Part shown: in pieces, positions 1-64,000 of the stretch
Position numbering within the stretch: the first letter of the stretch is position 1
How the letters are laid out: each line of letters begins with the position of its first letter
Origin: Vampirovibrionales bacterium
Lineage (GTDB): Bacteria > Cyanobacteriota > Vampirovibrionia > Vampirovibrionales > JAJTHC01
DNA: 64,000 nt
Assembly (NCBI GenBank): GCA_046341215.1
Contig: JBKDRU010000005.1
Location: 79,233-143,232 of the forward strand
Direction: 5' to 3'
Position numbers and translations under genes: made by a program
The notes under the pieces: generated by a model
The model's database searches: none
Told to the model about the DNA's origin: nothing
Seen by the model: the letters and a program-made list of their open reading frames with translations, nothing else

Positions 1-113
1 CTTTGATATGAAAACATCAAACGCTTGTTCTTTATAAACTTTATGAGGGGATGCTTCTCGCATCCCCGATATTCTCTCTAACTGGACGCTTTAATTCAAT
101 CAAGGATTTTCAC

Positions 114-1223
114 ATGTTCCAACGTTTTTTTTCGTTTCTTTTACTCGCCTGCGCCCTCTTTTCGTCGACGTCTTTACTTCATGCCTCTGATACGACGTCT
201 ACCCACTCAACACACGCTAAGAGCTTAGTGCAATCGACGGTAAAACCTTTTTACAACGCTAAACCTCCCGTGTCCAACGTGAGCCATACCTTCATAAGTG
301 CAAGCTCTGCGCCTGTTCGCTTTTTTGTGGTGGGCGATACTGGATCTGGCTCTGAAAATCAAAAGGCCGTTGCGGCAGCGATGACTCGTCTTGCTAAACT
401 GTACGCAAATGCCAAGACGAATCCCACCGCAGTCAAGGGCGTGATGCACTTGGGTGACATTATCTATCCCGTGGGTGATGCCAAAAAGCACGGCGACCGC
501 TTGGTGAAAACCATGTACAAAGGGCTTGGGGACTTAGGCGTCCCGTTTTACTTTAGCCTCGGCAACCACGATATGCTCACGAATCACGGGCAAGATGTGG
601 TCGACAGCTTGCATATTCCGCAAAAAACCTATTACAAAGTGGCGGTGTCTCCTTTGGTGGATTTTTTCGCCATTAACACGAACACTTTCAACAAAATGCA
701 GATGCTTTGGCTTCAAACGGCTTTGGCACAAAGCAAAACGCCATGGAAGATCGTGTATGGGCATCATCCGCTCTATTCCACAGGGGCTCATGGGCAGGAC
801 AATGATTTAAAAGTCTTGCGAGCTAAACTCGAACCGCTATTCATCAAATACAAAGTGGACGCTTACCTCGCTGGCCATGATCACAACTACGAGCGTTTTG
901 CCACCGTCAGCACACAAGCCAAAGGCTTGCCATACTTGCAAATTGTTTCAGGAGGGGGGGGCGCCTATTTAAGAGAAAAACGCACCCACCCTAAAGCGCA
1001 TTGTAATCGTAATAAGCCGAACGCCTCATCCGTGCGTGATGTAACACCTTCTTCAAACAACACCTTTTTTGGCCCCTGCGAAGAACCTTTCTTTCCCACC
1101 TCCTTATTTTATGACAAAACGCATTACCATTTTCTCGATTTAGCCTTGACCGCAAAGTCGTTTAATATCAAAGTGCGAGGCACGTTAAACCAAGTATTGG
1201 ATGAAGTCACCCTTAAAAAATAA
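114..1223 (+). CDS. Secreted calcineurin-like metallophosphoesterase (purple-acid-phosphatase-like)
   Basis: Phosphoesterase motifs GDTGSG, GDIIYPVGD, GNHD, GHHPLY and GHDHNYER are present. An internal Met at 114 gives a signal-peptide-like N-terminus (MFQRFFSFLLLACALFSSTSLLHA). The ORF track begins the frame at 51. Confidence 0.7.
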   Translation: MFQRFFSFLLLACALFSSTSLLHASDTTSTHSTHAKSLVQSTVKPFYNAKPPVSNVSHTFISASSAPVRFFVVGDTGSGSENQKAVAAAMTRLAKLYANAKTNPTAVKGVMHLGDIIYPVGDAKKHGDRLVKTMYKGLGDLGVPFYFSLGNHDMLTNHGQDVVDSLHIPQKTYYKVAVSPLVDFFAINTNTFNKMQMLWLQTALAQSKTPWKIVYGHHPLYSTGAHGQDNDLKVLRAKLEPLFIKYKVDAYLAGHDHNYERFATVSTQAKGLPYLQIVSGGGGAYLREKRTHPKAHCNRNKPNASSVRDVTPSSNNTFFGPCEEPFFPTSLFYDKTHYHFLDLALTAKSFNIKVRGTLNQVLDEVTLKK

Positions 1224-1299
1224 GCCCTAAGCTTGATTGTAAAGACTTTTCGCTTTTTATGGCTTATGCTATAATCATTATGTATCCGAGTACCCCTCT

Positions 1300-1974
1300 A
1301 TGAAAGGAATGCTTATGTCTCTATCGAAAACCTTAGGTTCACGTAATGTTTGGGTCTTGTTCTTTTCCGCCTTGAGCATTTCTTTATTGGTGCTTTTGCT
1401 ATTGTTCAGCTTTTTCTTTAAAAACCTCGATTTCAACGTCAAAACCAAAGAATTGGATGAAGCCCCCATCCTTGAAACAGGCATTAACATGCAAAACACC
1501 GAAGTCACTTCACCTGAAGAAGAAGGCTTAGATCCTCAAGAATTAAAGGATCGTGTGCGCTTAAATGTGCCTGATGAAGCCGGGCGCTTAAGAAATCAAG
1601 ATAGCATCCAGAAAAAAAGAGACACCTATGTGGGTGTAGATGCCCCTAAGCGTAAAACACCCACAAAATCGACTTTGGCCCCTACCCCTGAAAGTGCCGA
1701 AAGTGTTGAAACCAATGCCGTTGAAGCGACCACGCCTCCTGTTGAAGCGACGCCAAAGGCGGTTGCCGTCGTGCAGAAGTTTCGTGTTTACTTAGGCGGA
1801 TTTTTTAGCCGTGGAGACGCTGAATCGACCCAAAGTCGCCTCAAGGCTCAAGGCTATAATTCGATCGTCAAACAAAGCAGTGGAGGCTTTGAAGTGCAAC
1901 TCGGCATTTATAACGACGAATCCACGGCTAAAAGTGTCGCCACCGCAACAGGTGCGAGCCTCGAAACATTTTAA
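1300..1974 (+). CDS. Membrane-anchored SPOR-domain (peptidoglycan-binding) protein
   Basis: It has an N-terminal transmembrane segment and a Pro/Thr-rich linker. The C-terminal ~75 aa (FRVYLGGFFSRGDAESTQSRLKAQGYNSIVKQ..GGFEVQLGIYN) fit the SPOR fold pattern. An alternative ATG at 1315 follows an AAAGGAA stretch. Confidence 0.55.
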   Translation: MKGMLMSLSKTLGSRNVWVLFFSALSISLLVLLLLFSFFFKNLDFNVKTKELDEAPILETGINMQNTEVTSPEEEGLDPQELKDRVRLNVPDEAGRLRNQDSIQKKRDTYVGVDAPKRKTPTKSTLAPTPESAESVETNAVEATTPPVEATPKAVAVVQKFRVYLGGFFSRGDAESTQSRLKAQGYNSIVKQSSGGFEVQLGIYNDESTAKSVATATGASLETF

Positions 1975-2142
1975 TACCAATTAAACGAATAAATTTCGTG
2001 TTGTCTCTTCGTTGTCGCTACGATTTTTTTTGTTCCGTTATGTACGTCTGTGTACACGCCCTCACAAAAAATCTAGGCTCCTAGAATATCCTAACACGCT
2101 ATTCACTCGTTTAAACGGTATAATATACAGGAAGCTCTAAAG

Positions 2143-2613
2143 ATGGCATTGCATACCTTTCACACCCAAACCCTCAAAGTTCGCTCGGCGGTGCTTGTCT
2201 TTCACGAAGGGCGTTTGTTGTTGATGCAACAAAACGGCAAGCCCTTTTGGGTCTTACCCGGTGGGACGCTTGAAGAAGGTGAATCCATCGCCGAATGTGC
2301 CGTGCGTGAAATGCAAGAAGAAGTGGGTATGACGGTTTCACTCGTGGGGATGTTCGCTCTTTCTGAATTTGCGGATGCCAAGCGTCATGTCGTAGACGTC
2401 GCCTTTTTAGGCGTTTACGAAGCGGGGGCCTCTTCGTGGGAGTCCCCTTACCCTGAAAACATTGATCATGTGGCATGGGTGAGCGAAGCCGAGTTTAAGG
2501 CATTGAGCCTTAAACCCGACTGTTTGCATACGATGATTGCTCAAGAATGGGACGCCCTTTCAAACGGTAGACTACCCGTTTTAAAGGATGCTTATTTGGG
2601 CTTGACCTCTTAA
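2143..2613 (+). CDS. NUDIX hydrolase
   Basis: The Nudix box GGTLEEGESIAECAVREMQEEVG (GX5EX7REUXEEXGU) is intact. Confidence 0.75.
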   Translation: MALHTFHTQTLKVRSAVLVFHEGRLLLMQQNGKPFWVLPGGTLEEGESIAECAVREMQEEVGMTVSLVGMFALSEFADAKRHVVDVAFLGVYEAGASSWESPYPENIDHVAWVSEAEFKALSLKPDCLHTMIAQEWDALSNGRLPVLKDAYLGLTS

Positions 2614-2741
2614 TTCCCCTTGATTATTTTTCTCTTGACATTGATTGTTTTTTTGCTAAAATTTGGGTGTATCTTCTAGGTACTTATTTTAAACAACCAA
2701 TGTTATCAACAATCAATCCAATGTAAGTGAAGGAATATAAT

Positions 2742-3662
2742 ATGAACCTTGCCCCAATCATGGTGCGTTCTCAAGCTGTTGAGACGCCTATTTTTCAACG
2801 TCGAACGGACAGAAAACGACCTATTTTGCCTCAAGGCCCACAACGTCAAGGGAAGCTTGAATTACCCACGCTTGCAATTTTTGCTGATTTTGACGACACG
2901 CTTACTACAGTCACCATGCAAAACGGAAGAAATAACAATGGATTACTTGCTCAACTAGGCTTTAAAGATCCTAATGGTTTTTGGGATCGGGTGGCAAAAC
3001 GAGAAAAGAGAACAGGGGTAGGTCGTATTCAAGCTTACATGGAAGAACTGCTTCATGTTGAAAAGAAAAGTAAGTTAAGAAATGTTTTGACGCCTGCTAA
3101 TTTTCATAGCTTGGGTCAGAGTATCCCTATGGCACCAAATGTACCTTTCTTTATGCCACGACTTCAAAAACTCGCCCAAAATGGAGGTCTTTCACTTGAG
3201 TTTCATATCCTTTCTAGTGGGATTGAAGAGATGATCAAGGGCAGTACTGTGGAAAAATATGCTACATCGATTCGTGCCAATCAATTTCAATATAATAAAA
3301 ACCATAAGGCAAGAGGGCTTCAACGAGTGATTGCAGCTCATGACAAGCCCACCCATATCAAAGAAATTGTAGCCGAACGAAAATTAATCATCCCACCTGT
3401 TTATATTGGGGATGGCGATACAGACATCCCTGCTTGGCAATTGGTTAAAAACCAACTTAACGGAGATGCAATTGCCGTTTACGATCCTAATAAGTCTAAG
3501 AAAGTAGAAAGAGCACAAAGATACATGGACGAAGGCTTGGTGAGCAGTATTCACCCTCGTAATTATCAACGTGGGACTTCGTTGATGAATCACTTAGGAG
3601 AGATTATTGAAACCCACGCAAAAGCAGAAGAGTCTAAGCCGAAGCTCATTCTTTTAAGCTAA
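2742..3662 (+). CDS. HAD-superfamily-like hydrolase ORFan (hypothetical)
   Basis: HAD motif I DFDDTLT and motif IV-like GDGDTD are present. The frame opens at a GTG at 2727, but the ATG at 2742 has a GAAGGA ribosome-binding site 8 nt upstream. The gene looks AT-richer than its flanks by eye. Confidence 0.45.
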   Translation: MNLAPIMVRSQAVETPIFQRRTDRKRPILPQGPQRQGKLELPTLAIFADFDDTLTTVTMQNGRNNNGLLAQLGFKDPNGFWDRVAKREKRTGVGRIQAYMEELLHVEKKSKLRNVLTPANFHSLGQSIPMAPNVPFFMPRLQKLAQNGGLSLEFHILSSGIEEMIKGSTVEKYATSIRANQFQYNKNHKARGLQRVIAAHDKPTHIKEIVAERKLIIPPVYIGDGDTDIPAWQLVKNQLNGDAIAVYDPNKSKKVERAQRYMDEGLVSSIHPRNYQRGTSLMNHLGEIIETHAKAEESKPKLILLS

Positions 3663-3683
3663 ACAACGTGTTTCTTTTAAAAA

Positions 3684-3714
3684 CAGGGATGCCTCACGGG
3701 GCATCCCTGTTTTT
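3684..3714. terminator. Bidirectional intrinsic terminator between convergent genes
   Basis: There is a perfect 10-bp stem CAGGGATGCC/GGCATCCCTG with a 5-nt loop, followed by TTTTT. Confidence 0.7.
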
Positions 3715-3758
3715 ACACAAGCACATTAAAACGAGAGATCTGCTAGAGCTAAATCAGG

Positions 3759-4883
3759 TTATTCTGTGATAATGGGAAGCAACGTCTGCCTCTCCAAAGC
3801 GTCTTTCCCCAATAAATGAGGCTTGCCTGCTTCTTCATAAGCGGAATGAAACATCATCGCCGTAAACATTGTTGCTTGTCTCATCCACAGTGGCATGAAC
3901 TTTTCCGACGTCCATGCGGCTTTTAGGGCGTCTTTATAGGTCTGTCCTTTGGAATGTTCTGCTCGTAAACAACGATCCGCGTAAGCCAAGTCAAAGAGAT
4001 TCAGAAAAGAGTATTGTAATCGCTCCGCCATGGCTGATTTAAGCCATTCCTGACTTTTCGGCTGAATCTTGGCTCGAAGAGTGGAGGCATTGGCGTTCAT
4101 GTCGCCAAGCCAAGCTTGTTCTTGCTTGGTACTTTGAGCATATTCAAAGAACTTGTGACTATTTGCTTTTATTCCAAACCCTAAATCCCACTTGTGAAAG
4201 ATGCTTGTGTGTAGGGGGTTTCGCCAGTCTTGATCAAAATGGGAACCTACTCCTAAAAGAAAAGCCAGTTCCACTAACTTTTTTTTAGAAGCAGACCCCG
4301 TTTTTTTTTCTTGGGCTTTGATCGCTTGCATCTGCTCTATAATGCGTTGGTGAAAGTGAAACACACTTTTAAAGATGTTACGATTCGGATCCGCTTCTAA
4401 GCGTTCAGGCGTCAAAGGCTGTTGATCAAAATAATTTAAGGCGAATTCCAAAGAAGCGGAGGAAAGTCCTTTGTCAATACAGGCATCTCGCTCTATTTTC
4501 CAAAAGTGCTTCCAGTATTGAGCTAGCCACCCTTTATGATCGTCTTTCAACTCAAAAAAAGCAGGGAGTGTTGGGTTATGTTTCATGTAATCTGTAAGCA
4601 TTGCTTCAAGGTTGACGTAATGATTAGGACCTCTAAGTTCGGACTTCTCGAACAAATCTTTATGTTGTGGGAGACCCGCTTTACCGTCGGCGATACGAGT
4701 GCCAGCTTTAAGGATTGGGAGATGTTCAGATATAAATTGTGCAAGATCGGGAGGCAAAAGATTAGGTAGAGCTTCAATCATCAAATCATGCGTTTCCCAT
4801 GCCCACCCCTGTCGTTGGGACGAAGCAGGCAAAGCAGACGGTGCCTTTACAAAGGCAGGGACTCTATTGGCAATAGGTAACAT
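3759..4883 (-). CDS. Zinc-dependent phospholipase C / alpha-toxin-family-like protein (hypothetical)
   Basis: The motif SHFDQDWRNPLH matches the H-[YF]-x-x-D-x-x-x-P-x-H zinc site (HYFGDIDTPYH in C. perfringens alpha-toxin, HYLGDVNQPMH in B. cereus PLC). Downstream SHKFFEYA matches the H-x-x-[FY]-E zinc site. The N-proximal W-x-W-x-x-H (WAWETH) resembles the Trp1/His zinc ligands. There is no classical Sec signal peptide. Confidence 0.5.
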   Translation of the reverse strand: MLPIANRVPAFVKAPSALPASSQRQGWAWETHDLMIEALPNLLPPDLAQFISEHLPILKAGTRIADGKAGLPQHKDLFEKSELRGPNHYVNLEAMLTDYMKHNPTLPAFFELKDDHKGWLAQYWKHFWKIERDACIDKGLSSASLEFALNYFDQQPLTPERLEADPNRNIFKSVFHFHQRIIEQMQAIKAQEKKTGSASKKKLVELAFLLGVGSHFDQDWRNPLHTSIFHKWDLGFGIKANSHKFFEYAQSTKQEQAWLGDMNANASTLRAKIQPKSQEWLKSAMAERLQYSFLNLFDLAYADRCLRAEHSKGQTYKDALKAAWTSEKFMPLWMRQATMFTAMMFHSAYEEAGKPHLLGKDALERQTLLPIITE

Positions 4884-4975
4884 TGAATGGGGGTCATTTC
4901 TATCGAACAGTATACATGGATTGGATACCTGTACAATAACGGAAATGCCTCAAAAAAGCAAGCAAAAAATACGAT

Positions 4976-6151
4976 CTACACAAAATACGATTTACGACGA
5001 ATCATCCACGCCCCAACCAGCAACATTACTAGCGACGGCAACAAACACGAAAGAGCCACCGAAAGATCGTAAGGCACCAGTCCGCCTAAGGTAAGCAAGC
5101 CCCCCTGCCCTAAACTAATGCTAATGTTGCGTCCGATATAAAGGGCAAACAAGGCGATAATCGCATACAAAAAGCCTTTGGCACTACTTTGACGAGGGGG
5201 AGCCAACGCCAAAGGAAACGCCATAAACATCAACGCCAAACAATTCAAGGGTTGAGCGAAACGCTCCCACAGCATCGTGACCCATTTACGAGGGACTTCA
5301 TTCCCAGCTTGACGTTCAGTTTCAATGTGTCGAGCCAGCTCAAAAAAGCCGACCTTAGAATGGTGAAACCCTGCCTTGGTTTGCGACAGAATGTCTTCAT
5401 CCACATTCAACAAATGGGACTTCTGTACTTGATTTAGGCTATTGACGATGTAGCGATTTTCGCCTGCCAAAGCACTAAAAATCCGCACGCCATTCAACTG
5501 CCATTGGGGGGACTGGTAATCTGCCGAATCGGCTTGAATGACTTCAATGTTACCGCTTTTACTGCGTTGCACGAAGGTAAAGCCTTCAAGGTGATTGAGG
5601 CTGGCTTTTTCGGCTCGAATCAACTTCACCCAACGCCCTTCTTTAAATAAGGGAAGCACGATGCCGTCTTTGGTGAGCTTGAGTTGAGAAGACGTCAAGA
5701 CCTCTTCACGAAGGTCATCCGCCATTTTTTGAGCAGAGGGGATCAGCCATTCGCTTGACGCAAACGTCAAGCACGCCATCACCAGTCCCAAGATGAAGGC
5801 AGGTCTAAAAATACGCCACAAACTCACGCCATTCATGCGTAAGGCAATGAGTTCAAACTGTTGATTCAAATGGCTATACACCAAGAGCACCGTAAAAAAC
5901 ACACTCGGCGGAAAGGCAAAGGCAAAGGCGAGTGGCACTTGCAGAATCAGAAATTGAAACGCCAAGCTCAAGGGTAAGCCCAAGTCTTGCATTTCTTTCA
6001 AAAAATCAAAGAGCGTATCACTAAAAAACACGATGAGTGTCACCAAAGTAATCGTCAAACCCAGCATTTTCCAAAGCTGTTTACCGATATAAGCTTCCAG
6101 TCTATTGGCAAAAAACACGCAGGCATTCCATTCGTTAAATAAAGGTAACAT
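4976..6151 (-). CDS. LptF/LptG-family LPS export permease (YjgP/YjgQ)
   Basis: It has six predicted transmembrane segments and a periplasmic beta-jellyroll-like middle region. The N-terminal pattern YIGKQLWKMLGLTITLVTLIVF fits the LptF/G family. Confidence 0.7.
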   Translation of the reverse strand: MLPLFNEWNACVFFANRLEAYIGKQLWKMLGLTITLVTLIVFFSDTLFDFLKEMQDLGLPLSLAFQFLILQVPLAFAFAFPPSVFFTVLLVYSHLNQQFELIALRMNGVSLWRIFRPAFILGLVMACLTFASSEWLIPSAQKMADDLREEVLTSSQLKLTKDGIVLPLFKEGRWVKLIRAEKASLNHLEGFTFVQRSKSGNIEVIQADSADYQSPQWQLNGVRIFSALAGENRYIVNSLNQVQKSHLLNVDEDILSQTKAGFHHSKVGFFELARHIETERQAGNEVPRKWVTMLWERFAQPLNCLALMFMAFPLALAPPRQSSAKGFLYAIIALFALYIGRNISISLGQGGLLTLGGLVPYDLSVALSCLLPSLVMLLVGAWMIRRKSYFV

Positions 6152-6229
6152 TTTTATTATATCTCGTAATTTATGGTATCATAGTTTTTGTATTCATTGG
6201 TTATAATTATTGAATTGGAGACATTCCTC

Positions 6230-6544
6230 ATGGCATTAAAAGAACTCAACGAAGCGGATTTTCAAAGTACCATCGACGCAGGCGTAACGCTTGTCGATTT
6301 TTGGGCACCTTGGTGTGGACCTTGTCGTTCGTTGGCTCCTATTTTAGAAGAGGCCGCTGGTGATTTGGAAGGTCGTGCAACGATTGCGAAAGTCAATACG
6401 GATGAAAATTTAGCATTGGCTCAAAAATACGGCGTTTCGAGCATTCCCTTTATGGTCGTGTTTAAAAACGGTCAGCCAGTGGCTCAAACCGTTGGCGTAA
6501 AGCCTAAGGGCGAAATCGTCAGCATGGTTGAAGCTCATTTGTAG
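6230..6544 (+). CDS. trxA: Thioredoxin
   Basis: The WCGPC active site is present in a ~105-aa protein with the classic thioredoxin fold pattern. The start was taken at the internal ATG (MALKELNEADF) rather than the longer ORF beginning at 6188. Confidence 0.9.
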   Translation: MALKELNEADFQSTIDAGVTLVDFWAPWCGPCRSLAPILEEAAGDLEGRATIAKVNTDENLALAQKYGVSSIPFMVVFKNGQPVAQTVGVKPKGEIVSMVEAHL

Positions 6545-6654
6545 GTTTCAAGCGCATTCTTAAACACAAGGGAGGTTTCTATAGAGCCTCCCTTTGTATT
6601 CTATAGCTTAAAGATGGTGTAATACCCGTTCACAGTTTGAAACGGAGGAAAAGA

Positions 6655-7380
6655 ATGTCTAAATCAGTTCAAGAAATAAGAAAACGCTTACGGCACTCTA
6701 TCGATTCCACCCCGAAAAACGTTTCACAATTCTTTAAAACAGGCGTAGGTGATTACGCCGAGCATGACCAGTTTATGGGTGTAACCGTTCCTACATTGAG
6801 GAAAATGGCTAAGTCGTTTGCCTCTTTAAGTTTAGACGATTTAACGGTTCTGCTACAGTCTCCCTTCAATGAAGAGCGGTTGTTAGCACTGATTATACTA
6901 AGTAACCAATACGCAAACGCAAGAGAAGAACAAAAAGAAGCCTTTTATCAGTTTTATCAGTTCCATATAAAACAAATCAACAATTGGAACTTGGTGGACA
7001 GTTCCGCACATCTTATTATGGGGGCTTATCTTTTTGAAAAAGACCGATCCGTTTTGCTAGAATTGGCGGCGTCCCCTAATTTATGGGAACGTCGAATCGC
7101 GATTGTGGCGACGTGGTATTTTATCCGCAAGGGTGATACCACGAGTACCTTTGAAATAGCTCAACGCTTGCTTCACGATAAGCAGGATCTTATTCACAAG
7201 GCCGTGGGTTGGATGCTCCGAGAAGCGGGTAAGAAAGAGGAAGCACGCTTGCTTGCCTTTCTTTCTGAACAGGCTCATCGCATGCCGAAAACGATGTTGA
7301 GATATGCGATGGAACGGCTTTCCCTCACACAAAAGATTGCTACACAATCTGCGATTGACCTACGTTTATCTTTGATTTAG
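6655..7380 (+). CDS. DNA alkylation repair protein (AlkD/AlkC-like HEAT-repeat glycosylase family)
   Basis: Pattern-level similarity to the DNA_alkylation family (WNLVDSSA..., IATWYFIRKGD, KAVGWMLRE). The ATG at 6655 has a GGAGGA ribosome-binding site 6 nt upstream. The track's 6637 start is a TTG. Confidence 0.65.
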   Translation: MSKSVQEIRKRLRHSIDSTPKNVSQFFKTGVGDYAEHDQFMGVTVPTLRKMAKSFASLSLDDLTVLLQSPFNEERLLALIILSNQYANAREEQKEAFYQFYQFHIKQINNWNLVDSSAHLIMGAYLFEKDRSVLLELAASPNLWERRIAIVATWYFIRKGDTTSTFEIAQRLLHDKQDLIHKAVGWMLREAGKKEEARLLAFLSEQAHRMPKTMLRYAMERLSLTQKIATQSAIDLRLSLI

Positions 7381-7396
7381 ACTAGAATCATGGCGT

Positions 7397-7486
7397 GGAG
7401 AAGTGTCCGAGTGGTCTATGGTGCAGTCCTGGAAAGACTGTGTAGGGGTGACTCTACCGAGAGTTCGAATCTCTCCTTCTCCGCCA
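7397..7486 (+). tRNA. tRNA-Ser (GGA)
   Basis: A 90-nt cloverleaf with a long variable arm is present. The acceptor stem is GGAGAAG/CTTCTCC, the anticodon loop is CUGGAAA, and a 3' CCA is encoded. Confidence 0.9.
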
Positions 7487-7510
7487 TTTTTATAGAAGGG
7501 TCATGGCATA

Positions 7511-9124
7511 ATGTGGACAAAACCCGAAATTTCTTTTGATGCAGAACCCTTGGCTTTTCACACGGTTACTTTAGAAGACTTGCCTCACGCTCAATTGGTG
7601 CATGAAAATGTGGATTTTCTCAATCATTTAAGACATCTTAAAGCCCTGTCTTCAGAAGATCGCTTGGGGCTTTACAAAGGCGAAGAAACAGGCTATGGCG
7701 TTGAAGAAGCGATTGCCACCTTGTATGCAGGGCATCAATTCGGATATTTCAACCCTCAACTAGGCGACGGTCGTGCCGCGATTGTCGGAACCGATGAAAA
7801 CGTCCCGATTTCACAGTTTTTCCCAAAAGCCTTTCAACATTTAGTAAACGACTTCATCCACCGAAAAAAAGAACAAGGCAACAGCGAATGGGCATTCGGC
7901 GCCTTTGATTTCTTTGAAAAACCCACATCGGTTGAATTGCAATTGAAAGGTTCAGGCATCACCCCCTACTCTCGAAGTGGGGACGGCAAAGCGGTTTTAC
8001 GGTCTTCGGTGCGTGAATACTTGGCTTCTGAAGCGGTGTTTCAACTCGGCATCCCCACCACACGAGCCGTGGCTTTGGTGCATGACGCTCAAACGCCTGT
8101 GTATCGAGAAACACGAGAAAGTGCTGCGATGGTCTTGCGAGTCGCCCCGTCCTTCTTGCGTTTGGGGCATTTGGAGTATTGGGGGCGTCACGGATACGCC
8201 GAGCGTCTAACGCCTTATATCGCCTATCTTTTCCGCACGTTTTTCAAAACCGAAGGCATTGATTTTTCGCCTGTTCAGCAATTGCAAGCCGTTTTAACGA
8301 TTTCAGCGATCCTAAATGCGGTGACGATGGCTCAATGGCAAGGCGTTGGCTTTTGTCATGGCGTCTTGAATTCGGACAATATCTCGCTGCTTGGAATGAC
8401 CCTTGACTACGGGCCTTACGGCTTCTTGGATGCCTTTGACATGGGGCATATCTGCAATCATAGCGATCACGGCGGGCGTTATGCCTATAAAAACCAGCCA
8501 GCGATTGGCTTGTGGAATTACAGCCGTCTGCTCGAAGCGTGCCAAGATTTTGTCGGTAACGATGAAGATTACCAAGCCTTGAAGGAATCGATAGAAGGCA
8601 CCTTTCAAGACGCTTTTAATACCAGCTTTTTAGCGGTGTATCGCCAAAAGCTTCGCATGGAAGACCGAAAGCTTATTCCTGATATTGAGTTTGGCGAAGT
8701 GCTTAAAAGCCTGTTGGCGTACTTGCATCAAAACAAGCTGGACTACACACGCTTTTTCACAGCGTTACCAGCGTGGGAAACAGCCTTTCAAAATGAAGAG
8801 ACTCCCCATGTGGCGGATATTGAACGCCTTGCGATGGGGATCGCTTCGCCTGAAGCGGCGTGGTGGTTGCACGAGATTTACGCACCGTACTTGCAGAAAA
8901 ATGCCTTAAGCGGAGCCTCTCAAACGCTGGTGAATCCGACTGTTGTGTTGCGGAATCACATCGCCCAAGCCTTGATTGAAGACGCCCAAGCTAATCGTTT
9001 CGATGCCTTTTCTGAAGGTTTTACACGCCTTCAAACGCCGTTTGATGAGGCTCATCATGCTCACGACTGGGCGAAAGTTCCTCCAGCATCGGCGAAAGAA
9101 ATTTGCGTGTCTTGCTCATCTTAA
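7511..9124 (+). CDS. selO: Protein adenylyltransferase SelO (YdiU/UPF0061)
   Basis: The N-terminal signature YAGHQFGYFNPQLGDGRA and SelO kinase-like fold motifs are present. The C-terminus is CVSCSS, the Cys counterpart of the Sec-containing C-x-x-U tail. Confidence 0.9.
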   Translation: MWTKPEISFDAEPLAFHTVTLEDLPHAQLVHENVDFLNHLRHLKALSSEDRLGLYKGEETGYGVEEAIATLYAGHQFGYFNPQLGDGRAAIVGTDENVPISQFFPKAFQHLVNDFIHRKKEQGNSEWAFGAFDFFEKPTSVELQLKGSGITPYSRSGDGKAVLRSSVREYLASEAVFQLGIPTTRAVALVHDAQTPVYRETRESAAMVLRVAPSFLRLGHLEYWGRHGYAERLTPYIAYLFRTFFKTEGIDFSPVQQLQAVLTISAILNAVTMAQWQGVGFCHGVLNSDNISLLGMTLDYGPYGFLDAFDMGHICNHSDHGGRYAYKNQPAIGLWNYSRLLEACQDFVGNDEDYQALKESIEGTFQDAFNTSFLAVYRQKLRMEDRKLIPDIEFGEVLKSLLAYLHQNKLDYTRFFTALPAWETAFQNEETPHVADIERLAMGIASPEAAWWLHEIYAPYLQKNALSGASQTLVNPTVVLRNHIAQALIEDAQANRFDAFSEGFTRLQTPFDEAHHAHDWAKVPPASAKEICVSCSS

Positions 9125-9163
9125 AAGGATAAGGTTCCCTGTTTTTTGGATGTTTCGCTCCGT

Positions 9164-9300
9164 TTTTAGCTGGTCGTCGTCAGAGACCTTTGCTCCGCCA
9201 AAGGTCTCCAACACCTCTAAAGGCGGTTCAAGGGGGGACGGGGAAGGACGTATTGCGTTTCTCCTCCCCTTCGTCCCCCCTTGAAAATCCCCCCTGAATC
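9164..9300 (+). repeat. Truncated copy (A) of a hairpin-rich repeat element, relative of 41465..41695
   Basis: About 120 bp (9167..9283) are near-identical to the reverse complement of 41580..41695. The matching blocks are TAGCTGGTCGTCGTCAGAGACCTTTGC, ..CAAAGGTCTCCAACACCTCTAAAGGCGGTTCAAGGGGGGACG.. and ..CGTCCCCCC. Only one terminal repeat is retained. It lies just downstream of the selO stop. Confidence 0.8.
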
Positions 9301-9451
9301 CCCACCTCGTCGCATCATTCCTTTGCACGACGTCCGCAAAATCGCTCGGGGATTCGCAATTCGCTCACCCGCTCGGATTTAGTGCTTGGACGCCTGCTGG
9401 TGCAACGATCCTTTAAATCAACAATTTTATCTAAAAAAGGAAATTCTAAAG

Positions 9452-9907
9452 ATGGATATAACGATTTGGATTGACGCCGATGCCCTACCTTCCGTGTTGA
9501 AGGACTACATTATTAAAATGGCTCGTAAGCGTGAGGTACCGACTGTTTTTGTGTCGAACAAAGCCATCGCCGTGCCTGATCATCCTTTGTTTCAGGCGAT
9601 CCAAGTGGGTCAAGGAGCCGATGTCGCGGATGCCTACATTGTGGAGCAAGCTCAAGCTGGCGACCTCGCCGTAACGCAAGATGTTCCCTTGGCTGACTTA
9701 CTGGTGAGCAAAGGCGTTTCAGTGATTAACTTGCGGGGCGAAGCCTTTACGCCGACGAACATGAAGGGTCGTTTGGCGGTGCGTGATTTTATGAGCGACT
9801 TACGCAGTGCAGGCGTTCAAACAAAAGGCCCTAAACCCTTTGATGAAAGGCAAAAACAAGCCTTTATGAATGGATTTGACAAAGCATTAACGCAGTGTTT
9901 AAAGTAA
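9452..9907 (+). CDS. yaiI: UPF0178 protein YaiI (DUF188)
   Basis: IWIDADALP, FVSN, DVADAYIV, GDLAVTQDVPLA and LRDFM line up with E. coli YaiI along its whole length. The start is placed at the internal MDITIW methionine. Confidence 0.8.
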   Translation: MDITIWIDADALPSVLKDYIIKMARKREVPTVFVSNKAIAVPDHPLFQAIQVGQGADVADAYIVEQAQAGDLAVTQDVPLADLLVSKGVSVINLRGEAFTPTNMKGRLAVRDFMSDLRSAGVQTKGPKPFDERQKQAFMNGFDKALTQCLK

Positions 9908-9976
9908 ATACTCTTTCAGATCTACTATGTTAATGTTGAGCGAATGCTATTTAAGCTTTATTTAAACATTCTTTAC

Positions 9977-10005
9977 TTGACAGACTCGCCCCTACCTACT
10001 ACAAT
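9977..10005 (+). promoter_or_regulatory. Near-consensus sigma70 promoter
   Basis: TTGACA at 9977-9982, an exact 17-bp spacer, then TACAAT at 10000-10005. This is followed by an AAGGAGGA ribosome-binding site 7-8 nt before the ATG at 10054. Confidence 0.7.
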
Positions 10006-10053
10006 AGTCTTAGATGATAAGTCTATCATCGTGAGGTCAAGGAGGAACATGCC

Positions 10054-10383
10054 ATGGGTTTAGCAACAGCGTCTTTTATGAATCAATTGTCTATGATGCA
10101 GACAATGAACGCCCAATACAGCTTGATGAATGGAGCCCAAGCCATGATGGGGCTTAGCAATCAGGCGGGTAATTTGGCGATGTCGAATCCTAGTGCTATT
10201 GACGGAGGCTTCGGGCAGGGTGGTTATATGACTAACCTCTTTCAGACGGAACGTGCCTTAATGTTGAATCAGTCACGGCAAGGAATGAACCTGAAGATGT
10301 ATGAAGCGATGCAAGAATCTTCCAAAAAACTGGTTGATAAAAAATCCAGCGAAGTAGGGAAATACTTGGATGTGACAGGCTAG
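10054..10383 (+). CDS. Small Met/Asn/Gln-rich protein of unknown function
   Basis: The 109-aa protein has about 13% Met and many Asn, Gln and Gly, with no transmembrane segment and no signal peptide. It has a consensus promoter, a strong ribosome-binding site and a strong terminator. Confidence 0.6.
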   Translation: MGLATASFMNQLSMMQTMNAQYSLMNGAQAMMGLSNQAGNLAMSNPSAIDGGFGQGGYMTNLFQTERALMLNQSRQGMNLKMYEAMQESSKKLVDKKSSEVGKYLDVTG

Positions 10384-10409
10384 TGCCTTGTTCTTTTGAA
10401 TCCTTAAAG

Positions 10410-10443
10410 AAAGCCTCTCTTTTTTATTAAAAAGAGAGGCTTT
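10410..10443. terminator. Bidirectional intrinsic terminator
   Basis: AAAGCCTCTCTTTTT-ATT-AAAAAGAGAGGCTTT forms a perfect 15-bp stem. It sits between the convergent small-protein gene and the TPR gene. Confidence 0.8.
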
Positions 10444-10463
10444 AGGTTTGGATGCTATTCAAT

Positions 10464-12113
10464 TTAAAAGTCGAGTTCACGCATCATTGATTCAATATCG
10501 GCAGGTGCCAATTCGTGAGTTTTATCATTCAAGTGCAAGGCTTCTTGAAATAAAGGTTTCGCTAAATGCACTTCTTTAAGCTTCACCAAGGTACGGCCCA
10601 AATTGAATCGAGCCATCGCATAAGACGCATCTAAACGTTGAGCTTCTTCAAAATACTTACGAGCTTCGTTAAAATCTTGCCAAACATCCAAGTACAACAC
10701 ACCCAAATTATTTAAGGCAATGGGGTTTTGCTTGTTTAGGGAAATGGCTTTTTTATAAGCTTTGTCAGCTTCTTGATGACGCCCTGCTTGCCAGTACAAG
10801 TAGCCTAAGAATCCGTAGACTTCCGCATTTTCGGGTTGAAAGCGTAAGATTTTTTGATACACATCCACCGCTTCATCATAGCGTTCATTCTTGCAGTGGG
10901 CTTCCGCCAAGCTAAATAGATCGTTGATATTGGCGGGTTCGAGTTCTTGAGCCAACTGCATACAAGCCAAGGCATGGTCTGTATCGCCCTTATGCTCTTC
11001 GTAAATGCGAGCCAACTGACGAGACACTTGAGCCGTCCATAAGGGGTCAACCCCAAACGTAATGGCTGTTTTATAGGCTTCAATACACCCGTCAATGTCA
11101 CCCATAGATTTCAAGACTTCACCCATGTGATAGTAACTTTTGGCATGATGAGGCATCGTGTTTAATGCGACTCTCAAATGATACAGGGACTTAGTCAAAG
11201 CACCGTGATTCTGAAGAATTTTTGCCAATTCAAAATGCAAGTCACCTTCATTGGGATGCAACGCAATACGAGCTTCCATCACGCAGATGGCTTCTTCCAC
11301 TTGATTCGCATCAAGCAAAGCCGTCACTTCGTCAATTTCTTCTGTAGTCGGATGCTTCGGAAACTTGTGATCTTTAAACTCATGAGAAAAGGCATGGGAA
11401 AACACCTTATGTTCATTTTGTTCAAATTCGCTAGCGAGCATTTCATCAAAGTCTTTTGCCCAGGCATCGGGGACTGCCCCTTTCTTATTTACGGCAAAAA
11501 GTGTCTGACGAGAAGTCGATTGAATACGTTGAGAGCTACCCAAGCGGTTATACCCCATTAGACTTAGCACGGGTTGAATACTTTCAGCAAGCATGAGTAA
11601 GAATCCGTGTTGTAAGACGCTAAGACTTAAAATCTGTTCTTGCAACGCCCATGACGTGATTAGGTGGCGTGTATGAATATTCAGCACTGGGGAGAGTTTC
11701 AAGGATTTTTGAGCAGACGTTTGGGCAGGAGCCTTTAAGCCACATTCCCACTGAAAAAAGGCGAGAAAATGCCATGCTTCCCCACACTGTGGATCTTCTT
11801 CCACAATGCGTTGCAAGGTGCCTAGCCCTTCCATAAGCACCATGGTGCCTGTGAGCCATTTCGCCCAAGTATAACGAGTACTATGTAGGCTACTTTCTAA
11901 TAAACGTTGCCCTTGATTGCTATAAAACGCCAGCAAGGCGTCTAAATCAGGGGCGGCGGGTTGCTTAAGCAATCTTGCCCAAACCTGATGCGATTGAGCT
12001 TCAGAAAGAATGGTTAAAACGGGTGAAAAGCCTTGAGGAGCATGTGACGCAGGGGTGTGCAATGCTGAAGAAGCGTGGCGTTGTGCATGAAAAGAATGCT
12101 GTGGAAGATTCAT
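10464..12113 (-). CDS. TPR-repeat protein
   Basis: The C-terminal ~300 aa contain multiple 34-aa TPR-like repeats (for example AEVYGFLGYLYWQAGRHQEADKAYKKAISLNKQN). The N-terminal ~240 aa have no recognisable domain. Confidence 0.65.
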   Translation of the reverse strand: MNLPQHSFHAQRHASSALHTPASHAPQGFSPVLTILSEAQSHQVWARLLKQPAAPDLDALLAFYSNQGQRLLESSLHSTRYTWAKWLTGTMVLMEGLGTLQRIVEEDPQCGEAWHFLAFFQWECGLKAPAQTSAQKSLKLSPVLNIHTRHLITSWALQEQILSLSVLQHGFLLMLAESIQPVLSLMGYNRLGSSQRIQSTSRQTLFAVNKKGAVPDAWAKDFDEMLASEFEQNEHKVFSHAFSHEFKDHKFPKHPTTEEIDEVTALLDANQVEEAICVMEARIALHPNEGDLHFELAKILQNHGALTKSLYHLRVALNTMPHHAKSYYHMGEVLKSMGDIDGCIEAYKTAITFGVDPLWTAQVSRQLARIYEEHKGDTDHALACMQLAQELEPANINDLFSLAEAHCKNERYDEAVDVYQKILRFQPENAEVYGFLGYLYWQAGRHQEADKAYKKAISLNKQNPIALNNLGVLYLDVWQDFNEARKYFEEAQRLDASYAMARFNLGRTLVKLKEVHLAKPLFQEALHLNDKTHELAPADIESMMRELDF

Positions 12114-12511
12114 GTAAGGATTCCCTTTTTGTCTTTTCTGCCAAAAAGGCAGGCAAAGAAGCAGGTAATATAGACATATTGCCTACAAAGTGAATCCATC
12201 CACTTATGTGAGGTTGAGAGAGGGTCGCAAGTCATCCGTCACTTGCGGTGAGACAAAACTCGTGATACTGTATCGACGTTTATCGGTTGATACGAGAGTT
12301 GTTTATTTCACAACACACGTTTCGGCAGGACGCTCTCTACACTGAAGACGGCTCCTTAATTTGGAGGAGTCTTGGGGGAAGTGCAAAATGTGAAAAGAGG
12401 ATTTTAGAAAGCCGTTTTCCCCGACTTGGGCGAAACGTGCTAAAATAAGATATTCCGAACTTATTGAGAAAGTTCTTCCACAAATTGTTTTATAAAAAGG
12501 TAGATCCCTTC

Positions 12512-15500
12512 ATGGTTTCCGCACCGACCCCTCCTTCATCTGACACCCCACACACCAAGCTACAACATAGCCTTGCCACCGCTTATTGGATGCACCGCAT
12601 CCACAGCCATAAAGATGTTCACGCCGTCTTACAACCCAAAAAAGCAGGCAAGAAAACTCACGCCGTACATTTGGAACATCTGCAAACCGCCACCGCCAAA
12701 GCGACGCTCTTAAAATTGATGCTCAGCGAAACGCAAACCCCTATCGTGGTGATTTGCCCTGATGCCCCAAACGTTTTGAACATTTACGCCGCCCTTGAAC
12801 CCTGCTTCCAAAGTAGCTTTGCCTTTCAAGAACAGGTGCATCGCTACCCGACGGACGTCTTTTCGCCGTATGATATGACTCGCATTCCCTGCCCTGTTTT
12901 GAACGAACATTATGCGTTCTTGCATGACTTACAGGCTGAAAAGGCGGGGATTTATCTCGTGCAAGCTCGTAATTTAATCCCTACCTTTCCGAGCTTGGAC
13001 TATCTGCAAAGTGAAGGGCTTTCGCTGAAAGAAGGCGACGAGCAAGACATTGAAGAAGCCGTTGAACGCTTAATTGCCATGGGCTACACGCCGAAAAACT
13101 TGGTGCAAACCGTCGGTGAGTTTTCTCGCCGAGGCGACTTGCTCGATATTTACCCTGTTAACGCCTCACCCGTGAGATTGTCCTTCTTTGGGGATAGTGT
13201 CGAAAATATTCGCTTGATGGATGTTGAAACGCAACGATCGGTTGAGAAAATCGGCGGTGTCACCGTCTTTCCGATTGATACACTCGTCTTAACCCAAGAA
13301 CGCAAGGAACAACTTGAACCGCTTTTATTGAAGGCGTTGAAGGCGCATTCCAAAAAAATCGACGACAAAAATAACCTCGACGGCTTGGCTGAAAACATCA
13401 ATCAACAGCTTCAAAGCATCGAACAAGGCGTCGTGCCTGATGATCTCAACTATTATGCCCCCTTCTTCAAGGTGCCGTTTCACAATTTGACGCAATATCT
13501 TACGAAATCGTCGATTTTGGTGCTGGACGATTGGCAAGAAGCCATCGTGCAAATGGAAAATCTCGATGCCCGTTTTGCGTCGCAATACGACAAAGGCACC
13601 AGCCAAGGGCATTTGCTCGATTTAGGGGCGAAAGCAGACCAGTATCCCTTACACGCTTCGGCAAACCTCATTAGTCGAGCCTTGCATCAACCGTCGTCGC
13701 ATCGCTTGATGTATACTTACGCTCACCACGCCTTAACGCCCGATGCAGCACTCACCGATATTGAACAAGTGACCTTGCAAAATCCCCTCAAAGCCGAAGT
13801 GGTGCATCGTTTTCAAGCCAAGCTCAATGAAGCGATTGTGGCGATGAAAGAATGGCGAGCTGCTGGTGTTCAGATTTGGGTGGCGACGGATTACCCCCAA
13901 CGACTTTTAGACCTCTGTCGTGAAGCGGATTTACCCACCCAGTATTGGGCGGATATTTATGACGCTGAAAATCCTGTGCAAGAAGCCAAGCTCAAAAAAT
14001 CTTTAGACGGCTTAGAGATCATTATTTGTAAAACCGCTTTAAATGACGGCGTTTTCTTGCCTCATCTCAAAATGATTTATCTGACGGATGCTGAACTCTT
14101 TGGACGTGGGCGAGTGCGTCGCACGCAAAGTGAACGTCAAAACAAGCATAAGCGGGATCAAGACCGTGCGATTAATTCTTTGTCGGATCTAAAACCCAAC
14201 GATTATGTGGTGCATCACAAGCACGGCATCGGGCAGTTTGTGGAACTCAAGCAAATCGTCATGGAAACGGAAAAGCGTGAATACTTAGAGATTCAGTATC
14301 GTGGGAATGACCGTCTTTTCTTGCCTGTCGAACAATTGCATTTGTTGGCTCGCTTTAACGGCACAGGCGATGTAAAACCTGTGTTGTCTAAAATGGGCGG
14401 GGCGGAATGGCGTCGGGTGACGGCGAAAGTCAAAAACTCGATTCAAAATATCGCCAATGAGCTTGTGGCGTTGTACAAGGCTCGTCAAGAAGTCAAAGGC
14501 ATTAGCTTTGAACCGGATACGCCTTGGCAAGTCGAAATGGAAGAAGCCTTTCCTTTTGAAGAAACACCTGACCAGTGGAAGGCGATTTTAGACACTAAAA
14601 AAGACATGGAACATCACCAACCCATGGACAGGCTCATTTGCGGAGACGTGGGCTTTGGTAAAACCGAAGTCGCTTTGCGAGCCTTGTTCAAGTGTGTGAT
14701 GTCAGGCAGGCAAACCGCCTTTTTGGTGCCGACCACGATTTTGGCTCAACAGCATTTTAACACCGTCTCTGAACGGCTCGCCCCGTGGGGCGTGCGAGTG
14801 GGGCTTTTGTCTCGCTTTAAAACGCCTCGGGAACAAAAAGAAACGCTGATCAAAATGAAGGCGGGCGAAATTGATATTTTGGTTGGCACGCACCGCTTGC
14901 TTCAAAAGGATATTATCTTTAAAGATTTGGGCTTGCTGGTCATCGATGAAGAGCATCGCTTTGGCGTGGCTCACAAGGAACGCATCAAGCAAATGCGAAC
15001 CAATGTGGATGTCTTGAGCATGTCCGCCACGCCCATTCCTCGTACCTTGCATATGTCGCTGTCTGGCGTGCGTGAAATGAGTTTGATCAATACCGCACCT
15101 GTCAACCGATTGCCTGTGCAAACACGAGTCGGCGGATTCAATCCTGCTCAATTGCGTATGGCGATTCTGCATGAGCTTGATCGTGGGGGGCAGATTTACT
15201 ACCTTCACAACCGTGTGCAAAGTATTTACGATCGTTGTGCTGAACTGCAAAAAATCGTGCCTGAAGCCCGAGTGCGTGTCGCCCATGGGCAGATGCCCCC
15301 CAACGAGCTGGAAACCGCCATGCTCGATTTTGCCAATAAGCAGTTTGACATTCTGGTTGCGACCACCATTATTGAAAGTGGGGTGGATATTCCCAATGCC
15401 AACACGCTGATTATCGATGATGCGGATCGCTACGGCTTGGCTCAGTTGTATCAGATTCGTGGACGGGTCGGGCGAAGTGACGTACAAGCCTATGCCTATC

Positions 15501-16402
15501 TCTATCACGATGCAGACAAAGTCCTCACCGAAGATGCCAAAAACCGCCTGCGTGCCATCCGAGAGTTCACCGCCTTAGGCAGTGGTTACCAAATCGCCAT
15601 GCGAGACATGGAAATCCGAGGCGTGGGCAACTTATTAGGGGCTGAACAGCATGGTCACATGATGCAAATCGGCTTTGAAATGTATTGCGAACTGTTGAAT
15701 CAAGCGGTGGAAGCGGCTCACAAGGGTGAACGCTTGGAAGAGCAAACGCAAGAACCAGCGGTTATTGATCTCAACATTACCGCCTTTATTCCTGAACCGT
15801 ATGTGGGCAGTCGAGACGTGAAACTGCAGGAATACCGTCGTTTGGCGGCCGCCAAAAGTGAAACGCAGTTGGATCTAATCGTCGCTGAATGGCAAGATCG
15901 CTTTGGCAAGGTGCCTGCGCCTGCTAAGCAGTTGGTGCATTTGGCTCGCTTGCGTGTGCAATCGACTGAACTCAACATTCCGTTGGTACGCACCGATGAA
16001 GAACAGCTCAAAATCAGCGTGCCGTATGGCTTAAAGCAGTGGATGCACCTACAACAGCTCTTGCCTGAAGGGATTGCGCCGAAATTGCGGTGGGTCGCGC
16101 CTGCCAAATCAAATGAAGGGCATAGCTTTGCGACGCTTCACTTTAAGCACATGGGTGCCAGTGGCGAGCGTTTACTGCAATTTGTCACGGAACTATTTAA
16201 AGCCTTGTTGGACTTAAAGAAAAAGGGTAAGCTCGACGAAGCTGTGAGTGCATCGGCACAAAATGAGCGTTACACAGGCGGAAGGGCTTCGGTGAAGACG
16301 ACCGCTGTAGAAGAAGCCAAATCTCAAGCCAATCGAGACAAATCGCTGGCGGCATCAGAAGCTCGAACCGCTGCTCGTTTTCGTTCCCTGCGTGGCTATT
16401 AA
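12512..16402 (+). CDS. mfd: Transcription-repair coupling factor Mfd
   Basis: The TRCF-specific region, the DEAD-box helicase motifs GDVGFGKTEVA and DEEHRFGV, the helicase C domain and the D7 domain are all present. The ORF begins at a TTG at 12464, but the ATG at 12512 is the more likely start. A ~100-aa Lys/Ala/Glu-rich C-terminal tail follows D7. Confidence 0.9.
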   Translation: MVSAPTPPSSDTPHTKLQHSLATAYWMHRIHSHKDVHAVLQPKKAGKKTHAVHLEHLQTATAKATLLKLMLSETQTPIVVICPDAPNVLNIYAALEPCFQSSFAFQEQVHRYPTDVFSPYDMTRIPCPVLNEHYAFLHDLQAEKAGIYLVQARNLIPTFPSLDYLQSEGLSLKEGDEQDIEEAVERLIAMGYTPKNLVQTVGEFSRRGDLLDIYPVNASPVRLSFFGDSVENIRLMDVETQRSVEKIGGVTVFPIDTLVLTQERKEQLEPLLLKALKAHSKKIDDKNNLDGLAENINQQLQSIEQGVVPDDLNYYAPFFKVPFHNLTQYLTKSSILVLDDWQEAIVQMENLDARFASQYDKGTSQGHLLDLGAKADQYPLHASANLISRALHQPSSHRLMYTYAHHALTPDAALTDIEQVTLQNPLKAEVVHRFQAKLNEAIVAMKEWRAAGVQIWVATDYPQRLLDLCREADLPTQYWADIYDAENPVQEAKLKKSLDGLEIIICKTALNDGVFLPHLKMIYLTDAELFGRGRVRRTQSERQNKHKRDQDRAINSLSDLKPNDYVVHHKHGIGQFVELKQIVMETEKREYLEIQYRGNDRLFLPVEQLHLLARFNGTGDVKPVLSKMGGAEWRRVTAKVKNSIQNIANELVALYKARQEVKGISFEPDTPWQVEMEEAFPFEETPDQWKAILDTKKDMEHHQPMDRLICGDVGFGKTEVALRALFKCVMSGRQTAFLVPTTILAQQHFNTVSERLAPWGVRVGLLSRFKTPREQKETLIKMKAGEIDILVGTHRLLQKDIIFKDLGLLVIDEEHRFGVAHKERIKQMRTNVDVLSMSATPIPRTLHMSLSGVREMSLINTAPVNRLPVQTRVGGFNPAQLRMAILHELDRGGQIYYLHNRVQSIYDRCAELQKIVPEARVRVAHGQMPPNELETAMLDFANKQFDILVATTIIESGVDIPNANTLIIDDADRYGLAQLYQIRGRVGRSDVQAYAYLYHDADKVLTEDAKNRLRAIREFTALGSGYQIAMRDMEIRGVGNLLGAEQHGHMMQIGFEMYCELLNQAVEAAHKGERLEEQTQEPAVIDLNITAFIPEPYVGSRDVKLQEYRRLAAAKSETQLDLIVAEWQDRFGKVPAPAKQLVHLARLRVQSTELNIPLVRTDEEQLKISVPYGLKQWMHLQQLLPEGIAPKLRWVAPAKSNEGHSFATLHFKHMGASGERLLQFVTELFKALLDLKKKGKLDEAVSASAQNERYTGGRASVKTTAVEEAKSQANRDKSLAASEARTAARFRSLRGY

Positions 16403-16439
16403 GTGGCGGACTACTTGCTTTCAGATAAAAGGGAGAGGT

Positions 16440-17009
16440 TTAAAATAGCCACTCATTCTTTTTATCGGTGTATGGGTCTTCACTACTGTTGCGCATTGTG
16501 GTGAAAAGTGTATCCAAAGTCGTAGGTGTGTGGAGTACTTGCTTTTTATCAATAGAGAGTGTATTTAGTAAATGCTTACTAATGTGCGTTTCTATTATTC
16601 CCATTTCTTCCAATTTACTTGTTAGGGGATAGGTCAACATATTTTTTGGGTAGGCTAGAAGTTGGTAATTGTTAACATCGAGTCCTGTTCTGCCCTTCTC
16701 TCGTATACGAAATCTGAAGGGAAAATAGGGATTTTCAGGCTCAATCCCATAGATTGACTTATAACCCCTACGTGAAGCCCTATACATATTTGAAACACTA
16801 ATACCCCTAATAAATTCCTTATCATAAGTATCTACTATACGTTGTACGGCAGCCTCCCAAGTTTCTTGAGGAATGTGGGCTACCTCCTTAAAAACGGTTA
16901 CCCCTTCACGTTGTGTATTTGAGCGTTTGGAAGGAGAGAGAGACGGAGAAGCATAGAGGGGAGGAGCCTTTAATTTCATGAGAAAAACCTTTCGAAAATC
17001 AGGGGTCAT
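16440..17009 (-). CDS. Hypothetical ORFan (189 aa)
   Basis: The ATG start was verified. No motif was recognised. It looks markedly AT-richer than its flanks by eye. It lies 66 bp downstream of the radical SAM gene on the same strand. Confidence 0.4.
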   Translation of the reverse strand: MTPDFRKVFLMKLKAPPLYASPSLSPSKRSNTQREGVTVFKEVAHIPQETWEAAVQRIVDTYDKEFIRGISVSNMYRASRRGYKSIYGIEPENPYFPFRFRIREKGRTGLDVNNYQLLAYPKNMLTYPLTSKLEEMGIIETHISKHLLNTLSIDKKQVLHTPTTLDTLFTTMRNSSEDPYTDKKNEWLF

Positions 17010-17075
17010 AAAAATAATAACATTGATATATTAATAATACTATCTAAAAAATACTTGTCAATACTCTGATTTTCT

Positions 17076-17903
17076 CTAGCGATAAATCGAAATCAAAGGG
17101 ATGCGTCCTTGCGTGGCGTCACCAAAAAGCGACTCAATGCGTTGAGCCTCATCTTCACTAATCGTCTTCAACACACGACTTTCCACAATCGCTTCCCCAT
17201 GATTGCCCCGATTTTCAACCAGCCAGCTCATGGGGTAAGGTCGCTTGGGCGTGTTGAGCTGAATCTCGTCTAAATCCAAATCCTTCACCAGCTCAACCAA
17301 GGCATCCACATCGTCGTGATTGGTGGGCATAAACATACATTGCAAGGAAAGCTTGCCGTCATACGATTGACGCAACGCCTTAATCCCTGAGACAATCGAC
17401 GCCATATCAATGCCCGCCACAGGACGGTTCATCCGCTGTAAAACAGTGTCTGTGGCGGCATCGAGCTTACACGCCACGTGATCCGCATAGTTGAGATCTG
17501 CTCGTACCGCAGGGTCGTTCAACAAGGTCGCATTGGTCAAAACGGTGCTGGGTTTCGCCGTATATTCACGAATCACTTGCAAGACTTCCCCAAGGTTCAA
17601 GGCTAGCGTGGGTTCGCCGTTGCCTGAAATGGTGACCAAATCGGCTTTTTCCCAATCGCTTAAACGCAGGTCACGCTCCACCTTTTCAGTCGCCACATAG
17701 ATTTTACGCTCCGCCGTTTTTACCTGAATATCACCTAGTTGACAGTAGACACAATTAAAGGAGCAAATCGAATGATTGAGGAGCAAATCTACCCCCAAGC
17801 TCGCTCCCAGTCGCCAGCTTTTCACCGGTCCATAAATGCAAGACGGCCCTGATTCGACGGCATCAAAATCAACGAGGCTTGTTTGAATTGGGTTGCGGGT
17901 CAT
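17076..17903 (-). CDS. Radical SAM protein (COG0731-like small Fe-S oxidoreductase)
   Basis: The CxxxCxxC cluster motif is present as CSFNCVYCQ. It is preceded by YGPVKSWRLGASLGVDL, a pattern typical of the small COG0731 radical-SAM family. The ATG start was verified. Confidence 0.7.
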   Translation of the reverse strand: MTRNPIQTSLVDFDAVESGPSCIYGPVKSWRLGASLGVDLLLNHSICSFNCVYCQLGDIQVKTAERKIYVATEKVERDLRLSDWEKADLVTISGNGEPTLALNLGEVLQVIREYTAKPSTVLTNATLLNDPAVRADLNYADHVACKLDAATDTVLQRMNRPVAGIDMASIVSGIKALRQSYDGKLSLQCMFMPTNHDDVDALVELVKDLDLDEIQLNTPKRPYPMSWLVENRGNHGEAIVESRVLKTISEDEAQRIESLFGDATQGRIPLISIYR

Positions 17904-17977
17904 GGTAAAGTCTCCTTCGATAAGGTATTTTTATGCTAACATAAAAGCGTCACGATTTAAACGCAAAGGAAAGTCTT

Positions 17978-18772
17978 ATGAACGCCGAATACATTTTAAT
18001 TGCAGGAGCCAGCGGTAAAATGGGGACGCCCTTTGTCGCTACCTGCTTGGACGATGACGCCCTGTGCCTCGTTGCCACGACCAGCCGTCGTTTGGCAGGG
18101 ACGAAAATCCATGGCAAATCAGACCTTCAGGCTCATGCCAGCGTGGAAGAGGCGATTGCTCACGCCACGCATCCGCCGACGGTGGGGGTCGAGTTGACGC
18201 ATCCTAGCACGGTGTATGCCAACGTGCTTGCGATGATCGACGCAGGTATTGCCCCCGTGATTGGGGCAACAGGCTTGACCGCTGAACAAGAAAAAGAGAT
18301 TGACGCCAAATTAAAAGCGAAAAAACTCGCAGGATTACTCGTGCCGAACTTTTCGATTGGTGCCGTCCTGATGATGCGTTTTGCCGCAGAAGCCAGCCGT
18401 TACTTCGATCATGCCGAAATTATCGAGTTGCATCACAACCAAAAAGCCGATGCTCCTAGTGGCACAAGCCTTCGCACGGTGCAGATGATGCAAGCGGTGC
18501 GTCCTGATTTTGCGGTGACTAACGGTATTGAACATGAAACGCTCGCTGGAGCGAGGGGTGCGACATCTGAAGGAAACATCCACATTCATTCGGTTCGCTT
18601 ACCTGGACTCGTGGCTCACCAAGAAGTCTTGTTTGGCGACTTGGGGCAAATGCTCAGCATCAGGCACGACAGTTTCAATCGTGATTGCTTTATGGCAGGC
18701 ATTGCCTTGTGCTGTAAAAAAGTACGTTCGCTAGAAAGTGGTTTACACCACGGACTAGAAACCGTTCTTTAA
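17978..18772 (+). CDS. dapB: 4-hydroxy-tetrahydrodipicolinate reductase
   Basis: N-terminal Rossmann pattern AGASGKMG and the DapB signature [15 protein letters not shown] are present. Confidence 0.9.
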
Positions 18773-20133
18773 GACGCCACCTTCTTAGGAGCCACCGTCA
18801 CTTCAGGAGGGATGACTTCATCCGATGTTTCAACCACTTTTAAAATGGTTTTTTGCTTGACCATTTCAGGCGTAATATGCACCGTTTTTAGATCTTCACG
18901 ACTCGGAGCTTCATACATGAAGTCCAGCATGATTTCTTCGACGATCGAACGCAAGGCCCTTGCCCCTGTTTTACGCTTGGCGGCTTCTTGGGCAATGGCT
19001 TTTGCCGTGTCGTCATGGAAGCTTAGGGTGATATCATCCATGGCTAAGAGTTCTTGATACTGCTTGAACAAGGCACTCTTGGGTTCTCTCAAAATACGGA
19101 TCAATGCCTCTTCATCCAAGGGTTCTAAAATCGCTAAAATGGGGACTCGTCCTGTAAATTCAGGGATCAATCCGAATTTGACCAAATCATCAGGTTCGGT
19201 TTTCTTGAGCAATTTAGCATTTTCCAAATCACGTTCATACGCCGTTTTGGGAGCGGTCTTCGCTTCCCCCGCAAATCCGATTTTACTCGTCGCTTCGGCA
19301 CGACGCGCCACAATTTTTTCCAAACCATCAAACGCCCCTCCACAAATAAAGAGGATATTATGCGTATTAATTTGGATGAAATCTTGGTGTGGATGCTTCC
19401 TGCCCCCCTGCGGAGGCACATTGGCGGTGGTGCCTTCAATCATTTTCAGCAAGGCTTGTTGAACGCCTTCACCAGAAACGTCTCGGGTAATGCTGGGGTT
19501 TTCGCTTTTACGAGAAATCTTGTCAATCTCGTCAATGTAAATAATGCCTCGTTCCGCTTTGGCGGCATCATAATCAGCCGCTTGATATAAACGCAGCAAG
19601 ATGTTTTCCACATCATCGCCCACATAGCCGGCTTCCGTGAGCGTGGTGGCATCGGCAACGGCAAAAGGCACATCCAAGTATTTCGCCAATGTTTGAGCGA
19701 GCAAGGTTTTGCCGCTACCTGTAGGTCCAATCAACATAATGTTGGATTTAGAGATTTCTACTTCGGATTTTGCATCAGCATCTTGCTTTTGTTTGACGGC
19801 ATAGTTAATTCGTTTATAGTGATTGTAAACAGCCACAGACAAAATCTTCTTGGCTTCTTCTTGCCCAATGATATGCTCATCCAACAAAGCCTTCAATTCT
19901 TTAGGCGTGGGCAGGTTTTCAATCATGGTCAAGGCCGTTTCAGGGGCATTGGGGTCTTTTTGAACTGCATGAGCTTTGGCAAATTCAAGGAACTCTTCGG
20001 CTAAAATATCGTTGCACAATTCCACGCATTCATCGCAAATAAAGACTTCAGGCCCAGCAATGAGCTTTTTGACTTGGTCTTGCGTTTTACCGCAAAATGA
20101 ACATTTGAGTCGGGTTTCTTCAGATTTTGACAT
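18769..20133 (-). CDS. clpX: ATP-dependent Clp protease ATP-binding subunit ClpX
   Basis: The N-terminal C4 zinc finger (CSFCGK...CDEC), Walker A GPTGSGKT, Walker [10 protein letters not shown] and the GF pore-loop region are present. Confidence 0.95.
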
Positions 20134-20168
20134 GAGGTATGGAACTCCTGCTCCGTAAAACGATATTC

Positions 20169-20202
20169 AAAGACGGGAATTTGTTTCAAATTCCCGTCTT
20201 TG
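20169..20202 (-). promoter_or_regulatory. Stem-loop between clpP and clpX (putative attenuator)
   Basis: A perfect 12-bp inverted repeat GACGGGAATTTG/CAAATTCCCGTC with a 3-nt loop is present. Only a short U-run follows on the transcribed strand. Confidence 0.45.
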
Positions 20203-20253
20203 TTTGACTTGTACGGCTAAATTGCATCATAAAAGTCCTTCAATCAAGACGAC

Positions 20254-20865
20254 CTAAAGCTTGGTAATGACTTTGTCAATCATGCCGTAAGCAACAGCTT
20301 CTTCAGGGGTCATAAAGTAATCACGATCCGTGTCTTGCTCGATTTTTTGAATCGACTGCCCCGAATGTGAAGCCATCAACTGGTTTAAGGTACGCTTTAA
20401 ACGACCAATTTCAGCAGCTTGGATTTCAATATCAGAGGACTGCCCTTGAGCTCCGCCCCAAGGCTGGTGAATCATGATGCGAGCGTGAGGCAATGCCATA
20501 CGCTTGCCTTTTTCTCCGCCTGAAAGCAAGAAGGCACCCATCGAACAGGCTTGACCCAAGCAAATGGTCGAAACATTAGCACGCACATGCTTCATGGTAT
20601 CGTAAATCGCCAAACCAGCGGTAACACTACCACCAGGGGAATTGATGTAAAGCATAATATCTTTTTCAGGATTTTCGGAATCAAGCAAAAGAAGCTGAGC
20701 AATAATAACGTTAGCGACGTTGTCGTCCACGCCTGTGCCTAAGAAAATAATACGCTCACGCAATAAGCGAGAAAAAATATCAAACGAGCGTTCGCCACGA
20801 CTGGACTGCTCAATAACCATGGGAATTAGAGCCATTTGCTCTTGAAAGTTAGACATCATCATCAC
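20254..20865 (-). CDS. clpP: ATP-dependent Clp protease proteolytic subunit ClpP
   Basis: [24 protein letters not shown] and the catalytic Ser/His/Asp regions ([14 protein letters not shown]) are present. The mature protein probably starts near MALIPMV. Confidence 0.95.
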
Positions 20866-20999
20866 GATTTCGTCTCTCCTTAAATCTCTTCTAAAACGTT
20901 TAACGCCTTAATCCTAATACAAAGAACTCCATTATTGTAACAAATAATCAAAATTAAGGCGACGACTAAAGCATATCTCCCCTGCATAAAGGAACTACA

Positions 21000-22379
21000 C
21001 TATTCGGCAGATGTAGCCACTTCTTCCAAAGCGGGGGCTTCTACGGCTGTTTCAATCACGGCTTCTTTGGCTTCTACCCAAGTAAAGGTCGCTTTTTCAA
21101 GTAGGATGTTGACCACCTTTTGTGCCAAGAGTTGATCCAACAACGCTTGGCTACCATTGGGCTGATTGGACAATTGACGTAGAATCGAGCGTTCATCCGT
21201 ACCTTGAGCTTCGGCAATTTCCGCAATTTGCTGATTGAAGTCTTCTTCCGTGACGGTCACTTGATGCGCTTTCGCAATTTCAGCAAACGCCAAGCTTGTG
21301 GTGATGCGTTGAATCGCTTCATTCTTGAAGCTTTCAGTCATTTCTTCGGTGCGGTTTTGCAAGAACTCATTGAAGTTCAAGCCTTGCTGGCTAAAACGTT
21401 GACCCATATCTTCAATAATGGATTCCACTTCACGTTGAATCATGCCTTTGGGCAAGTCGATTTTAGTGGCTTGAACAAGGGCATCCACGACAGCGCGTTG
21501 TTTGCGGAAAGTTTCTTCACGCTCATTACGAGTTTCAATCGATTTAGCGACATGGGCTTTCACATCGGCGACCGTCTTAAAATCACCCAATTTAGGAGCC
21601 GTTTCATCCGTCAATTCAGGCGTTACATACTTTTTAATCGCATGAATTTTCGATTCAAAGCTCACGACCTGATCTGCCAACTTGGCATCAAAATAATCTT
21701 CAGGGAATTGAACGTCTATATTAAAGGCCACACCCACTTCTTTACCTGGCAATTGCATGGTGAAAGAATCTAAGAAGTTATTATTGCTCAAGTCAAGTTC
21801 GAATTCTTCGGCTTTACCGCCTGCAAATTCTTCGCCATTTAAACGACCTGTAAAATCTAAGACAATCACATCCGTGCCTTCAACCACCGTGCGATCCGTC
21901 ACCGTTTCAAGACTAGACACACGTTCTAAAAGGGCTTGAATTTCTTTTTCTTCAGCATCTGCAATAGGCGTCAATTTTTCAACTTCGACCGAAAGAGCTA
22001 AGCCTTCAGGCAAGTTTACCGTAGGGCGAATATCCACTTCAGCCACCAAACGAATGCCTTCTTGCAAGTTGAAGTCCAATTCCAACAAACGAGGCTGAGC
22101 CACGACATCAAGCTTCTGCTCACTAATCACATCCGCAAACACGTAAGGCAGGTAACGATCCAACGCTTCTTGCTTAATCACATCTTCACCCACGGTTTTT
22201 TCAATCATGCGAAGGGGCGCTTTGCCACGACGAAAGCCATGAATATTCACCCGTTGCCCTACACGGCGGCAGGCTTTATTAAACTCTTGCTGGGCTTGTT
22301 CAGCAGGCACATGAATCGTAAGTTTAACCGCAGACGATTCAATGGGTTGAAGTTCGACTTTCATTTTAATTCCTTCCAA
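21000..22379 (-). CDS. tig: Trigger factor
   Basis: It has a ribosome-binding N-domain with a GFRxGxxP-like motif (HGFRRGKAP), an FKBP-type PPIase middle domain and a C-terminal arm. It sits in the conserved tig-clpP-clpX order. Confidence 0.85.
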   Translation of the reverse strand: MEGIKMKVELQPIESSAVKLTIHVPAEQAQQEFNKACRRVGQRVNIHGFRRGKAPLRMIEKTVGEDVIKQEALDRYLPYVFADVISEQKLDVVAQPRLLELDFNLQEGIRLVAEVDIRPTVNLPEGLALSVEVEKLTPIADAEEKEIQALLERVSSLETVTDRTVVEGTDVIVLDFTGRLNGEEFAGGKAEEFELDLSNNNFLDSFTMQLPGKEVGVAFNIDVQFPEDYFDAKLADQVVSFESKIHAIKKYVTPELTDETAPKLGDFKTVADVKAHVAKSIETRNEREETFRKQRAVVDALVQATKIDLPKGMIQREVESIIEDMGQRFSQQGLNFNEFLQNRTEEMTESFKNEAIQRITTSLAFAEIAKAHQVTVTEEDFNQQIAEIAEAQGTDERSILRQLSNQPNGSQALLDQLLAQKVVNILLEKATFTWVEAKEAVIETAVEAPALEEVATSAE

Positions 22380-22519
22380 AGCGTGCAGGACGCATTAAAC
22401 AATAGATACTTTTATGAATAGCTTAGCACAAATACTTATTTTAGGGACAATTTTGTATTTGTTTGAATCATTTTTTTAGAAAAATGTTAAGCCCACTGAA
22501 AATAAAGTATAAAAAATAA

Positions 22520-22590
22520 GCGGGAGACGAGGCTCGAACTCGCGACATCTTCCTTGGCAAGGAAGCATTCTACCACTGAATTACTCCCGC
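22520..22590 (-). tRNA. tRNA-Gly (GCC)
   Basis: The reverse complement gives a 71-nt tRNA, GCGGGAGTAATTCAGTGGTAGAATGCTTCCTTGCCAAGGAAGATGTCGCGAGTTCGAGCCTCGTCTCCCGC. The anticodon loop is UUGCCAA and no CCA is encoded. A -35 TTGTCG / -10 TTATAT promoter lies immediately upstream on the minus strand. Confidence 0.9.
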
Positions 22591-22808
22591 TTATATAAGC
22601 GTTTTATTTAATTGTTCGACAACTATTGAATAAAAGTATTAAACTCTTTCAACATTTATTAGTCTATCTAATCAATCTAAATGTGCAAGCTTTTTTTAAA
22701 TGTTGACAAGAAAAGGTTTTGCAAAAGTATATTTGCCCCCTTCCTTTTAGGGGATGAGAGGGATTTTTGTAGAATGTTATTCAGTCGTTTAAGCGGTATG
22801 AAATCCGT

Positions 22809-23594
22809 TCACATTTTGACAAAAACGGTACCGTCCGTCTGTACTTGTCCCAAATAGATCTTATGATTATAACCACTTTGCTTGACCTTAATCATATCCC
22901 CAATGCCCCCATTTTGCATGGCTTGAGCATCCAATACCAAACGAATGGGGCGTGTACTTTGATGCACTTCTACCACCAATTTCACCGTCTGATTCATCAA
23001 AACCGCAGGGGGCGTCTTGACTTGAAATTTTGTAATCAACTGCCCCTTGCTTAAATTCGTGCGAGCTATGGTGGAAGTAGGTAAATCGCTCAAAAGTAAT
23101 TGGCTCACGTCTCGTAAATTGACCGTGCTGGTCGCCCGTTCCACTTTCCCGACCAAGCTTGCGCCAAACGGAATAGCTTCTTTTACCTGCCACCCCAAGA
23201 CCTGCTTTTGCAAAACCAAAGGCAAGACCAAAATCGTTTGACGATTGGACTGTGTGCCTTCTAACACAAGATTAACACTGCCGTAACCCTGTTGAAAAAC
23301 AGAAGTATCCACCCCACCATTCAAACTAAGGTTATACGCTTCCCCTGCCAGAAGTTCAAGCGAGCGAAACTTACGAGTCGCTGCCACGTTAATCCCTAGA
23401 ACAAAATCGCAGGTTTTAAGCCCTTTGGATTGACAATAGGCTTGTGTAGAAGCGTCGAGTAAAGGCTTGACCTTTTCTTGTAAGTGAGGGGCTTCCAACC
23501 ATTGTTCGGCACATGCGATGTTCGGAATTAGCCCCAAAAACGAGATAAAGACAATCCCTAGGATGTGGAAGGAAAAAAGGGACGGTCTGTTCAC
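22809..23594 (-). CDS. flgA: Flagellar basal-body P-ring formation protein FlgA
   Basis: An N-terminal signal peptide is present. The C-terminal SAF-like segment (GGIGDMIKVKQSGYNHKIYLGQVQTDGTVFV) is typical of FlgA. The gene is 15 bp downstream of flgG on the same strand. Confidence 0.6.
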   Translation of the reverse strand: MNRPSLFSFHILGIVFISFLGLIPNIACAEQWLEAPHLQEKVKPLLDASTQAYCQSKGLKTCDFVLGINVAATRKFRSLELLAGEAYNLSLNGGVDTSVFQQGYGSVNLVLEGTQSNRQTILVLPLVLQKQVLGWQVKEAIPFGASLVGKVERATSTVNLRDVSQLLLSDLPTSTIARTNLSKGQLITKFQVKTPPAVLMNQTVKLVVEVHQSTRPIRLVLDAQAMQNGGIGDMIKVKQSGYNHKIYLGQVQTDGTVFVKM

Positions 23595-23609
23595 AGTAAA
23601 ATCCCTAGC

Positions 23610-24398
23610 TTATACGATTTGGTTAATGGTTTGGAGCATTTGATCGCCCGCTTGCATGACTTTTGAGTTGGCTTCAAAAGCCCGTTGAGCGGTAATCAAA
23701 TTGATGAGTTCTTCAACAATCTGCACGTTAGAGTTTTCTAAGAAACCTTGCCCAATCGTCGTTCTGGCAAATTCGCCTTGACCCAACTGCCCGACAATCG
23801 GATCGCCTGAAGATGGCGTACGGGTATATAAGTTGCGCCCTTGGGCTTCAAGTCCCGCAGGGTTAGCAAAGCGAGCGAGCTGAATTTGACCGATTTCTTG
23901 GAAGTTACCCGTGGCATCGCGAATACTAACCGAGCCGTTCGCTCCAATGGTGACTTCGGTAGAATCTTGGGGAATCGTCATTTGAGGAATGAGAGGGTAG
24001 CCGTCTGTGGTCACGATGCTACCGTTGGCATCTCGTTTGAAGGAACCGTCTCGAGAATAGCCGATTTGCCCGTTGTCGAGCTGGATTTGGAAGAAGCCGT
24101 CGCCTTGAATCGCCATATCTAAGGGATTGGCGGTTTGAATAATCGGGCCGTTAATAAAGTCACGTTGCGTGGCAGAAATACGAGTCCCTAAGCCCACTTG
24201 TACGCCAACAGGGTCAATGGTGCCTTGGCTCCCTAATGAACCGGGCGATGAAAAGGTTTGGTTAATGAGATCTTGAAATTCAGCACGGGTTTTTTTATAG
24301 CCTGTGGTGTTGACATTTGAAACGTTGTTGGCGATAATATCCATGTTAAACTGTTGCGTCGTCGCACCAGTGGCGGCAGTGTATAGTGATCTTAACAT
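23610..24398 (-). CDS. flgG: Flagellar basal-body rod protein FlgG (distal rod)
   Basis: The N-terminal rod signature LYTAATGATTQQFNMDIIANNVSNVNTTGYKK and the C-terminal rod domain are present in a 262-aa protein. Confidence 0.8.
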   Translation of the reverse strand: MLRSLYTAATGATTQQFNMDIIANNVSNVNTTGYKKTRAEFQDLINQTFSSPGSLGSQGTIDPVGVQVGLGTRISATQRDFINGPIIQTANPLDMAIQGDGFFQIQLDNGQIGYSRDGSFKRDANGSIVTTDGYPLIPQMTIPQDSTEVTIGANGSVSIRDATGNFQEIGQIQLARFANPAGLEAQGRNLYTRTPSSGDPIVGQLGQGEFARTTIGQGFLENSNVQIVEELINLITAQRAFEANSKVMQAGDQMLQTINQIV

Positions 24399-24596
24399 TT
24401 AGATTGTCTCTCTCTTAAATCATTCGTTACAGTGAACTATTTTAAAAAAATAAAGAAAAGGTTCTTGATTGATATTTTGACGTTTTTAAAGAAGTAAGAA
24501 CTTAAATAGAATCGTTCTTTTGTAGTATGACGAATTTGTTGAGGCTCTACCATAATCTAAAGGTTTATAACTATAAATAATGAAAGAACAGAACCT

Positions 24597-25517
24597 TTGA
24601 AACTATTTCAGGTATTACTCCCTTTTCGACAACAAAAACCTGAAATATACCATATCCCTCCCCCTAATTCTAAAGTGCGTAAAGTTCTAGAACATTGCCC
24701 TAGAGGTCACTTAAGTGGTGAAGGATTAATGCACTATTGGGTAGTACTTTCAGTCGACCGTTTTGTTAAAGCCATCCCCAATACTGCAAGAGGTGCTAGA
24801 GAAGCAAAGCTTAATAATGAAATTTATGACCGTTTTGTAAAAGCAGGGCTTCAAAAGCACATTCCTGAACTATATTCCTATTCTTCTTTTCCAGCAGATC
24901 CAAAAAGAAAATTACCTCGCTCATTGAAACATAATGTTATTCTGCTTGAATTTGAAAGTATTGACGGGAAATCATTAAGCCAGCTGAGACGAAAAGGCGT
25001 TTATTCACATGAAGATATTAACACCCTATTAAACGAGGAAATTGCCCCCATGTTGTTTGAAGTCTATAAAAAAACGGGCTATATTTTCTTTGATAGGAAT
25101 TCGGGGAACTTCATGGAATCGACTAATAAAAAGGGGGGGAAAGTCATTACGATGGTTGATTTTACCCCTTGTTTTGTCAAAGACTTAAGCAAGATGACAC
25201 TGAGGCAGATTTTCAGTAAAGAAGTCATGGGTGCAAAGCTTTTAAAAGAATTAACAACCCACGAAAAAGCCCTATTAAAACAGCATGAGAATGTGACGTG
25301 GGACGCCTTGCAAAAAGCAACAGAGCCCATTGAAGGGTTGGACGACCAAACGCTCAAAGCTTGGGTCGATTCAAAAATAGAATCTCGTATTGCGGAACAT
25401 CTTGCACATGAACATCACCGAAATCAATATGATTGGCGAGCCGTATTAAAAAAAACGTCCATACGATTCGGCTTTAATCGGTGGATGGTATCACTCTTGC
25501 ATGCTCTAAAAAAATAA
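24597..25517 (+). CDS. Atypical protein-kinase-like fold ORFan (hypothetical)
   Basis: A catalytic-loop-like FFDRNSGNF (D-x4-N), a DFG-like VDFTP and a VAIK-like FVKAI are present. The start is uncertain: TTG at 24597, or ATG at 24729 preceded by a GAAGGA ribosome-binding site. The gene looks AT-rich by eye. Confidence 0.3.
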   Translation: MKLFQVLLPFRQQKPEIYHIPPPNSKVRKVLEHCPRGHLSGEGLMHYWVVLSVDRFVKAIPNTARGAREAKLNNEIYDRFVKAGLQKHIPELYSYSSFPADPKRKLPRSLKHNVILLEFESIDGKSLSQLRRKGVYSHEDINTLLNEEIAPMLFEVYKKTGYIFFDRNSGNFMESTNKKGGKVITMVDFTPCFVKDLSKMTLRQIFSKEVMGAKLLKELTTHEKALLKQHENVTWDALQKATEPIEGLDDQTLKAWVDSKIESRIAEHLAHEHHRNQYDWRAVLKKTSIRFGFNRWMVSLLHALKK

Positions 25518-25546
25518 AGGCTCTACCATTAAACCCAAGATCTACT

Positions 25547-27415
25547 CTACTTTGTGGTAGCGTTAGATGAAGTTTCTTCAGGCTTTGGCGGAGCATCCTT
25601 CGCTTTTTTGAAACGATATTCGGTTTCGGTGACCACTTGATTCAACCATACAGGGAAAAAGCCAATAACCGCAGCCACTAAAACGTAACCAATCGAATCG
25701 ATAGGGGATCTCATATTACGTGCCGATTCAGATAAAATACGACGAACCTCTAAGGATTCAAGCGTTGGGAGCTTCAACGTCTTCTTGACCCAATCTAAAG
25801 CAGGTAAGGGTACCTTCGTGCCTAAAAAGTTAAACGACGCTTTTAAGTGCTTTGCCCCATCGCTTTGAAGGCGTTTAATTGTGGCATCCAAGGCATCGAC
25901 TTCTTTCATCGCACTGGCAGAATACGTATACATGGCTTTAAAGTGCTTTAAAACGCCTTGTCCATGTGAAGAATTTAAGACATCCAACACGTTTTGACCT
26001 GCTCTTAAGGCAGCCACGCTATCTTCTAATTGAGTAAAATGCTCATTTTTCAGGGTATTAAAGACTTGCGAATAGCTTAGCGCTTTACCGTCTTTGGATT
26101 TAGGATGGGTGGCCATGACTTTTTGGGTGCAGACATCGATAAAATGTTGATAGTTCAGGGCTTTGTCTGCCATGAGGTTAAAGGCAGTGATGTCACCTTT
26201 TTGCATAGCCAAATCTAAATGCCCTTTGAAAGTGGCGTAATCAGGGGTTTGTGTCGCTGCTTTTAAATAGGCTTTTTCTTTAGGAAGTTCCCCAAGCAAG
26301 GCTTCTTCTTGAATCTTTTTGTGAAGACCTTGAAGATCATCGGCGACGATTTCTTTTAAGGCCTTAAGCGTGATGTGTTCTACCGCAAAGTCTTTGTCTA
26401 AACCCTTGAGTTCAAATAAGCGACGAATCAAGGTATCGGGATCCGTATTAAGGGTGGCACGACGCATCGTCTTCGTTCCTTGTTCAAGGGAAAGCTCGTT
26501 AATCGCATCGTAGAAATGGGTGCTTAAATGTGTTTTTGCGGTGCCTACGTCTTGCGTATGAGCAATCATTTTACGCCCCCCACTATGAAGCGCATCGATC
26601 ATTTGAAGCATAAAGCGAGCCTTTGCTTTTTCATCCATCGACGCTTGGGGATTGTTCAATGTTTTCAAAAATCGCGTCGTTTCCGTTTGCCAAAGCGGGT
26701 AAGCTTGAAGGTAATCTTCCATAGGTTTGGCTAAATTACTATTCGCTTTATGCATGGCTGCAAGTTTAGCCAACGTTTCTGGTGCATTGGGGGTAAGGTT
26801 ATAAATTTCTTTAATTTGCTGATAAGTAATCGAATGAACTGGCTTACGAGGGTTTAAGCTTCCGTGCATGAGCATTAGATTGGTATGCTTAGGGCTTTTA
26901 CCTAAGCTGAATAAGGTGCCGTCTTTTTGTTTTTTAGCCAGCATCGCATGCTTAACAGGCTCTAACGCAAACAAGAACAGTGAAATAGACAACACATCCC
27001 GAATAAGCACATCTCGAATTGCACGGTAATCACGCCCTTCAGCTATACCGTCATTATCTTCATCGATTTCAGGCGCTCTGAGGTATTCAGAATGCATACG
27101 AGCAGGCATCATCGAACCAAAGAACATTAAAATCATGAAGCTCAAAGGCAACCTGGGAATAATTACCCCAAAGAGTTCAGGTGTTTTTTCAAATTTGGCA
27201 AATTCCACACTGTCCGTGAGTAGGGACGTCATTTTTGCAGTAGTCATTTGCACCGCTTTCGATGCTGGGTTGGATGTATTTCGAGCCTGAGCATTTAGGC
27301 GATCCGAAAAGTTCTTGCCTTTAATAGGAATACTTTTCACGTCATGGTAATAAAAGTGATTCAGGGCATCCACAAAGCCATTATTGTTGTAAGGGGATTT
27401 ATTAGACATCATCAT
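25547..27415 (-). CDS. Large hypothetical membrane-associated protein (622 aa), second gene of a two-gene operon
   Basis: The start is MMMSNKSPYNNNG, which is Ser/Asn-rich. Hydrophobic segments lie near residues 85-105 and 575-595. Its ATG overlaps the stop of the upstream gene (ATGA). Confidence 0.6.
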   Translation of the reverse strand: MMMSNKSPYNNNGFVDALNHFYYHDVKSIPIKGKNFSDRLNAQARNTSNPASKAVQMTTAKMTSLLTDSVEFAKFEKTPELFGVIIPRLPLSFMILMFFGSMMPARMHSEYLRAPEIDEDNDGIAEGRDYRAIRDVLIRDVLSISLFLFALEPVKHAMLAKKQKDGTLFSLGKSPKHTNLMLMHGSLNPRKPVHSITYQQIKEIYNLTPNAPETLAKLAAMHKANSNLAKPMEDYLQAYPLWQTETTRFLKTLNNPQASMDEKAKARFMLQMIDALHSGGRKMIAHTQDVGTAKTHLSTHFYDAINELSLEQGTKTMRRATLNTDPDTLIRRLFELKGLDKDFAVEHITLKALKEIVADDLQGLHKKIQEEALLGELPKEKAYLKAATQTPDYATFKGHLDLAMQKGDITAFNLMADKALNYQHFIDVCTQKVMATHPKSKDGKALSYSQVFNTLKNEHFTQLEDSVAALRAGQNVLDVLNSSHGQGVLKHFKAMYTYSASAMKEVDALDATIKRLQSDGAKHLKASFNFLGTKVPLPALDWVKKTLKLPTLESLEVRRILSESARNMRSPIDSIGYVLVAAVIGFFPVWLNQVVTETEYRFKKAKDAPPKPEETSSNATTK

Positions 27416-29085
27416 GACACCTTATCCTCCCCCACTGGTTTTGAAGCAGATGCTTTCAAGTGCTGGCGAATGGCGGCTTGCTTACTCAAAGGCAAGCCTT
27501 CCGTGGGTACAGGGGCTTGCGTATTTTTTTCATGGGGTTTGGCTTTGTTGAGCGTGACTAAGCGGTTGGCGGGGTATTCTCGTCCTCTTTGAATCGCATG
27601 AGACAAGTACCACATCCAGCCCAGCATCCACATCAAAGAACCTAGTGTAATGAAGGCTTTGGTGGCTTTTGCGGTATTGAAAGATTGAGCAAGGGCCTCC
27701 CTGAAATCACCCTTACCTGCTTTAGCAAAGAAATTACGTAAGCCTGCCACCATTAAATCACGTCCCTGGTCCATACCACGTAAATGATATAAGAAAGCCT
27801 TTTGAGTAGTTCCCTTACCCTGCATGGTATTCAGATGGATCATTTGCTTTTTCATACGTGTATTTGGGGAATGAATGGCGTTCGCCTTCAAAGCCGTGTG
27901 TTCTGCAATGTTATACAACGCTTGCATTTTAGCGGTTAACAGGGTATGTTCTTCACGACGTGTCTTATTAAAGAAAATAGAACCTGAACCATGTTCAACA
28001 TCAAACGCTAACAACTTGCCTTGAACATCAGCTATTTCTTTTATGACTTGATCCAAGGTCACATCTTTTAAGCTAAGTAGTGAATTGTTGTTGAGTTTGG
28101 TATGACTATTTAAAGACGCTTTTAATCCAAAAAGCTCGTCGTCTTTTAAGCCTTTTTTCAGGCTGTTTAAATGCCCATTACTCAGATGATAATAGGGATT
28201 GATCAAAGTATTGCCATGAAATTCGATCGCTACTTTTTCTTGACGCTTTAGATCAGGAATGCCTTCAAAAACACGTTCCACATAGCCTTTGCCGAAGGCT
28301 TCTAAGTTTTTTCGATCTTGGGGGTTAGTCGGCCGAATGGGTGTTTCAGTCAAAAACTGTTGCACATTTTGATGTTCTTGCGTCAGTTCGCTTTCAGACA
28401 TCTGCAAGGAACGACGCCCTGTCCAGCTTAAAAACTTGTTACGACTGAGTAGAGGCACTAGACCAAACACCAAGGCAGGCACCAGCAAGGAACCTGGGGC
28501 CGCTTGTACTTCTCTCATTATTTCTTCACCCAAGTTCGCCCAATTGGCATTTTGGGATTTTTTGCAGCGAATATAAATCCACTTATTTAAGCCTTTGCGT
28601 TGTTGGGCTTCAGGGTCTTTTTCAGGGTCATAAGGCACGGCCCCTCGTTGTAAAGAACGTGAAATACGAGGAAACCCCATACCCACAAAGTCTAAAATCG
28701 TAAAATCCCAAAAGAATTGTGAATCAATTTTAGATGCCAAATTTGCCGCTAGTACTGGATTCAATGTGGACGCATACCCTACTGCTGCTAAAGTCAGCAG
28801 TTCAGGCGAAATTTCAAATTTGGCTTCTTCGTGCTTCTTTTTTCGTCGCTTGAAGGGGTTGAGTCGCTGTGCTAAAGAAGTTTTTTCGGTGGCTTTCCCT
28901 TCCATTTCAGTGGCTGGAGTGGGTAAGGAAGGCTGGGTTTCGAAGGCATCGTGAGTAGGGAATTCTTCTATCATCATATTAGTTAAAGAAGGCGTGGATG
29001 CCTTTCGCCTTTGCGGCTCGTCTTGTTCAGCTTTGAGCTTTGCAAGTGTATGATAATAAAGAGACGACTGTTTAATGGACATCAT
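27412..29085 (-). CDS. Large hypothetical membrane-associated protein (~557 aa), first gene of the operon
   Basis: The frame opens at a TTG at 29097 and the likely start is ATGATG at 29085. There are two hydrophobic segments and no recognisable domain. Confidence 0.55.
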   Translation of the reverse strand: MMSIKQSSLYYHTLAKLKAEQDEPQRRKASTPSLTNMMIEEFPTHDAFETQPSLPTPATEMEGKATEKTSLAQRLNPFKRRKKKHEEAKFEISPELLTLAAVGYASTLNPVLAANLASKIDSQFFWDFTILDFVGMGFPRISRSLQRGAVPYDPEKDPEAQQRKGLNKWIYIRCKKSQNANWANLGEEIMREVQAAPGSLLVPALVFGLVPLLSRNKFLSWTGRRSLQMSESELTQEHQNVQQFLTETPIRPTNPQDRKNLEAFGKGYVERVFEGIPDLKRQEKVAIEFHGNTLINPYYHLSNGHLNSLKKGLKDDELFGLKASLNSHTKLNNNSLLSLKDVTLDQVIKEIADVQGKLLAFDVEHGSGSIFFNKTRREEHTLLTAKMQALYNIAEHTALKANAIHSPNTRMKKQMIHLNTMQGKGTTQKAFLYHLRGMDQGRDLMVAGLRNFFAKAGKGDFREALAQSFNTAKATKAFITLGSLMWMLGWMWYLSHAIQRGREYPANRLVTLNKAKPHEKNTQAPVPTEGLPLSKQAAIRQHLKASASKPVGEDKVS

Positions 29086-29361
29086 ACGAATGTGCAAAAC
29101 CTATACTTTAAAATCCCAATGAACGAAACGATGCTTGTAGCTCCTAAGTGTATGGAAGTAACCATTCACAAACGTTACAAGATTCAAAGCCACATCAGCA
29201 TAAAACCCTTTTTTAATAAGGATTGTGCCAAACGTCGTTACATTCGAAAACGAGAGAAGACGATAACACCACGATGAGAATACGAGAAAAAACGTTCGGT
29301 GAATATATTCAAAATATTAAGAATTTAGTTTACCTCATAATGGGCGTTTTGTCAAAGGTTG

Positions 29362-30369
29362 TTACAATCGCTCATATAGCCGTAATTTCGCTGAACGTGA
29401 ACGAGGGTTGCTTTCCTTTTCAAGTTCGGTGGCTTCAAGTGGTTTACGGTTCACCGCCTTAAACAAGGGCGTTTTTCCGCAGGTACAAATAGGGAATTGC
29501 GGTGGGCAAATACATCCGTCTAACCATGGTTTAAACTGCTGCTTCACCAGCCTGTCTTCTAAAGAATGAAAGGTAATAATCGCCACACGACTGCTTGCTT
29601 GCATCAAAGCAGGTAAGGCATTTAAGGTGGATTCTAAATGTTCAAGTTCACCATTAACCGCCATACGCAAGGCCTGAAAAACCCGTGTAGCGGGATGCTT
29701 AGCTTCTTTCGCCTTGCCTGATTTTTGCTTCAATCGATAAATCCGCTCCACCAGTTTTGCCAAATCCAGCGTGTCCTGCCAAGGCGATTCGGCTCGATCT
29801 TCCACGATGGCTTTGGCAATCGGGTACGCATATTTTTCTTCACCATAAATCTCAAAAATACGACACAATTCTTCAAACGACGCCGTGTTCAAAATATCCG
29901 CAGCGGTGGGGATCTCATCATCCGTACCGTTCATTCGCATATCTAAAGGGCCTGATCGCATGAAGCTAAAGCCTCGATCCGCCGTGTCAAGCTGGTAAGA
30001 ACTCACGCCTAAGTCGAGTAAAATCCCGCCATCCATGCCTGTGATGTTTAATGCGTCTAGCTTTTCGGGGATTTCGCTATAATTAGATTGCACAAAATGC
30101 GTATGCTGTTTATTCTCAAAATGTGCTAGCGTGGGAGCGAGCCGTTCTTGAGCCATGCTCAGCGCACGAGCGTCTTGATCCACCCCCACCCAACGAGGAG
30201 ACGTTTCGCCCAAGTCGTGTAAGGCTTCAAGCAGGTGTTGACTATGTCCGCCCATGCCTAAGGTGCCGTCTACATAGGTTTTGCCGACTTGTAGATTCAA
30301 GCCTTTTAAAACGGCGTCTAGCAACACAGGCACATGCTTGCTTGAAATAAGCGCTGATTCTTCACGCAC
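29362..30369 (-). CDS. rsmH: 16S rRNA (cytosine1402-N4)-methyltransferase RsmH (MraW)
   Basis: N-terminal HVPVLLDAVL, the SAM-binding DGTLGMGGHS, the DLGVSSYQLD motif and the conserved C-terminal domain are present. Confidence 0.85.
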   Translation of the reverse strand: MREESALISSKHVPVLLDAVLKGLNLQVGKTYVDGTLGMGGHSQHLLEALHDLGETSPRWVGVDQDARALSMAQERLAPTLAHFENKQHTHFVQSNYSEIPEKLDALNITGMDGGILLDLGVSSYQLDTADRGFSFMRSGPLDMRMNGTDDEIPTAADILNTASFEELCRIFEIYGEEKYAYPIAKAIVEDRAESPWQDTLDLAKLVERIYRLKQKSGKAKEAKHPATRVFQALRMAVNGELEHLESTLNALPALMQASSRVAIITFHSLEDRLVKQQFKPWLDGCICPPQFPICTCGKTPLFKAVNRKPLEATELEKESNPRSRSAKLRLYERL

Positions 30370-31009
30370 GAGGCTTCATCCACTTTTTAGCGACGTGCTT
30401 CCACAAGTAAGCACCGCCTCCCACCACCAGCAATAAGGCAATCGCCACATCAAACTTATGCCACAAGTGCTTGAATTCAGTGAGGTTGTCCCCAAAAACA
30501 ATACCCACATACACCAGCAAATAGCTCCAAATTAAGGAGCCGATGAAGGTGAAAATCGTAAACGTCCAAATGTTTGCCCCTAAAACGCCTGCAGGAACGG
30601 AAATAAAGGTTCGTAGAATCGGCAACATTCGGCAGATGAAAAACGCCCAGTCCCCAAAGCGAGCCGTCCAACGACGGGCATCCGCCAAGTCGTCTTCGTC
30701 GATGAGGATCCACTTGCCGTATTTTTTGATGAAGGCTTCACCCCCCCACGCCCCTAGCCAGTAAGACGGGAGCGATCCCACGACGCACCCGACGGCTCCC
30801 GCCAAACTAGCCAAATGAATATTCATTTCGCCTTGTTGCACCAAGTACCCTGCATAAGGCAGAATCATTTCACTAGGCAACGGAATATTCGCTGATTCAA
30901 TCGCCATAAGTACTACGATGCCCCAATAGCCTAAGGCTTCAATCACACTATGCACCCAGTTTAAGAGTCCGCCCAGTATCCATTCAATGCTATGAATCAG
31001 CCAATCCAT
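30362..31009 (-). CDS. DedA/SNARE-associated family membrane protein
   Basis: The family motifs (GYWGIVVLMAIESANIPLPSEMILPYAGYLV... and the F/RxxxR re-entrant regions) and 4-5 transmembrane segments are present. It overlaps the rsmH start by 8 bp. Confidence 0.75.
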   Translation of the reverse strand: MDWLIHSIEWILGGLLNWVHSVIEALGYWGIVVLMAIESANIPLPSEMILPYAGYLVQQGEMNIHLASLAGAVGCVVGSLPSYWLGAWGGEAFIKKYGKWILIDEDDLADARRWTARFGDWAFFICRMLPILRTFISVPAGVLGANIWTFTIFTFIGSLIWSYLLVYVGIVFGDNLTEFKHLWHKFDVAIALLLVVGGGAYLWKHVAKKWMKPRA

Positions 31010-31276
31010 GATAAATCCTTTTTCCTAAATGTAAGTAGGGTTTTCTAAACGTGAGAGAGGATGTTTCCTCATTCCCCTTAACAAAATAGCATAGATAATA
31101 GTGAAATCCAAATCGCTCTATTTACAGTTGGCTTGAATGCCCAAGGAATCTTACTGTATATGTTATAGAAATGTTACATTGTCCTTTGCTTCAGTGCCAA
31201 AGGCATTGACGCCTTTTTATGTTTTCTTTAAGCTATACTTAGTATTTTTTTAAATTTAATTGAATGGTAGATCTCA

Positions 31277-32245
31277 ATGAACTTTCCTTCTCTTGCAGTG
31301 CATCCCTTAATTTTCCCCAGTCAACATAAGACGTCTTTGACTCAAGCGTCTCCCGCAAAACGTGTTTCACCGTCACCCTTGTCGCAACGTCTGGGGGTCA
31401 CATTTGTAAATGAAGCGGGGGGAATTTTAACCAAAGCCGATGCTTATAAACGATTAATAGACTTTTTTTCTCACAATCTCAATGCTGTTTTAGAAACTTA
31501 TCTAAGTGGTAGAACCCCACCCACAGAAAAAGAACTAAAAACTTGGTTGGGTTTGCTTGAAGCAGATTTTGAAAACAAAGCCCGTCTTTTGGCAGCACTT
31601 CCCGATGAAATTAAGGTTCGGATTTCATTAGGAAGCGATCCTATATTGACCTTATATGAGCGAGAAGTCGATTTCAAGACTTTAAGAGATTGTATCGATA
31701 CTGCTCTCAAGGCAGGTAATGGCTCTTCCTACACAAATGCACTGAAATATAATATGCCATCTGACACAGATCCTAATATGATGGTTCCCATTATTTCGAT
31801 AATAGATGATAAAGGGAATCTGCCTTTTATAACTCATCATCTTAGGTTCCATGCGGTAACTAAGAACATTCCTTATAATCCCAAATTTAATCGCCTCATG
31901 CTCCAATTTACCGAGCTCCTGGGACTATCCAGAAGAACTTCCCCTAAAACTAAACAGCCTCAGTATTGGTGGACTTTTCACCAAGTAATGGCGTCTCCTA
32001 TTCATAAACGCATCCCCAAAGAGAAGATAGCTGAAACACCTTTAATGCAAGAATGGAGTTCACGTAAAAACCGAACCACACTAAGTATAGAACTCAATAA
32101 ATTATCCAGAACAGAAACTCGTTCCATCTCTACATGGATTTGGGACATATTGCGTGAAAGGATGCCAGACTACTCTTTGTCAGGAATAGCGACCCTGCCA
32201 CAAAGAGAGCTTCCCAAAAAGCTCCCTCTCCCAGCTCCTAAATAA
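31277..32245 (+). CDS. Hypothetical ORFan (322 aa)
   Basis: The ATG was verified. The N-terminus is Ser/Pro/Thr-rich with no hydrophobic signal. No motif was recognised. Confidence 0.45.
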   Translation: MNFPSLAVHPLIFPSQHKTSLTQASPAKRVSPSPLSQRLGVTFVNEAGGILTKADAYKRLIDFFSHNLNAVLETYLSGRTPPTEKELKTWLGLLEADFENKARLLAALPDEIKVRISLGSDPILTLYEREVDFKTLRDCIDTALKAGNGSSYTNALKYNMPSDTDPNMMVPIISIIDDKGNLPFITHHLRFHAVTKNIPYNPKFNRLMLQFTELLGLSRRTSPKTKQPQYWWTFHQVMASPIHKRIPKEKIAETPLMQEWSSRKNRTTLSIELNKLSRTETRSISTWIWDILRERMPDYSLSGIATLPQRELPKKLPLPAPK

Positions 32246-32295
32246 ACGCCGTAAAAATATTTGCTAAAACAATTGAGTCAAACAAGCTAACCCCC

Positions 32296-32625
32296 CTAGA
32301 TCGGAGCCTTCAACATAGCCCCCTTATAAGGCAAAAAAGGGCTTTGGTAACCAATGTTTTCAGGAGGCAGATCCACCTGCGGAATTCGGTTTTGCTTGTC
32401 AAACGGCTCTTCAGGTCTCATCACCCACGGCTGCACCCGTTGAGCCCACGCTTGTGGCGACAGCGGGAACACCGTCGGGTAAAGGACTGGTGGCTCGGCT
32501 TTTTTTGCCTCGTCGTTTACAGGGTCTTCATCCCGCACGGTTAAATCAGGCGGAGACGGCAAGCCTGACATATCTTGAGCTTGAGCGGGTTCCGTGGCTT
32601 TTGTTTTAGGAAGTGAATCAGGCAT
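32296..32625 (-). CDS. Pro-rich small hypothetical protein (109 aa)
   Basis: It lies 21 bp downstream of the 878-aa gene on the same strand. It has about 20% Pro and is acidic. Confidence 0.4.
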   Translation of the reverse strand: MPDSLPKTKATEPAQAQDMSGLPSPPDLTVRDEDPVNDEAKKAEPPVLYPTVFPLSPQAWAQRVQPWVMRPEEPFDKQNRIPQVDLPPENIGYQSPFLPYKGAMLKAPI

Positions 32626-32646
32626 GAGACGATTTACACACTTTCA

Positions 32647-35283
32647 TTAAACGGCTTTTTTGGAAGGCGTTGGCTTTTGAGTCAAGGCATACATCAACGC
32701 GGCTTCTTGAGGCGTCAGTTGCTTGGGTACGTTTGTCGCTTGTGAAGCCGTCGGGTTTTTCGCCTGTTGAGCCAAGGCGTATAACAAGGCGGCTTCCTTG
32801 GGGTCAATGTCTCGAACCTTTTTTGTGCCAGCCAAACGATAGGCTTCTTCGATTTGGGCAGGCGTCAAGGTGATTTTTTCTTTTGTGGACGCTTCAGGAT
32901 ATTTGGCAATTAAGGCAATATCTTCTTTTTTAATCGAACTAAACTCGCGATCTTTAATCGCTTTAAGGGTTTCTCTAGCTTTGTCACGCTCTTCGTATTC
33001 GACCAAATACGTGGGTTTGCCCACAGTCTTGTCTTGAATCGTTTCCACCCCTTTACGTAGTTTGCCTGCTAAGAGGAGTTGACCTCCCAGTCCAATGATA
33101 ACACCCGCCCCTGTCAACCAGTGAAAGCCTGCCACGACAAAGGGGAGTTTAAAGCTCGTCAAATAATGCCCCCCCATCAGCTTACCCAAACGATTGCCTC
33201 GGTTCAAGAACACCATCAACTGATGACCACCGATCATCGGCAAGGCAATGCCTAAACAGGCTCTTAAACCTGCTTTAATTTGTTCACCCAAGACAAAGGG
33301 CTTTTCAGCAGGCTTTTGGACTTCAGTGGTTTTAGCGTCTTTACTTTGAGGCTTGGCTTGGACGTTGTCTGGGACGTTGGCTTGAAGAGGTGGCGTAGAC
33401 TTTGCTTGGGGCGCTTTTGTTTTAGACGGCTTACCTGCGGCCATAAATGCCGCCCAGCCCGTACTAAAGGCGGTCACGGCTCCTAAGAAGAACATTAGAT
33501 ATCTTGGTTGAGCTAAACTCTTCAGCATACCAAGCAGCGGATTATGACCCCCCTTGCTCAAGTCAGACATCGCTATGGCTTTCTTTTTCAAGACTTCTTC
33601 AGGCTGTTCATGCAAGGCAAACTTTGCCATATCAATGACGCCACGCCACACGGAAGCCACACCACGTCCTAAACCACTCACGCCCCACGCTTCAGAAAGT
33701 TCTTTCTGATTATGAATGAATTGTTCATGTTCAGAGATGTTTTGCATTAAACGTTGAATCGAACGTGGCAAGACATCGTGGAGTTTTTTAAAGGCTGTTA
33801 AACTTTTTTGAGCATGGTTACTAAACTCCCCATTGAGTTTAAAGAAATCATTCACCGTCATTTTCTTCGAAGGATCTAACGCTGCAATGTGTTTTTCAAC
33901 CGCTTCTTTGCCCAACAAAGCTTCCCAATGGGCTTGATTACGGGTGATTTCTTGCAGAGCCGTGCTTCTTAATTCTACGAGCTTCGCTTCAGGTGTGAAA
34001 ATTTTAGAAAAATAACGACTGAATGGCAGGACTAAATTTTTATCCCCCACCTTTTTTAAACGAAAAATAGACGATTGTATATCTTTAACTTGAAGCAACT
34101 GGGGGTTATGTTCCAACGCCTTAACTTGTGCAGGCGTCATAGATTTGGCGGTATCGATATTCATATGTTCGGGCGACCAGAACCAACGCTGTCCTCCCTT
34201 GTAAAGGTCTGAATGAATTTGGTGTAAATAGGCGTGCTTCACGCTCGGCGGATTGACTCCGTTTACATACGCAATGACGGCTTTTTGAAGTTCTTTGACG
34301 GCGTCTGAATCATTAGGCGCACCTTCTAAAATAACCTTCATTTGTTGAGGACACTGTTGAATAAAATCATCAAACTGAGTTAAATATTCAGGATTCTTAT
34401 CTCTTCCCAAAACACTCAGGAGTTTGGATTTGGAGAATTTTGACATCGCTTCAGGCGAACCAGACGCCTTAGCGTTCGCTAAGGCTTCTTCAAATACGGC
34501 TTTAAAGTGATGATAGAGGTTTTGGTCTAACGCCTTATTTTCCTTGCCTTGGGTTAAAAAGCCTTTGGCATCTGCTTCAAGGAAGGGGTTCATCAACGTC
34601 GTAGTCACATGCCGATGCTGTTCAGGCGTCATGATTTGTTCAAAACGTTCGTAATAATCGTGATGGGTAGTCGCTTCTTTCAGCGTTTGATGCAAGTTGT
34701 TATAATGGGCAATATAGCGTTCTATCAAAGAATCGGGAGCAAGAGTTACCCCTGTTTTAAGCTTATTGGCCGTCGCATTGAAGGCATGTTCATGATTGCC
34801 AAGCCAATAACGGTTGTATTCATCGGAAGGCAGGTCGCCTAGGTACGCACGCATCCATGTAGGCAAGTTTTTAAAACTACCTTCTTTAGGCGTCCAGCCA
34901 TCTATCCATCTGGCGAAACCTCCCAAAAGGGTATTATGCGCGGTTTTTTTATTAAGGGGATTAATGGTTCCTAAGTTGGGATCCAAGCCCGCCAAGCGAT
35001 TAGCGATATTCGTAAACGCCAATAGAGAAACGAGTCCTAAGCCAATAGCAGCGCCTTTTTCGGGGTAAGACAAGCGTTCAGACGATTCTGGATCCATGAA
35101 CTGCATGGTCAGTGCAAGATCAAAGGCCTTTTTAGCCAACGAATCGCCTACTTCTCCCGCGTTTTCAAGTTGTTGTTGAACTTGATCTTGAGCGTTGTTT
35201 TGCACGTTTTTCATGGCTTGTAAGTGATTTGAATTTGTCGGAAAGTTCGGACTGCTTGATGAACTGGTATTAATCGATGCCAT
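32647..35283 (-). CDS. Large hypothetical protein (878 aa) with internal hydrophobic segments and C-terminal tandem repeats
   Basis: The N-terminus is Ser/Asn/Thr-rich (MASINTSSSSSPNFPTNSNH). There are three hydrophobic stretches, including a ~60-aa Gly-rich double-helix-like segment. The C-terminus carries two tandem copies of the motif (P/T)xEAAL(L/M)YAL(A/T)Q. Confidence 0.6.
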   Translation of the reverse strand: MASINTSSSSSPNFPTNSNHLQAMKNVQNNAQDQVQQQLENAGEVGDSLAKKAFDLALTMQFMDPESSERLSYPEKGAAIGLGLVSLLAFTNIANRLAGLDPNLGTINPLNKKTAHNTLLGGFARWIDGWTPKEGSFKNLPTWMRAYLGDLPSDEYNRYWLGNHEHAFNATANKLKTGVTLAPDSLIERYIAHYNNLHQTLKEATTHHDYYERFEQIMTPEQHRHVTTTLMNPFLEADAKGFLTQGKENKALDQNLYHHFKAVFEEALANAKASGSPEAMSKFSKSKLLSVLGRDKNPEYLTQFDDFIQQCPQQMKVILEGAPNDSDAVKELQKAVIAYVNGVNPPSVKHAYLHQIHSDLYKGGQRWFWSPEHMNIDTAKSMTPAQVKALEHNPQLLQVKDIQSSIFRLKKVGDKNLVLPFSRYFSKIFTPEAKLVELRSTALQEITRNQAHWEALLGKEAVEKHIAALDPSKKMTVNDFFKLNGEFSNHAQKSLTAFKKLHDVLPRSIQRLMQNISEHEQFIHNQKELSEAWGVSGLGRGVASVWRGVIDMAKFALHEQPEEVLKKKAIAMSDLSKGGHNPLLGMLKSLAQPRYLMFFLGAVTAFSTGWAAFMAAGKPSKTKAPQAKSTPPLQANVPDNVQAKPQSKDAKTTEVQKPAEKPFVLGEQIKAGLRACLGIALPMIGGHQLMVFLNRGNRLGKLMGGHYLTSFKLPFVVAGFHWLTGAGVIIGLGGQLLLAGKLRKGVETIQDKTVGKPTYLVEYEERDKARETLKAIKDREFSSIKKEDIALIAKYPEASTKEKITLTPAQIEEAYRLAGTKKVRDIDPKEAALLYALAQQAKNPTASQATNVPKQLTPQEAALMYALTQKPTPSKKAV

Positions 35284-35483
35284 AAGAAAAACCTTTATGC
35301 GTTAGCATGCCCCCTTCGTGAAAGTGACGAAGGGATGTCTATATACAAGCATTAACACAAATTCTACTCTACTTGTTGCTAGTGAAAAGGTGAGGGGGGC
35401 TCAAAAGATGTCAGATCCCCTTATCCGTTTTGACGAATTTAATCGATTTAAGCCTGTTAGATGTAAAGATACAGGTCATTTCC

Positions 35484-35622
35484 GACACACGAAACCCCTG
35501 TTTTTGACACACGAAACCCCTGTTTTTGACACACGAAACCCTCTTTTCTGACACACGAAACCCTCTTTTCTGACACACGAAACCCTCTTTTCTGACACAC
35601 AAAACTCTCTTTTTTGACACAC
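35484..35622. repeat. Tandem array of 22-bp direct repeats (6 full units plus a partial 7th)
   Basis: The units are 2x GACACACGAAACCCCTGTTTTT, 3x GACACACGAAACCCTCTTTTCT, 1x GACACACAAAACTCTCTTTTTT, then GACACAC. Each unit ends in a T5-6 tract. The array sits in the 616-bp divergent intergenic region 35284..35899. Confidence 0.9.
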
Positions 35623-35962
35623 ACTCACGACGGGAAAGAGAGGGAAAGGGCTCCCAAAGGAGCCAAAAGGGTCGGTTTTTAAGGAGCTACTCTTCTTCAT
35701 TATGACCGCAATTTAAAGCCTTGCCTAGTGACGAAACACCATGTTTTTCTTCGAAGTAAGTGAATTCATAAAATGAGATTGTTTTTTTAATATAACAATT
35801 TGTTAACATTTAGCAATTCGTAGCTTTATAAATTGTTTATTAAAGCATAAGACACAAATAAAGTTCTTTTGTCTAAATACCCCCAAAACTAGCTTTTCGT
35901 TGCTCTATTTATTCTTCTTTATTAAATTTCCCTGTACACCTCACATGAAAGGATCACTTAAG

Positions 35963-37207
35963 ATGATTTCTCTTAATCCAAATAACCCTTGGTTGCCTAA
36001 TAACCAACAACCCCCTTACGATTTAGCCACCACCTCTCCCTATCCATCTGCGTACCCTGCTTTAGGGACTCCCGCTCAAAATACGTATGCTGTAGGAGCA
36101 ACCTATGGGCAAAATACTTCTGGCTGGGATACCTATCAAGCTCCGTATCAAGCTCCGTATCAAGCTCCAGCTGCAAATACATTGCTCGCCACGAATACCC
36201 AGACTTACACGAATGCCCCTACTACGATTACTGAGAAAACGTATGCCCCTGATACGAGAATCTATGCCCCTGAAATCACCTACAATTATATTACGAAGAC
36301 TTTTGAATATAAGCCTACCATCACACACGAAGCAGCTCCAGCTCCAGTGTATCCACCTCCAGTGCCCCCCCCAGCTCCAGTGTATCCAGATCCGCCTAAG
36401 ATTGAGCTTCCTAAAATTCAATATCCACCTCAAGAGTCTAAGAAAAAAGAAGGGACAAACTGGTTGCCTTGGCTTATAGGAGGAGGAGGAATCCTCGCCG
36501 CCCTCTTCTTGCCTAAACTTTTCGGCAAGAAAGATAAAGTTGAAGCCAAAGCGGAAGCCAAAGCTGAAGCAACGGTTACGGCTACGCCTGAAGCTGTTGA
36601 AGAAAAATCTGAAACACCCGCTAAAAAAGACACGGTTTACACCAAGCTTGAAATCAACGCTCACGGAGATCCTATTTTTGTGACACGCAATAGTCTAGGT
36701 GAAGTTACTAGACAAGAAGAAGTCAAAAGTGGCGTAGTCTTTGAAGACGGCAACTCTTCTTTAAGCGTTCAAATGGACAGCCAAGATCCTAAGAACGTTT
36801 TTATGAAAAGCTTTAGCTATACAGTCGATGGTAAAACCGTTCAAGGTGATTCTAAAGGTAACGTTACCGTTGGCGGAAAATCCGTTGCGGTGGGTTCTAG
36901 TGCAGAACTGCCAAATGGCGGTACGGTCACGGTTTCTAAAGAAGACGGCACTTCTATCGGTGGCTTTAAAAATCAGTCTAAGATCGAAATTAAATCCCCG
37001 AACGAATCGGGTAATGGTTATGAAAACATTACTTTACATGCTCGTAAAAACAAACGTGGTTTAATCATGTACGAGTTTAATGCTAGTAAAAAATCTGAAG
37101 CCTCGAATACTGCTGAACGTGTCAAAAATGGATTTGTAAAAAAAGCCTTTGATAAAGAATATAAAAATCAAGGGGTGGATGATACCCCTGTCACCGATAA
37201 AAAATAG
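35963..37207 (+). CDS. Repetitive Pro-rich, single-pass membrane/surface protein (hypothetical)
   Basis: The ORF opens at 35900, and the likely start is MISLNPN at 35963. It has YQAPYQAPYQAP and PAPVYP repeats, one transmembrane segment (WLPWLIGGGGILAALFLP), an (EAKA)n run and a ~230-aa C-terminal domain. Confidence 0.5.
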   Translation: MISLNPNNPWLPNNQQPPYDLATTSPYPSAYPALGTPAQNTYAVGATYGQNTSGWDTYQAPYQAPYQAPAANTLLATNTQTYTNAPTTITEKTYAPDTRIYAPEITYNYITKTFEYKPTITHEAAPAPVYPPPVPPPAPVYPDPPKIELPKIQYPPQESKKKEGTNWLPWLIGGGGILAALFLPKLFGKKDKVEAKAEAKAEATVTATPEAVEEKSETPAKKDTVYTKLEINAHGDPIFVTRNSLGEVTRQEEVKSGVVFEDGNSSLSVQMDSQDPKNVFMKSFSYTVDGKTVQGDSKGNVTVGGKSVAVGSSAELPNGGTVTVSKEDGTSIGGFKNQSKIEIKSPNESGNGYENITLHARKNKRGLIMYEFNASKKSEASNTAERVKNGFVKKAFDKEYKNQGVDDTPVTDKK

Positions 37208-37322
37208 GAAGAAAGCGTGAAGTTGCTGACGATACCAGTGACGTCGCCTAAATCCTACCCTCTTTAAGAAAGCCTAGTATAGCTCGATTATCAATGTATC
37301 TCTAAAAAATGCAAGTCACACA

Positions 37323-37358
37323 AAAACCGCCTCCTTCCGTAAGAAGGGGCGGTTTTTT
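37323..37358. terminator. Bidirectional intrinsic terminator
   Basis: AAAACCGCCTCCTT-CCGTAA-GAAGGGGCGGTTTTTT forms a GC-rich stem flanked by A-run and T-run. It lies between convergent genes. Confidence 0.7.
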
Positions 37359-37392
37359 AAAACGAATAGGGTTCAATATAAAGTGTTAAGGA

Positions 37393-37641
37393 TTAACCTA
37401 ACTCTTCGCATTTGTCAGCGTTCAATTGAACGAATTTTTCTTGACCAGCAGGCACTTCGCCGTCCATGAAAATGGCATTAACTGGGCAAACAGGGGCACA
37501 CGCACCACATTCGATACATTCATCAGGGTGAATGTACAATTGAGGCTCGCCGTCAAACTCGTAAATACAATCTACAGGGCAAACGCCTACGCAAGCTTTG
37601 TCTTTTACACCAACACAAGCTTCACCGATTACAAAAGGCAT
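37393..37641 (-). CDS. Ferredoxin, 2x[4Fe-4S]/7Fe type
   Basis: Two Cys clusters are present, CIECGACAPVCP and CVGVKDKACVGVCPVDC, in an 82-aa protein. Confidence 0.8.
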   Translation of the reverse strand: MPFVIGEACVGVKDKACVGVCPVDCIYEFDGEPQLYIHPDECIECGACAPVCPVNAIFMDGEVPAGQEKFVQLNADKCEELG

Positions 37642-37801
37642 AATTTAAATCTCCATGTTCAAGGTCCAAAAAATCAGACATTCATAAAATCAGACAATAT
37701 ATAAAAAATCTATCAGACAAAAATAAGTATAACACACCCACTTTAAAAAGGAAGTTTTTTTTCAAAAACCAAACAATTTGGTGGGTGTGTTGAAAGACAC
37801 A

Positions 37802-38404
37802 TTAAGCCAAGCGAGCTTCAGCTGCCGACCAATCAATGTTATTGAAGAATGCACCGATGTACAAACCTTTTTCCGTAGGCTTATAGTCTACAGTGAAGGC
37901 ATGTTCCCATACATCCATGACCAAAATAGCGTTAAAGCCTGCAGGGTGACCATTTTCGTGATCGCTAATCCAGAAGTTTTGCAAGCGTTTGGATTCAGGA
38001 TCTTGATACAAGACCGCCCAGCCGATGCCACGCATCAAGCCTGTGCCTTTAAAATCTTTTTCCCAATTGGCATAAGACCCAAAATCTTCGACGATTTTTT
38101 TGTAAAGCGTTGAACTTTCAGACAAGGTTGCTCCACCATTAGGCGTCAAGTTGCCGAAATAGTATTCATGCAAACGCATGCCTGAGTATTCAAAACCAAA
38201 ACGACGCTTGAGTTCGTTGTATTCAGGGGTATTGATTTCACCCGCTTCAATCAAGGCAGAAATTTTAGTGGCAACAAGGTTGGTATTGTTTACGTAGCCT
38301 TGGTACAACTTAAAATGTTGTTCCAACTGTTCTTTTGAAAGCCCGTTATAGCCTTCAGACGCATAGGTTTTTGCTTCATAAGCAAAAGCGGTTGCTGTAG
38401 TCAT
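37802..38404 (-). CDS. Fe/Mn superoxide dismutase
   Basis: The metal ligands are conserved: His in EQHF, His in RLHEYYF, and Asp and His in DVWEHAF. Overall the protein matches SodA/SodB. Confidence 0.9.
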   Translation of the reverse strand: MTTATAFAYEAKTYASEGYNGLSKEQLEQHFKLYQGYVNNTNLVATKISALIEAGEINTPEYNELKRRFGFEYSGMRLHEYYFGNLTPNGGATLSESSTLYKKIVEDFGSYANWEKDFKGTGLMRGIGWAVLYQDPESKRLQNFWISDHENGHPAGFNAILVMDVWEHAFTVDYKPTEKGLYIGAFFNNIDWSAAEARLA

Positions 38405-38696
38405 GTGTATCTTCCTTCTTCAAACAATAGAGTATCCAAACATAGACTTCTTTACTGTAACATATTTTTGAGAAAAGAAACGACTTTTTTATTAAAAAAA
38501 GCTTAAGAGTGAAGGGGTTTCAGATATAAAAAAGTGGCTTTGTCTCCCCCTCCTAATTTTAGGAGAGGGTATTCAAGCCTTCCATCAAACAATATCTCTA
38601 TTTTTTAAAAGAGAGTTTACACAAAGGACTTTAAAAAAGGTATACTAAAACGGAGTGAAGTCATTAAACGCTAGGCTGAAATCTAAACTATAGGGA

Positions 38697-39137
38697 ATGC
38701 ATATCATGTCGTCTGAAAGCTTGCATGAAGAAGAACACCTTGAATCCAGTGCCATTGCACCGAAAGTGCAACAAGAAGAAATGGCGAAACAGTGGGGCTA
38801 CATCGCAGGAAGCCTGACCTTTGTCTTGCTCGTCTTTCCCCAATTGTTTAGTGGGTTACCAAGCCCTGATTACGTGGGGATTTCCCTATTAGGCACAGGC
38901 GTCATGTATGTGTTAGGCTATTTAATCGGTAATATCTGGCATGCCCCTCGACGCAAACCACGCAAGAAAGCCAAGAAGGCAAGCTCAACAAATGCCCAAG
39001 CCCTTCCAAAAGAATTGCCAGCAGATCTTGAGCCCTTGGAAAAAGAGGCTCCTGCAAGCGTCACGCCTGTGGCGGAAGTCGACACCACCCATCAAACGGT
39101 GGATGAAGCGGAAGCCTTAGGCTTAGAAGAGGCTTAG
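38697..39137 (+). CDS. Hypothetical small membrane protein
   Basis: It has two predicted transmembrane helices, followed by a Lys/Arg-rich segment and then an acidic tail. Confidence 0.4.
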   Translation: MHIMSSESLHEEEHLESSAIAPKVQQEEMAKQWGYIAGSLTFVLLVFPQLFSGLPSPDYVGISLLGTGVMYVLGYLIGNIWHAPRRKPRKKAKKASSTNAQALPKELPADLEPLEKEAPASVTPVAEVDTTHQTVDEAEALGLEEA

Positions 39138-39219
39138 AAGCAGAAGAAGGCTTTCCCTTTTTTGTGTCCATAGAGTATACTAGACATATATAGAGCTTGA
39201 GAGAATAGGCAAACGATAT

Positions 39220-41442
39220 ATGCACGGCATTCCTAAAAAACGATACGGCGAACTCATCACACAAAAAGGTGTTCCTTACCCATTGGGGGCGTCTTATGAT
39301 GGTTGTGGCGTCAACTTTGCGATTTTTTCTTCCACTGCAAGCAAGGTCGAACTCTGCTTCTTTGACGGCATAAAGGCTCGCAGGGAATCCATTCGCATTC
39401 CCCTTAACACCAAAACCAATCATGTGTGGCATATTTATATTGAAGGCTTACAACCTGGGCAATTGTACGGCTATCGTGTTCATGGGGCGTATGACCCTGA
39501 ACATGGGCACCGATTCAACCCTCGCAAAGTGCTGTTGGATCCTTATGCCAAATCCGTGGCTCGTCAAGTGAAAGATATTGATGTCCTGTACGGCTATAAA
39601 GTGGGGCATGCCAAGCAAGATTTTGCCATTGACAACCGAGATTCCGCCCCTTATGCTCCCTTGGGTGTTGTGATTGACGACGCCTTTTCCTGGGGAGATG
39701 ATGCCCCCCCGCACATCCCGATGGAAGACACGATTGTGCTTGAATCCCATGTTAAAGGCTCCACGATGCTCAATCCAGCCTTGCCTGCTGCCATGCGAGG
39801 CACTTACGCCGCCTTGGGTAGCGATGCCATGATTCAATACTATAAAGAACTCGGCGTTACCACGATTGAGCTGTTGCCTGTTCATGCCTTTATTGATGAG
39901 CCGCATTTAAAAGACACGGAGCTGGTGAACTATTGGGGCTATAATACGCTCAACTATTTTTCACCGCATCCCTATTATGCGATGACCAAAGATCCGCATG
40001 AAGTCGTGCGAGAGTTTAAATCCATGGTGCGCAGTCTGCATAAAGCAGGGCTTGAAGTCGTGTTGGATGTCGTCTACAATCACACCTGCGAAGGCAACCA
40101 TATGGGAGCCACCTTCAGCTGGAAGGGCATCGACAATCAAGCCTATTACCGCACCGTGCCTGAATCAAGCCGTTTTTACATGGATTTTACAGGTTGTGGC
40201 AACACGCTCGACAGCACCAGCCCGCCTGCGTTGACGATGATTTTAGATAGCCTGCGGTATTGGGTGAGCGAAATGCACGTCGATGGATTCCGCTTCGATT
40301 TAACGTCCGCCTTAGCCCGTGAACACTTTGATTTTTCCACCAAATCTTCCTTCTTTCAAGCCATCGCCCAAGATCCTATCCTCAAGCGAGTCAAGCTTTT
40401 TGCTGAGCCGTGGGACACAGGCGTTGGGGGCTATCAGGTGGGTAACTTCCCCTTAGGATGGTCGGAATGGAACGGCCGTTACCGAGACACCTTACGAGCC
40501 TTTTGGAATCAGCAACACGCCACGCTCAACCAGTTGGCGACTCGTTTGGCAGGCTCAAGCGATTTGTTTCAGCATAACGGCAGGCATCCGTATAATAGTC
40601 TCAATTTTGTAACCTGTCACGACGGCTTTAGCTTAGAAGACTTGGTGAGCTATAACGGAAAGCACAACGAAGCCAACGGCGAAAATAATCGAGACGGCAC
40701 CAACGACAACCGCAGTTACAACGGCGGAGTAGAAGGCGTCACCTCAGATGCGAAGGTGAAAGCCGAACGTCAGCGTCGTAAACGTAATTTAATGACGACC
40801 CTGCTCTTTTCCATCGGAACACCCATGATTTTAGCAGGCGACGAACTCAGCCGTACCCAACAGGGCAATAACAACACCTATTGCCAAGACAACGAACTTT
40901 CTTGGTTGGATTGGGACTTTGAAAATAATCCTGAGAAACGAGACTTCTTTCAATTTACTTGCAAAGCCATTGAAGTACGGCAAAGCCTCGCAGCCTTCAA
41001 ACGCCGCACCTTTTTCACAGGCACGCCCAGTCCGAAAAGTGGCATTCCTGATGTCACCTGGTGGCGCGCCACAGGCAAGCCCCTTTCCATTGAAGATTGG
41101 CATAACCCCAGCCTGCGGTGCATGGGTTTGTTGATTGACGGCAAAGCGAACCGCAAGTTTTGCGACAACCCTAACGCCGATTTTTCAAGCGTTTTATTGA
41201 TCATTAACGATCAACCCAATGATGAGCAGTTTTACTTGCCGACGCATCGTAGTGACCAAACCCCTTGGGAAGTTTTGCTGGATACCGCTTCGCCTAATGG
41301 ATCGCCACGCTTTGAGCAGATCGAATGGATGCCTCACACGCTCTTTCCCATTCAAGCGAAGAGTGTGGTCGTCTTAAAAATGAAGACGCCACCGCCGAGT
41401 GGGGGCTTTGGCAAGGGCTTATTTTTGACGTCGCTTGTTTAA
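39220..41442 (+). CDS. glgX: Glycogen debranching enzyme GlgX (GH13 isoamylase-type)
   Basis: The N-terminal CBM48 pattern (PLGASYDGCGVNFAIFSS..VELCFFD), GH13 catalytic regions (GFRFDL, EPWD, FVTCHDGFSL) and overall length fit GlgX/TreX. Confidence 0.9.
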   Translation: MHGIPKKRYGELITQKGVPYPLGASYDGCGVNFAIFSSTASKVELCFFDGIKARRESIRIPLNTKTNHVWHIYIEGLQPGQLYGYRVHGAYDPEHGHRFNPRKVLLDPYAKSVARQVKDIDVLYGYKVGHAKQDFAIDNRDSAPYAPLGVVIDDAFSWGDDAPPHIPMEDTIVLESHVKGSTMLNPALPAAMRGTYAALGSDAMIQYYKELGVTTIELLPVHAFIDEPHLKDTELVNYWGYNTLNYFSPHPYYAMTKDPHEVVREFKSMVRSLHKAGLEVVLDVVYNHTCEGNHMGATFSWKGIDNQAYYRTVPESSRFYMDFTGCGNTLDSTSPPALTMILDSLRYWVSEMHVDGFRFDLTSALAREHFDFSTKSSFFQAIAQDPILKRVKLFAEPWDTGVGGYQVGNFPLGWSEWNGRYRDTLRAFWNQQHATLNQLATRLAGSSDLFQHNGRHPYNSLNFVTCHDGFSLEDLVSYNGKHNEANGENNRDGTNDNRSYNGGVEGVTSDAKVKAERQRRKRNLMTTLLFSIGTPMILAGDELSRTQQGNNNTYCQDNELSWLDWDFENNPEKRDFFQFTCKAIEVRQSLAAFKRRTFFTGTPSPKSGIPDVTWWRATGKPLSIEDWHNPSLRCMGLLIDGKANRKFCDNPNADFSSVLLIINDQPNDEQFYLPTHRSDQTPWEVLLDTASPNGSPRFEQIEWMPHTLFPIQAKSVVVLKMKTPPPSGGFGKGLFLTSLV

Positions 41443-41464
41443 TTTTGGATTTCTAGCTTTTTTT

Positions 41465-41695
41465 GTAGCTGGTCGTTGTCAGAGACCTTTGCTTTCTAGC
41501 TTTGGCTAGCTCCGTTTAACGCTGGTGCTTGGGGGTCTTTGTGCCGCCAAAGACTCCCCAAACCCCCAAAGCGGCTTAAGGGGGGACGAAGGGGAGGAGA
41601 AACGCAATGCGTCCTTCCCCGTCCCCCCTTGAACCGCCTTTAGAGGTGTTGGAGACCTTTGGCGGAGCAAAGGTCTCTGACGACCGACCAGCTAC
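41465..41695. mobile_element. 231-bp MITE/REP-like element with 28-bp terminal inverted repeats (copy B, full length)
   Basis: The left terminal repeat is GTAGCTGGTCGTTGTCAGAGACCTTTGC (41465-41492). The right terminal repeat is GCAAAGGTCTCTGACGACCGACCAGCTAC (41667-41695). Inside are hairpins (GGGGTCTTTG...CAAAGACTCCCC) and the G-rich/C-rich palindrome GGGGGGACG...CGTCCCCCCC. Its right half is the reverse complement of 9167..9283. It encodes no ORF. Confidence 0.8.
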
Positions 41696-41786
41696 AAAAG
41701 GAGATAGAAATCCAAGAAACATAACACACCATATCCATAAAATACGATATAATAGACGTATCTCGTTTTTTTAAAGGTCACCCCTC

Positions 41787-42851
41787 ATGCACGATGCTTC
41801 CCTCGATTTCCTAGAAAAACCAAGTCTCCACGCCTTCTATCACGCTGATGTGTGGACGGCGTCTTACGCAGGGAAGAAGGTACTCGTCACAGGAGCAGGT
41901 GGCTTCATACCGTCGCACCTCGTCGAAGCCCTCGTGCTGGCGGATGCTCACGTCACCGCCCTCGTCAAATACAACGGAGCCAGCGATATCGGCAACCTGC
42001 GTTACCTGCCTGACGCCTTACGCCAAAATATCAACATCCTGTTTGGCGATGTCACCGATGCCTTTATGATGCACCGCCTCGTCAAATCGCAAGACATGGT
42101 CTTTCATCTCGCTGCCCTTATCGGTATTCCCTACTCGTATTTAGCGCCGCAACATTATGTGAATACCAACATTCAAGGCACGCTCAACATCCTAGAAGCT
42201 TGTCGTGACAAGGATATTCCCGTGGTGCAGACGTCCACCAGTGAAACCTACGGTACCGCCATTTACACGCCGATCGATGAAAAGCACCCCTTGCAAGGGC
42301 AGTCGCCGTATTCCGCGTCTAAAATCGGGGCGGATATGCTGGCGGAAAGCTATTTTAGAAGTTTTGAAACCCCTGTTTCCGTGATTCGTCCCTTCAATAC
42401 CTTTGGACCTCGGCAATCCGCACGCGCCTTTATTCCCACCGTGATTCAACAAGTATTATACAGCGATGCCTTGCGTGTCGGGAGTTTAGACCCCCAACGA
42501 GACCTTTCCCCTGTGTGGGACACGGTTCGGGGCTTCCTTGCGGTGGGAGCAAACCCGGTGTCTCGTGGGGAAGTGATTAACATCGGCAACGGTAAGACGC
42601 AGAGCATGCGGGATGTCCTTCAGCAGATTTTGCGATTAACCGACAAAGAAGACTTACCCATTTTGGCGAATGAAGCGGTAAGGGTGCGTCCTGAAAAAAG
42701 CGAAGTGCAAGTGCTGTTGGGGGATACTACTAAGGCGAAAACCCTGCTGGGGTGGGAGCCTAAGCTCACGCTCGAAGAAGGGTTGAGACAGGCGATCGCC
42801 TTTAGCAAAGCCCATCCGTCGCATCAAGGCACGGCAGGCTATGCGGTTTAG
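41787..42851 (+). CDS. NAD-dependent epimerase/dehydratase (extended SDR)
   Basis: The Rossmann motif VTGAGGFIPSHL and the catalytic YSASK (YxxxK) are present. Confidence 0.8.
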   Translation: MHDASLDFLEKPSLHAFYHADVWTASYAGKKVLVTGAGGFIPSHLVEALVLADAHVTALVKYNGASDIGNLRYLPDALRQNINILFGDVTDAFMMHRLVKSQDMVFHLAALIGIPYSYLAPQHYVNTNIQGTLNILEACRDKDIPVVQTSTSETYGTAIYTPIDEKHPLQGQSPYSASKIGADMLAESYFRSFETPVSVIRPFNTFGPRQSARAFIPTVIQQVLYSDALRVGSLDPQRDLSPVWDTVRGFLAVGANPVSRGEVINIGNGKTQSMRDVLQQILRLTDKEDLPILANEAVRVRPEKSEVQVLLGDTTKAKTLLGWEPKLTLEEGLRQAIAFSKAHPSHQGTAGYAV

Positions 42852-42873
42852 ATTTTTAGCGTCACTACGTCGA

Positions 42874-44160
42874 TTACTTACGCTTCGTTGCCAAGGCTTT
42901 ATTCAGCTTCTCCTGCTTTGCCCAAGACGCCGAGGCGTCTTTTAAGGCTTGCTTAAAGGCAGGTTCCACATAAGCAGGGGGCATGTAACGTTTCACCCAC
43001 CCGATCGCTGTTTGCCGAGCCTTCGCATCATTCAGCAAAATATCCACACCTGCCCCCTTATCTGGGTACAAACTCAAGGATTTCACCGCTTCCGTAATAC
43101 GAAAGAGCTTTTGCGTGTCCGCATAACTCATTTGTTCGCTTTGGCTTGCCATGTATAAAATGGGTACATGGCTATTCATTACCGAAAGAATGGGACTGAT
43201 TTTCTTAGTTTCCAGCCTCGCACCGATGCTCACCACCGCTTTGAGATGCACATCTTTTTCGGCAGCTCTCACCAATAAGGCATTGGCGCTAATGCCTTCG
43301 GCGATGATCGCCATTTTTTGAGGCAGCACTTCTAAAGGGAATTTTTCTGCATCCAGTTCAGGGTGCTTAAAGTAATGTTCCACCCGTTTAAAGTCTTTGG
43401 TGAGTTGCGTCCAATCGGGTTGGGTGAAAATACGCCACGATTTTACGCCTCCGTATGCCAAGCCTTCACTGATGCCATGCCCTCGTACGTCTAAAAGCAA
43501 GACGGCATAACCTGCTTTGACTAAATCAGGCACCAAGAATTGCAAGCGTTTGCCTGAAGACGACAAGCGATGCGTCACCACTACCAAGGGGTATCGATAG
43601 CTGGGTAAAGGGCGAGCAGGCGGGGCTTTAGGCTTGGCAGGGCTTTCACCTTCTTCACCTTCAGCGTCTTCACCTTCTTCTGCACTGGCTTCTTCTTCGG
43701 GAGCCTCTTCTTCAGCGACGTCTTCCCCTTCTTCTCCTTCAGCAGGTGCGACCGCTTCGACAGGGGGCTTGGCTTTCAAGGCTTGCACTTCGCCATAAGG
43801 GCTATATAAATCCCCTTGTAAAACAAAGCCATCTACAGTCGTCCAGCTTAATCGGGTGGGGTGGTAGTCTTCGGCAAGCGTGTATCTTAAATGTGTTTCA
43901 ACAGGCGGTGGAGGCGGGGGAGCAGGCTTTTTAGTTTCACCCTCTTCGCCTTCTTCTTCACCCTCTTCGCCTTCAGCTTCAGCGTCTTCTCCTTCTCCTT
44001 CTCCTTCAACTTCTTCAGAACCTTCTTCTACAGGCGGTTTCGATCCAGGTAATTCGCATCCGCTTAAAAAAACAGGAACGCTCGTTGCCAAAAACAACAG
44101 TAGCAGGACACTAGAGCGTCCTACGATTTTTAAGAAACTGTCTAAAAAAGAGCGGTTCAT
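42874..44160 (-). CDS. Lipoprotein, alpha/beta-hydrolase fold with poly-acidic Glu/Gly/Ala linkers
   Basis: A lipobox LSGC follows a hydrophobic signal when the start is taken at MNRSF (44160); the ORF extends to 44238. There are two low-complexity acidic tracts (EEVEGEGEGEDAEAEGEEGEEEGEEGE and GEEGEDVAEEEAPEEEASAEEGEDAEGEEGE). The C-terminal part has an alpha/beta-hydrolase-like core (LLLDVRGHGISEG). Confidence 0.55.
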   Translation of the reverse strand: MNRSFLDSFLKIVGRSSVLLLLFLATSVPVFLSGCELPGSKPPVEEGSEEVEGEGEGEDAEAEGEEGEEEGEEGETKKPAPPPPPPVETHLRYTLAEDYHPTRLSWTTVDGFVLQGDLYSPYGEVQALKAKPPVEAVAPAEGEEGEDVAEEEAPEEEASAEEGEDAEGEEGESPAKPKAPPARPLPSYRYPLVVVTHRLSSSGKRLQFLVPDLVKAGYAVLLLDVRGHGISEGLAYGGVKSWRIFTQPDWTQLTKDFKRVEHYFKHPELDAEKFPLEVLPQKMAIIAEGISANALLVRAAEKDVHLKAVVSIGARLETKKISPILSVMNSHVPILYMASQSEQMSYADTQKLFRITEAVKSLSLYPDKGAGVDILLNDAKARQTAIGWVKRYMPPAYVEPAFKQALKDASASWAKQEKLNKALATKRK

Positions 44161-44258
44161 GGCGATGTTCCATGTTATGATGGTGGAAACTACTTCCTTC
44201 TTCGACTCTAAAAACACGCCGATACACCCGCCCCCCACAAGTAGAGGAGTCCCTTCTT

Positions 44259-44696
44259 TTGTCTTTCACCCATTCTCTATGGCAGACTTTTAATCAGCTT
44301 CCTGCGTGGCTTTTATTGAGTTTAGGTGCTTGCCTAGGAGCCTTTGCCCGTTACGGATTCACTCGCTTGTTTTCCCTTGAATGGCAAGGCATTTTGGGGA
44401 TTAACCTACTGGGATGCTTAGGCTTTGGCATCGGACTAGGGTTGACAATCGCCCTGCCTGAACGATTCGGCACGCCTGCCTTTCGGCTCTTTTTTCTAAC
44501 AGGGTGCATGGGTGCGATGACGACCTTTTCTAGCTACATGTTTAATATTTACCAAGCCCTTAACACAAGTCCCACCCCAGCTTGGGGGACGCTACTTTTA
44601 AACATCGCCTTGCAACATGGCTTAGGTCTCGTCCTGCTCGCCTTTGGCGTATGGATGGTACCTAGACTATTAAGACTGTTTATACCCTTACCTTAA
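44259..44696 (+). CDS. crcB: Fluoride ion channel CrcB/FluC
   Basis: A four-transmembrane small protein with the CrcB signature LGACLGAFARYGF. It has a TTG start with a GAGGAG ribosome-binding site 10 nt upstream. It overlaps the flgL stop convergently by 9 bp. Confidence 0.7.
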   Translation: MSFTHSLWQTFNQLPAWLLLSLGACLGAFARYGFTRLFSLEWQGILGINLLGCLGFGIGLGLTIALPERFGTPAFRLFFLTGCMGAMTTFSSYMFNIYQALNTSPTPAWGTLLLNIALQHGLGLVLLAFGVWMVPRLLRLFIPLP

Positions 44697-45599
44697 GAAG
44701 CTAAACAGTGTCTGCGGTAAAATCCGAGCCATCACCCCTAAGCTCGATTGGTTAATCTGTTCTTGAAAACGTAAATCGGTCACCAGCTTGGGCATGTCCA
44801 CATCTTGAATCGTGCTATAAAGTTGCGCTGATGAATCTTGACGGGTTTGGGTGCGGTCTTGCGTCGCGTTAAGCTGATTCAACGTTGAACCAATCGTCGC
44901 TTGACTAGAAAGTAAACTATTCATTTGCGTCGTCAATAAGTCCAACTGCGTACGAGTGGTTATGGTATCTGCCGTTGCTAACGCATTTTTCAAATCAATC
45001 ATCGTTCTAAAGACGCCTGCGGTCGTGTCGCCTAATAAGGCGTCGCCAGTGACGTTTAAGGTCACGATTGAGTTTTTCGCCACATCAATTTGTCGTTGAA
45101 AACTTCCTGTGGCTGGTGTGCCTGAATAGGTGACGACATCACCGACTCGTGTATAAGGGACGGCATTCGTGGTAGCGCCTGCAAATAGGTGGATGTCGCC
45201 TTGTTTGAAATTACCCAACTGCACCAGTTGATCGGTCAACAAATTGACTTCTTTTGAAATCGACAACATACCACTAGCCCCTGTGGTGACGTTAGCCCCC
45301 TGTGTGGCGAGTTCTTTGGCACGTTGTAGGATTTCCACCATCTGCGTCATGGCAGCATCCGTCGCTTTGAGTTCAGAAACGCCAGTGGCAATGTTTTTAA
45401 TATACTGTTCGTCTTCATTCATACTTCGCGTGACGCTTAACAACTGGGTCAAGCCTAGTGGGTCGTCACTCGCACGAATAATTTTTCGACCCAAGGACGC
45501 TTGTTCTTGGATTTTATTCAACCGCACCTGTGATTGTTGTAACCACTGGTTGCTTTGTTGGGATTGGTAGCCTGTGGCGATACGTCCGATGCCTGCCAT
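44688..45599 (-). CDS. flgL: Flagellar hook-associated protein 3 FlgL (flagellin-like N/C domains)
   Basis: The N-terminal pattern LGRKIIRASDDPLGL carries the SDDP motif typical of FlgL, where flagellin has AKDDAAG. A C-terminal flagellin-like helix is present in a 303-aa protein. Confidence 0.65.
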   Translation of the reverse strand: MAGIGRIATGYQSQQSNQWLQQSQVRLNKIQEQASLGRKIIRASDDPLGLTQLLSVTRSMNEDEQYIKNIATGVSELKATDAAMTQMVEILQRAKELATQGANVTTGASGMLSISKEVNLLTDQLVQLGNFKQGDIHLFAGATTNAVPYTRVGDVVTYSGTPATGSFQRQIDVAKNSIVTLNVTGDALLGDTTAGVFRTMIDLKNALATADTITTRTQLDLLTTQMNSLLSSQATIGSTLNQLNATQDRTQTRQDSSAQLYSTIQDVDMPKLVTDLRFQEQINQSSLGVMARILPQTLFSFLR

Positions 45600-45792
45600 A
45601 ATGGGGTATACTCTCTCTACATTGATGTCTCTCTACCTTATAGCATGACAAAGGCGATGGAGGATTACATCCACACAGCGATGTATTTTGTAGAATTGAG
45701 GTCGACCCCTGTACAGAAAAACTCAAGCCTACTATAATTACCTATATCCAAATAAGATTAAAAGAAGTAGTTTTTTCCAGGAGTTAACGCCA

Positions 45793-46896
45793 TTGTCTTC
45801 CAACACACTCAGCCTTTGTATGATTTGCAAAAATGAAGAGAACACGATCGGTCACTTGCTGGATTCTGTTCAAGGTGATTTGTTTGATCAAATTGTCGTG
45901 TGTGATACAGGTTCCACAGACGACACGTTAAACGTGCTAAAATCATACAATGTGCAAATAGAACATTTTGACTGGATTGACGACTTTAGTGCCGCTCGAA
46001 ATTTTTCGTTTTCAAAAGCGACCGGTGACTATATTATGTGGTTAGATGCGGATGATTATATTACACCTCAATACTACCAACAATTGTTAGAACTTAAGAA
46101 AAGGCTCCATGAATTTTCAATATGGCTATTAAAATATGAATATGCCTTTGACGAATACGGCAATTCACAGGCTTCTTTTTTTCGAGAACGTATTGTTAAA
46201 CGTGATTTAAACTTACAGTGGAATGAACCCATTCACGAATACCTCAAAATTGAACATCCTTATACACAAATAGATATAGAGATTCATCATCATAAAAAAG
46301 AACACCATACGGAACGAAATCTCTCTATTCTTGAAAAAATTGTACAAAACAGACCTCATGAAGCTCGTAATATTTATTATTTAGGTAAAGAATACTGTGA
46401 TGCTAAAAATACAGAAAAAGGCATTTCTTATCTAAAACGCTTTGTTACGATGCCTGATGCATGGTCTGAAAATAAGTATGAAGCGTTCATTAGAATTGCA
46501 GATTATGAAAGATCTTGTTTTAATGAAAAAGAAGTGAAATATTATTTATATGAAGCCATTAAAGAAGTTCCTTTAAAGACAAAAGCCTATTATTATTTAG
46601 GGAACTTGGCTTTGGATCGTTGTGAATATGATGAAGCTTTACATTGGTACAACCTTTGTATTTCAATGAAGCGACCAGCTAAAGCGATTGATATGGTAGA
46701 AAATCACTTTAATACATGGTTTCCTTATCTTCAAATATGCGTGGTTTATGATCGACAAGGGCTTTATAGAGAAGCCGCTATTGCGAATGAAAAAGCCATG
46801 CGGTTTCGACCTAATGATCCACTTATGCAAAAAAATAAAGCGTATTTTTCAAGTCGGCTCAAAGAAAAATATCCTCTTCCACAAGAAATCGTTTGA
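45793..46896 (+). CDS. Family 2 glycosyltransferase with C-terminal TPR repeats
   Basis: A GT-A fold N-domain is present (LSLCMICKNEE, VVCDTGSTDDT, DxD-like WLDADDYI), followed by TPR-like repeats. It has a TTG start with a CAGGAG ribosome-binding site. Confidence 0.7.
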   Translation: MSSNTLSLCMICKNEENTIGHLLDSVQGDLFDQIVVCDTGSTDDTLNVLKSYNVQIEHFDWIDDFSAARNFSFSKATGDYIMWLDADDYITPQYYQQLLELKKRLHEFSIWLLKYEYAFDEYGNSQASFFRERIVKRDLNLQWNEPIHEYLKIEHPYTQIDIEIHHHKKEHHTERNLSILEKIVQNRPHEARNIYYLGKEYCDAKNTEKGISYLKRFVTMPDAWSENKYEAFIRIADYERSCFNEKEVKYYLYEAIKEVPLKTKAYYYLGNLALDRCEYDEALHWYNLCISMKRPAKAIDMVENHFNTWFPYLQICVVYDRQGLYREAAIANEKAMRFRPNDPLMQKNKAYFSSRLKEKYPLPQEIV

Positions 46897-47161
46897 TTTC
46901 TTGTGGAAGCTCTGCAAAAGGGCGAGATCGTCATTGCGAACTTGTGTGAAGTAATCGGTTCAGACTTATACACGCAAGGGCTAAGCAATGTTGCTACGCT
47001 ACGTTTGCAATGACGGTCTGTTTTGGACTTTACAACTGTTTTTATACGAAATGTAACAAACACTAGCACAAAAGGAAGCACTCTTTGCCTTTATGCTATT
47101 ACAAAGGCTTTGAATCAAACAAAACACTTTTTTTAAGGGATTAAATAGGAAAAAAACGATT

Positions 47162-47623
47162 ATGATGTATCCATACAACGGAACACGCTTAATGCCCGAC
47201 GCTCCAACAGGATTTACCCCTGATGCAACCACCGCTGCGGTGGTACCAGGCTTAGCCTACCAACCTTTACCGGGACCGAATGGCATGCCAAGAGGTAACT
47301 TCGATTTAGGGCCTGCTACCGATGGTTTCTTGATGACCAATCCTTACGGCGGGACCCAAGAATACTTTGACGGTGCCACCTTATGGAACCGTGGCGGGAC
47401 CAGCGATGAAGTAAAAAAACTCATCAACGGTAGTGATTTTGGCATTACCCAACTTTCCCAATGGACGCAGTGGCAACAAGGCTTATCGCCTTATCCGCCT
47501 AACTTTAAGTTCCCTGCCCAATACCCAGCCTTCCCTGGTACGCCAGCGAATCCCTATGGTGCAGGGGCTGAACTTGGCCTGGCAGGCTTGCCTTACGCAG
47601 GTGGTTACGGAGCGGTGCGATAA
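47162..47623 (+). CDS. Pro/Gly/Tyr-rich hypothetical protein
   Basis: The ATG was verified. The composition is low complexity (PYG, PNG and NPYG motifs) with no transmembrane segment or signal peptide. Confidence 0.35.
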   Translation: MMYPYNGTRLMPDAPTGFTPDATTAAVVPGLAYQPLPGPNGMPRGNFDLGPATDGFLMTNPYGGTQEYFDGATLWNRGGTSDEVKKLINGSDFGITQLSQWTQWQQGLSPYPPNFKFPAQYPAFPGTPANPYGAGAELGLAGLPYAGGYGAVR

Positions 47624-47717
47624 ATAATATTGTGCCTTTTAAGCGACCCGTCGCCTCAGTAGCACCTCAACAACAGACCACCCCTGCGTCTGTTCGTACA
47701 AGTCCATCATAGCCGTT

Positions 47718-48314
47718 TTAGATGATCTGAATGGTTTCGCCACCCTTCATCTGTACATAAATACGACCATCTGCGAGCATAAACACCGCATGACGAGGAC
47801 GGTTTCCTCCCACTTCGGTGTGTTTAATGCTCAAGCCCATACGAGCCAGCGTCGTGCGAGCGGTAATAGCATTTCTCGCTCCAATATTCAGGGGATTACC
47901 ACGTCCACCCCCAAACGTAAACAGTTGGCTTCCGCCAATTAAGACGCATTGGGTATTTGCCACACTCGCTCCTAAGCCTTGAAGATGTTCCCATAGCTTA
48001 GGCAGGGCAATATCGGCATAGCAGGCTTTAAAGGCATTGTCATCTAACGGTTTTTTGAAACCAGTGGTCTGCGTTTGTTGAAACTCACTGTCAGGCAACA
48101 TAATGTAGGCGACACCTCCGACATGGGCATGGGTGTCATACAGAATCACACATAAACCTGTGGTCACATTTTTGATGTAATAATTGGTTTTAGAAAGGGA
48201 GGAGGCTTGAAAATCGCCTATTTCAATTTCTTGAATGCTTGAAATTTGCTTCAGCACATTGGAAAGATCTAAGTTAGGCGTGGTCTGAGATTGAGTTTGA
48301 ATCATGGGAATCAC
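47718..48314 (-). CDS. cheD: Chemoreceptor glutamine deamidase CheD
   Basis: The conserved Cys region CVILYDTHAHVGGVAYIMLP, GGSQLF and NIGARN motifs are present. Confidence 0.7.
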   Translation of the reverse strand: MIPMIQTQSQTTPNLDLSNVLKQISSIQEIEIGDFQASSLSKTNYYIKNVTTGLCVILYDTHAHVGGVAYIMLPDSEFQQTQTTGFKKPLDDNAFKACYADIALPKLWEHLQGLGASVANTQCVLIGGSQLFTFGGGRGNPLNIGARNAITARTTLARMGLSIKHTEVGGNRPRHAVFMLADGRIYVQMKGGETIQII

Positions 48315-48339
48315 TTTATGCTTTTAAGGGTGTGCAGGT

Positions 48340-49230
48340 TTATTTTATGGAGTCATTCAATGTTTTGACTTCACCTTGACACGCATGTAAATGTAGCATG
48401 AGTTCTTGTAAGGTGTAGGCATCTATATTAAAACCGTGTGCATTCAAATAATCTAAATCGACGGCATACAATAAGCCATCATTGCCCATACCGTGACCCA
48501 ACATCATGCAAAGGGCATCGGCGAGGTGAACAATGCCCAGCAATTGATAAACATCATCGCTCACTTTTTCTTTAAGTTCACTGGGTTTGTGATGATAGCG
48601 AATGGCGTAAATCATGCGTTCAGGGAAGTTCCATTTTTTACCAATCACTTCACCCAACTCACTATGACTAAAACCAAGCAGTTGTCGTTCCGCTTCATCA
48701 AAGCCTTGCTTCGATTGTAAGGCTTGAGCTTCAAGATCTTTAAACACATCGCCTACATATTCATGTAGAATCAATTTGCCAATATCTCTTAAAACCGCCA
48801 CAGTAAAGGCGGTGTCTGATTCTTTGAAATCATACAGTGTGGCAATTTTCTTGGCGTACACGGCACCTGTTAAGGCAGAGTTCCACAAGTCGCCTTTGGC
48901 TAAGCCGTAACCCGCCACTTGACGATTCAACATTTTATGAGACAAAATAGCGTAAACTTGAGCTTTTAAAGCTTTCTGTCCTAAAATGGCAACCGCTTCT
49001 TTCATACTACTAATTTCACGAGGCAAGGCATAATACGCCGAATTAGACGCTCGTAACATTTGAGCCGTTAATTGAGGATCTAACTGAATGACTTGCCCCA
49101 ATTCTTCGGCAGTAACATCAGGACTTTCAAGCATTTGCGACAGTTTCAAAATGACATCTGGCACCGAAGGGAGTTTTGTTAATTCTTGTGTAATCGACTC
49201 TAAGGTCAATTTTTTAGTGGTAGAAACCAT
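48340..49230 (-). CDS. HDOD-domain signalling protein
   Basis: An HD-related output domain pattern is present (LPSVPDVILKL, DVTAEELGQVIQLDPQLTAQMLRASNSAYY, LRDIGKL, H-x-x-LG). It is 25 bp upstream of cheD on the same strand. Confidence 0.7.
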   Translation of the reverse strand: MVSTTKKLTLESITQELTKLPSVPDVILKLSQMLESPDVTAEELGQVIQLDPQLTAQMLRASNSAYYALPREISSMKEAVAILGQKALKAQVYAILSHKMLNRQVAGYGLAKGDLWNSALTGAVYAKKIATLYDFKESDTAFTVAVLRDIGKLILHEYVGDVFKDLEAQALQSKQGFDEAERQLLGFSHSELGEVIGKKWNFPERMIYAIRYHHKPSELKEKVSDDVYQLLGIVHLADALCMMLGHGMGNDGLLYAVDLDYLNAHGFNIDAYTLQELMLHLHACQGEVKTLNDSIK

Positions 49231-49475
49231 TTTTTTAGACTCACTCTTTTAATTGAAGGGCATACAACCCCTTGCTGATTTTAGTATAGCTTATTTTGCA
49301 TCGACGACTTTAAAAAAGTCTTTAATTTAAATTAATAAAATGACATAAAATGTGAGATGTCCTCTATATTATCAAATTGATTCACAACTTTGTTACATTT
49401 CTTCACGTATAGCGTGACGTTGTGTTTTTGCTAAAATAAAGATGTGCCATTATAATGTGAAGGAATCCAAGTAAC

Positions 49476-50750
49476 ATGTCTTCATTGTCTCATCTTGCGT
49501 CTGTCGATCCTGAAATTTATGCCATTACTCAAGCTGAACTTAAACGCCAGCAATCTACTCTTGAAATGATTGCAAGTGAAAACTTCACGAGCCTTGCCGT
49601 GATGGAAGCCTGTGGTACCGTACTGACCAATAAATATGCTGAAGGTCAACCCGCCAAACGTTATTATGCAGGTTGTGAAATCGTGGATCAAGCCGAAAAT
49701 CTTGCCATTGAACGAGCCAAGCAACTCTTCGGAGCCTTTCATGTCAACGTGCAACCGCATAGCGGTGCGCAAGCCAATATGGCGGCGTTTATGGCAGCAG
49801 GCTTAAAAGCAGGCGACACTATTATGGGCATGGATCTTTCGCATGGTGGGCATTTGACGCATGGTTCCCCTGTGAACTTTTCAGGCATGTATTATAATGT
49901 CGTGTCTTATGGTGTGGATGCTCAAACCGAACGCCTCAATTACGATGAAATCCGTCGTTTGGCGGTGGAACACAAGCCCAAGTTGATTATTTGTGGCACC
50001 AGTGCGTATCCGAGAAACATCGATTTTGCTCGCTTTCGTGCCATTGCGGATGAAGTGGGTGCGATTGTTCTTGCCGATATTTCTCATATTTCAGGGCTTG
50101 TGGTGGCAGGTATTCATCCGAGTCCCTTCCCTCATTGCCAATTGGTGACGACCACGACGCATAAAACCTTGCGTGGGCCTCGTGGTGGCATCATTATGTC
50201 CGCTGATGAAACCTACGCCAAAGCCATCGACAAAGCGACTTTCCCTGGTATTCAAGGTGGGCCGTTGATGCACATTCTCGCTGCCAAAGCGGTCGCCTTT
50301 AAAGAAGCCTTGAGTCCTGAATTTAAGCAATATGCTCAGCATGTGGCGGGAAATGCTCAGATTTTAGCCAGTACCTTGCAAGAACGAGGGGTTAAAATCA
50401 CCACAGGTGGTACGGATACCCACTTACTCGTGATTGATTTTACGCCTCAGGATAAAACAGGCAAAGAAATGCAGCAGCTCTTTGAAGAGATTGGTGTGAC
50501 CGCCAATAAAAATACGGTGCCTAATGATACACGCAGTCCGTTTGTGACCAGTGGCGTAAGGCTCGGCACGCCAGCCTTGACCACACGAGGCTTTGACGCC
50601 CCTGCGATGAAGACGTTGGCTCACATTTTGGCGGATGCCATTCTGCTTGAACACCCTCCCCTCACCGAACTCAAAGCTCGTATTGAAGCCTTAGGTGAAC
50701 AGTTCCCCTTGTACCCTGAACTGATCGCCAAGAATGAAGTCGCCGTCTAG
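49476..50750 (+). CDS. glyA: Serine hydroxymethyltransferase
   Basis: The PLP-site [13 protein letters not shown] and conservation along the whole length identify it. Confidence 0.95.
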
Positions 50751-50811
50751 TTTATAGCATTAACTCATTTGCTGAAGCCTTGTTGAGACAAAGAAAGAAG
50801 GAAGCCTTTAT

Positions 50812-51900
50812 ATGACACCCCTTTCCCCTGAATTGAACCTTGATTTAGGACTTGGCTTTATCACGTCTTTGTTCGCGTCCTTGTTATTAGTGCCGTTAGT
50901 CGCTCGTTATGCTTTAAAAGCAGGCTTATTTGATGCCCCTGGTGAACGTAAAATCCACCAAAAACCCGTACCTCGATTGGGGGGTATTGCTATTTTCGCA
51001 AGCTTTCTCATTGCATTAGGCGCTGTGGGTGTCTTTGGGCATAGTCCTGCCACGTTTTTGATTGAAAAAGGCAATTTGGGACTCATTGCTGGGGGTACCC
51101 TGATTTTTTTGTTGGGATTGCTGGACGATCTCTTTAATCTTTCGCCTTATGTGAAATTGGCAGGTCAATTCCTTGCGGCTTTTGTTGCCTTTGGCATGGG
51201 GGTTTCCATTGAAGCGTTGGATTTACCAGGTAGTCTCCTTTTGGTTTTAAATGCCTTAAGTCTACCTTTAACCCTTATGTGGATGGTCGGCATTTCCAAC
51301 GCCGTCAACTTCATCGACGGTGTCGACGGACTAGCAGGAGGCGTCGGTATGTTTGCGGCGTTGACGCTGGCAGTCGTCGCTATTTTTACAGGTCAGCCTC
51401 AAGTGGCGTTATTGGCGTTGATTTTATGTGCGTCTTGCCTCGGATTTTTGGTCTATAACTTACACCCTGCTCGCATTTTTATGGGCGATAGCGGTGCCTT
51501 ATTCATCGGATTCACCTTGGCGTGCTTGAGCGTTTTGGGCGTTTTTAAAATGTATACCGTGGTGATGCTCGCCCCGATCTTGGTCTTGTGCATACCAGTC
51601 TTGGACATTACCTACTCTACTTTTCGACGTCTATTATTAGGACGCAACCCTTTTGTCGCCGACGGGGAACACTTGCATCACCGTCTGCTCAAAGCAGGAT
51701 TGTCTCAGCCCAAAGTCGTCAGCGTCTTTTATGCCTTGTCGATTTTAAGCGGTTTGGTGGTGGCGTATTATATTCATTCTTTAGGTTTGTACTTAAAATT
51801 TGTGGGAGCCTTAAATCTTATTGCCTTTGCACTCGTTGCCCTACTTCGACATAAAGAAATCTTTTTCAAGCCCACACCCAACGAGGCGGACGCTTCATGA
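50812..51900 (+). CDS. UDP-GlcNAc:undecaprenyl-phosphate GlcNAc-1-P transferase family (WecA/TagO-type PNPT, glycosyltransferase family 4)
   Basis: ERKIHQKPVPRLGGIAIF, DDxxD (LLDDLFN) and NAVNFIDGVDGLAGG are present with about 10 transmembrane segments. The N-terminal region resembles WecA/TagO more than MraY. Confidence 0.75.
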   Translation: MTPLSPELNLDLGLGFITSLFASLLLVPLVARYALKAGLFDAPGERKIHQKPVPRLGGIAIFASFLIALGAVGVFGHSPATFLIEKGNLGLIAGGTLIFLLGLLDDLFNLSPYVKLAGQFLAAFVAFGMGVSIEALDLPGSLLLVLNALSLPLTLMWMVGISNAVNFIDGVDGLAGGVGMFAALTLAVVAIFTGQPQVALLALILCASCLGFLVYNLHPARIFMGDSGALFIGFTLACLSVLGVFKMYTVVMLAPILVLCIPVLDITYSTFRRLLLGRNPFVADGEHLHHRLLKAGLSQPKVVSVFYALSILSGLVVAYYIHSLGLYLKFVGALNLIAFALVALLRHKEIFFKPTPNEADAS

Positions 51901-53402
51901 GGCAAGGGCGATGGCGTTTTTTGGAAAATACCCCTTTTGCAAGGCTTTTGGGTTCTAAGTCACGCCAAAGCGGACGCCGTAAACCGTGGCAACGGGCTTG
52001 GTGGAAGGAACCCAAGTGGCAGGTCGTGAGCATTTTAGGGGCAGCGGTGTTGCTTTCAGGCTTGGTTTTTTCAGGCGTCCTGCTCTTGGATGCGTCCAAT
52101 TCGCAGGATCACCTTCATCAAGCCAAGCAATTCATGGAAGAAGGCAAGGTCGCTTGGGCGGCGAAGGATTTGGAAGCTTTAACGGAAGAGCATCCCGACC
52201 TGTATGAAGCATGGATCGATTTGGGGCAGTGTTATTTAGAGCTTAATGAACTCGAAAAAGCGGAAGCCGCCTTTGAAGCGGCGATGGCGATTCGCACCAA
52301 GCACAAAGGCGTGCAACACCATAGTCAAGATGTCTTGACGATTTTGGCGGAATCCAAATTATTACGACTTCAGCATCGCTATAAAGAAGCGGAAGGCTTG
52401 CTTTTAAGGGTGTATGAAACACAACCAAACAACCGTGATTTAAAGCACGCTTTGTGGGATGTTTACTATCAGTGGGGTTTATGGCGTCTGGAACATGATG
52501 CTAACCCTCTTCAAGCCCTTGCTGTGCTTGAAAATGCACAGGCTTTTGTCACTCGCTATCGTTATGATGTCAAACTACAAGACGCCATTGAAGTCGCCGT
52601 TAACCGTCAATACCAGCGTTTAGAAGACACAGCTGCTTCATTAAAAGAACGTCGAAGCTTCTTAGCCTATGCATTGAGTAAGCATTATAGTCATACCTTG
52701 CTAGCGAAACTCGCCCAAGTTGAAGCTGATGACAAGCACTCTCATGAATCATTACTATATCTTCAACAGGCGTATACCTTGATGCCTAGGTTGTATGCCT
52801 TGCGTTATGCCAAAGCCTTAGATGATGCCCTAAAAGTTGCCTTAATTCAAGGCGATCAGCGTCAAGCTCGAAGTTTAAAAGCTCGCTTAGAACGGCTTCA
52901 ACGTCAAATCAGAATACAAAAAACGCATTTGCCGTATTCTGTGGTGGTGGGTGTCACGGCGTTGAGCGTGAAGCAGTTGAATCCGAAAACAGGGGAATGG
53001 TCGCCGAAGGTCAGTGTGCGTCTGCAAAACAAGGGGGCTTCTGAAGTGCCTTTTACGAAGGTAAAGTTGCGTTTATTTTCAGGGAAGCAAACTTTAGACA
53101 CGTACTATGAACGTTTAAAGACGCCTTTAACCGCAGCTAAATCGGTGGGAAGCACCCAAATCATCCAACTTAATTCGGAACATCATTACATGGTGCAACG
53201 ATTAGATCAGGGGCGTTTAAGCCTAGACGTTTTTATCGCTTTTGACGAAAGTAAAGATGCTCAATGGTATCCTGTCGGGAGCTTTACCAAAACCGTTGTC
53301 GATCCCAAACGCTTTGCAGGGCAACGCTTTCCGTGGGAAGGCGCTACCCCTTCAAAAACGCCTAAAAAGGCACAAAACACCTTACCCACGAATACCATTT
53401 AG
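51897..53402 (+). CDS. Membrane-anchored TPR-repeat protein
   Basis: Its start overlaps the stop of the upstream transferase gene (ATGA). It has one N-terminal transmembrane segment followed by TPR-like repeats. Confidence 0.55.
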   Translation: MRQGRWRFLENTPFARLLGSKSRQSGRRKPWQRAWWKEPKWQVVSILGAAVLLSGLVFSGVLLLDASNSQDHLHQAKQFMEEGKVAWAAKDLEALTEEHPDLYEAWIDLGQCYLELNELEKAEAAFEAAMAIRTKHKGVQHHSQDVLTILAESKLLRLQHRYKEAEGLLLRVYETQPNNRDLKHALWDVYYQWGLWRLEHDANPLQALAVLENAQAFVTRYRYDVKLQDAIEVAVNRQYQRLEDTAASLKERRSFLAYALSKHYSHTLLAKLAQVEADDKHSHESLLYLQQAYTLMPRLYALRYAKALDDALKVALIQGDQRQARSLKARLERLQRQIRIQKTHLPYSVVVGVTALSVKQLNPKTGEWSPKVSVRLQNKGASEVPFTKVKLRLFSGKQTLDTYYERLKTPLTAAKSVGSTQIIQLNSEHHYMVQRLDQGRLSLDVFIAFDESKDAQWYPVGSFTKTVVDPKRFAGQRFPWEGATPSKTPKKAQNTLPTNTI

Positions 53403-53492
53403 GGCTTGCTTCTTTTTTGTTTTTCCCCTACGATACTTTATATAGTTTAAATAGCTTGGTTCTTTTCTCAACATTCAATAAAGGTTTTCTTC

Positions 53493-54167
53493 ATGCAAAT
53501 CAATAAGCCCATGCTTCCTCAGGTGTCACCTTCGTTAAAAGCTCAACGACAGGGACTGATAGTTACAGACCCTGAAATGTTTAGGGCGGATGTCGAAGTG
53601 GCTATCCATGAAACATTGCGCTGTTATGTTGCAAATCGTGAGAACGGACCTTTCAATTCCAAATCTATTAAAAGTCAATTTATCAGCGCATTCAATAAAT
53701 TAAGAGAAGAGTTATTAGATATTCCTGATACATATACTGCTCTAGCTGAAGCCAAGGATTCTTCTCGATCTAAAAAGAGTACTCTTAATCCCCCTCGTTC
53801 CGTAACGCCAAGGAAAGGTAGAACTCGCCCTATAAATCCAAGCACTCTGAACATATATATATGTAGTCCAGAAGGTCTAAAAAGAAGAGTTTTGGATATT
53901 GTGCCAAGCCGACAAGCCAAGTATCTTGCTAAGAATGAGCTACTTCATGATCAAATGGGGCTACTAGGAGACTGGAAACAGGCACAGGGTTTAGACTTGG
54001 TATCTGAAGGCACTACAATTACTCAAAGCCAAGCCTTAGCCAAAATATGGACAAGAGAACGCATTGAAACCTTTGTAAATGAGGCTGTTGAAGAGGTTTT
54101 GAGCCGACTAACTAATGCGTTCAAGGTTGGCGATGTAAATGGCACGACAGACCGGGATGCCGTCTAA
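53493..54167 (+). CDS. Hypothetical ORFan (224 aa)
   Basis: No motif was recognised. The central region is basic and Ser/Pro-rich. Confidence 0.35.
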   Translation: MQINKPMLPQVSPSLKAQRQGLIVTDPEMFRADVEVAIHETLRCYVANRENGPFNSKSIKSQFISAFNKLREELLDIPDTYTALAEAKDSSRSKKSTLNPPRSVTPRKGRTRPINPSTLNIYICSPEGLKRRVLDIVPSRQAKYLAKNELLHDQMGLLGDWKQAQGLDLVSEGTTITQSQALAKIWTRERIETFVNEAVEEVLSRLTNAFKVGDVNGTTDRDAV

Positions 54168-55814
54168 AATATAATCCACTTGCAGTTCACCTTGGGCTTT
54201 ATTTTCTTCCATGTAAACAATCGTCAAGGTTTCTAAACGTTGCCACAGGGTGTTGTCAGGGTAGGCGTAACGCGTCGTCACAAAGGCGACATTGCCCACA
54301 ATGCGAGTCGGTACTGAATCAATCAAGCGATGCTGGCTACGTTCTTCTTCCACATTTAAACCAAACGTGTCGTACTGAATTTCACGTAGTTTAAGCGATT
54401 CACGCCAATCGCCTAAGAAACGATTGCCCGCAAAGCCTTGACGCTGGGATTTAAGTTCATCCGCCAAATATTTCTGAGCAGCTAAGGCGTACTTTTCAGC
54501 ATCCTTGGCTTTTTCGGTTTGACGCTGGGCGTCGAGCTTGTCTTTTTCAGCATCCAGTAATTGACGTTGCAGTTTGGCTTTGTCGTCCATAAGCTTCATC
54601 AAATCATTTTCATTATAGGTATGCTTCATTTTTTTGATGAGTGTGGTAAGTTCTTTGACTTTTTTATTGAACAAATTGTTCACATTATACAAGTGAGAGT
54701 TCAACTTTTCCGCTTCGATCAAACGGGTTTGAAGGGCATCCTTTTCAGTGAGTAACCTGTCCACAATTTGCAAAGAATGTTCTTGCTTTTCATGCACGAC
54801 GGCTAAAGGAGCTGATAAATACTGCGCTGGACTCGCTTCTGTAGAACGCTTTTCCACAATACTATTTGGCTTAAGCGACACAGGGGCTTCTACCGTTTCA
54901 AGACCTTTAGTCTCTTTGACGTGATTGGCTTTAATCGATTCCACCAAGGCTTCTGGTGACATAATAGCAGGTGTATAGGTCCATTCTGAAATCTCTTGAG
55001 ACGTTTGCGTCAGTTCGGAAAATTTAATCGCTTCAGCCAAGGACGGATGAATGACCGTTTCATTGTTATGTGGAACCGTGTCTTGAATAGGCGCTTGAAC
55101 AGGCACCTCTTCCACATGAACCAAAGGTTCTTGGGTAGCGGTGATTTCTACAGACATAGGTTCTGCCAAGACGTCTTCTAACACTTGGATAGACGCATGC
55201 GTTTCTACAACTGTTTCAGGAACAGCCTCTTCTAGATCAGGCGATACTTCAAAAGGATCGCTGGTGATTATAGGGAATCCACTTTGCACATCCGCACTTA
55301 AATCGGCTTGAAGGCGAGCTTCTAAATCTAGGTTATTGAACGTATCAGCTGAATCCCCCTGCTCAATAGCAGGTGCGACTTCAACGGGATGCATCACTGT
55401 TTCAGCACTTTCTTTAAAGCTTTCAAGTAAAGCTTCACTCTCTAAACTCAAAGGAGCCACAACCCCTTCAGCGTTATGCACTAAGGGATTAGTCACTGCT
55501 GTCGCTTCAGAAGCGGGCGTTTTAATCTTTTGAAGGGTAGGGGCATGTTCCCATGCTTGTTTCACATTGCGTTCTACAGGCTGGCTTTCCTGAGCTGGGG
55601 GCAAACTAATAATTTGTTTGATGTGCGCCAAGCTTCGCCCTAAGGCGATATGTTTTTTAATATTTTTAAAGAGGTTTAGATGCTGGCGTGTATACAACTT
55701 ATTGCCTTGGGCATCGGTGGGAATACTCATGCCAAGTGCATCTTCCCAGTCACGCAATTGTTGGGGGTGAATATCATATTTAATTAATGTGTCTTGAATT
55801 GTGTTACTCGTCAT
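54108..55814 (-). CDS. Hypothetical protein with MerR-like N-terminal HTH, acidic low-complexity middle and coiled-coil region
   Basis: The N-terminal ~65 aa (IKYDIHPQQLRDWEDALGM...GNKLYTRQHLNLFKNIKKHIALGRSLAHIKQII) follow the MerR-family HTH pattern. A long Glu/Val/Pro-rich region and a predicted coiled coil follow. Its 3' end overlaps the convergent upstream ORF by 60 bp. Confidence 0.45.
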   Translation of the reverse strand: MTSNTIQDTLIKYDIHPQQLRDWEDALGMSIPTDAQGNKLYTRQHLNLFKNIKKHIALGRSLAHIKQIISLPPAQESQPVERNVKQAWEHAPTLQKIKTPASEATAVTNPLVHNAEGVVAPLSLESEALLESFKESAETVMHPVEVAPAIEQGDSADTFNNLDLEARLQADLSADVQSGFPIITSDPFEVSPDLEEAVPETVVETHASIQVLEDVLAEPMSVEITATQEPLVHVEEVPVQAPIQDTVPHNNETVIHPSLAEAIKFSELTQTSQEISEWTYTPAIMSPEALVESIKANHVKETKGLETVEAPVSLKPNSIVEKRSTEASPAQYLSAPLAVVHEKQEHSLQIVDRLLTEKDALQTRLIEAEKLNSHLYNVNNLFNKKVKELTTLIKKMKHTYNENDLMKLMDDKAKLQRQLLDAEKDKLDAQRQTEKAKDAEKYALAAQKYLADELKSQRQGFAGNRFLGDWRESLKLREIQYDTFGLNVEEERSQHRLIDSVPTRIVGNVAFVTTRYAYPDNTLWQRLETLTIVYMEENKAQGELQVDYILDGIPVCRAIYIANLERIS

Positions 55815-56039
55815 AATGTGGCGACCCTTATTGGCAATATAACTTCTGTATAAACGGTATAAATAAAGCGATGAGCGTCTATCAAAACGCTAAGATAGCT
55901 TTTATCATACACATTCTACGGATTTTATGTCACTTTTAGGGGTATGAATCCTATGCTTGATGTACGAAACGTTTATGTAGTTTTATGAACTAGTTCTATC
56001 ATACAGAGAAAAGCACAAAGTGGAAAGTGTTTTGTTTTA

Positions 56040-56321
56040 ATGCAGATATACACAATAGCTAACTCACCCGTTACCTTCACCTATAAAGGATGCCCCATGT
56101 TTTTTAGTCGCTTGATGAATCAGCGTTCCACGAAGTCTATTCCGCAATGGTTCGCTCATATCTTGCACCAAGCCCTCCCCTTGTGGGATGCTCCCACGCA
56201 AGAAACCATGTCCATTCTGTTGTCAGACGATCAGTTTGAGCTAGTTATGCAAAGCCTTAAAGAAGTGAAGCAAGGCGACGTCGTGCGTTCAGCTGACGTT
56301 TTTGCTGACTTGGTGGATTAG
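56040..56321 (+). CDS. Putative type II antitoxin (partner of RelE/ParE toxin)
   Basis: It lies immediately upstream of the toxin gene with its stop abutting the toxin start (TAG-ATG). The start is uncertain, with internal Mets at 56097, 56115 and 56208. Confidence 0.4.
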   Translation: MQIYTIANSPVTFTYKGCPMFFSRLMNQRSTKSIPQWFAHILHQALPLWDAPTQETMSILLSDDQFELVMQSLKEVKQGDVVRSADVFADLVD

Positions 56322-56654
56322 ATGACAACGGCTAAATCACCTGCTTATGAAGTATTACTGAGTCGATCCGCCGTGTCGGCTCAAAAGAAGCTTGATAAGC
56401 CGTTGCGCCTGTTGCTGAAGCAGGCATTGGAACGTTTGGCGACGAATCCCACAGGCTTGGGGGAACAACTCAAGCAACCGTTGACGATGCTCAGGTCGCA
56501 CCATGTAAGGTACAAAGGCTTAGAATGGCGAATTGGTTATCAGTTGAATGAGGAGGCTCATGTGATTTATGTGGTACTAATCGGACCACATGAAAACTTT
56601 TACCGTACCTTGAAAAATTGTTTGTCGTCGTTGGCGTTGGGGCGTGTGGGTTAA
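56322..56654 (+). CDS. Type II toxin, RelE/ParE family
   Basis: The C-terminal pattern WRIGYQLNEEAHVIYVVLIGPHENFY matches the RelE/ParE signature (YRIIY-x-I-x5-V-x-VL-x-IGHRKDVY). The protein is 110 aa. Confidence 0.6.
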   Translation: MTTAKSPAYEVLLSRSAVSAQKKLDKPLRLLLKQALERLATNPTGLGEQLKQPLTMLRSHHVRYKGLEWRIGYQLNEEAHVIYVVLIGPHENFYRTLKNCLSSLALGRVG

Positions 56655-56792
56655 GTTTTGTAGCACAGCGTTGTACAAGGCGATTTAGTTAGAGATCTCA
56701 AAATATCTATACGGTTCTGTTAAAGGGCGTCATCACAAAAAGACGGGATGCTCCTAAAAGCACCCCGTCTTAAAAGTCAGTTTGGCTAAAGC

Positions 56793-59144
56793 CTAGTAGC
56801 GATCACGTCCGCCACCACGACCACCGCCGCCACCACGATAGCCACCGCCACCGCCACGACCGCCACGATCTGGACGCTCTTCACGTTCAGGACGCTCACT
56901 CAAGGTTTCAGGCACCACGAAAGGTGCTAAACCAAAGCTGGCACGCTCTTCATCGGTCACATCTTTCATGGAAAGATTGGTACGACCACGCTCATCAATC
57001 GCAGTCACACGAACCACGACTTCATCGCCAATGTTGACGGCATCTTCAATGATACCGACTCGGCAAGGGAATTGCGAAATGTGAATCATGCCATCTTTAC
57101 CAGGAGCGAGTTGAACAAAGGCGCCAATAGGGATGATGCTTTGCACCGTGCCTTTAATCAACATGCCTGCTTCAAACTTACGAGTCAAGTCTTCAATCTT
57201 CTTACGAGCCGCAGCCATCGCTACGCCGTCGTTTGTGGAGATATGCACCAAGCCTTCGTCGTTAATATCAATGGTTGCCCCTGTTTCTTCAATAATGGAG
57301 CGAATCATTTTACCACCCGGTCCAATAACGGTACCGATTTGATCTTGATCAATTTTGATGGTTTCAATGCGAGGGGCATAGGTCGACAATTCAGGACGAG
57401 CTTTCGGAAGGGCTTCTGCCATTTTTTGCAAAATATGCAAACGACCTTGACGGGCTTGCTCTAAGGCTTGACGCATAATGTCAATGGAAATCCCTTGGAT
57501 TTTAATGTCCATTTGAAGGGCGGTCACACCATCCGTATTACCCGTGACTTTAAAGTCCATGTCACCCAAGAAGTCTTCAAGACCTTGAATGTCGGATAAA
57601 ATAACGGATTTATCGCCTTCTTTAATCAGACCCATGGCAATACCACCGACGACTTTTTCAATCGGCACACCAGCATCCATTAAGGCAAGTGTCGCTCCAC
57701 AGGTGGAACCCATCGAGGTGGATCCGTTAGAAGCAACGACTTCACTGACCACACGCAAGGTGTAAGGGAACTCGGCTTGTTTAGGCAACGATGCGGCAAC
57801 CGCACGTTCAGCGAGGCAACCATGGCCAACTTCACGACGACCCGCCCCACGGTTAGGACGAACTTCACCCACACTGTAAGCAGGGAAATTGTAGTGGTGC
57901 ATCCAGCGTTTTTCGGTGTCAGGCTCAACGCCGTCTAAGCGTTGAAGATCACCTGGTGAACCGAGCGTGGCGATTGAAAGCACTTGAGTGCCTCCACGGG
58001 TAAATAAAGCAGACCCATGCACACGAGGCAAGACGCCAACATGACATTTAATGGGGCGAATTTCTTCAGAATTACGACCGTCGGCACGGATGCCTTCGTT
58101 AACGACCATGGCTCGCATGACTTTTTTCTCAAGCGATTTAAAGGATTCGCTGAAAACGGGCACATCTTGAGCTTTGATGAGGACGTTCAATTCGTGGTCT
58201 TCACCTAAGGCTTCGAGGGCTTTTTTAGCCTCTTCCTTAATCGCAGCGACCAAGTCTTTGCGTCCGTCACGGTCTTCATTGTGATAAGCGGCATTGACTT
58301 TATCGTAGTAATTCGACTTCAAGAACTCCAAAACAGGGCTGTTGTCAAATTCAGGCGTAAATTCTTTTACGACTGGCACACCACACAAGTGAGCAAAGGC
58401 TTCTTGAGCCGCCACTTGGTTTTTGATTTCTTTATGAGCGAAATCTAAGGCTTCAATGAGTTCGTCTTCGGTGACGAAATCGGCGCCTGCTTCCACCATC
58501 ATAATGGAATCTTTGGTACCAGCAACGACCAAGTCTAAAGGACTTTCAGCCATTTGCTTGTAAGTCGGGTTAGCGATTAACGCACCGTCGACTTTACCCA
58601 CACGAACCGCACCAATCGGTCCTTGGAAGGGGGCGTTTTTGCAAAGCGTCAAAGCGAAAGACGCTGCCAAAATAGCCAAGGCATCCATGGGGTTTTCAAG
58701 ATCGCTGGTCAAGCCGTTGACGACGATTTGCACATCGTTACGGAAGCCATCAGGGAAAAGAGGGCGAATGGGGCGATCAATCAAACGAGAGGTTAAAATC
58801 GCTTTTTCACTCGGGCGAGCTTCACGCTTGTTGTAGCCACCGGGAATGCGACCCACGGAATAAAGCTTTTCTTCGTAATCGATGAGCAATGGGAAGAAAT
58901 CGATCCCTGCACGAGGGGTTTCGGTCGCCGTGGCATTTGCCATAACGGTGGTTTCGCCACATTGTAGAATAATCGAACCGCCAGCCGCACGAGAAATACG
59001 TCCCGTTTCAACGTAAACGGTTTTACCGCCAATGTCGAACTGAGCCCGTTTCATATCGGGGTAAAACGCATCGAGCGTGGGGTTAGTAATACCAAATTCA
59101 CCCGATTGTTGGGGGTGGGTCAAGGTTTCTTGAGACATCATCAT
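56793..59144 (-). CDS. pnp: Polyribonucleotide nucleotidyltransferase (PNPase) with C-terminal RGG-rich tail
   Basis: Two RNase PH domains, a KH domain (GPGGKMIRSI) and an S1 domain are present. An extra ~60-aa Arg/Gly-rich tail follows (RPDRGGRGGGGGYRGGGGGRGGGRDRY). Confidence 0.95.
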   Translation of the reverse strand: MMMSQETLTHPQQSGEFGITNPTLDAFYPDMKRAQFDIGGKTVYVETGRISRAAGGSIILQCGETTVMANATATETPRAGIDFFPLLIDYEEKLYSVGRIPGGYNKREARPSEKAILTSRLIDRPIRPLFPDGFRNDVQIVVNGLTSDLENPMDALAILAASFALTLCKNAPFQGPIGAVRVGKVDGALIANPTYKQMAESPLDLVVAGTKDSIMMVEAGADFVTEDELIEALDFAHKEIKNQVAAQEAFAHLCGVPVVKEFTPEFDNSPVLEFLKSNYYDKVNAAYHNEDRDGRKDLVAAIKEEAKKALEALGEDHELNVLIKAQDVPVFSESFKSLEKKVMRAMVVNEGIRADGRNSEEIRPIKCHVGVLPRVHGSALFTRGGTQVLSIATLGSPGDLQRLDGVEPDTEKRWMHHYNFPAYSVGEVRPNRGAGRREVGHGCLAERAVAASLPKQAEFPYTLRVVSEVVASNGSTSMGSTCGATLALMDAGVPIEKVVGGIAMGLIKEGDKSVILSDIQGLEDFLGDMDFKVTGNTDGVTALQMDIKIQGISIDIMRQALEQARQGRLHILQKMAEALPKARPELSTYAPRIETIKIDQDQIGTVIGPGGKMIRSIIEETGATIDINDEGLVHISTNDGVAMAAARKKIEDLTRKFEAGMLIKGTVQSIIPIGAFVQLAPGKDGMIHISQFPCRVGIIEDAVNIGDEVVVRVTAIDERGRTNLSMKDVTDEERASFGLAPFVVPETLSERPEREERPDRGGRGGGGGYRGGGGGRGGGRDRY

Positions 59145-59269
59145 AAAATCAGAATCTACTTTCTTTACATCAGGGCTTGCGTCGCAAACCGTTTTTTATC
59201 AATCGCTTTTACACGTTGCCGATATTATACAACAGAAACATAAAGAAGTAAAACAGGGTGCTTTTCTGT

Positions 59270-60298
59270 TTATTCTGGTTCTATATTGATTACAAGCCAA
59301 TAGGCACCTGTGTAATTGACTATATAAACATCAAGACCCTGTCTCGAATGGAATTTTTTTTCATACGGAGGAAGCTGGTTGCAAAGAACAAATCGTCTAA
59401 GCTCCAATTTCTGCATATCGGGTTCTTTATTATTAACATCAAAAATACATTCATTAACAATGGTATTGTATCTATTTTTAACCATATTTAAAATAGTCGT
59501 AACTGAATTTGAATCTACTAGAGCAGGAAGTAAAGAGGACAATGCTTCAAAGTTATATGTTAAACGTTCTTGCGTTTCTTCATTTGTAAAGTCCTCCTCT
59601 GTTGTAGGGCTAAACAGTTCTATTTCAATTCTTGAGTCAGGATGAATTGCTACGCTATTGCTTTCTAACCAACGTCCATCTTCATTATCATTAAAGGCTT
59701 CACCAAAATGACAAATCCCATAATTTAGACTAGCATCTCCTTTGTACTTCATATTGGAACAGGTTAATTCAGGCCAAGCTAGAAGTAACTTTTTTTCAAT
59801 CGGTGAAATAGTTTCAAATCCGACAGTGTCTGTAGCTTCTACATAAGGGTCATTTTTATTCTCCGTGGCAGAAGTTTCTATATTTCTAGTTACTGAGGGT
59901 TCCTCTGCTTGAGTTTGTTCAGCACTTTGAAAAGGCAAGGATATCAATCCAAAAAAAATAAAGGAGCCAATAGCAACCCCTACTGAATTCCCCCATGTTG
60001 GGAGCAACATATTTTTTTCGTTTTCTTTTTTTTGAGCTTCTTCTAAACGCCCCTCTTTTTTCAAGCGTTCTACTTCCTTTTGAAGTGATTTGAACCTGAC
60101 CTCTCTCGATTCTACACAGGCAAAAGAAGCCAATAAAGCCGACACTCCCAATACCCAGTTCCCATTTATAAACCCTAAAACAGCTATAACCGCCCAAGCA
60201 ATCATCCCAATTTTACGAAACAAAGCCTCTTTTGTTGTTTCTTCTTCTACTCTATCGTTAGTTGAGGTATCGCTAGGAGTTGACGATTCGCTGGCCAT
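59270..60298 (-). CDS. Hypothetical membrane ORFan, AT-rich
   Basis: The likely start is MASESSTPSD; the ORF extends to 60361. There are two transmembrane segments. It is the most AT-rich gene in the window by eye. Confidence 0.4.
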   Translation of the reverse strand: MASESSTPSDTSTNDRVEEETTKEALFRKIGMIAWAVIAVLGFINGNWVLGVSALLASFACVESREVRFKSLQKEVERLKKEGRLEEAQKKENEKNMLLPTWGNSVGVAIGSFIFFGLISLPFQSAEQTQAEEPSVTRNIETSATENKNDPYVEATDTVGFETISPIEKKLLLAWPELTCSNMKYKGDASLNYGICHFGEAFNDNEDGRWLESNSVAIHPDSRIEIELFSPTTEEDFTNEETQERLTYNFEALSSLLPALVDSNSVTTILNMVKNRYNTIVNECIFDVNNKEPDMQKLELRRFVLCNQLPPYEKKFHSRQGLDVYIVNYTGAYWLVINIEPE

Positions 60299-60464
60299 GA
60301 TAAAACCCTTTAATTTAAAATGTGTTTTATAGAAAATAACACAAAATTCATCAATCTTCAATTTTCCCTAAGCAAGCATCCCCCTCCATTCCGCCGATGC
60401 CCTTAAAGCGTCCGTTGAAAAGCACCGAAAGAGTCTTAAACCCTAGACCGAAGGAGGCTCCCCT

Positions 60465-60926
60465 ATGATGACGCTACTAAACGCAATGACGATTTCGTCT
60501 TCAGGCATGACGGCTCACGCCCAACGTGCCCAAGTCCACGCCACGAACATGGCAAACTTAGGGACACCCGGCTATAAGCGTCAGATCCCTATTTTAAGCC
60601 AACAAGCCCAAGTGCCGTTTGCGAATTTAATGGGCAATGTGAAAGCCTCGGCGTCGGGCGTGCCAGCCAATACGTTGAACAATCTAGGCGAAGCAGGCGT
60701 TACGATGTCAGGCACGATAAGCGATCCCACCAAAGGGACGCAGCTCTATATGCCTTATCACCCCGCCGCCGATGCCAACGGTTATGTAGAAGCATCGACC
60801 GCTAACCCGTTGGTGGATATGGCAGATGCCTTAATGGCAAACCGCATGTTTGAAGCCAATTTATCAGTCTACGGCATTTTAAAAAGCATGGCTTCCCGAT
60901 CCATTGAACTGGGTTCAGGCAGATAG
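60465..60926 (+). CDS. flgC: Flagellar basal-body rod protein FlgC
   Basis: The N-terminal rod motif ISSSGMTAHAQRAQVHATNMANLGTPGYKR and the C-terminal rod domain (NRMFEANLSVY) are present in a 153-aa protein. Confidence 0.8.
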   Translation: MMTLLNAMTISSSGMTAHAQRAQVHATNMANLGTPGYKRQIPILSQQAQVPFANLMGNVKASASGVPANTLNNLGEAGVTMSGTISDPTKGTQLYMPYHPAADANGYVEASTANPLVDMADALMANRMFEANLSVYGILKSMASRSIELGSGR

Positions 60927-61018
60927 TTTTAATTTGCTTTAGGAAAAGACTTTCCCGAATTGCAATTATACTTTATACTATTAAATTGTATGATGGTTTT
61001 GCTGAAGGAGCTTTTTCA

Positions 61019-61690
61019 ATGGATTTCAAACTACTCACTTTTACCTTGCAACATGACTGGGCGGTCTTGTCCCCCATTATTGTGGCATCCCTCATTACAG
61101 GGGCGGTAGTGTTTAAACGTTTGAGCTTCTTTAAAAGCCAAGAACGTGAATTAGAATCTTTTGTTCAACGCTTGCAACGTGAACTCGCAAAACATAATTA
61201 TGATAACGCACTGGCTATTAGTGAACAGCTCGGCGGGATTTACGGTCGGGTTAGCCAAGAAGGCATCCAACTACTTCGCCAGCATGGTCGTGATGCCAAA
61301 TCGTTTGGTAGTGCCTTTGACATTACACTTGCTTTAGCCTTGCGACGTTTGGAACAGGGCTTGAATATTCTCGGCACCGTAGGCACGATTGCCCCATACT
61401 TAGGCTTGTTCGGTACCGTTGTTCGTATCTTGTTGACCTTTGGCGAAATGGCAAATTCGGCTCAAGGGCAAGCGTCTCAAGTGATGTTTGGTATTGGCTC
61501 TGCTTTAATTGCCACCGCGTTCGGTTTAGGTGTCGCGATTGTCGCTGTTGTGGCGAACAACTATTTCCGCTCCAAGGTCGAAAGCTTTGAAAATGATTTC
61601 CAATTGTTGAAGCTGGTCTTGCTTTCTTCGGTGGATGCTCCTCATACAACGTCTCAAGATCATCAGACGCAACACCCTGTTCATGCGTAA
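61019..61690 (+). CDS. MotA/TolQ/ExbB-family proton channel
   Basis: Three transmembrane helices and the family signature GTVGTIAPYLGLFGTVVRI are present. The ATG at 61019 follows a GAAGGAG ribosome-binding site. Confidence 0.8.
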   Translation: MDFKLLTFTLQHDWAVLSPIIVASLITGAVVFKRLSFFKSQERELESFVQRLQRELAKHNYDNALAISEQLGGIYGRVSQEGIQLLRQHGRDAKSFGSAFDITLALALRRLEQGLNILGTVGTIAPYLGLFGTVVRILLTFGEMANSAQGQASQVMFGIGSALIATAFGLGVAIVAVVANNYFRSKVESFENDFQLLKLVLLSSVDAPHTTSQDHQTQHPVHA

Positions 61691-61705
61691 AAGGAGCGAA
61701 ACCCT

Positions 61706-62167
61706 ATGGCGGCTCAGGTCAAACGTTTTGATGAAATTAATATTACGCCCTTAACCGATATCTTCTTGGTGCTGCTCATTATCATGATGGTGATTGCCCC
61801 TAGCATCGCTCAGAAAAATGAGGCGGTTGCATTGCCTTTGGTTGAAAATGGTAAAGCCATTAGCAAAAACCTCATTACAGTGGATGTGTCTGCCAAAGGG
61901 GACTACGACGTTCAAGGTGAATCGGTTCAAGCCAGTGAACTCGGTGCTAAAATTAAAGCCTTATTGCCGACGGTGACAGAACAAAAAGTGTTGTTGCGTG
62001 CTGATAAAGCCAGTTCTAACAAAGCGGTTTTAACCGTTATGAAAGCGGTTGCAGGTACAGGAGTAGAACGTATTGTTTTTGAAGGGGAAGCGGCTCCACC
62101 GAAAAAAGAAGCGTCCGAACAGCCGTCTATTTCTGAAGAAGGAGCATCCCTCAATGGCGAGTTCTAA
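61706..62167 (+). CDS. ExbD/TolR-family protein (copy 1)
   Basis: An N-terminal transmembrane segment (INITPLTDIFLVLLIIMMV) and a periplasmic ExbD-like domain are present. Confidence 0.75.
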   Translation: MAAQVKRFDEINITPLTDIFLVLLIIMMVIAPSIAQKNEAVALPLVENGKAISKNLITVDVSAKGDYDVQGESVQASELGAKIKALLPTVTEQKVLLRADKASSNKAVLTVMKAVAGTGVERIVFEGEAAPPKKEASEQPSISEEGASLNGEF

Positions 62168-62561
62168 AGGATTTAAGCGTTTTGATGAGATTAACATCAC
62201 GCCTCTCACCGATATTTTCTTAGTCCTGTTGATTATTATGATGGTTGTGGCACCCATGCTCAATAGTCAAGGCTTAAACATCAGCTTGCCTAGCTTGTCT
62301 GATTCGCTTCAAACCCCTGAAAAAGATCAAAAAGTCATTGAAGTGGATATTTTGTCGAATAATCAAATTAAGATCAACGATGAATTATTGCCATCGTCGG
62401 ATGATTTAACGCAACGTTTGTTGGCGTTAAAAACGGCGTTTCCTGATGGCGTGGTACTGAACTTGAGTCCGCTTGCGTTGCACGCGACCAGCATGAAGGT
62501 GTTGGATGCTGTTGAAGGGGCTAAAATAAGTGCTTTGTCTATTGTGGAATCTCCTCAATAG
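62154..62561 (+). CDS. ExbD/TolR-family protein (copy 2, tandem paralogue)
   Basis: Its N-terminal ~35 aa are nearly identical to copy 1 (FKRFDEINITPLTDIFLVLLIIMMVVAP). The ATG at 62154 follows GAAGGAG and overlaps copy 1 by 14 bp. Confidence 0.7.
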   Translation: MASSKGFKRFDEINITPLTDIFLVLLIIMMVVAPMLNSQGLNISLPSLSDSLQTPEKDQKVIEVDILSNNQIKINDELLPSSDDLTQRLLALKTAFPDGVVLNLSPLALHATSMKVLDAVEGAKISALSIVESPQ

Positions 62562-62618
62562 AAATAACAAAAAAAGTCTTGCATTCTAGGCTTGAGGATG
62601 TAATATAAATAAAGCTAA

Positions 62619-62694
62619 GGGCGTTTAGCTCAGTTGGTAGAGCGTCTGCTTTACACGCAGGTGGTCCACGGTTCGAGTCCGTGAGCGCCCACCA
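62619..62694 (+). tRNA. tRNA-Val (TAC)
   Basis: A 76-nt cloverleaf is present, GGGCGTTTAGCTCAGTTGGTAGAGC...GGTTCGAGTCCGTGAGCGCCCACCA. The anticodon loop is UUUACAC and CCA is encoded. A terminator hairpin follows at 62696-62726. Confidence 0.9.
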
Positions 62695-62695
62695 C

Positions 62696-62726
62696 AAAGG
62701 CTCCAGTCATGTGACTGGAGCCTTTG
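62696..62726. terminator. Intrinsic terminator after tRNA-Val, bidirectional with the convergent TRL gene
   Basis: AAAGGCTCCAGTCA-TG-TGACTGGAGCCTTT forms a perfect 14-bp stem, followed by GTGTTT. Confidence 0.75.
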
Positions 62727-62758
62727 TGTTTCAATATATACAGTCTATTAGAATAAGT

Positions 62759-63073
62759 TTATTGACCGTAAGCGTAGGTTTTCACTTTAGAGAAGCCCAA
62801 AATGTTCACAATTTCAGTGTCGTAGTGAGACAAGTTGTTGATTTTACCTTGTTTCGCAGCGGTTTGAATACTGCAATCGCCTAAAGCCACAATACCAAAG
62901 TAGCTTACACAAGATGCATGACCCACTTTAGGGGTTGTCACAGAACCCGAACCACCACCAGGGACGGTCGCATTGGTGTAGATGAATCCGTAAACGCCGT
63001 CTGCTGAAGACGTCAAGTTAATAGAACCCATTACGGCAAAGGCTAAAAGAGCCAACAAAGCTAATTTTTTCAT
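62759..63073 (-). CDS. TRL-like (tRNA-associated locus) small secreted protein
   Basis: A signal peptide (MKKLALLALLAFAVMG) is present. The pattern GVYGFIYTNATVPGG...CVSYFGIVALGDCSIQTAAKQGKI...ILGFSKVKTYAYGQ resembles the TRL family, and it sits next to a tRNA gene. Confidence 0.5.
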   Translation of the reverse strand: MKKLALLALLAFAVMGSINLTSSADGVYGFIYTNATVPGGGSGSVTTPKVGHASCVSYFGIVALGDCSIQTAAKQGKINNLSHYDTEIVNILGFSKVKTYAYGQ

Positions 63074-63504
63074 TCTAATTCTCCTTCAATAATCAAACAA
63101 TATATATACTAATCAAATAGATGATTAGTACACTTCTAGTATAGAAATATTTGACGAATAAGGCAAATAGAACTTTCTTAAAAAGAAAAACCCTCTAGGG
63201 CGAACCTAAGAGGGAGAGGACAATGTAGATGATAAATGTAAATCTAAGGAGCTAAGCACTTCAAGAAATGTTGAACTCGTTGATTCGATACTCTAGTTGT
63301 ACCTCAAAACAACTGAATTGGGAATACCCTAAACGCAGAGTTTAACCCTAGGGTGTAGAAATCCTAAATCTTTAGATGAAGGAAACCTTAAAAATAAGCG
63401 TTTTGTATCGATTTGTCTCGTCTGTTTAAATGAGTTCGTTCAATTTTCATGTGCATGATATAATGGACTTAATTAATTAGTTTGGACGCTGTAAAGGAAC
63501 AATC

Positions 63505-64000
63505 ATGCACATGACTTTAAATGAAGACACCACCCTTAATCCCTCTAATTCAACGGTTTTGCCTCCTGCAAGCACGCCGAGTTCGACAGCGTCTTCAGGC
63601 GATTATGGGGCGGATCAAATCCGTGTGCTTGAAGGACTTGAAGCCGTGCGTCTTCGTCCGGGTATGTACATCGGCACCACCAGCCAACGAGGCTTGCATC
63701 ACTTGGTCTATGAAGTGGTGGACAACTCCGTGGATGAAGCTTTAGCTGGCTATTGTACCGAAATCCATGTTACCGTGCATGACGATAGTTCTGTGACCGT
63801 ACAAGACAACGGTCGTGGGATTCCTGTGGCATTGAAGGAAGACGGCGTTTCGGCTCTGGAAGTCGTGCATACGGTGCTTCACGCAGGCGGAAAATTCGGA
63901 GACGGTGGCTATAAGGTTTCAGGCGGTTTGCACGGCGTAGGGGCTTCGGTGGTAAACGCCTTGTCTGAACGCATGATCGTGGAAGTCTGCCGAGACGGGC
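63505..64000 (+). CDS. gyrB: DNA gyrase subunit B (5' partial; continues beyond window)
   Basis: [45 protein letters not shown] and [15 protein letters not shown] mark the GHKL ATPase N-domain. The ATG is at 63505. Confidence 0.95.

Follow-up and report, generated by a model that had tools for sequence, protein, structure and literature searches.

A conserved two-gene operon of Vampirovibrionales encoding a large, probably membrane-bound helical protein with EAAL tail motifs and a proline-rich partner

The window, the whole stretch of 64,000 nucleotides analysed, carries on its minus strand a gene for an 878-aa protein and, 21 nt downstream, a gene for a 109-aa proline-rich protein. The preliminary description of this DNA had reported both ORFs, the Ser/Asn/Thr-rich N-terminus and hydrophobic stretches of the large product, including a Gly-rich pair, two C-terminal copies of EAAL(L/M)YAL, and a small product with about 20% Pro and PxxP strings. 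All of these were found in the sequence. Positions below are those of the window, and aa numbers refer to the 878-aa protein.

35479..35622, no strand assigned: 22-bp tandem array of 6.5 copies, upstream intergenic, 196-339 nt from the start codon
35361..35388, minus strand: promoter-like site (TTTTCA-16-TAGAAT; consensus scan only), a candidate lying some 80-105 nt before the start codon
32647..35283, minus strand: ORF of the 878-aa protein, a predicted all-helical membrane protein; stop codon at 32647..32649
35104..35283, minus strand: aa 1-60, Ser/Asn/Thr/Gln-rich N-terminus, predicted disordered
34984..35049, minus strand: aa 79-100, hydrophobic helix 1 (GLGLVSLLAF...LAGL), a marginal transmembrane segment
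33502..34983, minus strand: aa 101-594, large predicted all-alpha domain containing a 57-residue helix (aa 477-533)
33433..33501, minus strand: aa 595-617, hydrophobic helix 2 (YLMFFLGAVTAFSTGWAAFMAAG), the best candidate for a transmembrane segment
33298..33432, minus strand: aa 618-662, Lys/Pro/Gln/Ala-rich low-complexity linker of variable length
33058..33297, minus strand: aa 663-742, Gly-rich hydrophobic helix pair around the conserved loop FLNRGNxLGxxxGGHYLTS
32650..33057, minus strand: aa 743-878, conserved helical C-terminal domain and motif-bearing tail
32830..32862, minus strand: degenerate third motif copy, aa 808-818 (PAQIEEAYRLA), within LTPAQIEEAYRLAG (aa 806-819)
32773..32796, minus strand: motif copy 1, EAALLYAL, aa 830-837, with IDPK just before it
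32683..32706, minus strand: motif copy 2, EAALMYAL, aa 860-867, with LTPQ just before it
32296..32625, minus strand: ORF of the 109-aa Pro-rich partner

The first 24 residues of the large protein contain 15 Ser, Thr, Asn or Pro and no charged residue. Alignment showed that homologues keep this composition together with the start M-x-S-(I/V)-N. Eukaryote-type N-myristoylation (MGxxxS/T) was rejected as not conserved, since some homologues begin with MG and the window protein with MA. Hydrophobic segments were located at aa 75-100, 595-617, 673-694 and 711-742, the last two forming the stretch previously described as double-lobed. Gly accounts for 20.8% of residues 669-745 compared with 6.3% of the whole protein.

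Hydrophobicity was assessed on the Kyte-Doolittle (KD) scale and as a crude sum on the Hessa membrane-insertion free-energy scale. The hydrophobic helices were marginal overall (KD means 1.0-1.6). Helix 1 was near the limit, with a KD mean of 1.2-1.9 across the family and a crude Hessa sum of 4.1; helix 2 had a crude Hessa sum of 1.2 and a Lys-rich flank after it, and helix 3 lay above a crude cut-off. The helices of DedA, a control in the window, were equally marginal, and hydrophobicity was therefore uninformative for telling secreted from resident proteins. Lys and Arg were enriched on the C-terminal side of helices 2 and 4 (4-5 directly after helix 4 versus one before it), lending support to a topology. 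However, the flank before helix 1 is acidic and fits an N-in signal anchor poorly, which leaves the topology uncertain.

The hydrophobic helices and the helix 3-4 loop were the best conserved blocks of the family, at 66-77% identity (mean 72% for helix 1, 77% for helix 2) compared with 40-55% in the helical domain, where the block LPRSxxRxxQNIxEHxQFIxNQxxLSxAWGVxGLGRxVAS is conserved. Near-invariant residues in the region of the Gly-rich pair were N694, R695, G696, N697, H706, Y707, T709, S710, H721 and W722. Identity over aa 741-840 was 61-74%, and the extreme C-terminus was Lys-rich. The linker at aa 618-662 was the least conserved block (22-39% identity), and its length in homologues varied between about 10 and about 90 aa.

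An AF2 model built from 16 sequences was used, an earlier model from nine sequences being too poor (pLDDT 50.7). It predicted an all-alpha protein (pLDDT 69, pTM 0.61) with helix 1 at aa 73-98 and C-terminal helices at aa 758-777, 786-794, 808-817, 828-842 and 858-868. pLDDT fell below 50 for aa 1-53 and for the linker, and confidence was low for helices 3-4 and the tail. Neither the two proteins nor 16 family members matched Pfam or NCBIfam, and no significant match to a curated family or solved fold was obtained by sequence profile or structure. The Foldseek hits were all insignificant (E of at least 0.07, TM-score at most 0.25) and were mostly polytopic transporters and channels. These searches bear out the earlier statement that neither protein belongs to a known family; had a characterised housekeeping membrane protein emerged as a confident homologue, this would have spoken against it, but none did. 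The family is unclassifiable against known families, which is not the same as a demonstrated new mechanism.

The two exact copies of EAAL(L/M)YAL are spaced 30 aa apart, and a recurrence of an 8-mer at 7/8 or better was seen in just 11 of 2000 shuffles of the protein. The degenerate copy fits P-x6-Y-x-L-A in register with copy 1. Both this copy and the EAAL motif itself were retained in all homologues possessing the C-terminal domain, the latter in one to three copies (one in P0009, P0011, P0012 and P0014, two in the window protein, three in P0007), separated by poorly conserved linkers of low pLDDT. In copy 1, residues E830, A831, A832, L833 and L837 were at least 90% conserved. Paralogues sharing the motif had been proposed; the six-frame translation of the 64-kb window contained no other EAAxxYAL, and the exhaustive search returned no protein sharing only the C-terminal domain, except fragments of the same family. 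Resemblance of the motif to WH2, LD-motif and LuxR helices failed inspection or Pfam.

The partner contains 21 Pro in 109 residues (19.3%) and four PxxP strings, and neither a hydrophobic segment nor a signal peptide was found in it. Its conserved core reads W..P..PFD(K/R)(L/M)NR.P.VDLP..NI.YQSP.LP(Y/H)(K/H)G. In 10 of the 12 lineages examined, the small gene is the immediate downstream neighbour of the large one, with gaps of 1-220 nt, in agreement with the earlier suggestion that the genes are partners. Homologues of the partner occupy this position in L003-L010, L012-L015, L017 and L018, and the pairing persists where identity of the large protein falls to 34-37%. The flanking genes vary by lineage and are housekeeping genes (tRNA synthetases, UvrA, ribosomal proteins, FtsY, PBP1, DapB). 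On these sequence comparisons, the two genes form a conserved operon and a functional pair. P0018, the sole family member without the C-terminal domain, also has no downstream partner gene. The P0008 lineage (L001, L002, L011) keeps the domain and has no adjacent partner. A link between the partner and the C-terminal module comes from the single case of P0018, and the P0008 lineage runs counter to it.

An exhaustive profile search, of the kind the preliminary description had called for, covered 1.84 billion representatives. It recovered 11 relatives of the large protein, all of the named ones being Vampirovibrionales MAGs. Full-length homologues at 94-34% identity were recovered from independent assemblies and many samples. 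The partner formed 16 clusters, all within the Vampirovibrionales lineage. The term 'ORFan' was therefore too strong, since each protein has a family that is conserved across the Vampirovibrionales; as far as sequence searches reach, the family is restricted to this order. For the large gene, dN/dS was 0.15 in comparison with a relative at 75% identity and 0.12 with one at 51%, and for the partner it was 0.26-0.45, indicating that both ORFs are genuine genes under purifying selection. Among very close relatives the large gene evolved faster than its neighbours (dN/dS 0.47 versus 0.02-0.22). Each contig or lineage carried one homologue of the large protein, with no sign of paralogue expansion. 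This distribution, order-wide, apparently single-copy and in housekeeping neighbourhoods, looks like that of a lineage-specific core gene, and the most likely reading is that the operon belongs to the conserved chromosomal gene set of Vampirovibrionales.

The upstream 22-bp array (93% matches by TRF) had no other copy in the window. L009, a close relative, carries 7.6 copies of it; upstream of the other homologues it was absent. No Rfam match was found in the operon region. Flagellar genes occur in the window 8-9 kb from the 878/109 pair, and L016 has one rod-like gene after the partner; a flagellar link of the pair was rejected, being absent in all other contexts. The preliminary description had also placed the pair in a cluster of effector-like ORFans with neighbouring genes for 622- and 561-aa proteins. 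In L009 the 622-aa gene lies about 135 nt from flgG, but in two other genomes a purS or amine oxidase gene comes after the 561/622 pair, and a flagellar link of this pair was likewise rejected. BLASTP and hhalign profile comparison detected no similarity among the 878-, 622- and 561-aa proteins, so that paralogy of these neighbours was discarded; the sole string common to the 622- and 561-aa proteins was AKFE..PEL. The 561/622 pair is found elsewhere without the 878/109 pair, and vice versa. The supposed cluster is made up of unrelated operons that lie side by side here and are not conserved together.

Our tentative reading, held at slightly less than even confidence, is that the pair encodes a resident inner-membrane scaffold with a probably cytoplasmic, helical-motif tail and a disordered partner. 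The large product would be a resident cytoplasmic-membrane protein held by helix 2 and the Gly-rich pair 3-4. The conserved polar residues of these helices (His, Asn, Arg, Gln) point to a functional, packed core within the membrane, not to simple anchors. The protein would further carry a helical domain of about 490 aa and a C-terminal domain that is probably cytoplasmic. Its flexible tail may present one to three short Pro-capped helices, (T/S/D)P-x-EAAL-x-x-x-L, acting as multivalent docking or oligomerisation motifs. The Pro-rich protein, presumably co-transcribed and disordered, may bind the large protein, probably at the C-terminal module, and both would form a membrane-bound scaffold or adaptor. 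Membrane residence, topology, partner binding and the scaffold role are what we infer from these features; to judge by the searches, no homology stands behind any function assigned to the pair.

An unlikely alternative, and the general form of the effector idea in the preliminary description, is that the large protein leaves the cell through the flagellar type III apparatus or a type IV secretion system (T4SS) and acts as a membrane-inserting effector or translocator. Its weakly hydrophobic Gly-rich helices would enter the prey membrane, and the tail helices and Pro-rich protein would engage prey proteins. Uncharged N-termini rich in Ser, Thr, Asn and Pro resemble type III secretion signals, and secreted membrane proteins that escape SRP targeting are typically of marginal hydrophobicity; the large protein has both properties, as well as a Lys-rich extreme C-terminus. 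The presence of flagellar genes in the window, the dN/dS of 0.47 between close relatives, the hypervariability of both flanking genes and the ClyA-family alpha-pore-forming toxins among the weak Foldseek hits are consistent with such a role. The family is moreover confined to an order whose only described species, an epibiotic predator, bears a flagellum, type IV pili and a conjugative T4SS (PMC4451040). However, about 12 contexts showed neither linkage to flagellar-export or T4SS genes nor a chaperone-like neighbour, and the gene is an apparent single-copy orthologue in housekeeping surroundings under strong long-range purifying selection. The conserved polar residues in its hydrophobic helices are as in a resident membrane core, the ClyA-family hits were at noise level (probability at most 0.1, TM-score at most 0.23), and the bilobed architecture of Inc proteins was not seen. 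A secreted-effector role is unproven rather than disproved.

The pair could instead encode a resident oligomeric channel or transporter-like protein in which helices 2-4 serve as conduit or sensor and the helical domain, motif tail and partner are regulatory, a reading that we consider improbable. The strongest conservation falls on the hydrophobic helices and the NRGN...GGHYLTS loop with its invariant His, Asn and Arg, and Gly-rich helices are common among tightly packed channel helices, which would agree with this reading, as would the prevalence of polytopic transporters and channels among the Foldseek hits. Against it, those hits were all insignificant, each chain would supply only 3-4 helices, no transporter or channel family matched the large protein, and the gene context lacked substrate-related genes. 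Still further from likely is that the pair forms a predation device combining export, prey-membrane insertion, hijack of prey cytoskeletal or signalling proteins and co-delivery of the partner; if true, this would be a new class of membrane-inserting effector in the cyanobacterial sister lineage. The absence of family matches would also be expected if the ORFs were not real genes or the repeat were due to chance or assembly, but this has a negligible probability and is refuted by full-length homologues in independent assemblies, dN/dS well below 1, and conservation of the start, the motif and the pairing.

The Vampirovibrionales, non-photosynthetic predators, form the sister group of the oxygenic cyanobacteria, and to our knowledge almost nothing is known of their cell biology. 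Lineage-restricted hypothetical membrane proteins are common. The present results indicate no specific mechanism, and the present value of the analysis lies in a well-delimited family definition and a corrected interpretation. An order-wide module that is absent elsewhere and has relatives neither in sequence nor in fold is a candidate for some function that defines the lineage, perhaps in the envelope, attachment or predation, and the tail motif and the linear core of the partner provide concrete handles for further testing.

Comparison with known systems began from the likeness to inclusion- or vacuole-membrane (Inc) proteins drawn in the preliminary description. Features shared with the Inc proteins of chlamydiae are the polar uncharged N-terminus, a close hydrophobic helix pair in a helical protein and the lack of an enzymatic domain. 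Inc proteins have two lobes joined by a very short hairpin, the bilobed domain consisting of two transmembrane helices of about 20 aa and a short hairpin loop, 40-60 aa in total. In contrast, helices 673-694 and 711-742 are split by a conserved polar loop of 17-26 aa, NRGNRLGKLMGGHYLTS(FK), with an extra insertion of about 27 aa between the lobes in P0006 and P0010. The protein has two more hydrophobic helices, hundreds of residues from this pair, and with its 878 aa it far exceeds Inc proteins in size. None of 16 family members matched IncA or another Inc family in Pfam or NCBIfam. Inc proteins are encoded by intravacuolar bacteria with an injectisome-type T3SS. The biology also differs, the only described member of the order being epibiotic and not intravacuolar, without inclusion or vacuole (PMC4451040), and the Inc-like reading was abandoned.

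A membrane protein encoded beside a Pro-rich protein recalls ExbB/ExbD-TonB, but the partner has neither a transmembrane helix nor the TonB C-terminal domain, and the large protein did not match ExbB, MotA or TolQ. Tandem short amphipathic helices near the C-terminus, an association with Pro-rich sequence and an ending ...SKKAV after the last EAAL copy recall the WH2 repeats of VopL/VopF and TARP. WH2 (PF02205) was nevertheless rejected: Pfam gave no hit at E<=1, no LKK(T/V)-like ending follows copy 1 or is conserved in homologues, and the spacing differs. ClyA-family toxins (AhlB, XaxA/B, MakA/E, Hbl, Cry6Aa) and type III translocators are likewise built entirely of helices, including long ones and a hairpin of weak hydrophobicity, and are often encoded in two- or three-component operons; structure comparison showed no ClyA-type elongated bundle with a hydrophobic head hairpin.

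Scaffold proteins built on repeated short docking helices are a further comparison, an example being the paxillin LD motifs, which bind four-helix bundles and have the register L-D-x-L-L-x-x-L. That of the 878-aa protein is E-x-x-L-L-x-x-L, and the bundle hits were generic, with no sequence or fold relationship, so that the analogy is one of principle only. The likeness is that one to three copies of a 10-12-residue, Leu-rich helix with an acidic start are strung on flexible linkers in the tail of the 878-aa protein, which also has predicted four-helix-bundle-like elements.

The conserved unit is the pair of genes for the large (878-aa) and small (109-aa, Pro-rich) proteins. Both ORFs, the second 21 nt downstream of the first, were recovered with all sequence details given in the preliminary description. 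The window has the gene content of an ordinary chromosome (Mfd, PNPase, ClpX, ClpP, trigger factor, DapB, RsmH, DedA, SOD, ferredoxin), FlgA, FlgG and a flagellin-like protein are also encoded, and GC content around the operon was unremarkable. The region comprises:

24597..25517, plus: 306-aa ORF separating the 622-aa gene from flgG, no family match
25547..29097, minus: 561- and 622-aa genes overlapping by 4 nt, a conserved Vampirovibrionales-restricted operon for helical membrane proteins
31277..32245, plus: convergent 322-aa gene, hypervariable (32% identical to that of the closest relative, L009; dS 1.19)
32296..32625, minus: small gene
32647..35283, minus: large gene
35479..35622: 22-bp tandem array TTTCTGACACACGAAACCCTCT (6.5 copies, 93% matches) within the divergent intergenic region (616 bp) 5' of the large gene
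35900..37207, plus: divergent gene for a Pro/Thr/Lys-rich 435-aa protein with one hydrophobic helix

A small-gene homologue was found directly 3' of the large gene in loci L003/4/5, L006, L007, L008, L009, L010, L012, L013 (a complete 2.04-Mb Vampirovibrio sp. genome), L014, L015, L017 and L018. Downstream sequence was readable in 12 lineages; the pairing was kept in 10 of them and persisted where the large protein was only 34-37% identical, strongly bearing out the association first proposed. Of the two exceptions, the P0008 lineage (L001, L002, L011) showed no partner homologue at any of its three loci, and a convergent histidine-kinase gene lies directly 3' of the large gene in L001 and L002; P0018, the most divergent member, in addition has no C-terminal motif-bearing domain at all. 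At L001 (12737..17629) the histidine kinase is followed, where the partner is missing, by a serine recombinase (Resolvase/Recombinase) and a DUF2924 gene, suggesting rearrangement by an integrative element. Because the flanking genes are housekeeping and change from lineage to lineage in almost every case, the unit is a two-gene operon that stands by itself rather than within a larger island. In L003 (242..6487) the P0005 homologue has UvrA and toxin-antitoxin-like genes upstream (SocA/Panacea, a nucleotidyltransferase pair and a zeta toxin), a variable context with no relation to that of the window.

The neighbouring genes do not form a unit with this operon, contrary to the proposed cluster of effector-like ORFans: the 878-, 622- and 561-aa proteins are mutually unrelated, and the 561/622 pair occurs elsewhere without the 878/109 pair. 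The 561- and 622-aa proteins, which had no family match, share only the string AKFE..PEL, just before the first hydrophobic segment. Of the neighbours, the convergent 322-aa gene alone stays in place in nearer relatives, with an extremely divergent sequence. In blastn against L009 the window gave no nucleotide match over 31401..32269, and the genes flanking the 322-aa gene were 90-99% identical (dS 0.03-0.25); this looks like allele replacement by recombination. L003 has a 25%-identical homologue in the same position. The 306-aa ORF is a gene indel, with no counterpart in the otherwise collinear L009, where about 135 nt separate flgG from the end of the 622-aa gene. The 22-bp array is variable in copy number (7.6 copies in L009) and absent upstream of all other large-gene homologues. 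The 435-aa protein contains short repeats (QAPY and KAEA, three each), with 12-bp DNA repeats at 36134 and 36542, and part of its gene is far more diverged from L009 (76.7% nucleotide identity, dS 0.89) than its surroundings.

Both genes are genuine members of small order-restricted families; the label ORFan held for the lack of a known family but not for isolation within Vampirovibrionales. A word-indexed search gave eight relatives of the large protein (94-51% identity), and an HMM run exhaustively against 1.84 billion cluster representatives gave only 11 matches, seven of which are full-length lineages with identities as low as 21-37%. When one genome per GTDB species was scanned, seven loci emerged, six titled Vampirovibrionales plus L009. 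The small protein profile retrieved 16 clusters, from the Vampirovibrionales lineage only. Homologues bear Vampirovibrionales or Vampirovibrio MAG annotations, and many of them come from freshwater metagenomes. Although its title reads 'Gammaproteobacteria bacterium' MAG, L009 (JBEISK010000008.1) aligns collinearly with the window (90-95% nucleotide identity) and holds Vampirovibrionales-specific genes; its bin is probably mislabelled or contaminated. In comparisons with relatives, dN/dS of the large gene was 0.15 at 75% identity and 0.12 at 51%; the small gene gave 0.26-0.45. Against L009 the large gene reached 0.47, and values were lower for RsmH, DedA, SOD and ferredoxin (0.02-0.10) as well as for the 561- and 622-aa genes (0.18-0.22).

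The large protein begins with an uncharged stretch (15 of the first 24 residues S/T/N/P, none charged) and has hydrophobic segments at aa 75-100, 595-617, 673-694 and 711-742. The Gly-rich double-lobed stretch noted earlier is present: aa 669-745, the last two segments and their loop, are 20.8% Gly (6.3% in the whole protein). An AlphaFold2 model from a 16-sequence alignment was all-alpha (pLDDT 69.3, pTM 0.61):

aa 1-53: disordered N-terminus
aa 73-98: helix 1
aa 112-590: helical domain (pLDDT 60-92) with one helix of 57 residues (477-533)
aa 593-616: helix 2
aa 622-663: Lys/Pro/Gln linker, disordered and differing widely in length
aa 663-694 and 725-754: helices 3 and 4, the loop between them modelled at low confidence
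aa 758-842: C-terminal domain, small and helical
aa 858-868: last motif helix

Conservation peaked in helices 1 and 2, aa 141-160, 501-560 and 781-840, and helices 3-4 with their loop FLNRGNxLGxxxGGHYLTS. The hydrophobic helices have no more than moderate KD means (1.0-1.6), helix 2 being the sole clear-cut transmembrane segment. Lys/Arg residues are enriched after helices 2 and 4, which suggests a cytoplasmic location for the linker and C-terminal domain; the flank before helix 1 is acidic, which makes the side of the large helical domain ambiguous.

The two reported EAAL copies were confirmed 30 residues apart (EAALLYAL, aa 830-837; EAALMYAL, aa 860-867), with no further copies of either in the six-frame translation of the window; recurrence of equal quality arose in 11 of 2000 shuffles of the protein. 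A degenerate third copy, LTPAQIEEAYRLAG, lies upstream in the same register (aa 806-819). Family-wide the motif reads (T/S/D)P-x-E-A-A-L-(L/M/F)-(Y/L)-(A/T)-L, and conservation is 90% or more at E, A, A, L and the final L. Copy number is one in P0009, P0011, P0012 and P0014, two in the window group and P0010, and three in P0007; linkers between copies are poorly conserved and of low model confidence. The motif thus behaves as a putative short helical interaction motif on a flexible tail. The small protein (21 of 109 residues Pro, 19.3%) has no hydrophobic segment. Its core W..P..PFD(K/R)(L/M)NR.P.VDLP..NI.YQSP.LP(Y/H)(K/H)G is kept across the family, and partners in the window's clade carry an additional DLSGLPSPPDL element at the N-terminus.

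The most economical reading, held tentatively, is a resident protein of the cytoplasmic membrane: its conserved membrane core, bearing polar residues, would stay in that membrane, the EAAL helices of its tail would serve for recruitment or oligomerisation, and the disordered partner may be a bound co-factor. In favour of a secreted membrane-inserting effector or translocator are the signal-like N-terminus, marginally hydrophobic helices, Lys-rich C-terminus, faster evolution of the large gene among close relatives, hypervariable operon flanks and predatory host lineage; gene context and homology gave this reading no positive support, and we consider it unlikely. That helices 2-4 are channel-like, a sub-variant of the resident reading, seems quite improbable.

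Members of both families had no meaningful match in Pfam, NCBIfam, PHROGs or PADLOC, as initially stated. PDB-sequence profile searches matched only designed helical proteins, Foldseek against PDB gave best E values of 0.075 and 0.14 (TM-scores at most 0.25), and the partner resembled nothing in Pfam or PDB. This is a real, order-specific family that cannot be classified with any known sequence family or fold; its function is inferential, and its interest therefore modest. The observations of the preliminary description thus stood, as did its pairing and lack of a known family, and its cluster and Inc-like readings did not. Lifestyle is mismatched with the latter, and Inc proteins are defined by a bilobed hydrophobic architecture from which the large protein departs.

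Follow-up and report, generated by a model that had tools for sequence, protein, structure and literature searches.

The sequence studied here lies in a window of 64,000 nucleotides (i.e., the whole stretch of DNA that was analysed) and is bordered by two genes running away from each other, neither of which matches any Pfam or NCBIfam family and both of which lie outside the element described below, as its context. The gene to the left, on the minus strand, encodes 878 amino acids (32647-35283) and was called an ORFan in the initial annotation; its lack of family matches stands, but it is conserved at the orthologous locus of the closest metagenome-assembled genome (MAG), hereafter L037, with about 93.5% nucleotide identity, and is therefore no strict ORFan. 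The gene to the right, on the plus strand, encodes 414 amino acids (35963-37207), with an N-terminus rich in Pro, Tyr and Gln, one hydrophobic segment and a C-terminal domain, and it evolves fast, being 74% identical to its L037 ortholog as opposed to 98% for the intergenic DNA around the arrays of the two genomes. The 616 bp first given for the gap between both genes hold if the downstream frame is opened at the TTG at 35900, whereas the in-frame ATG at 35963 extends the gap to 679 bp.

In this gap lies a tandem array on the plus strand (35484-35622), made of six full head-to-tail units of 22 bp and a seventh GACACAC (35616-35622), i.e., 6.3 units. From 35484, the units are two copies of GACACACGAAACCCCTGTTTTT, three of GACACACGAAACCCTCTTTTCT and one of GACACACAAAACTCTCTTTTTT, and both direct reading and TRF bear out the 22-bp period and the exact two, three and one variant blocks initially described. 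The TRF row of the array (35479-35622, period 22, 6.5 copies, 93% matches, score 214) is by far the strongest of 37, and the 12-mer GACACACGAAAC occurs six times in phase within the array, with just three further matches, of two mismatches each, in the 64 kb. Chance does not account for the array. The tract of five to six Ts said to close every unit does not hold for units three to five, which end in TTTTCT, and the 3′ end of the family's unit is TTTYY. The proposal of bent DNA fared better, as two wedge models predict a strong bend: under both, no 159-bp segment of the window, or hardly any, is more curved than the array, with a predicted end-to-end/contour ratio of 0.61 compared to a window median of 0.955. 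Whatever bend a unit has is, however, amplified in any exact repeat whose period is close to two helical turns. Two hairpins had also been placed at the sides of the array. The one at 35311-35335 is upheld (stem of 8-9 bp, −13.7 kcal/mol, z = −3.7), whereas that at 35641-35680 comes down to a 6-bp stem at 35649-35664, whose 50-nt segment folds no better than its shuffles.

The array is one part of a longer element spanning about 35460-35748 in the window, whose modules are ordered as a head unit, four to ten units of 22 bp, a degenerate tail unit, a variable spacer, which sometimes includes an optional hairpin module, and a module here called B. The head (35460-35483, plus strand) is a variant first unit, GATGTAAAGATACAGGTCATTTCC, with TGTAAA in place of GACACAC, and forms the left boundary of the element. 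Similarity among non-orthologous copies starts at the head in the subfamily alignment, and in 13 of 57 arrays the first GACACAC is preceded, at a distance of exactly 21-23 nt (or 44 nt), by T[AG]TAAA[AG]A, for which about 0.009 occurrences per 60 nt are expected. The degenerate last unit and the variable spacer follow the full units (35616-35674, plus strand) and include the 6-bp hairpin GGCTCC-CAAA-GGAGCC (35649-35664); this spacer is common to the ortholog L037 and to a paralog, L014, of the same MAG. Spacers of the family range from 37 to about 390 nt and frequently carry inserted hairpin modules. Fifteen of the 19 copies of this optional module adjoin a listed array, always co-oriented with it, and the remaining ones are beside arrays at contig ends (two copies) or far from any array (two copies).

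Module B, the conserved tail of the element, runs from TTTTTAAGGAGCTACTCTTCTTCATTATGAC to GCCTAGTGACGAAACACCATGTTTTT (35675-35748, plus strand), is present as a single copy in the 64 kb and is matched by nhmmer at 35671-35757 with E = 2.5e-19. It measures 75-85 bp across the family and is found by a strict regular expression at 48 loci, in fixed orientation relative to the array. Three of five initial misses turned out to be diverged copies when read, and arrays for which downstream sequence is available are almost always followed by a co-oriented module B. No solo copy of its first block occurs in 0.49 Mb, and an nhmmer search of the rest of the window for degraded copies of the element came back empty. 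In module B, a candidate mini-ORF (AAGGAG, 15 nt, ATG) was rejected, as its spacing is too long, its stops are variably placed and one subfamily has no ATG. Beyond module B lies an A+T-rich stretch (35734-35934) resembling the promoter region of the 414-amino-acid gene.

One of the conditions initially named as refuting, a lack of further genomic copies of the motif, does not hold: the window has no second copy of the element, whilst related genomes have many. A strict two-unit pattern, which specifies 22 bases over two units and for which about 0.07 chance matches are calculated to be expected in 596 Gb, retrieves 61 loci, all of them in five MAGs related to one another, of which four are labelled Vampirovibrionales and the fifth Gammaproteobacteria. 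There are at least 6-19 loci per MAG, lower bounds from a census of 8-kb loci of fragmented MAGs by a pattern that demands consensus units. JGI metagenomes add only four true members, at least some of which are from freshwater judging by sample ids; other metagenome matches to a module B pattern are mostly due to chance and lie in coding DNA. The viral contigs scanned have no match to the element and BLAST against phages reveals no similarity, whereas BLAST against plasmids gives one marginal match of 61 nt to a Mesorhizobium plasmid, which we take as chance. Neither the unit sequence nor repeats of Vampirovibrionales were found described in the literature, and the element family is apparently undescribed so far. 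The array in the window is one copy of a non-coding, lineage-restricted repeat of a small freshwater group of Vampirovibrionales.

Taken over 59 arrays and 346 units, the consensus of the unit is GACACAC-R-AAACCC-NNN-TTTYY, with a composition of 32% C and 11% G in the array. At least 16 of the 22 positions are near-invariant across the 346 units; positions 3, 5, 10 and 11 are invariant, positions 15-17 vary freely, and the other variable ones are 8, 21 and 22. Among 286 units, between 0 and 184 deviate from the consensus, depending on the position (chi-square 938 for positions 8-22, p ~1e-191). Most unit positions are under position-specific constraint. The number and type of units, on the other hand, shift by 22 or 44 bp at a time and change far more rapidly than the flanks do. 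Thus the orthologous array of L037 has 8.3 units of different variants compared to the 6.3 of the window, loci L011 and L017 have nine and seven GACACAC starts, respectively, and further orthologous pairs differ by the same steps, so that the behaviour of a variable number tandem repeat (VNTR) first suggested for the array is supported. The arrays have a median span of 137 bp, and 41 of the 54 complete ones contain 6-8 GACACAC starts, which corresponds to 5-7 full units. Units are identical in 16% of adjacent pairs, 23% of pairs separated by one unit (i and i+2) and 0.6% of pairs between arrays. Array length probably changes through slipped-strand mispairing or else through unequal recombination. 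Short-read assemblies are interrupted at the arrays; the Logan contigs matching the window are DNA-like and one of them breaks inside the array, and all public-assembly contigs with the proteins of the window stop within the array or fall short of it.

The genes next to the element are unrelated housekeeping genes (e.g., CrtC-like, SpoU methylase, Tmk, Ffh, ProC, Lgt, DnaE, release factor, PdxJ and FliR), and no gene family recurs beside the arrays. A single RHH-like ORF is inserted in the element of locus L032 and has no other copy, and no cas genes flank about 55 loci, the single Cas-related match, Cas3-like_C in the Mfd helicase, being weak, generic to helicases and below the Pfam cut-off. 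Of 43 loci classified by the orientation of their neighbours, 15 are convergent, 12 and 11 are tandem in the two possible senses and five are divergent, and stop codons often fall 0-25 nt from the ends of the element, or inside it. The sites of the element are independent of the identity and orientation of the neighbours, and biased to the 3′ ends of genes.

Some sites are kept between species, whilst other orthologous sites carry unrelated sequence. At loci L009 and L061 the element separates mfd from a radical-SAM gene, and the corresponding part of the window (16403-17070) is taken up by unrelated DNA; locus L012 has it after a flagellin gene, with unrelated DNA at the counterpart in the window; that is, the two orthologous sites that lack the element do not correspond to a clean empty site. 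Paralogs have subfamily-specific spacers and heads in common. In boundary alignments of non-orthologous copies, the head shares no inverted repeat with the end of module B, which sets the element apart from MITEs, no target-site duplication is visible at seven boundaries, and no transposase tied to the element was found. Mobility is, therefore, deduced only from the differences in presence and absence together with the paralog subfamilies, and gene conversion or segmental duplication could yield the same patterns of both. These genomes harbor other repeats as well. A genuine MITE with inverted repeats of 31 nt lies elsewhere in the window (41445-41715), and separate REP-like palindromes, often paired, are present in the same Vampirovibrionales genomes.

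The interpretation we favor, with a probability of roughly 0.6, is that the array is the variable tandem module in one copy of a lineage-restricted, non-coding and modular interspersed repeat element. This element is best read as one of BOX/BIME/MIRU type, whose array is hypervariable and made up of constrained recognition sites. Like these families, it has many dispersed, non-coding and intergenic copies within one lineage and is modular, with an internal tandem module variable in number; no homology to a described family of this type was found in Rfam, by BLAST against phages and plasmids or in the literature. The BOX element of Streptococcus pneumoniae, built as boxA-boxB(n)-boxC with a boxB unit of 45 bp, resembles it in being dispersed, non-coding, intergenic and modular, in having conserved end modules beside an internal module whose tandem copies vary in number, and in its many copies per genome, narrow lineage and lack of a transposase of its own. 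However, the unit of the present element is 22 bp long and has no sequence similarity to BOX, there is one conserved end module (B) plus a variant head unit, the ends have no complementarity and no stable RNA fold is predicted. Enterobacterial REP/BIME sequences share the preference for the 3′ ends of genes and convergent intergenic regions, as well as the mosaic of optional modules. BIMEs bind the host proteins IHF, gyrase and Pol I, which is by analogy the kind of role that might be played by our element; its unit, nevertheless, is a direct and non-palindromic 22-mer instead of an imperfect palindrome, and no RAYT-type gene is linked to it. Mycobacterial MIRU-VNTRs are likewise intergenic tandem arrays interspersed in the core genome, with ends touching or overlapping stop codons and copy numbers that differ among relatives, but their units are of 40-100 bp and can carry small translation-coupling ORFs, in contrast to units of 22 bp, which is not a multiple of three, always accompanied by module B.

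Two further kinds of array invite comparison. Plasmid iterons (R6K gamma, pPS10 and the 22-bp repeats of the Chlamydia plasmid), ParR/parC and omega-heptad arrays have direct repeats in phase at 22-bp spacing, with a strong constraint consistent with cooperative protein binding and with predicted bending; the present element, however, is chromosomal, occupies many sites per genome, has no sequence similarity to them and no rep or par gene, DnaA box or DNA-unwinding element adjacent to it. CRISPR leader-repeat arrays also have a conserved flanking module in fixed orientation and a degenerate terminal repeat, but here the 22-bp units, with about three free positions, abut without unique spacers, the degenerate unit is the one proximal to the module, and there are no cas genes.

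On this understanding of the array as the variable module of an interspersed repeat, each unit would be the recognition site of a sequence-specific factor, for which a DNA-binding protein is the likeliest candidate. The combination of a fast turnover in number with a near-invariant sequence is what points to a specific binding partner. Given the spacing of 22 bp, i.e., about two helical turns, bound sites would lie on nearly the same face of some 140 bp of curved DNA, which would favor cooperative binding or wrapping, and module B could be a second recognised part of the same element. The initial suggestion of an iteron-like array of protein-binding sites survives in part, the strongly position-specific conservation making recognition sites plausible whilst the tests for an iteron origin of plasmid type failed. 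The constraint may serve the host (in a BIME-like structural role or in a role at the 3′ ends of genes) or only the spread of the element itself. Any effect on the two genes neighbouring the array in the window would probably be incidental.

It is possible to go one step further, though in our opinion unlikely, and see the arrays as chromosomal, multi-locus iteron-like platforms, located where genes and operons end. A lineage-specific DNA-binding protein would there coat the 6-8 in-phase sites and wrap about 140 bp of intrinsically curved DNA, module B serving as a fixed second contact. Maintenance by the host is suggested here by the narrow length distribution of the arrays and by the invariant positions of orthologous copies kept across species. 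If true, these arrays would amount to a dispersed bacterial ‘chromatin’, an insulator element or a titration system, maintained by the host and not merely selfish.

Similarly unlikely is a non-coding RNA locus, with the architecture of a CRISPR leader and array without spacers, in which a promoter in module B or the head would produce a repetitive RNA, acting as a protein sponge or being processed. The minus strand of module B has TAGGCR followed, 17 nt further downstream, by YATAMT (reverse complement of AGTATG), in which A2 and T6 do not vary, and a promoter scan calls TAGGCA-17-CATAAT at 35727-35699 in the window, but TAGGCG, the −35 of the family consensus, is poor and such promoter-like matches are weak consensus hits; this minus-strand candidate is kept just as a lead. 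Candidates for sigma-70 on the plus strand are poor, both in the units and in module B. The head has TATAAA or TGTAAA instead of GACACAC one unit-length before the array and a T-run closes module B; many arrays, however, abut the upstream stop codon and are headless. The plus-strand RNA of the array, rich in C and poor in G, is predicted to be unstructured (−8.6 kcal/mol over 139 nt), and folding z-scores go from −0.9 to +1.35, apart from the array's minus strand, which is rich in G and U and reaches −2.4. Rfam yields no match at either gathering or E-value thresholds, RNAalifold returns an empty structure for 48 copies of module B on both strands, a mutual-information scan of module B finds no nested helices, and positions 8 and 21 do not covary inside units. 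Structure, covariation and Rfam thus lend no support to the small RNA initially suggested, and the absence of spacers and of cas-like or other conserved neighbours speaks against such an RNA locus as well.

The main explanation offered initially, that of a regulatory scaffold specific to this locus, is distinctly improbable. Here, iteron-like or upstream-activating sites would tune the genes of 878 and 414 amino acids, the copy number acting as a contingency switch. The array does lie between divergent genes, and a promoter-like site for the 878-amino-acid gene (35388-35361, minus strand) has the array some 100-240 bp upstream of it. The DNA of the array is predicted to be curved, its copy number is not that of the ortholog, and the rest of the intergenic DNA is unusually conserved (98%), from which it follows that there is real regulatory DNA nearby. 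The same element, however, is found at no less than 60 other loci next to unrelated genes, where divergent pairs account for five of 43 cases and convergent ones, which need no promoter, for 15. An array and module B present in every orientation beside so many unrelated housekeeping genes is not a control region made for two particular neighbours, and the initial claim to that effect is not supported. Moreover, the array is separated from the downstream gene by module B. As for sigma-70 promoters in the units, a perfect TTGACA at unit junctions is peculiar to the variants of the window; it is not conserved in the family, whose junction is YY+GACA.

A function at the 3′ ends of genes, where the C-rich, G-poor and unstructured array would be a Rho-loading or terminator-type signal, or a stabiliser of the mRNA end of the upstream gene, seems very doubtful. 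It would fit the composition and lack of structure of the array RNA, the fact that convergent sites are the commonest class, and the co-orientation of the upstream gene with the array at 27 of 43 loci, about half of these genes ending within 25 nt. However, the other 16 upstream genes, including that of the window, point away from the array, which means that orientation is not obligatory, minimal spacers have no canonical intrinsic terminator, and both the invariant sequence of the units and the strict coupling to module B are left unexplained; to our knowledge, cyanobacteria have no Rho. Finally, a captured iteron origin of plasmid or chromid type, or a partition centromere, can be considered largely refuted and highly improbable, for although sets of about 5-8 head-to-tail 22-bp repeats are arranged as in classical iterons (17-22 bp long, direct and spaced by about 22 bp, the R6K gamma origin having seven, of 22 bp) and the DNA is predicted to be curved, the neighbours include neither Rep nor Par nor any other conserved gene, the flanking ORFs have no family match, no DnaA box (TTATCCACA, up to one mismatch) is found in 35284-35962, unwinding features are lacking, the element is far from low-copy with at least 6-19 copies per genome on ordinary chromosomal contigs, and similarity to phages is absent and that to plasmids limited to the marginal match above.

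In conclusion, what looked like the curiosity of a single locus becomes a family of elements with a defined anatomy, in barely studied and largely uncultured non-photosynthetic relatives of cyanobacteria. Its arrays could help to type strains of this group, as VNTR markers. If a function for the host exists, the element would be a new example of the domestication of repeats at the 3′ ends of genes.

The 22-bp array at 35484-35622 belongs to a lineage-restricted, modular, non-coding family of interspersed repeats, in which the copy number of the tandem module differs between relatives and strong, position-specific constraint acts on most positions of the unit. On the + strand of the window, which is the GACACAC strand and is taken as the + strand of the family, it reads as six full units and a seventh GACACAC: two GACACACGAAACCCCTGTTTTT, three GACACACGAAACCCTCTTTTCT and one GACACACAAAACTCTCTTTTTT, exactly the 2/3/1 blocks described in the initial annotation. 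Tandem Repeats Finder places it at 35479-35622 (period 22, 6.5 copies, 93% matches), and its score of 214 far exceeds that of all other arrays in the window. The T5-6 tract said to close every unit is found except in units 3-5, which end in TTTTCT, and the 616-bp gap between the flanking ORFs holds with a TTG start at 35900, becoming 679 bp with the ATG at 35963. One of the two flanking hairpins stands (35311-35335, z = -3.7); the other reduces to a 6-bp stem at 35649-35664, whose 50-nt segment folds no better than its shuffles.

The family is confined to few genomes. A scan of one genome per species across 185,579 species with the unit pattern GACACACNAAACNCNNNTTTNNGACACAC (22 specified bases; by our own arithmetic about 0.07 matches are expected by chance) gave 61 loci, all of them in five related MAGs, with at least 19, 15, 11, 10 and 6 loci each; the window genome is a closely related sixth. 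An absence of other genomic copies, which the initial annotation would have counted against its reading, is not what is observed. Four of these MAGs are labelled Vampirovibrionales, and the fifth, ‘Gammaproteobacteria bacterium Sample-107-S80-bin-40’ (contigs JBEISK0100000xx, a subset of our 8-kb loci L011-L064), carries the same repeat family and syntenic DNA 87-98% identical to the window; its NCBI label is probably wrong. Neither the unit pattern nor that of the downstream module B had any match in 2.9 million viral contigs, and BLAST found no similarity to phages and a single marginal 61-nt match to plasmids. The module-B pattern retrieved only four further true members from metagenomes, at least some of them apparently from freshwater samples. 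Logan contigs from SRR31514765-8 match the window at 99.9% or more, and one of them stops within the array, which fits a short-read assembly break.

The 54 complete arrays hold 3-11 GACACAC starts (6-8 in 41 of them) over a median span of 137 bp, and their units follow the consensus G1 A2 C3 A4 C5 A6 C7 R8 A9 A10 A11 C12 C13 C14 N15 N16 N17 T18 T19 T20 Y21 Y22 (346 units). Positions 3, 5, 10 and 11 are invariant, position 19 varies in 3 of 286 units and positions 15-17 are nearly free; the heterogeneity between positions 8-22, which played no part in finding the units, is extreme (chi-square 938). A 21-bp variant, GACACAC-GAAA[TCG]TCGATTTYY, is typical of the first unit and was seen in 31 arrays. 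In 13 of 57 arrays the first GACACAC is preceded, at a distance of exactly 21-23 nt (or 44 nt), by the motif T[AG]TAAA[AG]A, of which about 0.009 occurrences per 60 nt would be expected; the motif scan places the window copy at 35462-35469 on the + strand. The head is therefore a variant unit, with TGTAAA or TATAAA in place of GACACAC; arrays beginning 0-25 nt past an upstream stop codon are without it.

At the other end, a degenerate last unit is followed by a spacer, of 37-60 nt at the shortest and about 390 nt at the longest, which often carries a co-oriented long hairpin (‘element A’, 15 of whose 19 copies adjoin a listed array) or independent REP-like palindromes. Then comes module B, with the consensus TTTTCAAGGAGCCACTCTTTTTCAGTATGAC, about 4 variable nt, TTTTCAA, about 7 variable nt and GCCTAGTGCCTAAAACCCACGATTTTT. 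It is almost always present, in constant orientation, wherever the sequence downstream of an array is available: a strict regular expression finds it in 48 loci, and of five loci missed at first, three turned out to have a diverged copy when the sequence was read. Its first block was not seen on its own anywhere in 0.49 Mb, and the window copy (35675-35748, + strand; nhmmer E = 2.5e-19) is the sole one in 64 kb. Non-orthologous copies are similar from the head to the T-run of module B, and their boundary alignment reveals neither a terminal inverted repeat nor a target duplication. In one locus (L032, 3173-3604, minus strand) an ORF of 143 aa is inserted between array and module B, with a weak ribbon-helix-helix match under the Pfam cut-off (RHH_1, E = 0.17) and no further copy in the fetched loci.

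At least 11 loci are common to two or three MAGs, with array lengths that differ in steps of one complete unit or a pair of units (e.g., 9 GACACAC starts in L011 and 7 in L017). The copy-number variation proposed for the window array is borne out by its ortholog in the closest MAG (L037), which holds 8.3 units, partly of different variants, against 6.3 in the window, between intergenic flanks that are each 98.0% identical; identity is 95.7% in the spacer and module B, about 93.5% in the 878-aa gene and 95.5% in the superoxide dismutase (SOD) gene. Identical units make up 16% of adjacent pairs and 23% of pairs two units apart, but 0.6% of pairs between different arrays, and local duplication of one or two units is therefore ongoing. 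The complete element also differs in its presence. Two loci (L009 and L061) carry it exactly between the mfd stop codon and a convergent radical-SAM gene; in its place the window shows some 640 bp of unrelated DNA (16403-17070; here a 189-aa ORF lies at 16440-17009 on the minus strand, with no Pfam or NCBIfam match). Another, L012, carries it after the flagellin gene, and the equivalent part of the window, 44239-44687, is unrelated; beside this gene, a 1.35-kb segment of the window (45694-47041) with a GT2 glycosyltransferase-TPR gene (45793-46896) is missing from L012. A paralog in the MAG of the orthologous locus (L014) has the spacer hairpin of the window type (85% identity over 240 nt), and in one MAG five of six loci have an inverted-unit head, a specific tail and a module B variant in common. 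Such shared derived features imply that whole elements were copied to new sites, or that conversion between copies occurred.

Taken together, we consider it reasonably probable (about 0.6) that this is a dispersed modular repeat whose length would change in 22- or 44-bp steps through slippage or unequal exchange, whose units would each be a putative recognition site, most simply for a DNA-binding protein, and whose module B may be a second recognised component. The units suggest such sites because their constrained positions form an unbroken stretch of about 14 bp plus a TTT, because they recur every two helical turns in DNA predicted to be curved, and because arrays tend towards a length near 140 bp and an RNA fold finds no support. 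The curvature, as first proposed, is supported by two wedge models, the first with a Trifonov-type set of dinucleotide parameters and the second with a simple AA/TT wedge, both of which give approximate values: the ratio of end-to-end distance to contour is 0.61 and 0.78 for the array-centred 159-bp segment, against window medians of 0.955 and 0.964, and 0 and 0.4%, respectively, of about 1,280 windows are more curved, bearing in mind that whatever bend a unit has will be amplified when it is repeated exactly at about two helical turns. Much firmer than the step to protein binding is the assignment to dispersed modular repeats. In a speculative and rather unlikely extension, the host would maintain the arrays as iteron-like platforms at many loci, each assembling a wrapped nucleoprotein complex of about 140 bp at the ends of genes.

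An RNA locus driven from module B or from the head is likewise unlikely. Two leads speak for it, the TATAAA-type head and, on the minus strand of module B, a hexamer, YATAMT, with invariant A2 and T6, 17 nt from TAGGCR, but structural support is absent. A structured RNA failed every available test: Rfam has no match for the element, RNAalifold finds no consensus structure in either strand of module B, a mutual-information scan of module B finds no nested covarying pairs, and within the unit GAAA and TTTC, which could pair, do not covary. The plus-strand array RNA is practically unfolded (-8.6 kcal/mol over 139 nt, z = -0.9), and the small RNA once suggested here thus finds no structural support.

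It is improbable that the array is a regulatory scaffold locally co-opted by its two immediate neighbours, the 878-aa ORF (32647-35283, minus strand) and the 414-aa ORF (35963-37207, plus strand), both without Pfam or NCBIfam match. Among the 43 loci with two called neighbours, 15 are convergent, 12 and 11 tandem and 5 divergent, and the divergent setting of the window is a rare case. In an all-against-all BLASTP of 100 flanking proteins only orthologs of different MAGs group together, the neighbours being otherwise unrelated, and their Pfam assignments are of a housekeeping kind (CrtC-like, SpoU methylase, thymidylate kinase, Ffh, ProC, Lgt, DnaE, NUDIX, histidine- and menaquinone-biosynthesis enzymes, release factor, PdxJ, RlmH, FliR, GmrSD). 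The non-repeat intergenic parts in the window (35284-35483 and 35761-35962) are 98% identical between species, above the conservation of the flanking genes, and are likely the real promoter/operator DNA of these two genes; the A+T-rich part on the downstream side, which has AACAATTTGTT-type palindromes, can be recognised in the more distant L039 as well. A 29-nt motif, AAC(C/A)CAA(G/A)(A/T)TCTACTCTACTT(T/G)T(G/T)G(T/C)TAG, upstream of the 878-aa gene (35354-35382) recurs with 79% identity at another intergenic spot (25532-25560) and may be a shared promoter element. The 414-aa protein is proline-rich, with a single hydrophobic segment; its gene, which aligns to the ortholog at 74% identity and with 136 gap positions, looks fast-evolving, its membrane-type product being possibly exposed, and has at 36134-36168 a perfect coding repeat of 12 bp x 2.9 (YQAP).

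A 3′-end element, of Rho or stabiliser type, is quite improbable. Its plus-strand RNA would be suitably C-rich, G-poor and unstructured, and upstream genes in the same orientation often end at -1 to 25 nt from the first unit, with convergent downstream genes often stopping within the last 20 nt of module B, but the orientation to genes is not obligatory. In its bias to 3′ ends and its avoidance of divergent promoter regions the family behaves as REP-, BIME- and BOX-type repeats do. A captured iteron origin or centromere is very improbable: neither a Rep-like neighbour nor a DnaA box was found, and the copies per genome are many. The surroundings of the array are chromosomal, with MraW, a VTT-domain protein, SOD, GlgB, an epimerase and tRNA genes close by. 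Coding is ruled out by the period of 22 and the stop codons rotating across reading frames, a CRISPR array by the absence of spacers and cas genes, and a classical MITE by the lack of a visible terminal inverted repeat in the element.

Other repeats coexist with the family in these genomes. A genuine MITE of 271 bp at 41445-41715 separates glgB from an epimerase gene. Its terminal inverted repeats measure 31 nt (TTGGATTTCTAGC...GCTAGAAATCCAA-type ends); it recurs near 9144-9410 (107 nt, 99% complementary) and has copies of 81-95% identity in related MAGs (L005, L023, L027, L033, L048). The REP-like palindrome CCCTCTCCTAAAATTAGGAGAGGG is abundant (L019, L026, L027, L030, L032, L033, L058 and others), often in REPIN-like doublets about 100 nt apart (e.g., L032 17/114 and 5556/5654); it is mostly independent of arrays, sometimes within their spacers, and has no copies in the window. 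A short intergenic palindromic motif, CTATCGAACACTATAG (window 4900; L008, L013, L025, L042 and others; 0.49 Mb has 21 matches at up to 2 mismatches), could be a site for a transcription factor or a further small repeat. Degenerate 9-, 15-, 21- and 27-bp repeats (CTTCACCTTC...) at 43638-44048 encode an acidic low-complexity stretch of a 454-aa alpha/beta-hydrolase (minus strand).

The element shares sequence with none of the known systems it resembles. Pneumococcal BOX likewise combines conserved end modules with an internal tandem module whose copy number varies; BIMEs, which are mosaics at the 3′ ends of genes and bind host proteins, and MIRU-VNTRs are alike in behaviour; plasmid iterons and ParR or omega operator arrays are alike in geometry. 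The element lacks defining features of iteron origins, of CRISPR arrays, of MITEs and of structured RNAs, a literature search found no description of the family, and it is apparently an undescribed family of interspersed modular repeats in Vampirovibrionales. The constraint on its units may reflect a host function or the element's own propagation; in BOX, BIME and MIRU, its closest analogues, constraint is of both kinds.

Follow-up and report, generated by a model that had tools for sequence, protein, structure and literature searches.

The exbB-exbD-exbD cassette at positions 61019 to 62561 of the window, i.e. the whole 64-kb stretch of DNA analysed here, is a genuine operon, whose three genes encode a proton-driven motor of the inner membrane, of the TolQ/ExbB type. 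We consider it likely that these genes supply the motor for a trans-envelope system of the Ton/Tol type, whose transducer is encoded elsewhere in the genome. The cassette has the look of an ordinary system for energising the envelope, and not of a motor for gliding or for the flagellum.

The genes of the region all lie on the forward strand. A flgC-like flagellar rod gene (60465-60926, with matches to PF06429, PF00460 and, at 83.8 bits and under the cutoff of 102, TIGR01395) is followed by an AT-rich spacer of 92 bp read from the sequence (60927 to 61018), and then by the cassette. This comprises an exbB/tolQ-like channel gene (61019 to 61690, 223 aa, MotA_ExbB domain PF01618 at 7.5e-30) and two exbD/tolR-like paralogues, of which the first encodes 153 aa (61706 to 62167, ExbD domain PF02472 at 6.9e-23) and the second 135 aa (62154 to 62561, PF02472 at 1.2e-18). 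The downstream boundary of the operon is a tRNA-Val(TAC) gene (62619-62694), found with ARAGORN and matching the Rfam tRNA model with 69.7 bits. It is the sole RNA match, and a riboswitch or other RNA element at the cassette was therefore rejected. An earlier note, made from the sequence alone, had described one MotA/TolQ/ExbB channel and two ExbD/TolR genes, downstream of flgC and with a tRNA as the next gene, and the domain and RNA matches agree with this description on each point.

The exbB reading frame spans 60986-61690, and its true start is the ATG at 61019, which has an AAGGAG 9 nt upstream and gives a protein of 223 aa, the length of its homologues. The second exbD starts at the ATG at 62154, rather than at the TTG at 62073, and is likewise preceded by AAGGAG. 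The cassette is compact, with a gap of 15 nt between exbB and the first exbD (exbD1), and an overlap of 14 nt between exbD1 and exbD2 that suggests translational coupling. A promoter of the cassette's own probably lies in the spacer between flgC and exbB. Consensus scans of this interval were uninformative, with six promoter-like sites where 4.1 were expected, and one terminator-like site where 3.0 were expected.

In sequence and fold, the channel subunit resembles TolQ and ExbB equally, and MotA poorly. It scores 103.7 bits with PF01618 (cutoff 22.9) and has three hydrophobic segments, corresponding to transmembrane helices. Its scores with the NCBIfam models for tolQ (TIGR02796, 102.3 bits, cutoff 221) and exbB (TIGR02797, 71 bits, cutoff 206.2) are below cutoff, and those with the MotA models are about 30 bits or less (cutoffs 237-380). 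A sequence search of the PDB gave 62.7 bits for TolQ, 58.8 for ExbB and about 24 for MotA/PomA. When its AF2 model (pLDDT 85.9) was compared with known structures using Foldseek, TolQ and ExbB were retrieved at E of about 1e-6 and TM of 0.65-0.70, as against about 1e-3 and 16-20% identity for MotA/PomA. E. coli TolQ agrees with it in fold and length (TM 0.70, E 1.5e-6, 30% identity), and E. coli ExbB is about as similar (TM 0.65, 29% identity). The threonines of the second and third transmembrane helices (TM2 and TM3) are conserved and align with those of E. coli TolQ and ExbB. However, the position of Glu176 in ExbB and Glu173 in TolQ is an invariant Ser throughout the cassette's ExbB family, the TM3 Pro of E. 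coli TolQ is a Val, and the 11-residue cytoplasmic insertion of E. coli ExbB is absent.

Both ExbD paralogues belong to the PF02472 family (81.5 and 67.8 bits, cutoff 25.4). Their scores with tolR (TIGR02801; 80.9 bits for ExbD1 and 62.2 for ExbD2) are under the cutoff of 127.3, and the ExbD models (TIGR02803/4) reach at most 50.1 bits, given by ExbD1 with ExbD_1, where the cutoff is 123 or more. As all NCBIfam equivalog scores of the cassette are under cutoff, it is strictly speaking neither TolQR nor ExbBD. ExbD1 consists of one transmembrane helix with a conserved Asp (Asp18, aligned to D23 of TolR and D25 of ExbD), a periplasmic domain and an acidic Pro/Glu/Ser tail, and the corresponding Asp is kept in ExbD2. 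Over the full length, the paralogues share 45 identical residues in 158 aligned columns, and yet they agree at 26 of 27 residues of a common core, KRFDEINITPLTDIFLVLLIIMMV[I/V]AP. The earlier note had the first part of the two proteins nearly identical in protein and DNA, which is correct for the protein; the DNA of the core is identical at 63 of 81 nt (78%), and at only 12 of 26 third positions (46%). Each of the 80 related loci has the core conserved in both paralogues, and the copies sort by position into two orthologue groups, one upstream and one downstream (exbD1 being the upstream member in 80/80). Recent events, be it a tandem duplication or a gene conversion, were thus rejected; the duplication is ancient and has been held by purifying selection. 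All three genes of the cassette are under strong purifying selection within the window's clade, with dN/dS ratios of 0.02-0.2 overall (exbB 0.03-0.07, exbD1 0.02-0.2 and exbD2 0.06-0.10).

Evidence for a trans-envelope system comes from the relatives. In 57 of approximately 80 orthologous species-level loci across Vampirovibrionia the cassette directly follows a gene for a TonB_2-domain protein, with the genes arranged as secreted protein, TonB_2 protein, ExbB, ExbD, ExbD. The TonB_2 protein is about 380 aa long, and consists of a transmembrane helix with an S-x3-H motif, a long linker and a C-terminal domain that matches TonB_2 (PF13103) without passing TonB_C. The motif, by which TonB/TolA bind their motors (PMC12204202), opens the single transmembrane helix in all 54 partner proteins that were checked. 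Clustering of the neighbours over 80 loci returned the TonB_2 protein and the secreted protein, which is encoded further upstream, as the sole conserved neighbours. The label "TrbI-like" for the secreted protein was discarded, as it goes back to a precomputed weak match only and the Pfam scan gave none. Loci labelled Caenarcanum and Gastranaerophilales also have the cassette adjoining the TonB_2 gene, and it is found throughout the class, even in the gut Gastranaerophilales with their small genomes. Each of the 80 assemblies has one cassette, and the complete 2.04-Mb genome L001 has one family member among the best 120 matches listed, indicating orthology rather than paralogy; paralogy is thus an unlikely cause of the unlinked state of the remaining loci. 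In a neighbour-joining tree of ExbB, most loci without an adjacent transducer cluster together, with L013/L020 and L022 falling among the linked loci. The clustered unlinked loci could, judging by the tree, be a functionally diverged subfamily. The window's lineage has lost the transducer linkage, and such losses have occurred repeatedly within the class, which shows that operons of this kind break apart easily.

The window itself, about 3% of a roughly 2-Mb genome, carries no TonB, TolA, TolB, Pal, OmpA/MotB or TonB-dependent receptor in the 45 of its 51 larger ORFs scanned with Pfam. The other six were covered by a TonB2-like HMM (ORFs from 40 aa), E. coli TolA, TolB, Pal and MotB queries (from 60 aa), and a scan for S-x3-H transmembrane helices (from 150 aa). 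The HMMs, made from 54 TonB2-like and 52 secreted-partner proteins, and the S-x3-H scan likewise gave no transducer hidden in the window, and the 10-kb flanks of the cassette in the six closest relatives also hold none. A partner in the window's lineage is thus assumed. The statement of the earlier note that no tonB, tolA/tolB/pal or OmpA-like motB follows the cassette is borne out, and holds for the whole window by Pfam, HMMs and queries. Its term "orphan" applies to the window, where nothing TonB/TolA-like is adjacent, and not to the family, as an adjacent tonB, which the note had named as evidence against its reading, has a near equivalent in the TonB_2 gene of the 57 relatives' loci.

Under the preferred reading, a motor module with a distant transducer, a TolQ/ExbB-like pentamer would surround a dimer of the two ExbD/TolR paralogues, giving a 5:2 stoichiometry. 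The dimer is presumably an ExbD1-ExbD2 heterodimer, as the two genes are present 1:1 and appear to be translationally coupled. Protons would cross by way of the transmembrane Asp of each ExbD and a ring of Thr in TM2 and TM3 of ExbB, and the resulting motion would be passed to a periplasm-spanning TonB/TolA-like transducer that pulls an outer-membrane or cell-wall partner. With the upstream linkage broken in the window's lineage, the transducer gene most likely lies at some other place in the genome, and a tonB gene unlinked from exbBD is frequent in other bacteria (PMC12204202).

Regarding the output, a Tol-like role in envelope integrity or division is slightly favoured over TonB-dependent import. 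The E. coli TolQ and ExbB scores, and likewise those of TolR and ExbD, are nearly equal, so that the choice between Ton and Tol fails as a decision from sequence and amounts to a weak lean only. In favour of Tol, the top-scoring NCBIfam models are TolQ, TolR and TolA (tolA_full), which outscore those of ExbB, ExbD and TonB. Tol-leaning observations are also the TolQ-like length of the channel without the ExbB insertion, the long transducer, and the single-copy presence throughout the class. The cassette further resembles E. coli TolQ-TolR-TolA in the conserved TM2/TM3 Thr and TolR Asp, and in that the relatives' operons encode a TolA-like transducer with the S-x3-H helix. However, the cassette scores far under the E. 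coli Tol equivalog cutoffs (102 against 221 bits for TolQ), it has two TolR paralogues where Tol has one, and the transducer gene is upstream in the relatives (and missing in the window) where that of Tol is downstream. TolB and Pal were not found within 10 kb of the cassette in any of the 80 loci. In 1.33 Mb (window plus loci), the E. coli TolB query had no match and the Pal query one, in L039, a locus from outside Vampirovibrionia. As cpoB and ybgC were also not found near the cassette in any locus, its surroundings differ from E. coli Tol-Pal, and the missing TolB/Pal weakens the Tol reading. Likeness to Ton lies in the same Asp and Thr residues in the E. coli proteins and in the unlinked transducer gene, which is typical for tonB (PMC12204202). 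Points of difference from E. coli Ton are that the relatives' transducer has about 380 aa and matches TonB_2 without passing TonB_C, and that the window ORFs scanned with Pfam include no TonB-dependent receptor.

Of the alternatives, the one that survives best, although we regard it as unlikely, is that the transducer was lost in this lineage, and that the motor now acts by itself, or through a partner that is not of the TonB type, in a different envelope task. This would account for the absence of a transducer from 64 kb and from the relatives' flanks, and for the clustering of most unlinked loci in the ExbB tree. The strong purifying selection indicates that the motor is still used, and new classes of non-TonB transducers for TolQ-like motors, e.g. 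vWA proteins, have been described (PMC12204202). On the other hand, only the above fraction of the genome was covered, unlinked tonB genes are common (PMC12204202), and no conserved alternative neighbour has taken the transducer's place. The first transmembrane helix of ExbB is the docking helix for TonB/TolA. Its residues D13, P19, I20 and S24 are invariant in linked and unlinked loci alike, which also speaks against re-wiring. The more specific version, a loss of the transducer with re-wiring to a non-TonB-type output, possibly tied to the flagellar rod gene or to prey attachment, appears quite improbable. If true, re-wiring would give a 5:2 motor that is uncoupled by nature and serves a new client.

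The earlier note had likened the cassette to the AglR-AglQ-AglS motor, which in Myxococcus drives gliding, or other surface-associated movement or trafficking, through the Glt proteins; we find this very doubtful. As a predator, Vampirovibrio attaches to its prey, which would suit such a motor, and the architecture is the same, one TolQ-like and two TolR-like genes. In M. xanthus, AglR-AglQ-AglS is also encoded apart from tolA/tolB/pal and acts through the TonB-like GltG (PMC3169522), so that the mechanism would be similar to that of the cassette. However, this layout is shared with many genuine Ton systems: tonB-exbB-exbD1-exbD2 in Xanthomonas campestris (PMC3551730), exbB2-exbD21-exbD22-tonB2 in Riemerella (PMC4446302), and sll0477-0479 of Synechocystis, an exbB with two tandem exbD genes (PMC8634477). 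The 1:2 layout, which the earlier note had ascribed to AglRQS as well as to some Ton systems, is thus real and not diagnostic of AglRQS, and the Ton alternative fits it best. The tonB-first order of Xanthomonas is that of most Vampirovibrionia loci (PMC3551730), the likeness to such clusters being one of gene layout, as the window is without tonB. Furthermore, AglRQS relatives make up a clade found in few groups besides the Deltaproteobacteria, their genes clustering with gltD/E/G/C (PMC3169522). Across 80 loci, the cassette has no such core genes as conserved neighbours, its taxonomic range differs in being universal in its class, gut Gastranaerophilales included, and the linkage in relatives is to TonB_2.

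The position after flgC, which the earlier note found curious, is incidental and lineage-specific, and flgC (dN/dS 0.006-0.08 within the clade) is a neighbour outside the motor system. Its adjacency is limited to the window's clade, i.e. the five closest relatives (L004-L008), and is missing in L001 (84% identical) and 70 other loci. Even within the clade, a reverse-strand ORF of 313-357 aa separates flgC from exbB in L004 (ExbB 99% identical) and L008. The spacer is an insertion hot spot in the relatives. A strain-specific membrane protein of 363 aa encoded 5' of flgC was dismissed as a partner: it matches no Pfam or NCBIfam model, and even the 99%-identical relative lacks a homologue. MotAB/PomAB stators combine a four-helix MotA carrying a large cytoplasmic loop with a MotB that has an OmpA-like peptidoglycan-binding domain. 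That the cassette is an alternative stator, or energises flagellar assembly or rotation, is the least probable reading: flgC lies 92 bp upstream on the same strand, in an order kept in the five closest relatives, and flgG, flgA, a flagellin-like gene and cheD are in the window, where motA/motB were not found, but the adjacency is as patchy and interrupted as described, the channel has three helices, TolQ/ExbB length and MotA matches far weaker than those to TolQ/ExbB (about 30 bits with the models; Foldseek E of about 1e-3 versus 1e-6), the ExbDs are without the OmpA-like domain, and Caenarcanum and Gastranaerophilales carry the same system beside a TonB_2 gene.

For the window, the tempting link between a TolQR-like motor and gliding or the flagellum is thus unsupported and is removed. 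The host belongs to Vampirovibrionales, which are non-photosynthetic relatives of the cyanobacteria. Full-text literature searches found no paper describing the five-gene cluster, and nothing relevant on Ton/Tol systems in Melainabacteria. The cluster of secreted protein, TolA/TonB-like transducer, channel and two TolR/ExbD proteins is common to Vampirovibrionia and a few other lineages, and is single-copy. As canonical TolB/Pal was not seen beside the motor, this cluster is a candidate for the coupling of inner-membrane energy to the outer membrane in this branch of the Cyanobacteriota.

Four closely packed genes and a tRNA occupy 60465-62694 on the + strand. The first is a flgC-like flagellar rod gene (60465-60926, +, 153 aa; PF06429 and PF00460), which scores 83.8 bits against TIGR01395 FlgC, under the cutoff of 102. 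An AT-rich spacer of 92 bp separates it from the cassette (61019-62561), which begins with an exbB/tolQ-like channel gene (61019-61690, +, 223 aa; PF01618 MotA/TolQ/ExbB, 7.5e-30). The channel ORF as listed begins at TTG 60986; its homologues are 207-265 aa long, most of them about 220-225 aa, and share the N-terminal motif found at ATG 61019, which AAGGAG precedes by 9 nt, so the start is placed at that ATG. Two ExbD/TolR paralogues follow: exbD1, 15 bases after the channel gene (61706-62167, +; PF02472, 6.9e-23), and exbD2 (62154-62561, +; PF02472, 1.2e-18), whose ATG at 62154 comes after AAGGAG and whose start overlaps the end of exbD1 by 14 nt. These Pfam and NCBIfam matches bear out the gene calls of the earlier note, which was also right that nothing TonB-like lies 3' of the cassette: tRNA-Val(TAC) (62619-62694, +) comes directly after exbD2, and next, on the opposite strand, is the gene for a small secreted protein of the TRL family. 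Right after the tRNA is a near-perfect palindrome (62691-62730), probably a terminator hairpin, of which both strands match one Rfam model with a non-significant score.

The evidence that decides the case is gene context in relatives. The best database matches of the channel protein are in Vampirovibrio and Vampirovibrionales MAGs, and JGI metagenomes contain a 100% identical counterpart. A scan of species-representative genomes gave 80 loci, each from a different assembly, nearly all of Vampirovibrionia (Vampirovibrionales, Gastranaerophilales and Caenarcanum) with a few bins under other labels. The orthologous cassette of Vampirovibrio chlorellavorus (56% identity) immediately follows the gene for a 377-aa protein with a C-terminal TonB_2 domain (PF13103, 45.5 bits, cutoff 22) and sub-threshold tolA_full and tonB_Cterm matches; further upstream is a conserved secreted-protein gene. 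ORFs were called in all loci and compared by phmmer; 57 of about 80 loci have the order secreted protein, TonB_2 protein, ExbB, ExbD, ExbD, and unsupervised clustering of neighbours (+/-7 kb, all loci) revealed no other widely conserved neighbour. A single transmembrane helix opened by S-x3-H, the motor-docking motif common to TonB and TolA (PMC12204202), is present in all 54 TonB_2-type partners examined. These linked partners with their S-x3-H helix make the ancestral unit in the class a complete Ton/Tol-type machine.

The five-gene cluster lies at 7730-9984 of the V. chlorellavorus locus (L002) and at equivalent positions in 54-57 of loci L009-L083. Its secreted protein, in one or two copies, is Gly/Gln-rich with a glycine-zipper-like C-terminal part, and has only a weak precomputed TrbI match that our own Pfam scan did not reproduce. 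Several public MAGs labelled Gammaproteobacteria, Oculatellaceae/Coleofasciculaceae cyanobacteria, Nitrospirales or Muribaculaceae also carry a Vampirovibrionia-type cluster (L004, JBEISK010000014.1; L021/L036, DATNPJ01 and DATNQC01; L024, L026, L037 and L069), probably through wrong taxonomic labels or mis-binning of contigs.

In the window and its five closest relatives (L004-L008, with ExbB identity of 81-99%) flgC takes the place of the transducer gene upstream of the cassette, and no TonB_2-like or secreted-partner gene occurs in the sequence at hand from any of them. In a closed 2.04-Mb genome (L001, 84% identity) the cassette adjoins neither flgC nor a transducer gene. Profile HMMs of both partner proteins gave no match in the whole 64-kb window or the closest relatives' flanks, and a scan for the S-x3-H transmembrane-helix motif found no transducer. 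TonB, TonB-dependent receptor, TolB, Pal, MotA and OmpA/MotB-type proteins were likewise not found in the window by Pfam and E. coli homology searches; the Pfam scans took in 45 of the 51 larger ORFs, and the other six (PNPase and, by eye, ClpX-, ClpP-, trigger-factor-, RsmH- and GlyA-like) were covered by the E. coli searches. When the channel proteins were placed in a neighbour-joining tree, most loci with no transducer gene beside the cassette fell into one group, which includes L001, L009, L010 and L033/L035 besides the window's clade, as well as a set of non-Vampirovibrionia bins; two further losses of linkage (L013/L020; L022) sit among linked loci. The unlinked cassettes could form a separate paralogous family, but orthology with rearrangement is more likely, since there is one locus per assembly and the 2.04-Mb genome has a single family member among the top 120 matches. 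Selection maintains the motor despite the lack of a linked transducer gene, with dN/dS within the window's clade of 0.03-0.07 for exbB, 0.02-0.2 for exbD1 and 0.06-0.10 for exbD2. The cassette had been described as an orphan, which holds for linkage in the window; set against the linked majority of loci, this state is a lineage-specific accident of gene order.

As to the kind of motor, the channel protein scores 102 bits against TolQ, 71 against ExbB and about 30 against MotA in NCBIfam, and both ExbD paralogues score higher against TolR than ExbD, all under the curated cutoffs. A PDB sequence search gave TolQ 62.7 bits, ExbB 58.8 and MotA/PomA about 24. Identity to the E. coli MG1655 proteins is 30% (TolQ) and 29% (ExbB), and the TM2 and TM3 threonines are kept. 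The channel family has a TolQ-like length without the 11-residue insertion of ExbB, and has an invariant Ser in place of Glu176 (ExbB)/Glu173 (TolQ) and a Val for the TM3 Pro. By hydropathy the channel protein has three transmembrane segments and each ExbD has one, and the essential transmembrane Asp is kept in both paralogues. For the AlphaFold2 channel model (pLDDT 85.9), TolQ and ExbB chains are equally good matches (E about 1e-6, TM 0.65-0.70) and MotA/PomA are clearly poorer ones (E about 1e-3). The cassette is a TolQ/ExbB-type motor, of a lineage apart from both E. coli prototypes.

This motor reading draws on what was observed: protein families, conserved residues, the fold, signs of selection, and gene order in relatives. 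Mechanistically, a pentamer of the channel protein would likely surround an ExbD1/ExbD2 heterodimer; proton flow via the Asp/Thr site would drive conformational or rotary motion. A TonB/TolA-like transducer, presumably encoded by a distal gene in the window's genome, would dock on ExbB TM1, take up this motion and act on a target that may be in the outer membrane or associated with peptidoglycan. For the output we slightly favour a Tol-like housekeeping role, because the best-scoring models are TolQ, TolR and TolA, the transducer is a long one, a single-copy system occurs throughout the class, small gut genomes included, and the operon is tight in most members. TonB-dependent import is a close alternative, because TolB and Pal were not found and the scan for receptors covered the window only. 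tonB is often unlinked from exbBD and tolA usually stays with tolQR (PMC12204202), and the cyanobacterial TonB-like protein TonB2 of Anabaena has a proposed TolA-like role in outer-membrane integrity (PMC8597729).

The likeness to AglRQS put forward in the earlier note extends to one channel and two ExbD genes, but this layout recurs in genuine Ton systems of Xanthomonas (tonB-exbB-exbD1-exbD2; PMC3551730), Riemerella (one exbB then two exbD; PMC4446302) and Synechocystis (sll0477-0479, same order; PMC8634477). What defines AglRQS is a clade of its own together with an association with gltD/E/G/C (PMC3169522), and the neighbour clustering of all loci showed no conservation of these genes near the cassette. 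Since AglR acts via the TonB-like protein GltG (PMC3169522), AglRQS and Ton systems are alike at the motor level and differ only in output. A flagellar stator is rejected, MotA/PomA being the clearly weaker match in both sequence and fold.

The position after flgC, thought curious at first reading, is treated as incidental, a lineage-specific accident of gene order. It is confined to the window's clade, and in L004 (99% identical ExbB) and L008 an opposite-strand ORF of 313-357 aa with no Pfam match lies between flgC and exbB (L004:8869-9810; L008:8745-9818, both -), making them separate transcription units there and the spacer an insertion hot spot. In an 81%-identical relative the flgC match is just a 78-aa fragment upstream of exbB (L007:1019-1366), which a frameshift, a pseudogene or an assembly error would explain. 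Rod/hook/filament-type genes occur within +/-10 kb in 12 of 82 loci, where they make up two or three arrangements unrelated to one another. A second, independent and probably coincidental nearness is seen in the V. chlorellavorus group, whose opposite strand carries flgE, flgD and fliK about 8 kb 3' of the cassette (L002:18706-20675, -; also L012, L015, L018, L019 and L023). The window also encodes flgG, flgA, a flagellin-family gene and cheD, so the organism is flagellated, with scattered flagellar genes.

The N-termini of the two ExbDs had been called nearly identical in both protein and DNA. This stands for the protein, whose common core KRFDEINITPLTDIFLVLLIIMMV[I/V]AP has 26/27 identity, but not for the DNA (63/81 identical, 78%), where codons for conserved residues have the same third position in only 12 of 26 cases; over their full length, the two proteins are identical in 45 of 158 aligned columns. 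The core is present in both paralogues of all 80 loci, and in every locus the upstream copy is closest to paralogue 1 and the downstream copy to paralogue 2. This makes the duplication an old one, predating the class and kept by selection on the transmembrane helix. Recent duplication or gene conversion is ruled out by the diverged third positions, the class-wide core and positional orthology.

Several other features of the window were recorded. Divergent from flgC, 59270-60361 (-) encodes a predicted two-TM protein of 363 aa with a coiled-coil stretch and no Pfam/NCBIfam match; its closest relatives lack a homologue and have different small genes at its position, and the region between pnp and flgC is strain-variable. 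Polynucleotide phosphorylase (56793-59144, -) has an unusual Gly/Arg-rich (RGG-like) C-terminal tail ...RGGRGGGGGYRGGGGGRGGGRDRY. A ParE-like toxin (56040-56654, +; PF15781, 1.3e-16) and the abutting 93-aa ORF preceding it are probably a type II toxin-antitoxin pair. The 568-aa protein at 54108-55814 (-), with an N-terminal MerR-type HTH and then long acidic and coiled-coil regions, is unusual in architecture among MerR-family proteins. Four large ORFs near flgG/flgA (622, 561, 878 and 435 aa; 25547-29097, -; 32647-35283, -; 35900-37207, +) have no Pfam match; some of them might be divergent flagellar or surface proteins.

A full-text literature search found no paper on the Vampirovibrionia five-gene cluster, nor did a search on Ton/Tol systems in Melainabacteria. 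The cassette is an ordinary Ton/Tol-type motor operon, correctly recognised as a motor from the start, and the modest by-product of its analysis is an uncharacterised, class-wide five-gene cluster in Vampirovibrionia.
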